A stretch of DNA of 64,000 nt from Tubulanus polymorphus (lineage: Eukaryota > Animalia > Nemertea): positions 1,533,355 through 1,597,354 of the forward strand of contig NC_134030.1 of assembly GCF_964204645.1 (NCBI RefSeq). The letters are read 5' to 3'. The position numbers were made by a program, and so were the translations under genes. Below are positions 1 to 64,000 of the stretch, in pieces. The notes beneath the pieces were generated by a model. It was not told where the DNA came from, ran no database searches, and saw only the letters and a list, made by a program, of their open reading frames with translations. Within the stretch, counting starts at the first letter, position 1, and each line of letters starts with the position of its first letter.

Positions 1-209
1 CTCATTATCTTTCATTGCAGCATTTATATATTCAATTTCAATCATACATGTGAAATATATAATGTATTTTCAGGGAAACGTAAACAAGAAAGGAAGGGAA
101 GAAAGAGAAGGGAAGAAAGAGTTGGATGATTAATGCGCACTTATTCTCCATTCCGAATTCCTGTATTCGACTCTAGGTGATCATCATACGAACGAGATAT
201 AGAAAAAAA

Positions 210-520
210 CATTACTGAAGTCATCTCTATATTTTAGTCTCAATTTGTATTTCTAATTCAATTTACTAAGTGTGTAAGTCATCATTTGGATAAGTCGTCA
301 CATTACTGAAGTCATCTCTATTTTTTAGTCTCAATTTGTATTTCTAATTCAATTTACTAAGTGTGTAAGTCATCATTTGGATAAGTCGTCACATTACTGA
401 AGTCATCTCTATTTTTTAGTCTCAATTTGTATTTCTAATTCAATTCACTAAGTGTGTAAGTCATCATTTGGATAAGTCGTCACATTATTGAAGTCATCTC
501 TATTTTGAAGTCTCAATTAG
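210..520. repeat. 91-bp tandem repeat, about 3.4 units (copy B 34264-34575)
   Basis: CATTACTGAAGTCATCTC at 210, 301, 392 and a variant at 483. Confidence 0.95.
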
Positions 521-1199
521 TATTCAGTTTACTTCAGATAACGTAATTCGGTTTAATCACAAGTCGTCAACATTATAATCAATGTAACTACAGTGACTAC
601 ATTATTGTCCTTTTATTGAGAAATTTATGTTAATTTTTGATTTCTGGGATAAATCAAAATTCAAATGTTATCATTTTTTGTATCAAAAATTGTAAAAAAT
701 TGAATAATTTGTGTGCTATTGAAACATTCAGTTATGGGGAGTTTTAAGCTCAGAAAACTTTGAGCCTGTTTATACAAGTGTTGTAACAAGTGTTGAACAA
801 TTCAAAGATCATGTTTTTTATACTTTGTCATGTTAGAAAAAATGTTTTCTAGTATATTGATGTTTCTAAAAAAACATATGATTCAACTTTAAAAGGCCAA
901 GCCTTCTAATAAAATTAGTTTGTCATATATATATATATATTACTTGGTTATTGTCAAGTTTTTTAAAAAATATTTTGGTTTTCTCAGCTTTCTCTGGTGG
1001 AAATTTCTTCGTGGAATTCCTCTTCTATACAAGTTCCTCCTCAGACTGTTTTTATGCGAGAGTTTATAACAACCGGATCCTCAGAAAATGGTCGGAGTGC
1101 CAAGTCTTCGATTTAAGATCACCAGTCTTATCTGAGACCATAAGTTCACTAGCAAGTTTCACTAGCGATTCCAACAGCTATAGGATGGAACAGTATTAT

Positions 1200-1812
1200 T
1201 ATATAGGTCACCACTGTGCAATTGAGCCCAGATCATCAGAAAAAGATAAAAGTGAAGATATGTGATGGGATTCATTGAAAATTTTGCATATTTAATTAAT
1301 TCATTGAACTACTTGATTTGTATGATTTATTTTTTGGGAATTTTCGAATTTGTCATCAATAACTAGTATATATTTCTTTTCAAGTTGTGAGCGATCTAGT
1401 TCTCTGTCGACCCATTGAAAATGAATCGACTCTGAACTGTAGAACTGGACCCAGGGAGCTGAATCTCGCGTGCCACAGCAAGATACAGAGCTCTTCAATG
1501 TCTTAACCGTCAGGTGCTGCCCCTAAACAAATCAATAGCGGTAAATCTGTGAACTAACTTATAGCTCGCTTGCCAGAGTAGAATGATAGCGAGCTGTCTA
1601 AAATCTTGAACCGTCTAGTGCTGCCCCTTAATCGATATGTATCGGAAAAGTGAATTTATTACTCGCATGCCACAGTAGTTGAGTAGTTGGAACATCATGA
1701 TAGACTCGTTTTTCTGTGCAGCTATAACGGGAACTATTTCAGATCTGATAATGAATATAAACTCAGTCACAGTTCGATAACAAACGCCGCTGGGTGAAAT
1801 TGATGTAAACAA
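1200..1812 (-). pseudogene. Possible decayed Polinton/Maverick-type packaging ATPase fragment (copy B about 35254-35866)
   Basis: Walker-B-like YILVIDD followed in the same frame, through two stops, by KIFNESHH; only a weak Walker-A-like ISPSG upstream in another frame. Confidence 0.3.
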
Positions 1813-2979
1813 ATAATCGTGTTGAAATTGAATTTAGTTTAAGATATATTTTCGTGGTAGTTTTTATTTTCAAGCTGTTTACGTTCACTTCAAATGATGA
1901 AACGATGAAACCATATTAAATACATCCCTGTTTTAGTGGGGATTTTGAGTTTTGGTCCTTTCCGTATCTTCTAGAAACATCAAGTAGAAAGGCATTAACT
2001 GAACCCTATGTCTTTAACTTCAGGAGTCTATATGGAGTTTTCGGATGCCTCTTTTCCTCACTTCTTGCATTCGTCACTATTAGAAATCCGGACAAACTGA
2101 ATTCAGTTCGACGAGGCCGAAGAACAGAAGACCAAAGAGTGATCTGCACTAGCCGCAGGGTTCGTGTTGGCTTGGATCGGTGGGAGGCAATCAAACCCCG
2201 ACACGTGAAGATGTATCCTCAAAAATGGATACCGGAACGCTTCTCTGGTTTACGATGATTAGTCTGCAGGGATAACTCTTTGGCGGGGCGTGATCGCGTG
2301 AATAGCCCAAACTAAACCTTCAGAGTTCACTGTACTACAGCATACAACATCTGATAACTTGCATAATAAAGCGCGGCGTGCATGAAAATAATTGTATAAA
2401 TGCGGGCAAGATTCCGTGCCCTGGCAATCGAACGCCGGAGTGGAGGTATTCCATACACTGGTAGGTGAGTCGGAGTAGACTGGTTGCTTGTCCCATAGAG
2501 ACCGGTAACCAGTCTAGCCACCTCACGATCAGTCTACATTGAAAAACCATTACTGAAATATGGTTGACGGAAATATTCATTTTATATCAGATTCTAAAAT
2601 ATTTTCTCGTATTGAATACAAAATTTTTATTATCTTAATAAGATAAATCTGCCAAAGCTCAACAATTTAAATTAGTGAAAACCGATGTGCGAAGTCGTCA
2701 ATTCAGTAGCCCGATAGAGCCCGGTAACCAGTCTAACTGACAATGTTCATTGCGCGGGAATGAACAGGCAACTAGTCTACGATGAAAAATCATTTCTGAA
2801 AAATTATGAACGGAGATATTCATTTTACTTTGAATTTTGAATTATCTTATAAAACTGACAGCCATATTAACCAAAGTATTAATAGTAAATCTGATAAAAT
2901 CTAATACCGGTTTTAGAATAGGTGAAAACTGATTTATGTGATGCCGTCGGTTCAGAAGACTGATCCGTAGAATCGTTCG

Positions 2980-3149
2980 CCACTTTCTTCCGGTCCACTT
3001 ACTTCCGCGTTTGTGATTTGCATACAAGTAGTTTGAATGTTAAATGTATTAAGCCGCGTGTTGATTGGTTGAGGTCAGTGCGGTTTACTGAACGATGACC
3101 AGCTGTCAGCTGATCGAATCATTCGTTTCACAGACATTACGACGTAAGT
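2980..3149 (+). promoter_or_regulatory. Putative promoter and short non-coding first exon of the micro-exon gene (copy A)
   Basis: CTTCCG ETS-like motifs near 2987-3007, ATTTGCAT 3016-3023, TTTGAA 3032-3037, ATTGG 3064-3068, Inr-like TCATTC 3119-3124, donor GAC|GTAAGT at 3143/3144. The ATG exon has an upstream acceptor, so a 5' exon is required. Confidence 0.5.
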
Positions 3150-3764
3150 ATATTTTACATCTTTGATCAAAAATTGTAGTGTAAAAAAACTCAAAACTAA
3201 GGCCTCTATAAATGATCGATTGACTTTAAATGATTACTTTAGCACAGCTCTTGTAGACAATGATTAGGTGTCATAGTAGTTTAGCTCGAAAGTGCACATA
3301 TAAGGTTAATTTTCATCCCTTATTTAGAGACCGAGGTATTGAGCGTCCATTTCAGCCCTTAAAATATCATCAACCTACCTCAAACCGACTGTTTTTAAAT
3401 CCAGCAATAGTTAACTATTGACTCATCATGGATTCGATTCAAAAACAATTTTAGTGATCATAGTGATTCGAAACGTTTGAATTTTTGAAAAACACGAATG
3501 CTAAACGACGGATCCGGACTTCGATTGCGGCCCAATGGCAGAGTTGATTTTCTTATTTGGAATTTGAAGATATAAATCACTGAAATCAATTGGTTTTCTG
3601 AACCAAAATTAAAATTAAGAAGAATTTAGGATGGAGATGTTTGATTTTCATTTTGTCTAAAATGCCGACTTAAAAATTAATTCAATTGAATCAAATTAAT
3701 GAATTCATCATTTCACGATATTAGGCCTATAGATAATCAAAGTGTGAATATGAAATCACCTTTT

Positions 3765-4855
3765 CAATCGCTGTTTTTGGGTAAGATCGCAGTTTTTAGG
3801 TAAGATCGCAGTTTTTAGGTTAGATCGCTGTTTTGAGGTTAGATCACCGTTTTGTGTTAGATTGCGGTTTTGTGTTAGATCACTTTTTTGTGTTAGATCG
3901 CTGTTTTGTTTTAGATCGCTGTTTTAGGTTAGATCGCAGTTTTTAGGTTACATTGCAGTATTTGGGTTAGACCACAGTTTTTTGTTAGATCGCAGTTTTT
4001 AAGTTAGATCGCTGTTTTGGGTTAGATCACAGTTTTTGTGTTAGATCGCTGTTTTAGGTTAGATCGCAGTTTTTGTGTTGGATTGCATTTTTGTGTTAGA
4101 TCACTGGTTTTTTGTTAGATCGCAGTTTTTAGGTTAGATGGCAGTTTTTAAGTTAGATGGCTGTTTTGTATTAGATCGCTGTTTTTAGGTTAGATTGCTG
4201 TTTTTAGGTTAGATCGCTGTTTTGTGTTAGATCGCTGTTTTTAGGTTAGATCACAGTTTTTGTGTTAGATCACAGCTTTTAGGTTAGATTGCTGTTTTTA
4301 GGTTAGATGGCTGTTTTTAGGTTAGATCCCTTTTTTTCTTAGATCGCAGTATTTAGGTTAGATCGCTTTTTTTGGATTAGATCGCAGTTTTTGGGTTAGA
4401 TCGCAGTTATTGTGTTAGATCGCTGTTTTTGGGTTAGATCGCTGTTTTTGGGTTAGACGGCAGTGTTTAGGTTAGATTGCAGTTTTTAGGTAAGAACAAT
4501 GTTTTTCTGTTAGATCGCAGTTTTTTTGTTAGATCGCAGTTTTTAGGTTAGATCGCAATTTTTTGTGTAAGATAGCAGTTTTTTGTTAGGTCGCTGTTTT
4601 TGGGTTAGAAAGCTGTTTTTGTGTTAGATTGGTGTTTTTAGGTTAGATCGCTATTTTTGTGTTAGATCGCTGTTTTTGGGTTAGATGGCTGTTTTTGGGT
4701 TAGATGGCTGTTTTTGGGTTAGATGGCTGTTTTTGGGTTAGATCGCTGTTTTTGGGTTAGATCGCTGTTTTTAGGTTAGATCGCTGTTTTTGGGTTAGAT
4801 CGCTCTTTTTGGGTTAGATCGCTCTTTTTGGGTTAGATCACTGTTTTTGTGTTTT
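3765..4855. repeat. ~19-20-bp minisatellite GTTAGATCGCTGTTTTTGG (copy B 37821-38950)
   Basis: More than 50 degenerate tandem units. Confidence 0.97.
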
Positions 4856-4903
4856 TGTCAATCATCATATCAAGATTTGCAATCCCAGTTGCCTTCAAGT
4901 TTC

Positions 4904-5624
4904 ATATAGAGAATTAGTGGATGTGGTGTCCCTGGACCCCTACATGCACCATATAGAGAATTAGTGGATGTGGTGTCCCTGGACCCCTACATGCACCATA
5001 TAGAGAATTAGTGGATGTGGTGTCCCTGGACCCCTACATGCACCATATAGAGAATTAGTGGATGTGGTGTCCCTGGACCCCTACATGCACCATATAGAGA
5101 ATTAGTGGATGTGGTGTCCCTGGACCCCTACATGCACCATATAGAGAATTAGTGGATGTGGTGTCCCTGGACCCCTACATGCACCATATAGAGAATTAGT
5201 GGATGTGGTGTCCCTGGACCCCTACATGCACCATATAGAGAATTAGTGGATGTGGTGTCCCTGGACCCCTACATGCACCGTATAGAGAATTAGTGGATGT
5301 GGTGTCCCTGGACCCCTACATGTACCATATAGAGAATTAGTGGATGTGGTGTCCCTGGACCCCTACATGCACCATATAGAGAATTAGTGGATGTGGTGTC
5401 CCTGGACCCCTACATGCACCATATAGAGAATAAGTGGATGTGGTGTCCCTGGACCCCTACATGCACCATATAGAGAATTAGTGGATGTGGTGTCCCTGGA
5501 CCCTTACATGCACCATATAAAGAATTAGTGGATGTGGTGTCCCTGGACCCCTACATGCACCATATAGAGAATTAGTGGATGTGGTGTCCCTGGACCCCTA
5601 CATGCACCATATAAAGAATTAGTT
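4904..5624. repeat. 47-bp minisatellite, 15 full units (copy B 38998-39671, 14 units)
   Basis: ATATAGAGAATTAGTGGATGTGGTGTCCCTGGACCCCTACATGCACC, near-perfect units, no spacers. Confidence 0.98.
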
Positions 5625-5694
5625 CACTGAACCAGAATAAGACTGACTGATATATTTTCAAATGATTTAATATTTTTACTTGTTTTTCTAGAAG

Positions 5695-8600
5695 ATGCCA
5701 AAAGCAACAAAAAAAACACGGGGCGCGGGCCCCTCACATTCAAGCCCGTATAATAAAGTAAGTACAAATTTACTGCTTCCATGCTTATTTATTCATCCCA
5801 TACTTAGTATTTTGTACCCCTGGGTCCAGTTTCACAAAAAGGATTAACGCCTAAATCGATTTAAGATAAACTGAATTAATGAAGAAATTAAATCGATTTA
5901 AGAGTTAAACCTGTTTGTGAAACTAGGCCCTGAATTGCATCTAGAATGAAAAAAAAGAAAAAAAAATATTGAAAATAACGTTGGTGAAATATTTCTGGAT
6001 CTTTCTGGATTTCTGCTCAATGCATCGTTTAGTAAAATATCGATATTCTCTAAAAGTAAAGATATAAGAATAAAAATATTGTATTGAATCGTGATTAGTT
6101 ACTGTATGCGCTGCTAGTTGTTGCCCAACCCATAGCCTCATTTCTCTCCATTCTAAATTTGCATTGTTTAACATTGTCTGGTCGCTATGGAAACTATTTA
6201 TTTAAGTTTCTTTGTGGTATCCATGGCAACAGTAACGTTTAGGTAGTGGCACCAATTATGGGTCCCAACGTTCCCATGGCGATACATGAGAACATTTATC
6301 CTATTTTTGACCTTCATGACGTAAGATGGTAGTGAGTCGATGACGTCATTTTCGTCTCACCACTAATGAAAAAAATGAAATGAAAAAAAAGGAAGAAATG
6401 GTTAGAATTACGTTTATGAAATTTTTCTGGATCGGCTAAATGTATTGTTCCATTAAATATCGACATTCTCTAAAATTATAGGCATCAATATCAAAATGAT
6501 GATACAGCAGACTCCGCTTAACTCTGTTCTATTTGGACCATTAATTAACCGAATACCAACTTTTTAAAATTTTAGGATTTTAACTTTAAGGATCAGAAAA
6601 TGTGTATGCAATTTCAACCGGGTACCGAGTAGGGTGGCCGAGTCTACTGTAGTCTGCTGCCCCCTCGAATCCATTACCTTATTATCTCTCAATTTGCATT
6701 GTTTGACCTCGTCTGGTTGCTATGGAAACTATTTAGTCATATCAGGAACGGTTTTTTTGAAGGTAACCAGTGGCAACAGTTAACAGGCGTGTCCGTCCTA
6801 GAGATAAACTGTCTGATTTCACAGCCACATCCGTCCTAGAGATAAACTGTTAGATAAACTCTGATTTCGCGTCTGTCCTATTTCTTGTCATTGTATGAAT
6901 ATGTTTTCTCTTTTATAGGGTACAGCGCAGCAACAACAACAACAACAACAACAACAGCAACAACAACAACAAAAATTTAATATTTCTATGTCCGGAATAG
7001 ACGTAAGTTATCGTAAACGCCTGTTTGAAGTCATCATTCTTGAGCTTGAAACCGAAATTTATATATATAGAATATTAAACCCTGCTTCTGCTACTGACAG
7101 GTAATGTCCGTCATACATTACTGCATCGTCAAATCTATACCAGGGTGCACCCAGGCAGATCGTTCGCATCATCACATGCAAAGGGCTGATTATTTTGGAA
7201 CCCAGTTTTTATCAGCTGGAACATTCTGCACATTCGACCATATTGATTGATAGCCCGTTATAGACGAGTGGAGAAAAACTGAAAAACCAGTTCGGAAAAA
7301 CTTTGATTGATTTCATTCACATTTACAGAAATTTGGTCCGACCCCAAAACCATTTACTTACACTATACAAATCAGATCAGGTTTTTAACATTGTCTTTGA
7401 TTGTATTTTCAGTTTTTGCCGACAACGCCGCCGAGCGGTACCTCGACACCGGTAAGTGATAACTATTTTCTAATAAATCACGCTTATTTCAATTTGTAAT
7501 TTGAAAATAGAGGGTAGTAGCTGTTTTGCATAAATTATGCTAATTAGGAATAAATTCAAATTCGATTAAGTCTCATCATCGTAGAAGTCATATATTAATG
7601 ATGCTATCTCTAAAGTTGTCATTTAAATTAAGTGTTATATTTACTACTTCATTTGCTTCATGACCCAAAAACCTCTACTATATAACTACTGGTTTTGTTC
7701 TAATCTTGGAGAATTTGCTGCAAAATTTACTTATCATTTGTTAAACAGTTTTTATTGGTTTACCTTTGTCAGCGATATGAAGTTGGCATTGAGCCAATTC
7801 ATGTAAAATCGCGGTACGTTTTTTTATGTGAGCATTTGTTTCATTGGTTCTCGGTTTAAACGACGTATAATCGATGCGATTGAAGACATGGCGAACCTCC
7901 GTCGATGACATGGTCAACTTTGTTAAAATTCTACGAAAAACTGTTTTTGGCGGGAAAATTCTTAGCTCTCGCGTATAAAATTGCAATGACCTCGATTGGG
8001 GGGCGTTGTCTCTACGAGCGAATGTGATTGGCTGTTTTTGGGATATACGGGGATTCCGGCGCTACTAAAATAATTATGGGAAAGCCGGATTGGCGAACGT
8101 TTCATTGGACTAGGTGCCGTATACATGCAAATTTCAAATGCTCATTGCTGATGAGAATGTAATTATTATCCACCATAGGTAATGTTTCATTTTAATACCC
8201 GGAGATTGATTTGATTGACACTGAAGTACAAGCGAACATTCACTTACACAAGGCCTCCACGTGCGCGCGGAGTGCTATAGACTGTTGCATACACAAACAG
8301 ACGCTCGTACAGTATACACTACTATAGTGATACTGTAAACGCTGCTTGCTGGCGCGTCTGACATTTCATCAACAGAAGATGAGCGCTATGTTTTCTGTTT
8401 GATATAATTTATAATAAATTGTAATTTCTTGTGACCTGAAAATATTAAGCAGAAAACTACAAGTATAGGTCGAGGTCTGAATATTGTAGTAGTAAATTCC
8501 AGGATTTAAAACGATCTAATACGCCAATTTCTTACTGCGCCGGTTTAGATTCCGCGGCCATACATTGCAAGAGGTTTCCAAGACTAAATATTCAGCCACC

Positions 8601-11600
8601 CTCTGATATGTGACACCATGTGAATTTTGTTTGAATATTTTTTCATATTTTGAAAAATATTTCTTTGAACATATAAAATAGTTTCCGTGCCGCGCCTACC
8701 TGTACCCTACGAAATGTATCTTTTTGGTCTTATTTGACAACAAAATAATTCTTTGAGAAAGATGAAATACAACATAGAACTTTGAAGTCACGAATTAAAA
8801 AGATTTTTCAAGCAATGCCATTACCCCAAACAACCTCTAGCTTTCAAGGTAAACCACACTTTGCCCATGGGCAATTTATTGAAAACCTGAATCAGTGATA
8901 CATGCATTCATGAATATCCATCTAATATTTTGTTTTATTTTATCTTTACAGGATTTATCACCGATACAGCACGTGGACGTAAGAGATTAAACATTGATCT
9001 TGAATTTTAAGTTCAAACTAATTTATTTTTTATCTCACTCGGGACTATAGTTATTGCGTTCACTTTGCGTCCAGTTGTCTCGGGTAGTTTTTGATTTATC
9101 GTGTTGATAATTGGTTTATATACTCAAACTCAAAATATCGGCGCAATTGGAATTAAGATGGCGCACTTGTATGTCCATTTTTTTCCCCGGCAAAATCAGC
9201 ACTTTAGCAGATTTTAAGGATCAATTCTGTTGTTATATTACATTGAAATCAGAGTTTAATATATATCGGTATAGAGCAGGTTTTTGCTCTAGTTATAAAT
9301 AAAGTTATAAATAATCTCATGACATGTTCTGTATATGTGTAGTGAGTTTCAATGTCTTTGGTTCCTTTTAAACCAGGGGGAGTTAAATTTGAAAATGTCA
9401 GATCGTCGAGCATTTCAGACCACTTCCAAAGTGGGTCCCTGCACCCCTAGTTATACCGTTAATATTTTAATAATACATTAATATTTTTATTTGATAGAAT
9501 ATATTGATATACCATACATTGATATCGGTCTTGTAATTGGATCAACAACCATGAGATCAAAACACAGCAAATATGAACCTGCTGTGAATCAATAGATTTG
9601 TGATAAATGTAATGAAATTGTTATTTTTCATATTGACTTTTTGAGTTAAGGGTCTGTTGTATAAGAGTATTTGGTCTCGCGTGTCAATGTATGATATCAA
9701 TCTGTTGTATTTCCTCGTTCCAATGTTTAAAAGGTGTTCGTCACCTTATATTAATAAACTACTTTAACCGTTATATGGCGCCATAAGTGTGGTATTTGAT
9801 TTATGGGATACCCGCATAACCAGCTATTCCACCAGATGGCGCAACGAGTAGTAGGTCGTTCGTTGTCAAAATTAGTTCATTTTCGATGAACTTTGAACTG
9901 GTTTGAAGAAGAAATACTTTCATTCTTCTACTCTGATATCGGTTTAGTTTTCATTAATAATTGATTCATTTAAGAGAACAATTCATTCAGATTTAATTGA
10001 AATGTACAAGAAAATCGAACGCAGACGACCAACTATTTACTAGCGACACCTGGTGGATCCTCGCCTGCCATAAGTGGAATCCTCGATTGCCACAGTAAGA
10101 CTGCGGGTATCCCATTGTTTGGCGTGTGAAGTAAAGTAAAGTTAGAAAACGGATGTTTAACTTTGTTGTGAAACGAAAGCGTTTTGGAGATTTTTAAACC
10201 AATCAAATCAATATTTTGATATTACGCTTGAAACCCTTCCCACTCATATTCTACGTACTAAGTATATATTCTTGTTTCCGTGGAAATCATGGTGAGTGGC
10301 GCCATCTATACAGTGGAGTTAGCTTTATAAATCGAGCATGCTTCGACAAGTGGCTCCATCTATTCCCTAATACTGAAGCGAGGTAACCAGCAGCGCCCTC
10401 ATATACAGGAAATGAACGCCTATCAAGTTTAACAATGCACGGTGTATTGACCACAGCGACCGGTGATAATTATATCAATGTTGATTAGCTATTGCCATAG
10501 ACAGGTCCGTAGCGTTTGACTGGCCAGAACGGGGCCCCCTAACCAAAACAAATTTTGAAAACGTGCCCAGATAAATTGCCTCTGGGAGATTGATTTAACG
10601 AGGTTTTGATTAAATGAACAAATTTTAATATTTGTAAGTTTAACATTTCTGTTTTTAATTTTTCTTTGCGAGGAACTGAATTTTCGAACCCCCCCGAACC
10701 GCCTCAAGCTACGTTCCTGATATAGTGCTAGCTATACCTGAATACTTTTCTCTTATTGAAATTGTCTAAAAAACCAGCACCTTGAACTAATGAACGTCAT
10801 AATGAAAATGTTTAAAAATTCAACCGTTAATGAATTTGACTAATGTATTTTTTTTATTTTCATTTCTAGCATCAGTTTGCCTCAGAGGCAAGGTCGCCGT
10901 CGCTTAATGTAAGTATCAGTGACGCCCTCAATCTCACATGCCTCACTTCCCTCCTAATGTAACCATTTTTATGAAATTCCTCAAGAAAATATATACTAGT
11001 AATCTTAGAATACACGTTTTTGTACCCAGACCCCTTCATTCTACTGAACTACCGTGTAATAAGTGCCTGTTGTGTTCATTTTCTGTTGCATTGATTTATA
11101 TATTATTTCTATTTACAGTTGTCAAACAACAGCAGCAGCAGCAACAGCAGCAGCAGCGCACCCCTCCCGCCGGAGACGCCTCCCGACTTGCAAGCAAGAA
11201 GTAAGTTCAGTCTTCAAATACAATTTCAACGCATTCAATTTTTTGTATGGCGTTAAAACGGTTAAAGTTGTGACTAGTTTTCATAACTCCGTGACGTCAT
11301 ATTTCCATCGAGTACCGGACCCTTTCCTATGTTTTTTGCCAATTTGGATTGAATGATCGCCAGCGGTTTTTCTATACGACCCGGCTCTGCTGTATTGCAT
11401 TTAGCCATCCTTTTTCTTGGCGTTTTTATAAGAAGGTGTTTGATTTTGTCTCTAAGGGATTTAGGAATTTAAGAGACACTTGTACTTTCTATGCAGTGAG
11501 TTTGTTCTGTTTTTGTTCCCTCGTGAATTTTATTTTTGTTTGAATCAAATCAAATCAGTGCATCTTTCTTGAATTGCGTGTATGTTATAATATTATGTAA

Positions 11601-14600
11601 GTTATAACGTTAAAATATCTGTTATATTTAAACCGAATATTTAATTGTTGTATTTTGAATGCGATAATGCCGCTCCCTGCTAAAGTCCAGCGTCGTCATC
11701 GTGAGGGATGCGGTCATCTGTTCGGGCCCTGATTACGTTCTGTGTTCATCCTGTTGGGCTACATCGGGCGTTATATGAGTTAATCCTTCCTCGACTTGCG
11801 GATTGTGGTCGGAAGATCTATGGGTTCGGGCCGATAAGTCCCGGAAACAGAAAGTACAGTTTCTGCCGATGTGCCCATTGATGTCTCTATTTCAGAACAT
11901 CACAGCGGTCGCCGGCTGTACAAGCACGGTCGGCTTCCCAACTCCTTTCTCTGAGGAGGATCGCTGGTTCTCTAGTAACGGTCAGTCACCAGTCAATCAA
12001 CGGTTCAGCTGGTTCAGTTTCCCAGGTATCGGCGCGCGACAGTCGGGATACCTGCACAGGAACTCAGGTCCGGTCCGGGCTACTCCGAGCACCGGTCCGG
12101 TCCAGGCCTCACTGGGTAATGAACATCTGGTCCGGTCCGGGCGGCTTCGAGCACCGGTCCGGTCCAGGCATCACCAGATACTGAACATCCTGTCCAGTCA
12201 GCTCCGTGCACCGGTCCGGTCCAGGCATCACCGGGTACTGAACATCTGGTCCGGTAGCTTCGAGAACTGGTCCGGTCCAGGCATCACCGGATACTGAACA
12301 TCCTGTCCGGTCAGCTCCGTGCACCGGCCCGGTCCAGGCATCACCGGATACTGAACATCTGGTCCGGTCAGCTTTGAGAACCGGTCCAGGCATCACTGGG
12401 TACTGAACATCTGGTCCGGTAGCTTCGAGAACTGGTCCGGTCCAGGCATCACTGGGTACTGAACATCTGGTCCGGTAGCTTCGAGAACTGGCCTGGTCCA
12501 GGCATCACCGGGTACTGAACATCTGGTCCGGTCAGCTCTGTGCACCGGTCCGGTCCAGGCATCACCAGTTACTGGTCCGGTCCGGGCAGCTTTGAGCACC
12601 AGTCCATTCCAGGCATCACTGAGTACTGAACATCCAGTCTGGTCCGGTCCAGGCAACACCGGGTACTGATCATCCAGTCCGGTCCGGTCCAGGCATCACT
12701 GGGTACTGAACATCTGCTCCGGTAGCTTCGAGAACTGGTCCGGTCCAGGCATCACCGAGTACTGAACATCTGGTCCGGTAGCTTCGAGAACTGGTCCGGT
12801 CCAGGCATCACCGGGTACTGAACATCTGGTCCGGTAGCTTCGAGAACTGGTCCGGTCCAGGCATCACCGGGTACTGAACATCTGGTCCGGTAGCTTCGAG
12901 AACTGGTCCGGTCCAGGCATCACTGAGTACTGAACATCCAGTCTGGTCCGGTCCAGGCATCACCGGGTACTGATCATCCAGTCCGGTCCGGTCCAGGCAT
13001 CACCGGGTACTGAACATCCAGTCTGGTCCGGTCCAGGCATCACCAGTTACTGAACATCCAGTCCGGTCCGGTCCAGGCATCACTGGGTACTGAACATCCA
13101 GTCCGGTCCGGTCCAGGCATCACCGGGTTCTGATCATCCAGTCCGGTCCGGTCCAGGCATCACCGGGTACTGAACATCCAGTCCGGTCCGGTCCAGGCAT
13201 CACTGGGTACTGAACATCCAGTCCGGTCCGGTCCAGGCATCACTGGGTACTGAACATCCAGTCTGGTCCGGTCCAGGCATCACCGGGTACTGAACATCCA
13301 GTCTGGTCCGGTCCAGGCATCACTGGGTACTGAACATCCGGTCCGGTCCGGTCCGGTCCAGGCATCACCGGGTACTGAACATCCAGTCCGGTCCGGTCCA
13401 GGCATCACCGGGTACTGAACATCCAGTCTGGTCCGGTCCAGGCATCACTGGGTACTGAACATCCGGTTCGGTCCGGTCCGGTCCAGGCATCACCGGGTAC
13501 TGAACATCCAGTCCGGTCCAGTCCAGGCATCACCGGGTACTGAACAGGGTTCGTCGCGGTGCTTGAAAAGCTTGAAATGGCTTGAATTTGAAAAATACTA
13601 CTCAAGCGCTTGAAAACAGCTTGAAAATAGATCGAAAGCTTGAAATAATTATTTTTGACTTGAAATAAAAAGTTATGGCTTGAAATGCTTGATTATCACA
13701 AATTTTCTTCTTCGCGAATTTTTTTCGATGAAATCGCAGACAGAATATGTTCTTGAGTTGTTTCTACGCGTGCGTCATGTTTTAGGCATCAATAAAGAAA
13801 TTAATTGAATTGTATTGAATCGCTATGAGGCTCTTGTGGTGAAACTCTACGGTGTCTGGAGACATGAACATACGGGGAAATTTCAGTCATGCATGTTATC
13901 GAGCATTGATGTAAAATGGCATTGAAATCCCACACCAGGAGTGAGAGCCATGTTGAAGGCACCGCGACCTAGTCAAAGTCATTGAACATTACAAATTTCG
14001 TATTAGGCCATACAAAAATCAAGGTCTGTTTGCCGTCATCCGACCGACCCGACTTCAAAGGTACCCAGTGGAAACTTTTTTCTTGGATTCATTGAAATAA
14101 ATTGTATTTTTGATACAAATGGCCGACCCACTGCCGATGTATGAGCTATGTATGTTTGAAGTTAAGTGTGCATCATGTGAAAACATGCCTCGACTATTTA
14201 CTTGAAGTTTTCCAGGAAACTGGCAGTGTTCCAATAAGCTGCCATTCATTCTAAAGCTGGTAATGTTATAGCGTGCATATATTCAATCTACTGTTTCATT
14301 TTGAACGCAGATTTCGGATGTTGTTTCCGCTAAAAGTGGTGATGATAAATTTGTTGTTTTTTTTTGCCCCAAAATTTTGCAAAAAAAATGATGCTACCTT
14401 CCTACTGACTTATCCCAAAAATTTTAGTAGGTGTAACGGCAAAACAGACAATTAATTTGGGATGGCCAAATATCCAAATCTTGATTGATATGAATATTTA
14501 AGCTAGGAAATGCTGAAAATCATTGTGATGAACAGGTTTCATCTCTAACAGAATCGTATCAACTCGGAGGTTCCACTGGAATCAAAATTTTACCTCTTTT

Positions 14601-17600
14601 TTAACATTTTTATACGAACCTGTTCAAAATAGGCAAATTGGCTGCGACTAACGAAAATTGCTTCCAACGTGCCTTAAAAAATAGCTTGAAAATGGTATAA
14701 ATCTAGCTTGAAATGGCTTGAATTTCACCTGAGCTTGAGACAATGAACCCTGCTGAACATCTGGTCCGGTCAGCTTCCAGCACCGGTCCGGTCCAGGAAT
14801 CACCGGTTACTGAACATCCAGTCCGGTCAGCTTCCAGCACCGGTCCAGGCATCACCAGGTACTGAACATCCGGTCCGGTCAGCTTCCAGCACCGGTCCGG
14901 TCCAGGCATCACCGGTTACTGGTCCGGTCCGGGCAGCTTTGAGCACCGGTCCGGTCCAGGCATCACTGAGTACTGAACATCCAGTCCGGTCCGGTCAGCT
15001 CCGAGCACCGGTCCAGGCATCACCAGGTACTGAACATCTGGTCTGGTCCGGGCGGCCTGGCATCAATGTTTCGAATTTAAAACATGGTTATCATGGTTCT
15101 AGGTTTGGTAGAGGGCGCTCTTCTACCAGATGCAGGAGCGAGGTCACCTTCACGGAGATCGAGATCGAGGGATTATGATTGATTCTGTAGGAACCATCAT
15201 CATTCATCAGTTCAGGTCGAGGGACCGTTTAGGAAGTTCACGTCTTTCACGTCGAGGGACCGTTTAGGAAGTTCACGTCTTTGACGTCGAGGGACCGTTT
15301 AGGAAGTTCACTTCTTTCACGTCGAGGGACCGTTTAGGAAGTTCACGTCTTTCACGTCGAGGGACCGTTTAGGAAGTTCACGTCTTTCACGTCGAGGGAC
15401 CGTTTAGGAAGTTCACGTCTTTCACGTCGAGGGACCGTTAAGGAAGTCGTCACAATAATCAGGATTTCCGCGATTTCGAAAGTCAGATTTTAAACTTGTT
15501 ATTGTCATTGTAAGCTACCGCAGTTACAGGTAAGCCTATTCTTGATTGCCCGAGACAGGCGTGCAGATATTGTTCCCGACTTAAGTTTTTGGTTGATTTT
15601 CTTGTGACTTGTTTGTTTTAGGGGTGAGATGGATGAGCCTTATTGTTTTTTGACATATATAGGTCATCCAAGATGGCCGCCACAGCCATTTCAATGTGTA
15701 AAATAGCCATTTTGAAGCTTGTGACAACTCTACAATCTACAGTTTCAAACCAATTTGCCAATTACTTATTCTGTGGTTTCATAATGGTAAGAGGATGAGC
15801 CTTATTGTTTTTGACATATATAGGTCATCCAAGATGGCCGCCACAGCCATTTCAATGTGTGAAATAGCCATTTTGAAGCTTGTTACCGCTCTACGGACTT
15901 AAGTTTTAAGCTTAAGACTTAAGATGGCCACCACAGTTATATCAATGTCTTAAATCTTATCCGATTTGGAGCTTGTTACTACTTCCTAACAATACCGTAA
16001 GATGTAGAGGTTTAGAGGTTTATAATTTCATTCATACTTGTACTGTGGTTTATTTATGGTGGTCAGAGGATGAGACCTATTACAATTTGCATTCTCTACT
16101 TGACTCACTGGTCAAGGGTTAATATCTAGTTTGATAAATGTGGAGCATGTCGGTGAATCATCCCCCCCCCCCCGGACTCTGATCTCAATGTCTGATGTCA
16201 ATCGTCAGCAGTTTCAATGGAATAGGCTCGATTAGGTGTGGAACAAGTGGAATCCTCGATTGCCACAGTCGAACCTAGAGTATTAAGAGCTCAATTAGGT
16301 TCTTCTTTGCGTCTCTTCTCCAGTTGGAGTGCTCCAGTTTCCACCGAATGGAGGAAGATTCGAGATGTGCAGATTCAAGTCCACCATGCGGACTCCGGCT
16401 CCGGCTCCGGCAGCTCAAGGTTCAGCCCGAACTCACACAATGCCATCTCAAGCATCCGTACTTTCTCAAGCGGCTACTAATGCTGTTTGGAGAACAAGTG
16501 CACAGCTCCAACATTCTCGTGCCCCTTCTGGTCAGAATAATTCTAGTTCATATCAGGGAATGCTCCTAAAAGGAGCTCTTCCTCTCGGAGAAACTCAAAA
16601 TGAATGCTCGGGGCCAGTGAGAGGTTGTCTATAACGAGCAGCCACCTACTGATCCGGCGTTCCCGGGTCGTATCACGGCGGCTACTGTCTTCAATTCTGA
16701 ACACCTCCCGACATGCGCCCGAAAGCAGGTCACGAGACACTAATCTCGTTAGCTCTCAAAGATCTGGCCAAAAAGAGAGCAATAGAACCAGTACGGGACG
16801 AAGCCACATCTGGCTGGTTTTCATGAATATTTATGCTCCTGAAGACCACAGGGCGTCGATGGACTGTCATTCCTCGAGCGGCACCTGGATATCCCGAGGC
16901 TTCCGATGACTAAAACAGGGAGGTAATTCAAGGTCTCCGTCGAGGTTAATGGGCGGCTTCATTGGACCTGAAAGATGTCAGGTTCCTATTCACCCGAAAT
17001 CTCATCAATTTCACAGAATGAAGTGGAAACGCCGCCAGTTCCAGTTCAGGTCTCTTCCAGTCGGCCTCAGTACAGCCCACGCCCTGGGTATTTACCAGCT
17101 TGGGTCAAGTCCAGAAGGTACACTACACTCCAGGGCTGGGTTTCATAGATATGGAAGAAAAATAATTCCAGGGAACATTTTGAAATTTGTCAGTTATAAC
17201 CATGGTTTCTCATTGTTAGTATGGTGGTTGAGGATTTATCCCTTTGGATAACTTTGATACTCAGTCTATGAAACCGGGTCCTGGAGTATTTGTCTGTTGG
17301 TTTACCTCGACGACTGGTTACTAGTACCAAACTCGACTATAGAATGTCAGGAGGCGGTGACCGCGGTCGACCGCTGTCGTAGACTTAGTTCACCAGTTCC
17401 GCGTAAACTAAGTAAAATCTCACTTGATGCCGTCCCAACAGTTCACATCTCCGGATCAGCACGGTCTTTCCGTCCATGGCTCGAGTAGCCAAACTTCAAG
17501 AAGCGTAGTTACCACAAACGAGAGGACAGCTAGTTATCGGTGACGCCTGTGGCTAAATGCAATACCGCACTGCCAGGGGTCGTATCTCTGGCTATCTACA

Positions 17601-20600
17601 CATTCAGAGAATATTAACTAAAACCATAGGAAAGGGTCAAGCACTACTCCGAAAAAAAACTAATTTTATTTCCAAAAAATTATGATATTATATGGATTGC
17701 ATGCTGTGTGGAAGAAGTTTTCAAAATTATTTAGGAGCTTATTATAATTTGAATGCATGAATTGAGAGCAATTTGAAATGTGTTGATATCCAAAAGTGTC
17801 TCCATTGACTTCACTCATTCACCTGATGAAGCTTCTATACATTAGTACCCAAAGCTTGTGTGTCAAATAAACTAGTTACACGTCCTATAAAGTATTACTT
17901 GTCTCGTTATATATTCTAAACCCCAGTTAACAATTCCAGTAAGTCAGGTTTAGGGAATAGATATTTAAACCTTGAGATGAAACCGATGTGATACAATTCC
18001 AGTAAGTCAGGTTTAGGGAATAGATATTTAAACCTTGAGATGATACCGATGTTATACAATTCCAGTAAGTCAGGTTTAGGGAATAGATATTTAAACCTTG
18101 AGATTAAACCGATGTAATACAATTCCAGTAAGTCAGGTTTAGGGAATAGATATTTAAACCTTCAGATGAAACCGATGTGATACAATCCCAGTAAGTCAGG
18201 TTTAGGGAATAGATATTTAAACCTTGAGATGAAACCGATGTGATACAATTCCAGTAAGTCAGGTTTAGGAAATAGATATTTAAACCTTCAGATGATACCG
18301 ATGTGATACAATTCCAGTAAGTCAGGTTTAGGGAATAGATATTTAAACCTTCAGATGAAACCGATGTGATACAATTCCAGTAAGTCAGGTTTAGGGAATA
18401 GATATTTAAACCTTGAGATGAAACCGATGTGATACAATTCCAGTAAGTCAGGTTTAGGGAATAGATATTTAAACCTTCAGATGATACCGATGTGATACAA
18501 TTCCAGTAAGTCAGGTTTAGGGAATAGATATTTAAACCTTTAGATGATACCGATGTGATACAATTCCAGTAAGTCAGGTTTAGGGAATAGATATTTAAAC
18601 CTTCAGATGATACCGATGTAATACAATTCCAGTAAGTCAGGTTTGATATTTAAACCTTGAGATGATACCGATGAATTTAGCAATTTTGAATGAATTAAAC
18701 CAATATGAGATTTCGATCCTAAGAATATTGGAAGCTTGTGTTTAACGTTACTAAATATTGATATTATATAAAGCTAGAAGGACACGAGCGTATCCATTTT
18801 TTGCCCGATCGCGACGATTAAATTCGCCGGTGAATTTATACGCCCGATACGAGCGGGTACCGATCTATCTATAAATCGGCCGTCACGGTGATTTCGTCGC
18901 CCGCCGACATTAAACATGTTCGATATTTACGCCGGTGTTCGGGTCACTTGTTAATTCGCTCGGCTTGTCGGCAAGCTTAAAAAGATTTAGAAAAAACTAG
19001 AAATTCTCATTCCTGAATGAACTGGATTCATCTGGGTTCAGTTTCATGAGACACAGTTCAAACTGCTCTTGAATTTGAGTTTGTAATTAATGTATGTGAT
19101 TATAATGAATTGTATTTTTGTTTTACAGCTTTGGCATTTCGGTTAAGTCGTGCGTTCCGGCGGGAGGAGTTCGTCAGAATATTTCTACCGGAGTGTAAGT
19201 AGTTTAACTATTTTCATACAATATCATTTAGTGTGACGTGTGTTACTGATTCAGGCACGGATCCAGGAATGTTTCCAAGACGGGGTTCATAAAAATGCTG
19301 ACTAAAATCTCTAATAATAGCCGGGGCCTATACGGCATATTTTTTGGCCAAACATAAGGCCTTTTTTTAATAGCATGGTTTGGTTGCTCCCAAAATTTGA
19401 AGAAACATAAAATAAAAAAGAATTAGAAAAAAAATTTTTTATTCCTGTCTGTGAAACAAATTCAGTGAAAAACCGAGCAAAAAAGATTTTTCACCTCGGC
19501 CGAATGAGAATCCTGGATTGAACGATGAAACAATTGAAAAACGCGAGGTTCTTTTTTGATCGCAGTGTGCAGAATTCAAACTTTCCAAGAATCATTTGTT
19601 CGGACATATGTATATTGCCCTATTGACAGTTCCCTCTTCCTTCTAAAAGTGATTTTATCTCACTGAGGGAATTTTTAAAAAATTTTCTCTGAAATGATAT
19701 GGTAGCGTTTTTTTTTTTTGCTTTAAAAATTTTTTGGTAGCCGATCAGCGGGGTCACGACCCCTGAAACCCTCCCTGGATCCGCGCCTATGATATCTCCT
19801 CAAAATCTAATAAAAACTTTCAATGAATTAATGCTGTAATGACGATATGTAGCCATCTGTCTATTTGAATGCATTTGCAAAAAGACAAAAAGAAATAGTA
19901 GCAGAATTTTGGCTAAAAGTTTAGAATACCCAAATTCAACATTGCTTGCAGCAGACGGAATTTCCGCCATTTTGGTTAACAGGGGATTCCCCCCTCCGGT
20001 ACTTCCCATGATCAATAGTGTCTATGACGCGTTGCGTACGGAATGCCATGGAATTCCCTCACATGATTTATGATAATAATGTTTACTTGCATTCTGATTG
20101 GTTAAAATCGCGTGTAGTTTGAACGTAGGCAATGTTTACATTTGTAACGTCACAGGCGAGTCGCTGACATTAACGTAGTCATTGAGTTAACATTATCTTG
20201 CACTGAATGGTGATATCAATCGCATTCATTTTATAAATTTTTTGAATATGAATTTGTTTTTATATATCAACTGCGAGTAACAGTGTTACGCTATTGAGTC
20301 TTAAGAGACAGCCTTTATGGACCTTATTGGTTGTTATAACTCACAAGCTGACTGAGTTAGCATTCTGGATCCGTCAGATTAGTTACTTCTAGAAAATATG
20401 TTAGTCACATTTTCTGACTATATTCTGGAAAACAGTGGAAGCTTGTATCCACCCTAGATTAGAACCAATCAGAATAGAACCAATCAGAATACACTATTTT
20501 ACAGAAAATATATTTATGACAATTGCGTAAGGTTTTAGTAAAATAGTGTTTTTTCTCGAGTAGTTGCCGAAGAAGCATAAAAATTTGATTCAATTTCATT

Positions 20601-22713
20601 CAGATTTAAACAAACAAATCGAATTTCATTTCATTCAGCGCAAACTTCAAATCTAATTAAAATTTTGTTCAGTATGAATAAGTTGCAAATCATTGAGAGG
20701 AAAAAATAATTAATTGTGTTACTTAAAAAAATCACAATTGTACTGTGTTTATCAAAACAGGAGACCACAGGACCTTTGGTCCTCTAGTATTCTTTTCCTA
20801 GTTATTCCAAAAACACTAAAACAGTCCAATCAGCGATCACTGCCAGACCAACACGATTACATTGAAATCAAACTTAAGTAACATCAGGCGCCCCCTGTTG
20901 GAATAATATTCATAGCCGTAGCATCGAAACCATTCGACTTGTTGTTTAATGTATTTCTCTCTATTTTTATTTTACAGTGATGATCATTTTACAAGACTGC
21001 CCGTTTGGGGACTTGGTGGGGGAATTCAAAAGAAACTTGGTTCCCGATAGGATACCACCACCGGTTAATCCTATGTCGCCCGCTGCTGCCCCTCCCCCAC
21101 GTCCATTAAATTCGCCTCAGCAGCGGCCTGTCAGACAGCCGCCCCCGGCCGCCACTCGTTCGTCAGACAGAGTCCGGGGACGGCTGTTTGAAGGAGATCT
21201 GACGGAGGTAAGAATCTTTATTTGTTTTCATATTTTATTCAGGATATCAGTTGAAGTTCAGCAAATAAATTACCAGACCTGTAAACAGAAGAGTAGTCAT
21301 AAATTTCCATTTGCGGGTAAAACCCCATAGTCGAAAACCTTCGGTTATTGATCTATATCTGCTTAAGACCAATGGTTGTACACACGAGTGCGAAAACTTA
21401 TCGCTCAAACTTTGATTGTATCCATGGTAATGCGTACAGTATACTATGCGTGACTTACCGTTTCCTATCACTGGAATACAATACTGTTTTTGACCATGAG
21501 CGCCATCTGCGGCGGTCATAACGGACTGACTGGTGATTGGCTGAAATGCTCGTCTACCGTGGTGACGATTATTCGGTGTTACATGTGCAGCAGACACGTC
21601 TCTGAATATCTAACATTTGATTGTTGTAACTCATCGGGAAAAATGTGTTTATGGGTCGATTGAGAAAATTGGCTGCGTACGTCAAGAAGGCGGCTGATAT
21701 TTGTATCGTGTGACCCCTCGTCCCGGTAATATGCCGACCCACGTACACCTGAGACCAGTTGCATAGTCAGAGCTTAGAATTAAGACCGTTCTAAGACCAA
21801 CTTAGTTCTATAGCCAATCTAATAACTTAAGACCAGTCTTTAGATTTAAGACCACTTTTGGACTTAAGTCTTGACCATGGAATCAGCCCCAGATGCTTAT
21901 TCCGCTGTATTGGATGCTGACGTGCTCGTGTCTTCCAGCAATGTTGTTATTCACCAAAAATATCATGTTTTGTTCGAATAACACAATTCATCTGAGTCTA
22001 GGTTTAACGGATGACACGTTCAAACAGAACTACGAAATCAATATCAAAAGTCCTTTTATATTGAAACGGTCCCAGAAGTCCCTGTTATAATGGGTACTTT
22101 TTCAAAAAAAGTAACGAGAACTCCGATGGCTTTCCGTATCGGTAAAAACTAACTATTTCTATGAGCGTCACTCGTAGATTTACCGAAACGCCACCTTGTG
22201 ACACGATATCCTAACTACGTATAGGTGTTTTATTTGCTGAATCGCTGGTTTCTCATTCTCATTTTTTATACTTGTGTTTAATTTTATACTAAACAAATTT
22301 TTCACTTTTTCTCTTTACAGACACGACCACCGCCAAAAAAAACAAGAACTAAAAGGAAAAGAAAAGTTGCGGTCGTCGTGGCTCCGCAGGGAGGAGGAGC
22401 AAGAGTGGTCCCGGCGGATGGTGCGGCTGACGAAGGTAATCGGGAGGAAGGGGAGGGGATAAATAGGAAGCGGCCGAGGAGGGATGGTGGTGGGGCTGGG
22501 GATGGTGCGGGTCCTGCTCCTCCTGCTCCTCCATCCGTATCTCGGGCGGTCACTCGTTCACTCGCCAAAAAGCTGGCGAGTGAACGAGTGGCCCGAGAGG
22601 TAGAGGTGGTGGCCCGACATACGGATGGAATGTGGGAGGAGCGGCTTCGTTCGGGGACAATTCCGGATTTGTTAACTGATTTAAAAAATATTCTTTCAGT
22701 GAAGGGATATTAG
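5695..22713 (+). CDS. Spliced micro-exon gene, copy A; 340 aa low-complexity, probably disordered nuclear protein of unknown family
   Basis: Exons 5695-5757 (MPKATKKTRGAGPSHSSPYNK), 6919-7002 (GTA-Q15-KFNISMSGID), 7413-7451 (FLPTTPPSGTSTP), 8952-8978 (DLSPIQHVD), 10870-10908 (HQFASEARSPSLN), 11119-11200 (LSNNSSSSNSSSSAPLPPETPPDLQAR), 19129-19194 (TLAFRLSRAFRREEFVRIFLPE), 20978-21207 (LMIILQDCPFG...RGRLFEGDLTE), 22321-22713 (TRPPPKKTRTKRKRKV...SVKGY*). All have polypyrimidine-YAG acceptors (ag at 5690-5691 for the first) and GTAAGT/GTAAGA donors; intron phases 0,0,0,0,0,1,1,0 join without a stop. Confidence 0.85.
5819..5932. mobile_element. Short fold-back MITE; similar short elements at 17127-17287 and 21748-21892
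   Basis: GGGTCCAGTTTCACAAA / TTTGTGAAACTAGGCCC inverted ends. Confidence 0.6.
7751..8877 (+). mobile_element. Helentron-like non-autonomous element (HINE-type), present only in copy A
   Basis: Absent at 41795-41805 in copy B. Subterminal inverted repeats GGTTTACCTT (7757) / AAGGTAAACC (8846) followed by the palindrome TTGCCCATGGGCAA; inserted in a T run. Confidence 0.75.
9803..10115. mobile_element. MITE
   Basis: 14-bp TIRs ATGGGATACCCGCA / TGCGGGTATCCCAT plus an inner inverted pair CCACCAGATGGCGC / GCGACACCTGGTGG. Confidence 0.65.
10502..10719. mobile_element. MITE
   Basis: Imperfect TIRs CAGGTCCGTAGC / GCTACGTTCCTG. Confidence 0.55.
13545..14752. mobile_element. Non-autonomous TIR DNA transposon with 5-bp TSD (hAT5-like)
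   Basis: Ends CAGGGTTC...GAACCCTG flanked by CTGAA on both sides, splitting a GGGTACTGAACAT satellite unit; subterminal GCTTGAAA repeats. Confidence 0.85.
14006..14467. mobile_element. MITE nested in the hAT5-like element (copy B 46778-47237)
   Basis: Imperfect ~30-bp TIRs GGCCATACAAAAATCAAGGTCTGTTTGCCGT / ACGGCAAAACAGACAATTAATTTGGGATGGCC. Confidence 0.7.
15216..15447. repeat. 35-bp tandem repeat, 6 full units (copy B 47934-48095, 4 units)
   Basis: GTCGAGGGACCGTTTAGGAAGTTCACGTCTTTCAC. Confidence 0.97.
15510..16160. mobile_element. Probable non-autonomous element with internal ~161-bp repeats (CAAGATGGCCGCC core); copy B about 48160-49110
   Basis: AT-rich block interrupting the DIRS remnant; 2 internal units in A and 4 in B. 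Ends not precisely defined. Confidence 0.5.
17820..17905 (+). mobile_element. Possible Penelope-like terminal remnant with a degenerate hammerhead core (copy B 50750-50835)
   Basis: CTGATGAA, an imperfect stem GCTTCTA/TAGTACC, CAAA in place of GAAA, then GCTTG...AATAAA...GTC. Confidence 0.35.
17930..18672. repeat. 63-bp tandem repeat, about 12 units (copy B 50860-51981, about 18 units)
   Basis: ACAATTCCAGTAAGTCAGGTTTAGGGAATAGATATTTAAACCTTGAGATGAAACCGATGTGAT. Confidence 0.97.
19252..19791. mobile_element. MITE
   Basis: TIRs AGGCACGGATCCAGG / CCTGGATCCGCGCCT. Confidence 0.65.
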
Positions 22714-23144
22714 GTGCCTTGAACGCATGAGTCGTTCATGCGCGCCTAATATGCCTTCACTGAAAAAAAATCAACTATAACATGTACCACATATTTTTTG
22801 ATTTAATTTTAGTCCAATTCCACAATTATTTCGGCTTACAATAGTGTCTTCAATTCTTTAAAGCCCAAAGCACCTTTTTGACTCAACATCCAGTATGAAG
22901 GTGGCCGGGAATCGGGCCTGTTTTCTTCCATTTTTGTATCCCGCCCAGCATACTGGTTGTTGACTCGAAAAGGTGCTCGCTCTGGGAGCTTATCAAAGGC
23001 AGGTGATGGGAAAGGTGCCATCACACACTCTCCTTTGATAAGTTTCCTAGAGTGTCACGGGCTTTAACGGGTTGAATTCACTATAATACCAATTTTCCAA
23101 AATCAATTTAATTTCTTTCAGGCCATTCTTTTTCCATGTTTTTC

Positions 23145-23310
23145 TGGTACATGTTATGGTTGATTTCCATTTTCGAAAATCCGGAATTGAAGCCGTTCGA
23201 AGTCGGGGGGATGGTGGTGGGGTTGGGTTAGTTTAGGGTTCCTCTCTGATTACCTTCTTTAGCTCATCATCCGTGCAGGTGGCGCTTGCTCTTCTAGCCG
23301 GTGTTCCCTG
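23145..23310 (-). pseudogene. Highly decayed inverted copy of terminal exon and 3' flank (copy B equivalent about 56473-56640)
   Basis: Reverse complement has GAAGGTAATC, CAATTCCGGATTT and AATCAACCATAACATGTACCA in the same order as in 22432-22790. Confidence 0.55.
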
Positions 23311-23367
23311 GGGTAAACATTTTAAATTTAAAAAATCAAAAATAAAAAAAAAATTATAAAATCTTTA

Positions 23368-23822
23368 AAAATCTCATCTCATTTCATCCAATTTATTTAT
23401 TTGCGGGTGCGATGCCTATCGCACCCATTCATGTCATCCATCAAAAAAAAATTAAAACTAAAAACGAAAAAAAATATAAAAATTTAAAAAATCTCATCTC
23501 ATTTCATCCAATTTATTTGCGGGTGCGATTCCTATCGCACCCATTCATGTCATTCATCCAAAAAAAATAAAAAACTAAAAACGAAAAAAAAATATAAAAA
23601 TTAAAAAAATCTCATCTCATTTCATCCAATTTATTTATTTGCGGGTGCGATTCCTATCGCACCCATTCATGTCATTCATCCAAAAAAAAATAAAAAACGA
23701 AAAACGAAAAAAAAATATTAAAATTAAAAAATCTCATCTCATTTCATCCAATTTATTTATTTGCGGGTGCGATACCTATCGCACCCATTCATGTCATTCA
23801 TCCAAAAAAAATTTAAAAACTA
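23368..23822. repeat. ~120-bp tandem repeat x4 with a perfect GC-rich hairpin (copy B 56696-57148)
   Basis: GGGTGCGAT-NCCT-ATCGCACCC at 23405, 23521, 23643 and 23765, separated by A-rich tracts. Confidence 0.95.
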
Positions 23823-24074
23823 GAAATTAAAGTTCTAAGTTTGTTGTTAGATTCTATTGAAAGAACGTTGTAAAGTTCTTAATTTGTCTTAAAAAACGTT
23901 AGAAAAAAAGAACTTCTTAAAGTTCTCAATCTGCCGTAAAATGCAATTGAAAAGATTATAACTCACATGAAAATTAAAAAGATAAAATAATTGATAAATA
24001 ATCATTAATAAAAATTGAACTTTGGTCTCGCAATGTTTCCCCGTTATGCATTTTTTACTCGTCGTCAAACATCG

Positions 24075-24902
24075 GCAGCTCATCGTCGATACTCGCAGCT
24101 CGATACACACCAGCAGCTTGTCGTCGATACACACCAGCAGCTCGATACACACCAGCAGCTCGATTCACACCAGCAGTTCGTCGTTGATACACACCAGCAG
24201 TTCGTCGTCGATACACACCAGCAGTTCGTCATCGATACACACCAGCAGTTCGTCGTCGATAGACACCAGCAGCTCGATACACACCAGCAGCTTGTCGTCG
24301 ATACTCACCAGCAGCTCGATTCACACCAGCAGTTCGTCGTTGATACACACCAGCAGTTCGTCGTCGATACACACCAGCAGTTCGTCATCGATACACACCA
24401 GCAGTTCGTCGTCGATAGACACCAGCAGCTCGATACACACCAGCAGTTCGTCATCTATACACACCAGCAGTTTGTCGTCGATACACACCAGCAGTTCGTC
24501 GTCGATACACACCAGCAGTTCGTCGTCGATACACACCAGCAGTTCGTCGTCGATACACACCAGCAGCTCGATACTCAGCAGCAGTTTGATACACACCAGC
24601 AGCTCGTCGATACACACCAGCAGTTCGTCGTCGATACACACCAGAAGCTCGATACACACCAGCAGCTCGTCGTCGATACACACCAGCCGCTCGATACTCA
24701 CAGCTCGATACACACCAGCAGCTCGTCGATACACACCAGCAGCTCGATACTCACCAGCAGCTCGATACACACCAGCAGCTCGTCGTCGATACACACCAGC
24801 AGCTTGATATTCACAGCTCGATACACACCAGCAGCTCGTTGATACACACCAGCAGCTCGTTGATACACACCAGCAGCTCGATACACACCAGCAGCTTGAT
24901 AC
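24075..24902. repeat. 18/21/24-bp variant minisatellite GATACACACCAGCAG(C/T)TC(GTC)0-2 (copy B 57402-57972, shorter)
   Basis: Direct tandem units; produces repetitive ORFs in several frames on both strands. Confidence 0.95.
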
Positions 24903-25872
24903 CAAAACAGCTTTTAGCTGGTGAAAACCTACCCCCCATCGGGGTTAAACATGATCAAGCTATTATTCTAGGAATATAACTGTTGCAAGGGAAGTTAAGA
25001 TTCATTAACCTAAACTTGATACAAAGAGATAATTGCTAATTATGAATTTCAAGGGTTTAAAAACTGATTTAAAAATCTTGAAAGACGCTCGGTCTCACTA
25101 GAGATTTTCATCTTAAAGATTTATTGTCCTCTTACTATTGTTTAGGTGATCTATAATTTGGTAAATGCTGCTGTTGGAAAGATGCCAGAAGAAAGTTGAT
25201 TCGTGCACATCTTCACTTCACGTATTTATTGCACAAGGCGCCGACTTGCACCTGCACTACACCATTCACACTTCACCACTTCTGCATCTTTATCAATTAA
25301 TTCTGGCATCTATTTGATAATTACTTTAAACATTAGATCTCAAACTGAAACATTGAGGTATTGAATTTCAAACTGAAATATCGAGCTATCGAATCTCGAT
25401 CTCAAATGTTTACTGGAAGCCATATTTGATGTTGTATTATTCATCATAGATTGTTTAGTGTTTTCTGGCATATGCGGGCCATTTAAGATGGTCAGATAAA
25501 TTCCCCGGTGGAAAATATATCTCGTGGAAGAGTCATGGAAATGAAAAATATCTTATGTAGATGTGAAGTTAGGAACCTTGCAACAGTTATTCCACCTGAG
25601 GATAATTTGATATAAGATGAATCAGTTATTGGATCATTTAACTGAAGCCAAATATAGTGAAAAATCTTAGTAAAAATTTGTCTCGAACTACAATTGAAAG
25701 GACTTATCACAGTTCTAATTCGACTCTAGGTGCGTTCAGAAGAACTTCTTAACAGTGAAAAAACTTGACTAAAAATCAGGAATCGACCCTGTTCATTGAT
25801 AAGATTTGATCTTTATTTGAAGATTAAGAATCAAACTCGCTAATTCACAATTTTTGGTAGTAAATACTGTTG

Positions 25873-26213
25873 ATCCATCATATTCGCAGCCCCCCGTGGG
25901 CTTACCAATCCATCATACGTGCAGCCACCTTGCGCTTACCAGTCTATCATACTCGCAGCCCCAGTGGGCTTACCAATCCATCATACGTGCAGCCACCTTG
26001 CGCTTACCAGTCTATCATACTCGCGGCCCCAGTGGGCTTATCAATCCATCATACGTGCACCCCCCGTGGGCTTACCAGTCCATCATACTCGCAGCCCCAG
26101 TGGGCTTATCAATCCATCATACGCGCAGCCCCCTTGGGCTTACCAGTCCATCATACTCGCAGCCCCAGTGGGCTTATCAATCCATCATACGCGCAGCCCC
26201 CTTGGGCTTATCA
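25873..26213. repeat. 34/35-bp alternating minisatellite (copy B 58942-59214, one dimer shorter)
   Basis: CATCATACTCGCAGCCCCAGTGGGCTTATCAATC and variants. Confidence 0.93.
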
Positions 26214-27099
26214 ATGAGAAACATTCAGACATAGTAACCGTTTTACTCGTGCTTTTCAACGACACCGTCTTATCACTCTGTAGAACGGCGATCGCAGCGT
26301 GAAATTTGTAATCGTATTTCTCCGCTGAATTTGAATATTTGATACGCGACGCGCGTGATTGAAGCTTTGTTTATGTTCGTGCTTGCCGCGATGAATTGTC
26401 ATAAATATATCCTCCGTACAGGAGGACCATGAAAAGGTTTGAAGGGATCCCTAGTTAGCGCTTGTCCAGGTTTGGCTCTGGACCCGCTTGTTCGACTAGG
26501 CATCTTGTTGGAAATTTTGTCGACTGAAACTTCCGTAACTTTCGTTTTAGACCTCGCTGCTCGAAGAGCCGTTGCTGCGTCGGTTACTGTCATGCTTCGG
26601 CACAATTTTGAACGATTGTTGGAAACCGCCTTGTTCTTCTGCTGCAGATGTTGACTGTGTCGTACCCACAGTAAAGTAGCCATCTTAAATTCAAATAGTT
26701 TCGGACATTTGAGGTCCTCATCAACTCCGAGTCTTCATTCAACTGCAGTTACTGCCATTTGCCAGTGTCTGATGTAGAAGTTCTGACTTGACATTTTGAT
26801 TTTCAGAATTAAAACCTTTTTTCTATTAAAGAAATTAGATATTGGTTAAAAAGAAATTAGATATTGGTTAAAAAACAAGTGAATAATTGTTTGTATGAAA
26901 AAAGAAAATCATGTTAGAAAAAAATATAGATGTGAAAAAATATAGATGTAAGAAAAAAAAAGTATATTGTAAATCGACGAGACGACAGAACCAGCATCAG
27001 CAACAACAACATCAGAGGAAGCAGTAACCAGTTATTTATCAGCTCCATAAATTACTGAAACGAAATCCACAACTCGGAAACCAACCACACTCAACTCTA

Positions 27100-29553
27100 G
27101 AATTGTTCATACAACTGTCAACATGGAGTTCATCTCACAAGCAAATTAGGTAATTATCTTATGAAATTGTATGAATTGCCAATTTAACATTTTTGCATTT
27201 CAAGTAGGTGTAATTGAATGTTTGTCAACCTTACTCTTATAAAACTGTGTTAACCGTTGAACAGGATTCTAAGACTGTGCAGAAAACCCGTTATCGCTGC
27301 TTTGCACCTATAATTATCTGATAAATTAGTATGGAATGCCAATTTTACATTTTTGCATTTAAGTTTAAGTGAGTTTAAAATCACGTTTCATTTGTTGTTT
27401 ATTTTGTCTTTTCAGTTTTCAATTTGCCGAGGTCAGTCGTCAAAAACTGTTACAACGGAAACTAAGATAACAAAGACTTGATTTGGCAAAGATTGAAGAA
27501 ATCCTGCGAAAAGATTATTCATGAATTGTTCATACAACTGTCAACATGGAGTTCATCTCACAAGCAAATTAGGTAGTTATCTTATGATTTTGTATGAAAT
27601 GCTAATTTTTACTCGTTAATTTTTTACAAATAAGTTGACTTTGAAATCTTTATTAATTTCTTGTTTATTTTGTTTTTTCAGTTTTCAATTTGCCGAGATC
27701 AGTCATCAAAAACTGTTACAACGGAAACTAAGATAACAAAGACTTGATTTGGCAAAGATTGAAGAAATCCTGCGAAAAGCTTATTCATGAATTGTTCATA
27801 CAACTGTCAACATGGAGTTCATCTCACAAGCAAATTAGGTAGTTATCTTAGGATTTTGTATGAAATGCTAATTTTTACTCGTTAATTTTTTACAAATAAG
27901 TTGACTTTGAAATCTTTATTAATTTCTTGTTTATTTTGTTTTTTCAGTTTTCAATTTGCCGAGATCAGTCATAAAAAAACTGTTACAACGGAAACTAAGA
28001 TAACAAAGACTTGATTTGGCAAAGATTGAAGAAATCCTGCGAAGAGATTATTCAAGAATTGTTCATACAACTGTCAACATGGAGTTCATCTCACAAGCAA
28101 ATTAGGTAATTATCTTATGGTTTTGTATGAAATGCTAATTTTACATTTTTGCATTTAAGTTTAAATGAGTTTAAAATCACGTTTCATTTGCTGTTTATTT
28201 TGTCTTTTCAGTTTTCAATTTGCCGAGATCAATCGTCAGAAAACTGTTTCAACGGAAACTAAGATAACAAAGACTTGATTTGGCAAAGATTGAAGAAATC
28301 CTGCGAAGAGATTATTCAAGAATTGTTCATACAACTGTCAACATGGAGTTCATCTCACGAGCAAATTAGGTAATTATCTTATGATTTTGTATGAAATGCT
28401 AAATTTTACTCGTTATTTTTTTACTAATAAGTTGACTTTGAAATCTTTATTAATTTCTTGTTTATTTTGTCTTTTCAGTTTTCAATTTGCCGAGATCAGT
28501 CATAAAAAAACTGTTACAACGGAAACTAAGATAACAAAGACTTGATTTGGCAAAGATTGAAGAAATCCTGCGAAGAGATTATTCAAGAATTGTTCATACA
28601 ACTGTCAACATGGAGTTCATCTCACGAGCAAATTAGGTAATTATCTTATGATTTTGTATGAAATGCTAAATTTTACTCGTTATTTTTTTACTAATAAGTT
28701 GACTTTGAAATCTTTATTAATTTCTTGTTTATTTTGTTTTTTCAGTTTTCAATTTGCCGAGATCAGTCATAAAAAAACTGTTACAACGGAAACTAAGATA
28801 ACAAAGACTTGATTTGGCAAAGATTGAAGAAATCCTGCGAAGAGATTATTCAAGAATTGTTCATACAACTGTCAACATGGAGTTCATCTCACAAGCAAAT
28901 TAGGTAATTATCTTATGATTTTGTATGAAATGCTAAATTTAACTCGTTATTTTTTTACTAATAAGTTGACTTTGAAATCTTTATTAATTTCTTGTTTATT
29001 TTGTTTTTTCAGTTTTCAATTTGCCGAGATCAGTCATAAAAAAACTGTTACAACGGAAACTAAGATAACAAAGACTTGATTTGGCAAAGATTGAAGAAAT
29101 CCTGCGAAGAGATTATTCATGAATTATATAACTGTCAACATGGAGTTCATCTCACAAGCAAATTAGGTAATTATCTTATGGTTTTGTATGAAATGCTAAT
29201 TTTACATTTTTGCATTTAAGTTTAAATGAGTTTAAAATCACGTTTCATTTGCTGTTTATTTTGTCTTTTCAGTTTTCAATTTGCCGAGATCAATCGTCAG
29301 AAAACTGTTTCAACGGAAACTAAGATAACAAAGACTTGATTTGGCAAAGATTGAAGAAATCCTGCGAAGAGATTATTCATGAATCATATAACTGTCAACA
29401 TGGAGTTCATCTCACGAGCAAATTAGGTAATTATCTTATGATTTTGTATGAAATGCTAAATTTTACTCGTTATTTTTTTACTAATAAGTTGACTTTGAAA
29501 TCTTTATTTATTTCTTGTTTATTTTGTCTTTTCAGTTTTGAATTTGCCGAGAT
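27100..29553 (+). repeat. ~266-bp tandem array of exon+intron-like units, 8 full exons (copy B 60080-61204, 3 full exons)
   Basis: Acceptors TTTTCAG end at 27415, 27681, 27947, 28211, 28478, 28745, 29012, 29272 and 29535; each full exon ends AAATTAG|GTAATT or GTAGTT. Confidence 0.9.
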
Positions 29554-29654
29554 TCACATGTAGCAGATATAATGGAATTAAGTATTGAGAACCGCAACTT
29601 AACAATAAACCGGATCAACTTAATATAGTGCTGAGGACCAAAAATAAAGGATAA

Positions 29655-30295
29655 ACCCGACCAGTGTAATTCAGTGTCGAGAACCGCAGTTAAACGATGA
29701 ACCCAACCAGTGTAATTCAGTGTCGAGAACGGCAGTTAAACGATGAACCCGACCAGTGTAATTCAGTGTCGAGAACCGCAGTTAAACGATGAACCCTACC
29801 AGTGTAATTCAGTGTCGAGAACCGCAGTTAAACGATGAACCCGACCAGTGTAATTCAGTGTCGAGAACCGCAGTTAAACGATGAACCCGACCAGTGTAAT
29901 TCAGTATTGAGAACCACAATTAAACGATGAACCGGACCAGTGTAATTCAGTGTCGAGAACCACAATTAAACGATGAACCGGACCAGTGTAATTCAGTGTC
30001 CAGAGCTGCAGTTAAACAATGAACCGGACCAGTGTAATTCAGTGTCGAGAACTGCAGTTAAACGATGAACCCGACCAGTGTAATTCAGTATTGAGAACCA
30101 CAATTAAACGATGAACCGGACCAGTGTAATTCAGTGTCGAGAACCGCAATTAAACGATGAACCGGACCAGTGTAATTAAGTGTCGAGAACCACAATTAAA
30201 CGATAAACCGGACCAGTGTAATTCAGTGTCGAGAACTGTAATTAAACGATGAACCGGATCAGTGTAATTCAGTTTCGCAATAACCGCAATAAAAC
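29655..30295. repeat. 46-bp minisatellite, 13 full units (copy B 61305-61765, 9 units)
   Basis: ACCAGTGTAATTCAGTGTCGAGAACCGCAGTTAAACGATGAACCCG. Confidence 0.97.
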
Positions 30296-30464
30296 GATAA
30301 TCTGGAGTTGTAATAGTGTTGTGTATTTGCGTAGTGGATCAAGTGGAAGGATTTTAAGTGTATTTGGTGACTTTAATTCGTTCGCATCCAACAGAATCAA
30401 CAAAGACATTACAAAAAACGACAAAAAATGATTGAATGTAAATGCATTGAATTTAGGTTTGATG

Positions 30465-31585
30465 ATCAAGATAATCACTGATCAAGATTGACAGTTATAA
30501 TCCATAATTGTTGAACTTGATCAGAGATTTTCAAGATCGATTTTAAGGTGATTCAGAAGTTTAAATCTGATGTTTTAATCTCTGGGACTCAGATATTAAA
30601 TCAATAGATTTTTACTGCTGAATGATCTTCATGTACAGATGAGCTACAATTGTTCCTAGTGTGTTCTGTTAAGACTGATTAAAGGGTGGAAAAACTTGAC
30701 TCAAATTCAAATTGAGTCGAGTTTTTCCAAGATAATCTCTGATCAAGATCAGCAGTTACCGGTATAATCCATAATTGTTGAACTTGATTGGTGATTTTCA
30801 AGATCTGTTTTAAGGTGATTCACAAGTTTAAATCTAATGTTTTAATCTCTGGGTTCCAGATATTAAATCAATAGATTTTTACTGCTGAATGACCTTCGTG
30901 TTCAGATAAGCTACAATTGTTCCTAGTGTGTTCTGTTAAGAAAGGGTGGAAAAACTTGACCCAAATTCAAATTGAGTCGAGTTTTTCAAAGATAATCTCT
31001 GATCAAGATCGGCAGTTATAATCCATAATTGTTGAACTTGATTGGAGATTTTCGAGAACTGTTTTTAAGGTGATTCAGAAGTGTGAATCTGATGTTTTAA
31101 TCTCTGGGTTTCAGAGATTAAATCAATAGGTTTTAACTTCTGAATCACTTCGGGTTTTGGTAAGTTAAAGTGTTTCCTATTGTAATCTGTTAAACTGATT
31201 AAAGGGTGGAAAAAATTGATTCAAATTAATAATCTGAATCACAATTCACAATTAAATGAACTTTTTTAAGGTGATTCAGAAGTATAAATCTGATGTTTTA
31301 ATCTCTGGGTTTCAGAGATTAAATCAATAGGTTTTAACTTCTGAATCACTTCGGGTTTTGGTAAGTTAAAGTGTTTCCTATTGTAATCTGTTAAACTGAT
31401 TAAAGGGTGGAAAAAATTGATTCAAATTAATAATCTGAATCACAATTCACAATTAAATGAACTTTTTTAAGGTGATTCAGAAGTATAAATCTGATGTTTT
31501 AATCTCTGGGTTTCAGAGATTAAATCAATAGGCTTTACTTCTGAATCACTGTTAGGTTTTGATAAGTTGTAAGTTGTTCCTATTG
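30465..31585. repeat. Diverged ~190-260-bp tandem repeat, about 5 units (copy B 61935-62905, about 4)
   Basis: Recurrent TTTTAAGGTGATTCAGAAG...TTTTAATCTCTGGG...AAGGGTGGAAAAA blocks. Confidence 0.88.
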
Positions 31586-32272
31586 TTTAATGAATTGGTA
31601 GAAATTCTATTTTTAGGTGACAGGTCAAATAGATTAGAACAGTAATTTATGCAGAGGTTGAATTAATTTAATGTTTGATATACCAAAGAATGGTTTATTG
31701 TGAAGATTTAATTAAAATCTTAAATAAAGAGTTGTTCAATTTCATAAATTTTTTGTTTTCGATGAAGTTTTTTCATTTTCTGGATTTGAGGAATTTGACT
31801 TTAAACACATCGGTGGATTCAGCACAGTTCTGTGGACACAGTTTTGGGACCGAGACACAGCTCAAGACCCAGTTACAAGTTCAACTGGACTCCATCCCAA
31901 AAAACCCTGGGCCCTTCAAACCTTTAAGTAAGATGCTCACTTACAGATTCATAAAATTGACCCTTATTATCTTGTCATCTGCAGCACCATCTCAGAGGCT
32001 TAATCCAAGAATTTCTTGTAATGTTCAACAAATGTGAATTACATTAAGTAATTTTTGAGATCGACTAACACCAGTATTGAGTTTTTTCTAAATCACAGTC
32101 TACTTATTTTATATTCATCCACGATTTCATAGCTCTTTAACTATTCAACCCTTTCCCTGATGGGCCCTGGCCCCAATTGCTGAACCCAGTTCTCCAAGTC
32201 TAACTTCTGGGTTTAATGGTTTATCAGAGAATTAATGGATTAATTGGAAATAATCTAACAATCAATAAAGTT

Positions 32273-32343
32273 GTTCTTTTTTGATACGGGCTAGAAGTTG
32301 AGGGGCCCGCGCCCCGGGTTTTCTTTAAAGCTTTTGGCATTAT
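32273..32343 (-). pseudogene. Inverted paralogous start exon (MPKALKKTRGAGPSTSSPYQK), truncated at the junction
   Basis: Reverse complement matches 5692-5757, including its acceptor and upstream intron; no GT donor follows. Confidence 0.85.
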
Positions 32344-32413
32344 CTAGAAAAACAAGTAAAAATTATTAAATCATTTGAAAATATATCAGTCAGTCTTATT
32401 CTGGTTCAGTGAA

Positions 32414-32756
32414 CTAATTCTCTATATGGTGCATTTAGGGGTCCAGGGACACCACATCCACTAATTCTCTATATGGTGCATGTAGGGGTCCAGGGACACC
32501 ACATCCACTAATTCTCTATACGATGCATGTAGGGGTCCAGGGACACCACATCCACTAATTCTCTATATGGTACGTGTAGGGGTCCAGGAACACCACATCC
32601 ACTAATTCTCTATACGATGCATGTAGGGGTCCAGGGACACCACATCCACTAATTCTCTATATGGTGCGTGTAGGGGTCCAGGAACACCACATCCACTAAT
32701 TCTCTATACGATGCATGTAGGGGTCCAGGGACACCACATCCACTAATTCTCTATAT
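32414..32756 (-). repeat. Inverted copy of the 47-bp minisatellite, about 7 units
   Basis: Reverse complement of the 4904-5624 unit, sitting upstream of the paralogous start exon. Confidence 0.95.
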
Positions 32757-33029
32757 GTCGAGGGAGCTCTATCAATCAAGGAACAGTCGGCTCACAAGCA
32801 GCCCCTGCCCAAAAGGTTTTGACATTATATTTTCAAAAGCTCTAGTTGTTCTGTAGAACCGAGAGCGGAGCTCTGACTTGTTCCCCTCACTGCTGAGGTC
32901 TACTTTCTCTGATTCGCTGATTGGCTTCTCTTTGGTACATTTTAGATGATCAAAAACTAGAAACTGTCATGCGTTTATTCATTTGGGTATATGTTAAAAT
33001 TCTTTTACAGTAATGGCATATTAGGCACA

Positions 33030-33383
33030 TCAAAACAAATCCGGAATTGTCCCCGAACGAAGTGGCTCCCTCCACTCTCCATCAGTATGCCGGGCCACCA
33101 CCTCTACCTCTCGGGCAACTCGATCACTCGCCAGCTTTTTGGCGAGTGAACGAGTGACCGCCCGAGATACGGATGGAGGAGCAGGAGGAGCAGGACCCGC
33201 ACCTGCCCCAGCCCCACCACCATCCCTCTTCGGCCTCTTCCTATTTATCCCCTCCCCTTCCTCCCGATTACCTTCGTCAGCCGCACCATCCGCCGGGACC
33301 ACTCTTGCTCCTCCTCCCTGCAGAGCCACGACGACCGCAACTGGTACTTTTCGGTTTCTCATGGTTTCCCCACCATCTTTCAA
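33030..33383 (-). pseudogene. Inverted paralogous terminal exon of the micro-exon gene (open frame, isolated)
   Basis: VAVVVALQGGGARVVPADGAADEGNREEGEG...LRSGTIPDLF is nearly identical to the 22321-22713 translation; the 3' flank GCCTAATATGCC is also shared. Confidence 0.85.
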
Positions 33384-36300
33384 AAGAGAACTATCAATAT
33401 ATCATTAGCTACAAGGAAATTTTTCAGAAACTTTTTCAGGTCATTCTTTCTTGTATTATTAGCATTTGATTCTCTATATATCGTCAGAACATGGACTCAG
33501 AGTGTTTCTTCAATGGTTAAGAATGTCTCTTTAACCAACATCCCCCTAGCCTGCTTCCTACATATCCCTTCCCTTTCCTCCTGATTACCTTTGATCCCCA
33601 CTGCCTAGCAGCTAACAGCTGCTGCTATTTTATCTGGTTTACATGTTTTGCAGATAGTGTCTGTTATGCTATAGTTGTTCTTTTAATCGTTTAACTTCTT
33701 CATCTGAAATTTCATTATTCTAATTTCAGTTTCACGCAGGAAATGGTTCATGAAAATCTGCATTGAGACTGGGACGAAATGTGCATTGAGACGGATGAAA
33801 TCTGCATGAACAGAGATATACTTTAAGATCCCCATTTTATCCATCGGAGTGAATGTACATCCACTACTCACAGGTAGCAAACCTACAAACGCTAAACACT
33901 CATCCCTGGGCCCTGATTCAAAAATAAAAATAAAAGATTAAATTAAGAATTAACATTTTTATGAATCAGTGATCAGTTTCATAAAATAATTCCTAAATTA
34001 ATTTTAGGGGTTTATTATTTCAGATTGAAATGAATTCTTCATGTTTATGCAATTCTCATTATCTTTCATTGCAGCATTTATATATTCAATTTTAATCATA
34101 CATGTGAAATATATAATGTATTTTCAGGGAAACGTAAACAAGAAAGGAAGGGAAGAAAGAGAAGGGAAGAAAGAGTTGGATGATTAATGCGCACTTATTC
34201 TCCATTCCGAATTCCTGTATTCGACTCTAGGTGATCATCATACGAACGAGATATAGAAAAAAACATTACTGAAGTCATCTCTATTTTTTAGTCTCAATTT
34301 GTATTTCTAATTCAATTTACTAAGTGTGTAAGTCATCATTTGGATAAGTCGTCACATTACTGAAGTCATCTCTATTTTTTAGTCTCAATTTGTATTTCTA
34401 ATTCAATTTACTAAGTGTGTAAGTCATCATTTGGATAAGTCGTCACATTACTGAAGTCATCTCTATTTTTTAGTCTCAATTTGTATTTCTAATTCAATTC
34501 ACTAAGTGTGTAAGTCATCATTTGGATAAGTCGTCACATTATTGAAGTCATCTCTATTTTGAAGTCTCAATTAGTATTCAGTTTACTTCAGATAACGTAA
34601 TTCGGTTTAATCACAAGTCGTCAACATTATAATCAATGTAACTACAGTGACTACATTATTGTCCTTTTATTGAGAAATTTATGTTAATTTTTGATTTCTG
34701 GGATAAATCAAAATTCAAATGTTATCATTTTTTGTATCAAAAATTGTAAAAAATTGAATAATTTGTGTGCTATTGAAACATTCAGTTATGGGGAGTTTTA
34801 AGCTCAGAAAACTTTGAGCCTGTTTATACAAGTGTTGTAACAAGTGTTGAACAATTCAAAGATCATGTTTTTTATACTTTGTCATGTTAGAAAAAATGTT
34901 TTCTAGTATATTGATGTTTCTAAAAAAACATATGATTCAACTTTAAAAGGCCAAGCCTTCTAATAAAATTAGTTTGTCATATATATATATATATTACTTG
35001 GTTATTGTCAAGTTTTTTAAAAAATATTTTGGTTTTCTCAGCTTTCTCTGGTGGAAATTTCTTCGTGGAATTCCTCTTCTATACAAGTTCCTCCTCAGAC
35101 TGTTTTTATGCGAGAGTTTATAACAACCGGATCCTCAGAAAATGGTCGGAGTGCCAAGTCTTCGATTTAAGATCACCAGTCTTATCTGAGACCATAAGTT
35201 CACTAGCAAGTTTCACTAGCGATTCCAACAGCTATAGGATGGAACAGTATTATTATATAGGTCACCACTGTGCAATTGAGCCCAGATCATCAGAAAAAGA
35301 TAAAAGTGAAGATATGTGATGGGATTCATTGAAAATTTTGCATATTTAATTAATTCATTGAACTACTTGATTTGTATGATTTATTTTTTGGGAATTTTCG
35401 AATTTGTCATCAATAACTAGTATATATTTCTTTTCAAGTTGTGAGCGATCTAGTTCTCTGTCGACCCATTGAAAATGAATCGACTCTGAACTGTAGAACT
35501 GGACCCAGGGAGCTGAATCTCGCGTGCCACAGCAAGATACAGAGCTCTTCAATGTCTTAACCGTCAGGTGCTGCCCCTAAACAAATCAATAGCGGTAAAT
35601 CTGTGAACTAACTTATAGCTCGCTTGCCAGAGTAGAATGATAGCGAGCTGTCTAAAATCTTGAACCGTCTAGTGCTGCCCCTTAATCGATATGTATCGGA
35701 AAAGTGAATTTATTACTCGCATGCCACAGTAGTTGAGTAGTTGGAACATCTTGATAGACTCGTTTTTCTGTGCAGCTATAACGGGAACTATTTCAGATCT
35801 GATAATGAATATAAACTCAGTCACAGTTCGATAACAAACGCCGCTGGGTGAAATTGATGTAAACAAATAATCGTGTTGAAATTGAATTTAGTTTAAGATA
35901 TATTTTCGTGGTAGTTTTTATTTTCAAGCTGTTTACGTTCACTTCAAATGATGAAACGATGAAACCCATATTAAATACATCCCTGTTTTAGTGGGGATTT
36001 TGAGTTTTGGTCCTTTCCGTATCTTCTAGAAACATCAAGTAGAAAGGCATTAACTGAACCCTATGTCTTTAACTTCAGGAGTCTATATGGAGTTTTCGGA
36101 TGCCTCTTTTCCTCACTTCTTGCATTCGTCACTATTAGAAATCCGGACAAACTGAATTCAGTTCGACGAGGCCGAAGAACAGAAGACCAAAGAGTGATCT
36201 GCACTAGCCGCAGGGTTCGTGTTGGCTTGGATCGGTGGGAGGCAATCAAACCCCGACACGTGAAGATGTATCCTCAAAAATGGATACCGGAACGCTTCTC

Positions 36301-37035
36301 TGGTTTACGATGATTAGTCTGCAGGGATAACTCTTTGGCGGGGCGTGATCGCGTGAATAGCCCAAACTAAACCTTCAGAGTTCACTGTACTACAGCATAC
36401 AACATCTGATAACTTGCATAATAAAGCGCGGCGTGCATGAAAAGAATTGTATAAATGCGGGCAAGATTCCGTGCCCTGGCAATCGAACGCCGGAGTGGAG
36501 GTATTCCATACACTGGTAGGTGAGTCGGAGTAGACTGGTTGCTTGTCCCATAGAGACCGGTAACCAGTCTAGCCACCTCACGATCAGTCTACATTGAAAA
36601 ACCATTACTGAAATATGGTTGACGGAAATATTCATTTTATATCAGATTCTAAAATATTTTCTCGTATTGAATACAAAATTTTTTCTTATCTTAATAAGAT
36701 AAATCTGCCAAAGCTCAACAATTTAAATTAGTGAAAACCGATGTGCGAAGTCGTCAATTCAGTAGCCCGATAGAGCCCGGTAACCAGTCTAACTGTCAAT
36801 GTTCATTGCGCGGGAATGAACGGGCAACTAGTCTACGATGAAAAATCATTTCTGAAAAATTATGAACGGAGATATTCATTTTACTTTGAATTTTGAATTA
36901 TCTTATAAAACTGACAGCCATATTAACCAAAGTATTAATAGTAAATCTGATAAAATCTAATACCGGTTTTAGAATAGGTGAAAACTGATTTATGTGATGC
37001 CGTCGGTTCAGAAGACTGATCCGTAGAATCGTTCG

Positions 37036-37205
37036 CCACTTTCTTCCGGTCCACTTACTTCCGCGTTTGTGATTTGCATACAAGTAGTTTGAATGTTAAA
37101 TGTATTAAGCCGCGTGTTGATTGGTTGAGGTCAGTGCGGTTTACTGAACGATGACCAGCTGTCAGCTGATCGAATCATTCGTTTCACAGACATTACGACG
37201 TAAGT
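37036..37205 (+). promoter_or_regulatory. Putative promoter and non-coding first exon (copy B)
   Basis: Same sequence as 2980-3149; donor at 37199/37200. Confidence 0.5.
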
Positions 37206-39741
37206 ATATTTTACATCTTTGATCAAAAATTGTAGTGTAAAAAAACTCAAAACTAAGGCCTCTATAAATGATCGATTGACTTTAAATGATTACTTTAGCA
37301 CAGCTCTTGTAGACAATGATTAGGTGTCATAGTAGTTTAGCTCGAAAGTGCACATATAAGGTTAATTTTCATCCCTTATTTAGAGACCGAGGTATTGAGC
37401 GTCCATTTCAGCCCTTAAAATATCATCAACCTACCTCAAACCGACTGTTTTTAAATCCAGCAATAGTTAACTATTGACTCATCATGGATTCGATTCAAAA
37501 ACAATTTTAGTGATCATAGTGATTCGAAACGTTTGAATTTTTGAAAAACACGAATGCTAAACGACGGATCCGGACTTCGATTGCGGCCCAATGGCAGAGT
37601 TGATTTTCTTATTTGGAATTTGAAGATATAAATCACTGAAATCAATTGGTTTTCTGAACCAAAATTAAAATTAAGAAGAATTTAGGATGGAGATGTTTGA
37701 TTTTCATTTTGTCTAAAATGCCGACTTAAAAATTAATTCAATTGAATCAAATTAATGAATTCATCATTTCACGATATTAGGCCTATAGATAATCAAAGTG
37801 TGAATATGAAATCACCTTTTCAATCGCTGTTTTTGGGTAAGATCGCAGTTTTTAGGTAAGATCGCAGTTTTTAGGTTAGATCGCTGTTTTGAGGTTAGAT
37901 CACCGTTTTTGGTTAGATTGCGGTTTTGTGTTAGATCACTTTTTTGTGTTAGATCGCTGTTTTGTTTTAGATCGCTGTTTTGGGTTAGATCACAGTTTTT
38001 GTGTTAGATCGCTGTTTTTAGGTTAGATCGCAGTTTTTAGGTTACATTGCAGTATTTGGGTTAGACCACAGTTTTTTGTTAGATCGCAGTTTTTAAGTTA
38101 GATCGCTGTTTTGGGTTAGATCACAGTTTTTGTGTTAGATCGCTGTTTTAGGTTAGATCGCAGTTTTTGTGTTAGATTGCATTTTTGTGTTAGATCACTG
38201 GTTTTTTGTTAGATCGCAGTTTTTAGGTTAGATGGCAGTTTTTAAGTTAGATGGCTGTTTTGTATTAGATCGCTGTTTTTAGGTTAGATTGCTGTTTTTA
38301 GGTTAGATCGCTGTTTTGTGTTAGATCGCTGTTTTTAGGTTAGATCACAGTTTTTGTGTTAGATCACAGCTTTTAGGTTAGATTGCTGTTTTTAGGTTAG
38401 ATGGCTGTTTTTAGGTTAGATCCCTTTTTTTCTTAGATCGCAGTATTTAGGTTAGATCGCTTTTTTTGGATTAGATCGCAGTTTTTGGGTTAGATCGCAG
38501 TTATTGTGTTAGATCGCTGTTTTTGGGTTAGATCGCTGTTTTTGGGTTAGACGGCAGTGTTTAGGTTAGATTGCAGTTTTTAGGTAAGAACAATGTTTTT
38601 CTGTTAGATCGCAGTTTTTTTGTTAGATCGCAGTTTTTAGGTTAGATCGCAATTTTTTGTGTAAGATAGCAGTTTTTTGTTAGGTCGCTGTTTTTGGGTT
38701 AGAAAGCTGTTTTTGTGTTAGATTGGTGTTTTTAGGTTAGATCGCTATTTTTGTGTTAGATCGCTGTTTTTGGGTTAGATGGCTGTTTTTGGGTTAGATG
38801 GCTGTTTTTGGGTTAGATGGCTGTTTTTGGGTTAGATCGCTGTTTTTGGGTTAGATCGCTGTTTTTAGGTTAGATCGCTGTTTTTGGGTTAGATCGCTCT
38901 TTTTGGGTTAGATCGCTCTTTTTGGGTTAGATCACTGTTTTTGTGTTTTTGTCAATCATCATATCAAGATTTGCAATCCCAGTTGCCTTCAAGTTTCATA
39001 TAGAGAATTAGTGGATGTGGTGTCCCTGGACCCCTACATGCACCATATAGAGAATTAGTGGATGTGGTGTCCCTGGACCCCTACATGCACCATATAGAGA
39101 ATTAGTGGATGTGGTGTCCCTGGACCCCTACATGCACCATATAGAGAATTAGTGGATGTGGTGTCCCTGGACCCCTACATGCACCATATAGAGAATTAGT
39201 GGATGTGGTGTCCCTGGACCCCTACATGCACCATATAGAGAATTAGTGGATGTGGTGTCCCTGGACCCCTACATGCACCATATAGAGAATTAGTGGATGT
39301 GGTGTCCCTGGACCCCTACATGCACCGTATAGAGAATTAGTGGATGTGGTGTCCCTGGACCCCTACATGTACCATATAGAGAATTAGTGGATGTGGTGTC
39401 CCTGGACCCCTACATGCACCATATAGAGAATTAGTGGATGTGGTGTCCCTGGACCCCTACATGCACCATATAGAGAATTAGTGGATGTGGTGTCCCTGGA
39501 CCCCTACATGCACCATATAGAGAATTAGTGGATGTGGTGTCCCTGGACCCTTACATGCACCATATAAAGAATTAGTGGATGTGGTGTCCCTGGACCCCTA
39601 CATGCACCATATAGAGAATTAGTGGATGTGGTGTCCCTGGACCCCTACATGCACCATATAAAGAATTAGTTCACTGAACCAGAATAAGACTGACTGATAT
39701 ATTTTCAAATGATTTAATATTTTTACTTGTTTTTCTAGAAG

Positions 39742-42700
39742 ATGCCAAAAGCAACAAAAAAAACACGGGGCGCGGGCCCCTCACATTCAAGCCCGTATAA
39801 TAAAGTAAGTACAAATTTACTGCTTCCATGCTTATTTATTCATCCCATACTTAGTATTTTGTACCCCTGGGTCCAGTTTCACAAAAAGGATTAACGCCTA
39901 AATCGATTTAAGATAAACTGAATTAATGAAGAAATTAAATCGATTTAAGAGTTAAACCTGTTTGTGAAACTAGGCCCTGAATTGCATCTAGAATGAAAAA
40001 AAAAGAAAAAAAAATATTGAAAATAACGTTGGTGAAATATTTCTGGATCTCTCTGGATTTCTGCTCAATGCATCGTTTAGTAAAATATCGATATTCTCTA
40101 AAAGTAAAGATATAAGAATAAAAATATTGTATTGAATCGTGATTAGTTACTGTATGCGCTGCTAGTTGTTGCCCAACCCATAGCCTCATTTCTCTCCATT
40201 CTAAATTTGCATTGTTTAACATTGTCTGGTCGCTATGGAAACTATTTATTTAAGTTTGTGGTATCCATGGCAACAGTAACGTTTAGGTAGTGGCACCAAT
40301 TATGGGTCCCAACGTTCCCATGGCGATACATGAGAACATTTATCCTATTTTTGACCTACATGACGTAAGATGGTAGTGAGTCGATGACGTCATTTTCGTC
40401 TCACCACTAATGAAAAAAAAAATGAAATGAAAAAAAAGGAAAAAATCGTTAGAATTACGTTTATAAAATTTTTCTCGATCGGCTAAATGTATTGTTCCAT
40501 TAAATATCGACATTCTCTAAAATTATAGGCATCAATATCAAAATGATGATACAGCAGACTCCGCTTAACTCTGTTCTATTTGGACCATTAATTAACCGAA
40601 TACCAACTTTTTAAAATTTTAGGATTTTTACGTTAAGGATCAGAAAATGTGTATGCAATTTCAACCGGGTACCGAGTAGGGTGGCCGAGTCTACTGTAGT
40701 CTGCTGCCCCCTCGAATCCATTACCTTATTATCTCTCAATTTGCATTGTTTGACCTCGTCTGGTTGCTATGGAAACTATTTAGTTATATCAGGAACGGTT
40801 TTTTCGAGGTAACCAGTGGCAACATTTAACAGGCGTGTCCGTCCTAGAGATAAACTGTCTGATTTCACAGCCACATCCGTCCTGGAGATAAACTGTTAGA
40901 TAAACTCTGATTTCGCGTCTGTCCTATTTCTTGTCATTGTATGAATAAGTTTTCTCTTTTATAGGGTACAGCGCAGCAACAACAACAACAACAACAACAA
41001 CAGCAACAACAACAACAAAAATTTAATATTTCTATGTCCGGAATAGACGTAAGTTATCGTAAACGCCTGTTTGAAGTCATCATTCTTGAGCTTGAAACCG
41101 AAATTTATATATATAGAATATTAAACCCTGCTTCTGCTACTGACAGGTAATGTCCGTCATACATTACTGCATCGTCAAATCTATACCAGGGTGCACCCAG
41201 CCTGATCGTTCGCATCATCACATGCAAAGGGCTGATTATTTTGGAACCCAGTTTTTATCAGCTGGAACATTCTGCACTTTCGACCATATTGATTGATAGC
41301 CCGTTATAGACGAGTGGAGAAAAACTGAAAAAACCAGTTCGGACAAACTTCGATTGATTTCACTCACATTTACAGAAATTTGGTCCGACCCCAAAACCAT
41401 TTACTTACACTATACAAATCAGATCAGGTTTTTAACATTGTCTTTGATTGTATTTTCAGTTTTTACCAACAACGCCGCCGAGCGGTTCTTCTACACCGGT
41501 AAGTGATAACTATTTTCTAATAAATCACGCTTATTCCAATTTGTAATTTGAAAATAGAGGGTAGTAGCTGTTATGTATAAATTATGCTAATTAGGAATAA
41601 ATTCAAATTCGATTAAGTCTCATCATCGTAGAAGTCATATATTAATGATGCTATCTCTAAAGTTGTCATTTAAATTAAGTGTTATATTTACTACTTCATT
41701 TGCTTCATGACCCAAAAACCTCTACTATATAACTACTGGTTTTGTTCTAATCTTGGAGAATTTGCTGCAAAATTTACTTATCATTTGTTAAACAGTTTTT
41801 ATTGAAAACCTGAATCAGTGATACATGCATTCATGAATATCCATCTAATATTTTGTTTTATTTTATCTTTACAGGATTTATCACCGATACAGCACGTGGA
41901 CGTAAGAGATTAAACATTGATCTTGAATTTTAAGTTCAAACTAATTTATTTTTTATCTCACTCGGGACTATAGTTATTGCGTTCACTTTGCGTCCAGTTG
42001 TCTCGGGTAGTTTTTGATTTATCGTGTTGATAATTGGTTTATATACTCAAACTCAAAATATCGGCGCAATTGGAATTAAGATGGCGCACTTGTATGTCCA
42101 TTTTTTTCCCCGGCAAAATTAGCACTTTAGCAGATTTTAAGGATCAATTCTGTTGTTATATTACATTGAAATCAGAGTTTAATATATATCGGTATAGAGC
42201 AGGTTTTTGCTCTAGTTATAAATAAAGTTATAAATAATCTCATGACATGTTCTGTATATGTGTAGTGAGTTTCAATGTCTTTGGTTCCTTTTAAACCAGG
42301 GGGAGTTAAATTTGAAAATGTCAGATCGTCGAGCATTTCAGACCGCTTCCAAAGTGGGTCCCTGCACCCCTAGTTATACCGTTAATATTTTAATAATACA
42401 TTAATATTTTTATTTGATAGAATATATTGATATACCATACATTGATATCGGTCTTGTAATTGGATCAACAACCATGAGATCAAAACACAGCAAATATGAA
42501 CCTGCTGTGAATCAATAGATTTGTGATAAATGTAATGAAATTGTTATTTTTCATGTTGACTTTTTGAGTTAAGGGTCTGTTGTATAAGAGTATTTGGTCT
42601 CGCGTGTCAATGTATGATATCAATCTGTTGTATTTCCTCGTTCCAATGTTTAAAAGGTGTTCGTCACCTTATATTAATAAACTACTTTAACCGTTAGATG

Positions 42701-45700
42701 GCGCCATAAGTGTGGTATTTGATTTATGGGATACCCGCATAACCAGCTATTCCACCAGATGGCGCAACGAGTAGTAGGTTGTTCGTTGTCAAAATTAGTT
42801 CATTTTCGATGAACTTTGAACTGGTTTGAAGAAGAAATACTTTCATTCTTCTACTCTGATATCGATTTAGTTTTCATTAATAATTGATTCATTTAAGAGA
42901 ACAATTCATTCAGATTTAATTGAAATGTACAAGAAAATCGAACGCAGACGACCAACTATTTACTAGCGACACCTGGTGGATCCTCGCCTGCCATAAGTGG
43001 AATCCTCGATTGCTACAGTAAGACTGCGGGTATCCCATTGTTTGGCGTGTGAAGTAAAGTAAAGTTAGAAAACGGATGTTTAACTTTGTTGTGAAACGAA
43101 AGCGTTTTGGAGATTTTTAAACCAATCAAATCAATATTTTGATATTACGCTTGAAACCCTTCCCACTCATATTCTACTTACTAAGTATATATTCTTGTTT
43201 CCGTGGAAATCATGGTGAGTGGCGCCATCTATACAGTGGAGTTAGCTTTATAAATCGAGCATGCTTCGACAAGTGGCTCCATCTATTCCCTAATACTGAA
43301 GCGAGGTAACCAGCAGCGCCCTCATATACAGGAAATGAACGCCTATCAAGTTTAACAATGCACGGTGTATTGACCACAGCGACCGGTGATAATTATATCA
43401 ATGTTGATTAGCTATTGCCATAGACAGGTCCGTAGCGTTTGACTGGACCAGAACGGGGCCCCCTAACCAAAACAAATTTTGAAAACGTGCCCAGATAAAT
43501 TGCCTCTGGGAGATTGATTTAACGAGGTTTTGATTAAATGAACAAATTTTAATATTTGTAAGTTTAACATTTCTGTTTTTAATTTTTCTTTGCGAGGAAC
43601 TGAATTTTCGAACCCCCCCGAACCGCCTCAAGCTACGTTCCTGATATAGTGCTAGCTATACCTGAATACTTTTCTCTTATTGAAATTGTCTAAAAAACCA
43701 GCACCTTGAACTAATGAACGTCATAATGAAAATGTTTAAAAATTCAACCGTTAATGAATTTGACTAATGTATTTTTTTTATTTTCATTTCTAGCATCAGT
43801 TTGCCTCAGAGGCAAGGTCGCCGTCGCTTAATGTAAGTATCAGTGACGCCCTCAATCTCACATGCCTCACTTCCCTCCTAATGTAACCATTTTTATGAAA
43901 TTCCTCAAGAAAATATATACTAGTAATCTTAGAATACACGTTTTTGTACCCAGACCCCTTCATTCTACTGAACTACCGTGTAATAAGTGCCTGTTGTGTT
44001 CATTTTCTGTTGCATTGATTTATATATTATTTCTATTTACAGTTGTCAAACAACAGCAGCAGTAGCAGCAGCAGCGCACCCCTCCCGCCGGAGACGCCTC
44101 CCGACTTGCAAGCAAGAAGTAAGTTCAGTCTTCAAATACAATTTCAACGCATTCAATTTTTTGTATGGCGTTAAAACGGTTAAAGTTGTGACTAGTTTTC
44201 ATAACTCCGTGACGTCATATTTCCATCGAGTACCGGACCCTTTCCTATGTTTTTTGCCAATTTGGATTGAATGATCGCCAGCGGTTTTTCTATACGACCC
44301 GGCTCTGCTGTATTGCATTTAGCCATCCTTTTTCTTGGCGTTTTTTATAAGAAGGTGTTTGATTTTGTCTCTAAGGGATTTAGGAATTTAAGAGACACTT
44401 GTACTTTCTATGCAGTGAGTTTGTTCTGTTTTTGTTCCCTCGTGAATTTTATTTTTGTTTGAATCAAATCAAATCAGTGCATCTTTCTTGAATTGCGTGT
44501 ATGTTATAATATTATGTAAGTTATAACATTAAAATATCTGTTATATTTAAACCGAATATTTAATTGTTGTATTTTGAATGCGATAATGCCGCTCCCTGCT
44601 AAAGTCCAGCGTCGTCATCGTGAGGGATGCGGTCATCTGTTCGGGCCCTGATTACGTTCTGTGTTCATCCTGTTGGGCTACATCGGGCGTTATATGAGTT
44701 AATCCTTCCTCGACTTGCGGATTGTGGTCGGAAGATCTATGGGTTCGGGCCGATAAGTCCCGGAAACAGAAAGTACAGTTTCTGCCGATGTGCCCATTGA
44801 TGTCTCTATTTCAGAACATCACAGCGGTCGCCGGCTGTACAAGCACGGTCGGCTTCCCAACTCCTTTCTCTGAGGAGGATCGCTGGTTCTCTAGTAACGG
44901 TCAGTCACCAGTCAATCAACGGTTCAGCTGGTTCAGTTTCCCAGGTATCGGCGCGCGACAGTCGGGATACCTGCACAGGAACTCAGGTCCGGTCCGGGCT
45001 ACTCCGAGCACCGGTCCGGTCCAGGCCTCACTGGGTAATGAACATCTGGTCCGGTCCGGGCGGCTTCGAGCACCGGTCCGGTCCAGGCATCACCAGATAC
45101 TGAACATCCTGTCCAGTCAGCTCCATGCACCGGTCCGGTCCAGGCATCACCGGGTACTGAACATCTGGTCCGGTAGCTTCGAGAACTGGTCCGGTCCAGG
45201 CATCACCGGATACTGAACATCCTGTCCGGTCAGCTCCGTGCACCGGTCCGGTCCAGGCATCACCAGATACTGAACATCTGGTCCGGTCAGCTTTGAGAAC
45301 CGGTCCAGGCATCACTGGGTACTGAACATCTGGTCCGGTAGCTTCGAGAACTGGTCCGGTCCAGGCATCATTGGGTACTGAACATCTGGTCCGGTAGCTT
45401 CGAGAACTGGCCTGGTCCAGGCATCACCGGGTACTGAACATCTGGTCCGGTCAGCTCTGTGCACCGGTCCGGTCCAGGCATCACCAGTTACTGGTCCGGT
45501 CCGGGCAGCTTTGAGCACCAGTCCATTCCAGGCATCACTGAGTACTGAACATCCAGTCTGGTCCGGTCCAGGCAACACCGGGTACTGATCATCCAGTCCG
45601 GTCCGGTCCAGGCATCACTGGGTACTGAACATCTGCTCCGGTAGCTTCGAGAACTGGTCCGGTCCAGGCATCACCGGGTACTGAATATCTGGTCCGGTAG

Positions 45701-48700
45701 CTTCGAGAACTGGTCCGGTCCAGGCATCACCGGGTACTGAACATCTGGTCCGGTAGCTTCGAGAACTGGTCCAGTCCAGGCATCACCGAGTACTGAACAT
45801 CCAGTCTGGTCCGGTCCAGGCATCAGCGGGTACTGATCATCCAGTCCGGTCCGGTCCAGGCATCACTGGGACTGAACATCCAGTCTGGTCCGGTCCAGGC
45901 ATCACCGGGTACTGAACATCCAGTCTGGTCCGGTCCAGGCATCACCAGTTACTGAACATCCAGTCCGGTCCGGTCCAGGCATCACTGGGTACTGAACATC
46001 CAGTCCGGTCCGGTCCAGGCATCACCGGGTTCTGATCATCCAGTCCGGTCCGGTCCAGGCATCACCGGGTACTGAACATCCAGTCCGGTCCGGTCCAGGC
46101 ATCACTGGGTACTGAACATCCAGTCCGGTCCGGTCCAGGCATCACTGGGTACTGAACATCCAGTCTGGTCCGGTCCAGGCATCACCGGGTACTGAACATC
46201 CAGTCTGGTCCGGTCCAGGCATCACTGGGTACTGAACATCCGGTCCGGTCCGGTCCAGGCATCACCGGGTACTGAACATCCAGTCCGGTCCAGTCCAGGC
46301 ATCACCGGGTACTGAACAGGGTTCGTCGCGGTGCTTGAAAAGCTTGAAATGGCTTGAATTTGAAAAATACTACTCAAGCGCTTGAAAACAGCTTGAAAAT
46401 AGATCGAAAGCTTGAAATAATTATTTTTGACTTGAAATAAAAAGTTATGGCTTGAAATGCTTGATTATCACAAATTTTCTTCTTCGCGAATTTTTTCCGA
46501 TGAAATCGCAGACAGAATATGTTCTTGAGTTGTTTCTACGCGTGCGTCATGTTTTAGGCATCAATAAAGAAATTAATTGAATTGTATTGAATCGCTATGA
46601 GACTCTTGTGGTGAAACTCTACGGTGTCTGGAGACATGAACATACGGGGAAATTTCAGTCATGCATGTTATCGAGCATTGATGTAAAATGGCATTGAAAT
46701 CCCACACCAGGAGTGAGAGCCATGTTGAAGGCACCGCGACCTAGTCAAAGTCATTGAACATTACAAATTTCGTATTAGGCCATACAAAAATCAAGGTCTG
46801 TTTGCCGTCATCCGACCGACCCGACTTCAAAGGTACCCAGTGGAAACTTTTTTCTTGGATTCATTGAAATAAATTGTATTTTTGATACAAATGGCCGACC
46901 CACTGCCGATGTATGAGCTATGTATGTTTGAAGTTAAGTGTGCATCATGTGAAAACATGCCTCGACTATTTAGTTGAAGTTTTCCAGGAAACTGGCAGTG
47001 TTCCAATAAGCTGCCATTCATTCTAAAGCTGGTAATGTTATAGCGTGCATATATTCAATCTACTGTTTCATTTTGAACGCAGATTTCGGATGTTGTTTCC
47101 GCTAAAAGTGGTGATGATAAATTTGTTGTTTTTTTTGCCCCAAAATTTTGCAAAAAAAAAATGATGCTACCTTCCTACTGACTTATCCCAAAAATAGTAG
47201 GTGTAACGGCAAAACAGACAATTAATTTGGGATGGCCAAATATCCAAATCTTGATTGATATGAATATTTAAGCTAGGAAATGCTGAAAATCATTGTGATG
47301 AACAGGTTTCATCTCTAACAGAATCGTATCAACTCGGAGGTTCCACTGGAATCAAAATTTTACCTCTTTTTTAACATTTTTATACGAACCTGTTCAAAAT
47401 AGGCAAATTGGCTGCGACTAACGAAAATTGCTTCCAACGTGCCATAAAAAATAGCTTGAAAATGGTATAAATCTAGCTTGAAATGGCTTGAATTTCACCT
47501 GAGCTTGAGACAATGAACCCTGCTGAACATCTGGTCCGGTCAGCTTCCAGCACCGGTCCGGTCCAGGCATCACCGGTTACTGAACATCCGGTCCGGTCAG
47601 CTTCCAGCACCGGTCCGGTCCAGGCATCACCGGTTACTGGTCCGGTCCGGGCAGCTTTGAGCACCGGTCCGGTCCAGGCATCACTGAGTACTGAACATCC
47701 AGTCCGGTCCGGTCAGCTCCGAGCACCGGTCCAGGCATCACCAGGTACTGAACATCTGGTCTGGTCCGGGCGGCCTGGCATCAATGTTTCGAATTTAAAA
47801 CATAGTTATCATGGTTCTAGGTTTGGTAGAGGGCGCTCTTCTACCAGATGCAGGAGCGAGGTCACCTTCACGGAGATCGAGATCGAGGGATTATGATTGA
47901 TTCTGTAGGAACCATCATCATTCATCAGTTCAGGTCGAGGGACCGTTTAGGAAGTTCACGTCTTTCACGTCGAGGGACCGTTTAGGAGGTTCACGTCTTT
48001 GACGTCGAGGGACCGTTTAGGAAGTTCACGTCTTTCACGTCGAGGGACCATTTAGGAAGTTCACGTCTTTCACGTCGAGGGACCGTTAAGGAAGTCGTCA
48101 CAATAATCAGGATTTCCGCGATTTCGAAAGTCAGATTTTAAACTTGTTATTGTCATTGTAAGCTACCGCAGTTACAGGTAAGCCTATTCTTGATTGCCCG
48201 AGACAGGCGTGCAGATATTGTTCCCGACTTAAGTTTTTGGTTGATTTTCTTGTGACTTGTTTGTTTTAGGGGTGAGATGGATGAGCCTTATTGTTTTTTG
48301 ACATATATAGGTCATCCAAGATGGCCGCCACAGCCATTACAATGTGTAAAATAGCCATTTTGAAGCTTGTGACAACTCTACAATCTACAGTTTCAAACCA
48401 ATTTGCCAATTACTTATTCTGTGGTTTCATAATGGTAGGAGAATGAGCCTTATTGTTTTTGACATATATAGGTCATCCAAGATGGCCGCCACAGCCATTT
48501 CAATGTGTGAAATAGCCATTTTGAAGCTTGTGACAACTCTACAATCTACAGTTTCAGACCAATTTACCAATTACTTATTCTGTGGTTTCATAATGGTAAG
48601 AGGATGAGCCTTATTGTTTTTGACATATATAGGTCATCCAAGATGGCCGCCACAGCCATTTCAATGTGTGAAATAGCCATTTTGAAGCTTGTGACAACTC

Positions 48701-51700
48701 TACAATCTACAGTTTCAGACCAATTTACCAATTACTTATTCTGTGGTTTCATAATGGTAAGAGGATGAGCCTTATTGTTTTTGACATATATAGGTCATCC
48801 AAGATGGCCGCCACAGCCATTTCAATGTGTAAAATAGCCATTTTGAAGCTTGTTACCGCTCTACGGACTTAAGTTTTAAGCTTAAGACTTAAGATGGCCA
48901 CCACAGTTATATCAATGTCTTAAATCTTATCCGATTTGGAGCTTGTTACTGCTCTAAGATGTAGAGGTTTAGAGGTTTATAATTTCATTCATACTTGTAC
49001 TGTGGTTTATTTATGGTGGTCAGAGGATGAGCCCTATTACAATTTGCATTCTCTACTTGACTCACTGGTCAAGGGTTAATATCTAGTTTGATAAATGTGG
49101 AGCATGTCGGTGAATCAATGTCTGATGTCAATCGTCAGCAGTTTCAATGGAATGGGCTCGATTAGGTGTGGAACAAGTGGAATCCTCGATTGCCACAGTC
49201 GAACCTAGAGTATTAAGAGCTCAATTAGGTTCTTCTTTGCGTCTCTTCTCCGGTTGGAGTGCTCCAGTTTCCACCGAATGGAGGAAGATTCGAGATGTGC
49301 AGATTCAAGTCCACCATGCGGACTCCGGCTCCGGCTCCGGCAGCTCAAGGTTCAGCCCGAACTCACACAATGCCATCTCAAGCATCCGTACTTTCTCAAG
49401 CGGCTACTAATGCTGTTTGGAGAACAAGTGCACAGCTCCAACATTCTCGTGCCCCTTCTGGTCAGAATAATTCTAGTTCATATCGGGGAATGCTCCTAAA
49501 AGGAGCTCTTCCTCTCGGAGAAACTCAAAATGAATGCTCGGGGCCAGTGAGAGGTTGTCTATAACGAGCAGCCACCTACTGATCCGGCGTTCCCGGGTCG
49601 TATCACGGCGGCTACTGTCTTCAATTCTGAACACCTCCCGACATGCGCCCGAAAGCAGGTCACGAGACACTAATCTCGTCAGCTCTCAAAGATCTGGCCA
49701 AAAAGAGAGCAATAGAACCAGTACGGGACGAAGCCACATCCGGCTGGTTTTCATGAATATTTATGCTCCTGAAGACCACAGGGCGTCGATGGACTGTCAT
49801 TCCTCGAGCGGCACCTGGATATCCCGAGGCTTCCGATGACTAAAACAGGGAGGTAATTCAAGGTCTCCGCCGAGGTTAATGGGCGGCTTCATTGGACCTG
49901 AAAGATGTCAGGTTCCTATTCACCCGAAATCTCATCAATTTCACAGAATGAAGTGGAAACGCCGCCAGTTCCAGTTCAGGTCTCTTCCAGTCGGCCTCAG
50001 TACAGCCCACGCCCTGGGTATTTACCAGCTTGGGTCAAGTCCAGAAGGTACACTACACTCCAGGGCTGGGTTTCATAGATATGGAAGAAAAATAATTCCA
50101 GGGAACATTTTGAAATTTGTCAGTTATAACCATGGTTTCTCATTGTTAGTATGGTGGTTGAGGATTTATCCCTTTGGATAACTTTGATACTCAGTCTATG
50201 AAACCGGGTCCTGGAGTATTTGTCTGTTGGTTTACCTCGACGACTGGTTACTAGTACCAAACTCGACTATAGAATGTCAGGAGGCGGTGACCGCTGTCGA
50301 CCGCTGTCGTAGACTTAGTTCACCAGTTCCGCGTAAACTAAGTAAAATCTCACTTGATGCCGTCCCAACAGTTCACATCTCCGGATCAGCACGGTCTTTC
50401 CGTCCATGGCTCGAGTAGCCAAACTTCAAGAAGCGTAGTTACCACAAACGAGAGGACAGCTAGTTATCGGTGACGCCTGTGGCTAAATGCAATACCGCAC
50501 TGCCAGGGGTCGTATCTCTGGCTATCTACACATTCAGAGAATATTAACTAAAACCATAGGAAAGGGTCAAGCACTACTCCGAAAAAAAACTAATTTTATT
50601 TCCAAAAAATTATGATATTATATGGATTGCATGCTGTGTGGAAGAAGTTTTCAAAATTATTTAGGAGCTTATTATAATTTGAATGCATGAATTGAGAGCA
50701 ATTTGAAATGTGTTGATATCCGAAAGTGTTTCCATTGACTTCACTCATTCACCTGATGAAGCTTCTATACATTAGTACCCAAAGCTTGTGTGTCAAATAA
50801 ACTAGTTACACGTCCTATAAAGTACTACTTGTCTCGTTATATATTCTAAACCCCAGTTAACAATTCCAGTAAGTCAGGTTTAGGGAATAGATATTTAAAC
50901 CTTGAGATGATACCGATGTGATACAATTCCAGTAACTCAGGTTTAGGGAATAGATATTTAAACCTTGAGATGATACCGATGTGATACAATTCCAGTAAGT
51001 CAGGTTTAGGGAATAGATATTTAAACCTTGAGATGAAACCGATGTGATACAATCCCAGTAAGTCAGGTTTAGGGAATAGATATTTAAACCTTGAGATGAT
51101 ACCGATGTTATACAATTCCAGTAAGTCAGGTTTAGGGAATAGATATTTAAACCTTGAGATGAAACCGATGTGATACAATTCCAGTAAGTCAGGTTTAGGG
51201 AATAGATATTTAAACCTTCAGATGATACCGATGTGATACAATTCCAGTAAGTCAGGTTTAGGGAATAGATATTTAAACCTTCAGATGATACCGATGTAAT
51301 ACAATTCCAGTAAGTCAGGTTTAGGGAATAGATATTTAAACCTTGAGATGATACCGATGTTATACAATTCCAGTAAGTCAGGTTTAGGGAATAGATATTT
51401 AAACCTTGAGATTAAACCGATGTAATACAATTCCAGTAAGTCAGGTTTAGGGAATAGATATTTAAACCTTCAGATGAAACCGATGTGATACAATCCCAGT
51501 AAGTCAGGTTTAGGGAATAGATATTTAAACCTTCAGATGATACCGATGTGATAAAATTCCAGTAAGTCAGGTTTAGGGAATAGATATTTAAACCTTCAGA
51601 TGAAACCGATCTGATACAATTCCAGTAAGTCAGGTTTAGGGAATAGATATTTAAACCTTGAGATGAAACCGATGTTATACAATTCCAGTAAGTCAGGTTT

Positions 51701-54700
51701 AGGGAATAGATATTTAAACCTTGAGATTAAACCGATGTAATACAATTCCAGTAAGTCAGGTTTAGGGAATAGATATTTAAACCTTCAGATGATACCGATG
51801 TAATACAATTCCAGTAAGTCAGGTTTAGGGAATAGATATTTAAACCTTCAGATGATACCGATGTGATACAATTCCAGTAAGTCAGGTTTAGGGAATAGAT
51901 ATTTAAACCTTCAGATGAAACCGATGTAATACAATTCCAGTAAGTCAGGTTTGATATTTAAACCTTGAGATGATACCGATGAATTTAGCAATTTTGAATG
52001 AATTAAACCAATATGAGATTTCGATCCTAAGAATATTGGAAGCTTGTGTTTAACGTTACTAAATATTAATATTATATAAAGCTAGAAGGACACGAGCGTA
52101 TCCATTTTTCGCCCGATCGCGACGATTAAATTCGCCGGTGAATTTATACGCCCGATACGAGCGGGTACCGATCTATCTATAAATCGGCCATCACGGTGAT
52201 TTCGTCGCCCGCCGACATTAAACATGTTCGATATTTACGCCGGTGTTCGGGTCACTTGTTAATTCGCTCGGCTTGTCGGCAAGCTTAAAAAGATTTAGAA
52301 AAAACTAGAAATTCTCATTCCTGAATGAACTGGATTCATCTGGGTTCAGTTTCATGAGACACAGTTCAAACTGCTCTAGAATTTGAGTTTGTAATTAATG
52401 TATGTGATTATAATGAATTGTATTTTTGTTTTACAGCTTTGGCATTTCGGTTAAGTCGTGCGTTCCGGCGGGAGGAGTTCGTCAGAATATTTCTACCGGA
52501 GTGTAAGTAGTTTAACTATTTTCATACAATATCATTTAGTGTGACGTGTGTTACTGATTCAGGCACGGATCCAGGAATGTTTCCAAGACGGGGTTCATAA
52601 AAATGCTGACTAAAATCTCTAATAATAGCCGGGGCCTATACGGCATATTTTTTGGCCAAACATAAGGCCTTTTTTTAATAGCATGGTTTGGTTGCTCCCA
52701 AAATTTGAAGAAACATAAAATAAAAAAGAATTAGAAAAAAAATTTTTTATTCCTGTCTGTGAAACAAATTCAGTGAAAAACCGAGCAAAAAAGATTTTTC
52801 ACCTCGGCCGAATGAGAATCCTGGATTGAACGATGAAACAATTGAAAAACGCGAGGTTCTTTTTTGATCGCAGTGTGCAGAATTCAAACTTTCCAAGAAT
52901 CATTTGTTCGGACATATGTATATTGCCCTATTGACAGTTCCCTCTTCCTTCTAAAAGTGATTTTATCTCACTGAGGGAATTTTTAAAAAATTTTCTCTGA
53001 AATGATATGGTAGCGTTTTTTTTTTTGCTTTAAAAATTTTTTGGTAGCCGATCAGCGGGGTCACGACCCCTGAAACCCTCCCTGGATCCGCGCCTATGAT
53101 ATCTCCTCAAAATCTAATAAAAACTTTCAATGAATTAATGCTGTAATGACGATATGTAGCCATCTGTCTATTTGAATGCATTTGCAAAAAGACAAAAAGA
53201 AATAGTAGCAGAATTTTGGCTAAAAGTTTAGAATACCCAAATTCAACATTGCTTGCAGCAGACGGAATTTCCGCCATTTTGGTTAACAGGGGATTCCCCC
53301 CTCCGGTACTTCCCATGATCAATAGTGTCTATGACGCGTTGCGTACGGAATGCCATGGAATTCCCTCACATGATTTATGATAATAATGTTTACTTGCATT
53401 CTGATTGGTTAAAATCGCGTGTAGTTTGAACGTAGGCAATGTTTACATTTGTAACGTCACCGGCGAGTCGCTGACATTAACGTAGTCATTGAGTTAACAT
53501 TATCTTGCACTGAATGGTGATATCAATCGCATTCATTTTATAAATATTTTGAATATGAATTTGTTTTTATATATCAACTGCGAGTAACAGTGTTACGCTA
53601 TTGAGTCTTAAGAGACAGCCTTTATGGACCTTATTGGTTGTTATAACTCACAAGCTGACTGAGTTAGCATTCTGGATCCGTCAGATTAGTTACTTCTAGA
53701 AAATATGTTAGTCACATTTTCTGACTATATTCTGGAAAACAGTGGAAGCTTGTATCCACCCTAGATTAGAACCAATCAGAATAGAACCAATCCGAATACA
53801 CTATTTTACAGAAAATGTATTTATGACAATTGCGTAAGGTTTTAGTAAAATAGTGTTTTTTCTCGAGTAGTTGCCGAAGAAGCATAAAAATTTGATTCAA
53901 TTTCATTCAGATTTAAACAAACAAATCGAATTTCATTTCATTCAGCGCAAACTTCAAATCTAATTAAAATTTTGTTCAGTATGAATAAGTTGCAAATCAT
54001 TGAGAGGAAAAAATAATTAATTGTGTTACTTAAAAAAATCACAATTGTACTGTGTTTATCAAAACAGGAGACCACAGGACCTTTGGTCCTCTAGTATTCT
54101 TTTCCTAGTTATTCCAAAAACACTAAAACAGTCCAATCAGCGATCGCTGCCAGACCAACACGATTACATTGAAATCAAACTTAAGTAACATCAGGCGCCC
54201 CCTGTTGGAATAATATTCATAGCCGTAGCATCGAAACCATTCGACTTGTTGTTTAATGTATTTCTCTCTATTTTTATTTTACAGTGATGAACATTTTAGA
54301 AGACTGTCCGTTTGGGGACTTGGTGGGGGAATTCAAAAGAAACTTGGTTCCCGATAGGATACCACCACCGGTTAATCCTATGTCGCCCGCTGCTGCCCCT
54401 CCCCCACGTCCATTAAATTCGCCTCAGCAGCGGCCTGTCAGACAGCCGCCCCCGGCCGCCACTCGTTCGTCAGACAGAGTCCGGGGACGGCTGTTTGAAG
54501 GAGATCTGACGGAGGTAAGAATCTTTATTTGTTTTCATATTTTATTCAGGATATCAGTTGAAGTTCAGCAAATAAATTACCAGACCTGTAAACAGAAGAG
54601 TAGTTATAAATTTCCATTTGCGGGTAAAACCCCATAGTCGAAAACCTTCGGTTATTGATCTATATCTGCTTAAGACCAATGGTTGTACACACGAGTGCGA

Positions 54701-56041
54701 AAACTTATCGCTCAAACTTTGATTGTATCCATGGTAACGCGTACAGTATACTATGCGTGACTTACCGTTTCCTATCACTGGAATACAATACTGTTTTTGA
54801 CCATGAGCGCCATCTGCGGCGGTCATAACGGACTGACTGGTGATTGGCTGAAATGCTCGTCTACCGTGGTGACGATTATTCGGTGTTACACGTGCAGCAG
54901 ACACGTCTCTGAATATCTAACATTTGATTGTTGTAACTCATCGGGAAAAATATGTTTATGAGTCGATTTTTTGTCGAAATTTTGTTCGGCAGAAAATTGG
55001 CTGCGTACGTCAAGAAGGCGGCTGATATTTGTATCGTGTGACCCCTCGTCCCGGTAATATGCCGACCCACGTACACCTGAGACCAGTTGCATAGTCAGAG
55101 CTTAGAATTAAGACCGTTCTAAGACCAACTTAGTTCTATAGCCAATCTAATAACTTAAGACCAGTCTTTAGATTTAAGACCACTTTTGGACTTAAGTCTT
55201 GACCATGGAATCGGCCCCAGATGCTTATTCCGCTGTATTGGATGCTGACGTGCTCGTGTCTTCCAGCAATGTTGTTATTCACCAAAAATATCATGTTTTG
55301 TTCGAATAACACGATTCATCTGAGTCTGGGTTTAACGGATGACACGTTCAAACAGAACTACGAAATCAATATCAGAAGTCCTTTTATATTGAAACGGTCC
55401 CAGAAGTCCCTGTTATAATGGGTACTTTTTCAAAAAAAGTAACGAGAACTCCGATGGTTTTCCGTATCGGTAAAAACTAACTATTTCTATGAGCGTCACT
55501 CGTAGATTTACCGAAACGCCACCTTGTGACACGATATCCTAACTACGTATAGGTGTTTTATTTGCTGAATCGCTGGTTTCTCATTCTCATTTTTTATACT
55601 TGTGTTTAATTTTATACTAAACAAATTTTTCACTTTTTCTCTTTACAGACACGACCACCGCCAAAAAAAACTAGAACAAAAAGGAAAAGAAAAGTTGCGG
55701 TCGTCGTGGCTCCGCAGGGAGGAGGAGCAAGAGTGGTCCCGGCGGATGGTGCGGCTGACGAAGGTAATCGGGAGGAAGGGGAGGGGATAAATAGGAAGCG
55801 GCCGAGGAGGGATGGTGGTGGGGCTGGGGATGGTGCGGGTCCTGCTCCTCCTGCTCCTCCATCCGTATCTCGGGCGGTCACTCGTTCACTCGCCAAAAAG
55901 CTGGCGAGTGAACGAGTGGCCCGAGAGGTAGAGGTGGTGGCCCGACATACGGATGGAATGTGGGAGGAGCGGCTTCGTTCGGGGACAATTCCGGATTTGT
56001 TAACCGATTTGAAAAATATTCTTTCAGTGAAGGGATATTAG
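39742..56041 (+). CDS. Spliced micro-exon gene, copy B; 338 aa paralog
   Basis: Exons 39742-39804, 40965-41048, 41460-41498, 41875-41901, 43794-43832, 44043-44118, 52437-52502, 54285-54514, 55649-56041; all splice sites intact. Differs from copy A by about 9 synonymous changes, T>S, I>N, Q>E and an in-frame 6-nt deletion in the Ser tract. Confidence 0.85.
44210..50430 (+). mobile_element. Decayed DIRS-type retrotransposon, copy B
   Basis: Same gag (from 44586) and RT remnants (49540-50330) as copy A. Confidence 0.8.
46317..47522. mobile_element. hAT5-like element, copy B
   Basis: Same TIRs and CTGAA TSD as 13545-14752. Confidence 0.85.
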
Positions 56042-59000
56042 GTGCCTTGAACGCATGAGTCGTTCATGTGCGCCTAATATTCCTTCACTGAAAAAAAATC
56101 AACTATAACATGTACCACATATTTTTTGATTTAGTTTTAGTCCAATTCCACAATTATTTCGGCTTACAATAGTGTCTTCAATTCTTTAAAGCCCAAAGCA
56201 CCTTTTTGACTCAACATCCAGTATGAAGGTGGCCGGGAATCGGGCCTGTTTTCTTCCATTTTTGTATCCCGCCCAGCATACTGGTTGTTGACTCGAAAAG
56301 GTGCTCGCTCTGGGAGCTTATCAAAGGCAGGTGATGGGAAAGGTGCCATCACACACTCTCCTTTGATAAGTTTCCTAGAGTGTCACGGGCTTTAACGGGT
56401 TGAATTCACTATAATACCAATTTTCCAAAATCAATTTAATTTCTTTCAGGCCATTCTTTTTCCATGTTTTTCTGGTACATGTTATGGTTGATTTCCATTT
56501 TCGAAAATCCGGAATTGAAGCCGTTCGAAGTCGGGGGGATGGTGGTGGGGTTGGGTTAGTTTAGGGTTCCTCTCTGATTACCTTCTTTAGCTCATCATCC
56601 GTGCAGGTGGCGCTTGCTCTTCTAGCCGGTGTTCCCTGGGGTAAACATTTTAAATTTAAAAAATCAAAAATAAAAAAAAATTATAAAATCTTTAAAAATC
56701 TCATCTCATTTCATCCAATTTATTTATTTGCGGGTGCGATGCCTATCGCACCCATTCATGTCATCCATCAAAAAAAAAATTAAAACTAAAAACGAAAAAA
56801 AATATAAAAATTTAAAAAATCTCATCTCATTTCATCCAATTTATTTGCGGGTGCGATTCCTATCGCACCCATTCATGTCATTCATCCAAAAAAATAAAAA
56901 ACTAAAAACGAAAAAAAAATATAAAAATTAAAAAAATCTCATCTCATTTCATCCAATTTATTTATTTGCGGGTGCGATCCCTATCGCACCCATTCATGTC
57001 ATTCATCAAAAAAAAATTAAAACTAAAAACGAAAAAAAATATAAAAATTTAAAAAATCTCATCTCATTTCATCCAATTTATTTATTTGCGGGTGCGATTC
57101 CTATCGCACCCATTCATGTCATTCATCCAAAAAAAAATTTAAAAACTAGAAATTAAAGTTCTAAGTTTGTTGTTAGATTCTATTGAAAGAACGTTGTAAA
57201 GTTCTTAATTTGTCGTAAAAAACGTTAGAAAAAAAGAACTTCTTAAAGTTCTCAATCTGCCGTAAAATGCAATTGAAAAGATTATAACTCACATGAAAAT
57301 TAAAAAGATAAAATAATTGATAAATAATCATTAATAAAAATTGAACTTTGGTCTCGCAATGTTTCCCCGTTATGCATTTTTTACACGTCGTCAAACATCG
57401 GCAGCTCATCGTCGATACTCGCAGCTCGATACACACCAGCAGCTCGTCGTCGATACACACCAGCAGCTCGATACACACCAGCAGCTTGTCGTCGATACTC
57501 ACCAGCAGCTCGATTCACACCAGCAGTTCGTCGTTGATACACACCAGCAGTTCGTCGTCGATACACACCAGCAGTTCGTCATCGATACACACCAGCAGTT
57601 CGTCGTCGATACACACCAGCAGCTCGATACACACCAGCAGTTCGTCATCTATACACACCAGCAGTTTGTCGTCGATACACACCAGCAGTTTGTCGTCGAT
57701 ACACACCAGCAGTTTGTCGTCGATACACACCAGCAGTTCATCGTCGATACACACCAGCAGTTCGTCGTCGATACACACCAGCAGTTCGTCGTCGATACAC
57801 ACCAGCAGCTCGATACTCACAGCTCGATACACACCAGCAGCTCGTCGATACACACCAGCAGCTCGATACTCACCAGCAGCTCGATACACACCAGTAGCTC
57901 GTCGTCGATACTCACCAGCAGCTCGATACACACCAGCAGCTCGTCGTCGATACACACCAGCAGCTTGATACCAAAACAGCTTTTAGCTGGTGAAAACCTA
58001 CCCCCCATCGGGGTTAAACATGATCAAGCTATTATTCTAGGAATATAACTGTTGCAAGGGAAGTTAAGATTCATTAACCTAAACTTGATACAAAGAGATA
58101 ATTGCTAATTATGAATTTCAAGGGTTTAAAAACTGATTTAAAAATCTTGAGAGACGCTCGGTCTCACTAGAGATTTTCATCTTAAAGATTTATTGTCCTC
58201 TTACTATTGTTTTGGTGATCTATAATTTGGTAAATGCTGCTGTTGGAAAGATGCCAGAAGAAAGTTGATTCGTGCACATCTTCACTTCACGTATTTATTG
58301 CACAAGGCGCCGACTTGCACCTGCACTATACCATTCACACTTCACCACTTCTGCATCTTTATCAATTAATTCTGGCATCTATTTGAAAATTACTTTAAAC
58401 ATCAGATCTCAAACTGAAACATTGAGGTATTGAATTTCAAACTGAAATATCGAGCTATCGAATCTCGATCTCAAATGTTTACTGGAAGCCATATTTGATG
58501 TTGTATTATTCATCATAGATTGTTTAGTGTTTTCTGGCATATGCGGGCCATTTAAGATGGTCAGATAAATTCCCCGGTGGAAAATATATCTCGTGGAAGA
58601 GTCATGGAAATGAAAAATATCTTATGTAGATGTGAAGTTAGGAACCTTGCAACAGTTATTCCACCTGAGGATAATTTGATATAAGATGAATCAGTTATTG
58701 GATCATTTAACTGAAGCCAAATATAGTGAAAAATCTTAGTAAAAATTTGTCTCAAACTACAATTGAAAGGACTTATCACAGTTCTAATTCGACTCTAGGT
58801 GCGTTCAGAAGAACTTCTTAACAGTGAAAAAACTTGACTAAAAATCAGGAATCGACCCTGTTCATTGATAAGATTTGATCTTTATTTGAAGATTAAGAAT
58901 CAAACTCGCTAATTCACAATTTTTGGTAGTAAATACTGTTGATCCATCATACTCGCAGCCCCCCGTGGGCTTACCAATCCATCATACGTGCAGCCACCTT

Positions 59001-62000
59001 GCGCTTACCAGTCTATCATACTCGCAGCCCCAGTGGGCTTACCAATCCATCATACGTGCAGCCACCTTGCGCTTACCAGTCTATCATACTCGCGGCCCCA
59101 GTGGGCTTATCAATCCATCATACGTGCAGCCCCCGTGGGCTTACCAGTCCATCATACTCGCAGCCCCAGTGGGCTTATCAATCCATCATACGCGCAGCCC
59201 CCTTGGGCTTATCAATGAGAAACATTCAGACATAGTAACCGTTTTACTCGTGCTTTTCAACGACACCGTCTTATCACTCTGTAGAACGGCGATCGCAGCG
59301 TGAAATTTGTAATCGTATTTCTCCGCTGAATTTGAATATTTGATACGCGACGCGCGTGATTGAAGCTTTGTTTATGTTCGTGCTTGCCGCGATGAATTGT
59401 CATAAATATATCCTCCGTACAGGAGGACCATGAAAAGGTTTGAAGGGATCCCTAGTTAGCGCTTGTCCAGGTTTGGCTCTGGACCCGCTTGTTCGACTAG
59501 GCATCTTGTTGGAAATTTTGTCGACTGAAACTTCCGTAACTTTCGTTTTAGACCTCGCTGCTCGAAGAGCCGTTGCTGCGTCGGTTACTGTCATGCTTCG
59601 GCACAATTTTGAACGATTGTTGGAAACCGCCTTGTTCTTCTGCTGCAGATGTTGACTGTGTCGTACCCACAGTAAAGTAGCCATCTTAAATTCAAATAGT
59701 TTCGGACATTTGAGGTCCTCATCAACTCCGAGTCTTCATTCAACTGCAGTTACTGCCATTTGCCAGTGTCTGATGTAGAAGTTCTGACTTGACATTTTGA
59801 TTTTCAGAATTAAAACCTTTTTTCTATTAAAGAAATTAGATATTGGTTAAAAAACAAGTGAATAATTGTTTGTAAGAAAAAAGAAAATCATGTTAGAAAA
59901 AAATATAGATGTAAAAAAATATAGATGTAAGAAAAAAAAAGTATATTGTAAATCGACGAGACGACAGAACCAGCATCAGCAACAACAACATCAGAGGAAG
60001 CAGTAACCAGTTATTTATCAGCTCCATAAATTACTGAAACGAAATCCACAACTCGGAAACCAACCACACTCAACTCTAGAATTGTTCATACAACTGTCAA
60101 CATGGAGTTCATCTCACAAGCAAATTAGGTAATTATCTTATGAAATTGTATGAATTGCCAATTTAACATTTTTGCATTTCAAGTAGGTGTAATTGAATGT
60201 TTGTCAACCTTACTCTTATAAAACTGTGTTAACCGTTGAACAGGATTCTAAGACTGTGCAGAAAACCCGTTATCGCTGCTTTGCAGCTATAATTATCTGA
60301 TAAATTAGTATGGAATGCCAATTTTACATTTTTGCATTTAAGTTTAAGTGAGTTTAAAATCACGTTTCATTTGTTGTTTATTTTGTCTTTTCAGTTTTCA
60401 ATTTGCCGAGATCAGTCGTCAAAAACTGTTACAACGGAAACTAAGATAACAAAGACTTGATTTGGCAAAGATTGAAGAAATCCTGCGAAAAGATTATTCA
60501 TGAATTGTTCATACAACTGTCAACATGGAGTTCATCTCACAAGCAAATTAGGTAATTATCTTATGATTTTGTATGAAATGCTAATTTTTACTCGTTAATT
60601 TTTTACAAATAAGTTGACTTTGAAATCTTTATTAATTTCTTGTTTATTTTGTTTTTTCAGTTTTCAATTTGCCGAGATCAGTCATCAAAAACTGTTACAA
60701 CGGAAACTAAGATAAAAAAGACTTGATTTGGCAAAGATTGAAGAAATCCTGCGAAAAGCTTATTCATGAATTGTTCATACAACTGTCAACATGGAGTTCA
60801 TCTCACAAGCAAATTAGGTAGTTATCTTATGATTTTGTATGAAATGCTAATTTTACATTTTTGCATTTAAGTTTAAATGAGTTTAAAATCATGTTTCATT
60901 TGTTGTTTATTTTGTCTTTTCAGTTTTCAATTTGCCGAGATCAATCGTCAGAAAACTGTTTCAACGGAAACTAAGATAACAAAGACTTGATTTGGCAAAG
61001 ATTGAAGAAATCCTGAGAAGAGATTATTCATGAATCATATAACTGTCAACATGGAGTTCATCTCACAAGCAAATTAGGTAATTATCTTATGATTTTGTAT
61101 GAAATGCTAAATTTTACTCGTTATTTTTTTACTAATAAGTTGACTTTGAAATCTTTATTTATTTCTTGTTTATTTTGTCTTTTCAGTTTTGAATTTGCCG
61201 AGATTCACATGTAGCAGATATAATGGAATTAAGTATTGAGAACCGCAACTTAACAATAAACCGGATCAACTTAATATAGTGCTGAGGACCAAAAATAAAG
61301 GATAAACCCGACCAGTGTAATTCAGTGTCGAGAACCGCAGTTAAACGATGAACCCGACCAGTGTAATTCAGTGTCGAGAACCGCAGTTAAACGATGAACC
61401 CGACCAGTGTAATTCAGTATTGAGAACCACAATTAAACGATGAACCCGACCAGTGTGATTCAGTGTCGAGAACCACAATTAAACGATGAACCGGACCAGT
61501 GTAATTCAGTGTTCAGAGCCGCAGTTAAACAATGAACCGGACCAGTGTAATTCAGTGTCGAGAACCGCAATTAAACGATGAACCGGACCAGTGTAATTAA
61601 GTGTCGAGAACCACAATTAAACGATGAACCGGACCAGTGTAATTAAGTGTCGAGAACCACAATTAAACGATAAACCGGACCAGTGTAATTCAGTGTCGAG
61701 AACCGTAATTAAACGATGAACCGGACCAGTGTAATTCAGTTTCGCAATAACCGCAATAAAACGATAATCTGGAGTTGTAATAGTGTTGTGTATTTGCGTA
61801 GTGGATCAAGTGGAAGGATTTTAAGTGTATTTGGTGACTTTAATTCGTTCGCATCCAACAGAATCAACAAAGACATTACAAAAAACGACAAAAAATGATT
61901 GAATGTAAATGCATTGAATTTAGGTTTGATGATCAAGATAATCACTGATCAAGATTGACAGTTATAATCCATAATTGTTGAACTTGATCAGAGATTTTCA

Positions 62001-64000
62001 AGATCGATTTTAAGGTGATTCAGAAGTTTAAATCTGATGTTTTAATCTCTGGGACTCAGATATTAAATCAATAGATTTTTACTGCTGAATGATCTTCATG
62101 TACAGATGAGCTACAATTGTTCCTAGTGTGTTCTGTTAAGACTGATTAAAGGGTGGAAAAACTTGACTCAAATTCAAATTGAGTCGAGTTTTTCCAAGAT
62201 AATCTCTGATCAAGATCGGCAGTTACCGGTATAATCCATAATTGTTGAACTTGATTGGTGATTTTCAAGATCTGTTTTAAGGTGATTCACAAGTTTAAAT
62301 CTAATGTTTTAATCTCTGGGTTCCAGATATTAAATCAATAGATTTTTACTGCTGAATGACCTTCGTGTTCAGATAAGCTACAATTGTTCCTAGTGTGTTC
62401 TGTTAAGAAAGGGTGGAAAAACTTGACCCAAATTCAAATTGAGTCGAGTTTTTCCAAGATAATCTCTGATCAAGATCGGCAGTTATAATCCATAATTGTT
62501 GAACTTGATTGGAGATTTTCGAGAACTGTTTTTAAGGTGATTCAGAAGTGTGAATCTGATGTTTTAATCTCTGGGTTTCAGAGATTAAATCAATAGGTTT
62601 TAACTTCTGAATCACTTCGGGTTTTGGTAAGTTAAAGTGTTTCCTATTGTAATCTGTTAAACTGATTAAAGGGTGGAAAAACTTGATTCAAATTAATAAT
62701 CTGAATCAAGTTTTCCAATGATAATCCGCGATCAAGTTCGGCAGTTATAATTCATAACTGTTGAACTCAATTCACAATTAAATGAACTGTTTTAAGGTGA
62801 TTCAGAAGTATAAATCTGATGTTTTAATCTCTGGGTTTCAGAGATTAAATCAATAGGCTTTACTTCTGAATCACTGTTAGGTTTTGATAAGTTGTAAGTT
62901 GTTCCTATTGTTTAATGAATTGGTAGAAATTCTATTTTTAGGTGACAGGTCAAATAGATTAGAACAGTAATTTATGCAGAGGTTGAATTAATTTAATGTT
63001 TGATATACCAAAGAATGGTTTATTGTGAAGATTTAATTAAAATCTTAAATAAAGAGTTGTTCAATTTCATAAATGTTTTGTTTTCGATGAAGTTTTTTCA
63101 TTTTCTGGATTTGAGGAATTTGACTTTAAACACATCGGTGGATTCAGCACAGTTCTGTGGACACAGTTTTGGGACCGAGACCTGGAGACACAGCTCAAGA
63201 CCCAGTTACAAGTTCAACTGGACTCCATCCCAAAAAACCCTGGGCCCTTCAAACCTTTAAGTAAGATGCTCACTTACAGATTCATAAAATTGACCCTTAT
63301 TATCTTGTCATCTGCAGCACCATCTCAGAGGCTTAAACCAAGAATTTCTTGTAATGTTCAACAAATGTGAATTACATTAAGTAATTTTTGAGATCGACTT
63401 ATTACCACCAGTATTGAGTTTTTTCTAAATCACAGTCTACTTATTTTATATTCATCCACGATTTCATAGCTCTTTAACTATTCAACCCTTTCCCTGATGG
63501 GCCCTGGCCCCAATTGCTGAACCCAGTTCTCCAAGTCTAACTTCTGGGTTTAATGGTTTATCAGAGAATTAATGGATTAATTGGAAATAATCTAACAATC
63601 AATAAAGTTTAAAAATAATTATTTGACATATCGTAATTGATTTTGTTCGCCACAACGCCTTTCTCATCAGGATTATAGCATTTTACTTTCTATGGGTTTT
63701 TAAAGGTAAGTTTTCAAAGGAAAGACAGAATGTCCGAATATACGTCCGGATCCGCCTTTATATGCCTCATTCCGATTCTGCTCATTTGCATATATTTTCA
63801 GCAAGTGGAAATTCCCCGAATTCCAAGATGGCGGCGACCATGATATATTAAATAGCAACTATTTTGGGCCAAATCAACGCTTTCTCAAGCTCAATATGAG
63901 ATTTCCCGAGCGCAAATGTAACTTAAAAAGAAAATAATCCTGTTGGTTAGTTATATTTTTGATAATTAAATTTATTTGCAAAGTTAAAGTGAAGTTCCAA

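Follow-up and report, generated by a model that had tools for sequence, protein, structure and literature searches.

How does a tandem gene family that evolves in concert keep, or make, variation in the parts that matter? This old question is raised by a locus of the free-living ribbon worm Tubulanus polymorphus. The window, i.e., the whole stretch of DNA analysed here (64,000 nucleotides of contig NC_134030.1, positions 1,533,355 to 1,597,354 of the forward strand), consists of two units of tandem arrays with a period of about 33 kb, and each unit holds one gene with nine coding exons together with minisatellites. A first-pass annotation had proposed the gene in both units, with a frame joined from very small exons. 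We asked whether this gene is real and where, and possibly why, its copies differ.

All nine exons of the first gene (copy A, plus strand) were re-derived independently, and their lengths and phases were verified arithmetically, one exon at a time. Exon 1 (5695-5757, 63 nt, phase 0-0) carries the ATG, with an acceptor 3 nt before it, and ends at a GTAAG donor. Four further exons of phase 0-0 follow, namely the poly-Q exon 2 (6919-7002, 84 nt), the T/S-P-rich exon 3 (7413-7451, 39 nt), exon 4 (8952-8978, 27 nt), and exon 5 (10870-10908, 39 nt). Exon 6 (11119-11200, 82 nt, phase 0-1) encodes poly-S and then a P-rich part, exon 7 (19129-19194, 66 nt, phase 1-1) lies within a variable helix-like segment, and exon 8 (20978-21207, 230 nt, phase 1-0) is variable in its first 35 nt and conserved in the rest. 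Exon 9 (22321-22713, 393 nt, consisting of 390 nt and the TAG) encodes basic clusters, an acidic stretch, and a conserved, putatively helical C-terminal domain. The exons sum to 1023 nt, equal to 340 codons and the stop; the codons split at exon joints are ACT and TTG, and none of the exon pieces is interrupted by a stop in frame. The acceptors all consist of a pyrimidine tract closed by CAG or TAG, and GTAAG was found at all eight donors; five fixed letters repeated eight times are far beyond chance. Nine of nine splice-site pairs are strong and compatible in phase, and the nine-exon structure is confirmed in the sequence. The symmetry ascribed to exons 2 to 5 (phase 0-0) and exon 7 (1-1) also held, giving five symmetric exons of nine, or five or six symmetric small exons per gene, and by arithmetic only, exons 2 to 5 or exon 7 could be skipped without frameshift. 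However, the gene is not wholly invisible to ORF scanning, as had been claimed, because open stretches of 126 and 143 codons enclose exons 8 and 9, respectively.

In the second gene (copy B, plus strand), exon 1 (39742-39804) is identical to that of copy A, and exons 2 (40965-41048), 4 (41875-41901), 5 (43794-43832), 7 (52437-52502), and 9 (55649-56041) were found in the same order. Exon 3 (41460-41498) is of a type different from that of copy A, exon 8 (54285-54514) has two residue changes near its start, and exon 6 (44043-44118) is shortened in frame by 6 nt. Since exon 6 is thus 76 nt rather than 82 nt long, copy B encodes 338 residues; the frame is intact in both genes, as the first-pass annotation had stated, but the length of 340 residues given there applies to copy A only.

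The letters that vary among copies begin immediately after the acceptor located 3 nt upstream of the ATG, which suggests that at least one additional, non-coding 5' exon precedes coding exon 1. Five sequencing runs had matches to the stretch of exons 1 to 6 (5,701 letters). Their contigs cover the introns and contain no splice joints; because the contigs include introns, the runs behave as DNA. Almost none of this stretch was present in one run guessed as RNA.

Other elements of the units were also located. A 47-nt minisatellite lies directly upstream of exon 1 of copy A (4903-5623, plus strand; 15.3 copies at 98% by TRF) and before copy B (38997-39670); it is kept at about 99% before a copy on contig C3 and also adjoins an inverted exon 1 fragment. 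An inverted, truncated relic on the minus strand (32284-33383) is composed of an exon 9-like open frame, 47-nt repeats, and an exon 1-like piece. Intron 3 of copy A, but not of copy B, contains a 1.1-kb high-copy repeat (7758-8875, no strand assigned) flanked by a 7-nt duplicated target; the empty-site joint (7750 to 8875) is present in DNA contigs, and the depth over the repeat is about 100-fold above that of its flanks. Decayed retroelement-like frames were also seen in the introns. Rfam and tRNA scans across the whole window gave no matches. Within exon 9 there is a nested palindrome (22530-22629, plus strand) with two arm pairs of 18 and 20 nt and a folding energy of -56.1 kcal/mol (z = -10.3). 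At the end of the gene (22694-22765, plus strand; 56022-56093 in copy B), the stop codon lies in the 5' arm of a long hairpin that precedes an A run and has a folding energy of -45.9 kcal/mol (z = -10.8). This hairpin is near-invariant among seven diverged copies, and 34 examples were found, all at gene ends of the micro-exon family; its origin from a MITE was rejected, since it was seen nowhere but at these ends. In a distant paralogue, a hairpin of unrelated sequence occupies the same place.

The first-pass annotation had recognised no protein family, and the searches, run on single exons or on the exon 9 alignment, were all blank. Six exon translations gave nothing near the cutoffs in Pfam, exon 9 gave zero matches in HMMER against 1.84 billion representatives, the feature search of the ESM Atlas gave no match, and viral and metagenome contigs scanned with the exon 9 alignment yielded no relative. 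The best hit of the PDB profile search was not significant (E = 0.16). In the AF2 model of exon 9, residues 72-128 form four helices (pLDDT 60-75; 54 overall), and the best Foldseek match had an E value of 4, the model being too uncertain for a fold search to mean much. By inspection, the 21 residues encoded by exon 1 are basic and hydrophilic and lack a hydrophobic core, in agreement with the reported absence of a signal peptide, and no exon piece contains a hydrophobic stretch of membrane length. The basic hydrophilic N-terminus and two classical basic clusters in exon 9, again by inspection only, together with the overall composition and the low-confidence model, are consistent with the earlier suggestion that the predicted protein is probably nuclear. 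The N-terminal half would be disordered, as read from composition and the same model (pLDDT 54). In our own impression, the segment encoded by exons 6 to 8 looks F-box-like.

The family has been expanding, as proposed: the genome was found to contain no fewer than 34 copies whose last exon is intact, in tandem arrays on contigs C6, C3, and C8 and in both orientations. Counts for other parts of the gene were 28 for the region of exons 1 to 3, 30 for exons 5 and 6, and 31 for exon 7, with 34 for the full-length open exon 9. The units on C6 are spaced by 30-36 kb, the 5' 1.8 kb is 97-98% identical across the C6 copies, and the exon 9 protein is 98-100% identical in 30 of the 34 open copies. The copies are therefore many, at least 97% identical, and carried in large repeat units, as in ampliconic families. 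Exon 9 is open at all 30 loci read, and at 28 of them an open exon 8 bounded by AG and GT lies within reach. All nine exons are intact in copies A and B and in one C3 copy, as well as in one C8 copy, where they measure 69, 45, 51, 30, 45, 61, 66, 233, and 387 nt. All exon indels among copies are multiples of three, and frames and splice sites are retained despite 10-20% non-coding divergence between copies. Many broken, inverted fragments of the gene are also present, and the clearly dead ones contain stops; thus, where constraint is lacking, decay can be seen. Exon phases and splice sites are retained by three diverged subfamilies. One of these, 45% identical in protein, has symmetric micro-exons, a 0-1 exon, a 66-nt 1-1 exon, a 1-0 exon of about 236 nt, and a terminal exon. 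It comprises about nine copies in 97%-identical blocks scattered over C11, C9, and C8, and the shared 3' module is preceded by repeated micro-exon cassettes. The modular design proposed from the window is thus borne out, as the paralogues hold the phase scheme but their symmetric small exons vary in number and length.

Divergence among copies is confined to exons, namely exons 1 to 7, which is the main new result. Between copies A/B and the C3 copy, introns 1 to 4 differ at 91 of 3622 sites (2.5%), whereas the figure for the non-repetitive exons (1, 4, 5, and 7) is 44 of 195 (22.6%); exons 1 to 7 overall diverge by about 20%, and exons 8 and 9 by 1.5-2.2%. The borders are sharp. Exon 1 has 15 differences in 63 nt as against none in its 60-nt flanks, and in close copies the 60-nt flanks of exons 1 to 4 have 0-2 differences each. 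Across 27 copies, no site varies in the final 60 nt of intron 7, whereas 12 sites are variable in the first 35 nt of exon 8. In one DNA run, the contigs collapse over the introns and end at the borders of exons 1 and 2. In exons 1 to 7, copy A and the C3 copy differ at 41 of 89 synonymous sites (46%) and 38 of 307 non-synonymous sites (p = 6e-11), and in exons 8 and 9, copy A and the more distant paralogue C8c differ at 38 of 162 and 32 of 450 sites, respectively (p = 2e-7). The predominance of synonymous substitutions in the predicted frame supports coding constraint, the ratio of replacement to silent change among copies being about 0.2-0.45. Synonymous sites are about 18-fold more diverged than introns.

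Copies A and B differ by 0.3-1.5% in their introns, yet five exons are identical and the differences are clustered in one exon; exon 3 has five differences, four of them synonymous, between identical flanks. Between A and the more distant C8c, exons (21%) and flanks (20%) are equally diverged, and for exons the three distances (A-C3, A-C8c, and C3-C8c) are of similar size, as at a plateau. The full-length comparison covered three close copies and four distant ones, and the remaining copies were typed by identity percentages only. On this typing, exons 1 and 3 fall into identity classes of 86-100% among copies, exon 7 has several classes over 31 copies, and the 17 C6 copies have at least 16 different triples of exon 1, 3, and 7 classes. 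The exon variants are discrete types, common to several copies and found in mosaic combinations. Since the introns are near-identical and the small exons diverged, the array stores many versions of one protein. Two other origins of the pattern were dropped: introner-type mobile introns, as the introns are alike only at matching positions, and processed copies as donors for exon-limited conversion, as the fragments seen retain introns.

The explanation that we favour, and consider rather probable as a whole, is concerted evolution of arrays of a real, lineage-restricted protein-coding family, in which old exon types are kept and reshuffled; its support is comparative, and the gene is presumably expressed. 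The predicted protein would have three parts: a disordered N-terminal half built from frame-neutral micro-exons, rich in S/T-P sites and in runs of poly-Q and poly-S; a short helix-like segment (from the end of exon 6 through exon 7 to the start of exon 8), the part most variable between paralogues; and a conserved C-terminal part with two basic clusters of the nuclear-targeting type and a helical domain of about 60 residues. Unequal exchange and gene conversion would homogenise introns, spacers, and exons 8 and 9, both among the units of one array and across the C6 and C3 arrays, and the small N-terminal exons would persist as several old, diverged types, possibly maintained by selection for diversity. 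Exchange inside the long introns would reshuffle these types, so that nearly every copy would have a different N-terminal combination on a constant C-terminal module. As for the cellular role, we can offer a guess that the protein is a nuclear adaptor whose variable part serves as a fast-changing binding surface. By analogy with ampliconic germline genes, one may also guess that dosage or genetic conflict lay behind the amplification of the family.

Conversion tracts would be expected to run across exon borders, and the borders of exons 1 to 4 are sharper than conversion and selection would predict unaided; a very large number of conversion events, or flanks that carry conserved splicing signals, could be needed in addition. 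An alternative, which we consider doubtful, is that exons evolve faster than introns through a process that reads exon borders, either error-prone or RNA-templated repair aimed at transcribed, spliced sequence, or selection for nucleotide change in the mRNA, for example to escape small RNAs from the family's own hairpins and inverted fragments, with the protein partly preserved. The array would then be, with the same modest likelihood, a germline-encoded diversity store subject to RNA-guided or transcript-templated change or to an RNA-level arms race with its own small RNAs, and silent sites in exons of 27-84 nt would turn over about tenfold faster than the introns that they touch. Divergence does begin and end within a few bases of the splice sites, synonymous sites are affected no less than replacement sites (pS 0.46 vs 2.5% in introns), one arginine codon is changed at two positions with the residue kept, the plateau-like exon distances agree with such a process, as does the 18-fold synonymous excess, and inverted exon fragments and two very stable hairpins per unit or its neighbourhood could yield double-stranded RNA. 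However, the exons of distant paralogues are no more diverged than their flanks, A and B share five identical exons despite their intron differences, and the variants are shared, discrete types. Conservation is highest in exons 8 and 9, although these account for 60% of the mRNA and contain the hairpins. The substitution spectrum (17 transitions and 27 transversions) has no deaminase-like bias, for which reason deaminase-type hypermutation was dropped. The equal divergence of exons and flanks in distant paralogues, the clustered differences between A and B, and the shared mosaic types argue for old types rather than a steady exon mutator.

It is improbable, in our opinion, that the arrays are a satellite-like segmental amplification carrying a dead or never-expressed gene relic whose frames are open only owing to the youth of the copies. 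Minisatellites and repeats make up most of each unit, broken and inverted fragments are many, the possible RNA run lacks the exons, and no homologue was found in the Pfam, HMMER, viral, or metagenome searches, all of which speaks for a relic; but frames and splice sites are held at 10-20% non-coding divergence and in the 45%-identical subfamily, synonymous change strongly exceeds replacement change in the predicted frame, exon indels keep to multiples of three, and it is the clearly dead fragments that contain stops. The spread over three contigs might also be explained if the gene were cargo of a large mobile element or provirus, as the occurrence on C6, C3, and C8 in both orientations, the 97%-identical blocks of the second subfamily on C11, C9, and C8, and the decayed retroelement-like frames would allow. 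We regard this as very unlikely: the copies lie head-to-tail at a regular period and not as dispersed single insertions, the unit contains only the gene and minisatellites and no transposase, integrase, or capsid-like open frame, the viral contigs have no relative, and the gene-end hairpin occurs nowhere outside the family. Least credible, to a degree that we can nearly discount it, is membership in the class of schistosome micro-exon genes (MEGs), with secreted proteins varied by micro-exon skipping. The MEG products all have a signal peptide, the coding region consists mostly of very small exons, and the class is apparently restricted to flatworms (PMC4350168). The likeness to MEGs noted in the first-pass annotation holds for the architecture, i.e., runs of tiny frame-symmetric exons between long introns (here four consecutive ones, each skippable), a skipping-compatible design, and a multi-copy, lineage-restricted, fast-changing family. 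It does not extend to the features that define the class: the N-terminus is basic and hydrophilic, without a signal peptide on inspection, and the protein looks nuclear; small exons (up to 84 nt; seven exons of 27-84 nt) provide 400 of 1023 coding nt, or 39%, and not most; diversity is stored as exon versions across gene copies; no sequence relation to MEGs or to anything else searched was found; and the host is a ribbon worm, of a different phylum.

The favoured reading, old exon types within arrays homogenised elsewhere, has partial parallels in other systems. The ampliconic germline families of mammals and flies (SPANX, Slx/Sly, TSPY, and Stellate/Su(Ste)) share with the present family near-identical copies that number in the tens and lie in large repeats, tandem or palindromic, small, lineage-specific, largely disordered proteins of nuclear type, coding change faster than that of introns, and inverted fragments nearby. 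Kouprina and colleagues reportedly found in 2004 that the coding sequence of SPANX-A/D changes faster than its introns. These families, however, have neither the micro-exon design nor the sharp split into a variable N-terminal and a constant C-terminal part. In recently expanded families of conotoxin and snake-venom PLA2 genes, exons diverge at several times the rate of the adjoining introns, with synonymous change also raised. Hyperdivergent exons and conserved introns are thus common to both; those genes, however, encode secreted toxins in which replacement exceeds silent change, whereas here replacement is well below silent change and no secretion signal was found. At HLA loci, introns are said to be homogenised while the peptide-binding exons keep old lineages, as Cereb and colleagues (in 1997) and Bergstrom and colleagues (in 1998) reportedly described. 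In MHC-type families, short-tract conversion mixes signatures among tandem paralogues (PMC5470263). Young introns as against old exons are the feature in common, but the predicted protein here is not of the membrane or immune kind, the variable units are exons of 27-84 nt, the borders are much sharper, and synonymous change dominates.

Standard gene finding would miss or collapse families of this kind. Micro-exon genes are known from parasitic flatworms, where their products are secreted; the present family belongs to a free-living ribbon worm, and its protein is non-secreted and probably nuclear. Its diversity is held in dozens of gene copies and not, as far as is visible, by splicing. Near-identical introns beside strongly diverged tiny exons, silent sites included, make the array an unusually clean natural case for the question of how a concerted family keeps or makes its variation. 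Since all copies lie in one assembled genome and have sharp exon borders, the competing models, namely selection against conversion, exon-directed mutation, and RNA-level conflict, can be distinguished in this family.

In the present study, we found that the window, which spans G000:C6:1533355-1597354, comprises two units in head-to-tail orientation, each about 33-34 kb long, roughly 98.5% identical to each other and rich in minisatellites. The first-pass annotation had proposed a nine-exon micro-exon gene in copy A (5695-22713), with the reading frame also intact in copy B (39742-56041). We re-derived this model by searching for acceptor- and donor-bounded open pieces of the lengths that it gave, and all lengths, phases and splice sites of copy A were recovered exactly. 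The exons measure 63, 84, 39, 27, 39, 82, 66, 230 and 393 nt (1023 nt in total), with phases 0-0 in exons 1 to 5, 0-1 in exon 6, 1-1 in exon 7, 1-0 in exon 8 and 0 in exon 9; every acceptor has a pyrimidine tract and CAG or TAG, and every donor has GTAAG. Copy B is indeed intact, its exon 6 being shorter by 6 nt, in frame. Frames were verified arithmetically, and each exon was translated separately. The observation is confirmed, and the splicing of the model is predicted.

Intron 3 of copy A contains a 1.1-kb very-high-copy repeat (7758-8875), with read depth about 100-fold above its flanks and a 7-nt target duplication. Copy B lacks it, and it is a recent insertion, later than the A/B duplication; inspection of its ends revealed no obvious terminal inverted repeats. 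In intron 6, broken open frames (16226-17485), between GC-rich 40-57-nt minisatellites at 12072-15048, appear in our own reading of the translation to carry a reverse-transcriptase-like motif. A 47-nt minisatellite (4903-5623 and 38997-39670; also positions 1-1460 of the genomic piece L044) always abuts coding exon 1, with 15 to more than 31 units that are about 99% identical even before the divergent copy on contig C3. Variable letters start directly after an acceptor lying 3 nt upstream of the ATG, and therefore a non-coding exon upstream of coding exon 1 is likely; such an exon was sought and none was found.

The family is far larger than the first-pass annotation could see. Exon 9 has 34 full-length open copies on contigs C6, C3 and C8 (protein identity 87-100%), besides many broken fragments, which do contain stops. 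Copies of the other parts number 28 for the exon 1-3 region, 30 for exons 5-6, 31 for exon 7 and 34 for the hairpin at the gene end. The C6 array is interrupted every 95-130 kb by a rearranged unit (G000:C6 about 0.67-0.69, 1.04-1.05, 1.235-1.244, 1.332-1.339, 1.492-1.498, 1.619-1.627 and 1.720-1.727 Mb), which gives it a higher-order period; in these units, fragments of exons 1-3, 5-6, 7 and 9 lie on the minus strand, partly in tandem. On C8, six partial exon-9 copies, covering its first 91 codons, stand in tandem with a spacing of 2.7 kb (G000:C8:15158588-15172302) and adjoin an intact gene copy. Between copies A and B, an inverted relic (32284-33383, minus strand) packs three parts into 1.1 kb: an exon-9-like frame open over 117 codons, a stretch of 47-nt repeats and, last, a piece resembling exon 1. 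Its appearance is that of an old, compact junction between two genes, and similar inverted, stop-containing pieces occur in at least eight other C6 units.

Comparative evidence argues that the gene is real, with splicing and expression predicted. Exon 9 was open in 30/30 fetched loci, and exon 8 was within reach, open and AG/GT-bounded in 28 of them. All nine exons are intact in the C3 copy, which belongs to a second array. Two C8 paralogues have the same plan (69, 45, 51, 30, 45, 61, 66, 233 and 387-393 nt) and a candidate additional symmetric exon, and exon lengths differ between copies only by multiples of three. For substitutions counted in the predicted frame, pS and pN were 0.46 and 0.12 for exons 1-7 of copy A and the C3 copy (p 6e-11), and 0.24 and 0.07 for exons 8-9 of copy A and one C8 paralogue, C8c (p 2e-7). 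The plan is also kept in a distant subfamily, which is present on C11, C9 and C8 as about nine blocks of 97% identity. Its exons comprise numerous symmetric micro-exons, one exon of phase 0-1, one of 66 nt and phase 1-1, one of 236 nt and phase 1-0, and a terminal one; identity is 36-37% over the whole last exon and 45% over the C-terminal 65 residues. The 35 nt before the exon-8 acceptor are 94% identical between this subfamily and the window gene, and the exons are unalignable as DNA. The combination of open frames, shared plan and silent excess would be difficult to account for if these pieces were not translated in this frame. In G000:C11:2074000-2086075 (pieces L043 and L031), tandem micro-exon cassettes, with exons of 36 and 48 nt spaced by about 320 nt, sit upstream of the shared 3' module.

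Sequencing runs, five matching and one possible RNA run, were compared over 5,701 letters spanning exons 1-6 of copy A. Contigs of the five matching runs extend across the introns, and therefore these runs behave as DNA. Contigs over exons 1-6 had no splice joints, the matching runs being DNA-like and the possible RNA run nearly empty here.

In translation, exon 1 is basic, and exons 2-6 encode a poly-Q run, a poly-S run and six S/T-P sites; the micro-exons of paralogues differ in sequence yet are equally P/S/T-rich. A helix-like rhythm of hydrophobic residues runs through exon 7 and the first ~12 codons of exon 8, and the remainder of exon 8 is proline-rich. Exon 9 encodes two basic clusters of classical nuclear-targeting type and an acidic stretch, and its C-terminal 60 residues do not vary within the main family and can still be recognised in the distant subfamily. 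AF2, given the exon-9 alignment, predicted with modest confidence that the first 70 residues are disordered and that four helices follow at 72-128. Exon-wise queries of Pfam, HMMER, ESM Atlas, PDB, Foldseek and viral and metagenome contigs gave no family, fold or homologue, in line with the novelty proposed earlier. The overall inference of the first-pass annotation is supported, as judged from sequence, by a 34-copy family, a modular micro-exon plan in paralogues and the lack of a recognised family. The family's likeness to schistosome micro-exon genes (MEGs) stands for architecture and fails for membership: MEG products all have a signal peptide and are encoded mostly by tiny exons, and they are apparently confined to flatworms (PMC4350168), and the window family departs from these defining features. 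Ampliconic germline gene families are closest in genomic behaviour, and families with conserved introns and divergent exons in evolutionary pattern.

At the gene end, a 72-nt nearly perfect hairpin (22694-22765; copy B 56022-56093; -45.9 kcal/mol, z -10.8) includes the stop codon in its 5' arm and precedes an A run. It occurs only at 34 gene ends and in six fragments, and is almost invariant among copies that are 10% different elsewhere. In the distant subfamily, a longer hairpin, unrelated in sequence, occupies the corresponding place relative to the stop codon (L031:1193-1294). Possible roles of the hairpin are in 3'-end formation, in cleavage or in the control of translation. The coding sequence of exon 9 also contains a nested palindrome (22530-22629; -56.1 kcal/mol, z -10.3) with two arm pairs, of 18 and 20 nt; it underlies the most conserved peptide and is not present in the distant subfamily.

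Divergence between copies is concentrated in particular exons. In comparison with the C3 copy, 91/3622 clean sites differ in introns 1-4 (2.5%) and 1.5-2.2% in exons 8-9, whereas 44/195 differ in the non-repetitive exons 1, 4, 5 and 7 (22.6%), and divergence is similar in exons 2, 3 and 6, which are rich in repeats. Each 60-nt flank of exons 1-4 has 0-2 differences. Between copies A and B, introns are 0.3-1.5% different and five exons are identical; within the 39 nt of exon 3 there are five changes, of which four are silent. Across 27 copies, no site varies in the last 60 nt of intron 7, against 12 in the first 35 nt of exon 8. In one C8 paralogue, exon 7 and the exon 8 start differ almost wholly from copy A, whereas the intron flanks are 92-97% identical. 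When unfetched copies were typed by percent identity to short exon-plus-flank queries, many classes were interleaved along one array (exon 1, 86-100%; exon 3, 86-100%; exon 7, 92-100%), and 17 C6 copies gave at least 16 different triples of exon 1/3/7 class. Exon-7 types and exon-8-start types combine in mosaic fashion. In a deep DNA run, the intron contigs are collapsed pieces of even depth ending at the borders of exons 1 and 2, as expected for many copies that share their intron sequence and differ in their exons.

Our preferred explanation, held tentatively and at slightly less than an even chance within the overall account, is that old exon types are kept in a concertedly evolving array, rather than that a process directed at exons operates. 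The small N-terminal exons would be old types, retained because conversions overwriting them would be removed, and exchange inside the long introns would reshuffle them. HLA genes likewise have homogenised introns beside old exon lineages. Neighbouring copies differ by whole-exon packets, and the variants are discrete types common to several copies. Around exons 5-6 of the C3 copy, a diverged block reaches into the intron, as a conversion mosaic would produce; tandem families offer well-documented cases in which short-tract conversion intermingles signatures (PMC5470263). Exons have a lower transition/transversion ratio (0.63) than introns (1.2), which would fit an older divergence, although the difference is not significant.

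However, the borders of exons 1-4 are sharper than the retention of old types predicts. These borders and the silent-site excess are explained by an exon-directed process, which would be either change templated by transcripts or selection acting on the mRNA sequence, but such a process fits poorly with the identical exons shared by copies A and B and with exons 8-9 being strongly conserved. Furthermore, exons are 21% and flanks 20% diverged between distant paralogues, and therefore there is no standing exon mutator. Exon-confined hypervariability inside a homogenised array is the feature of this family most worth following up.
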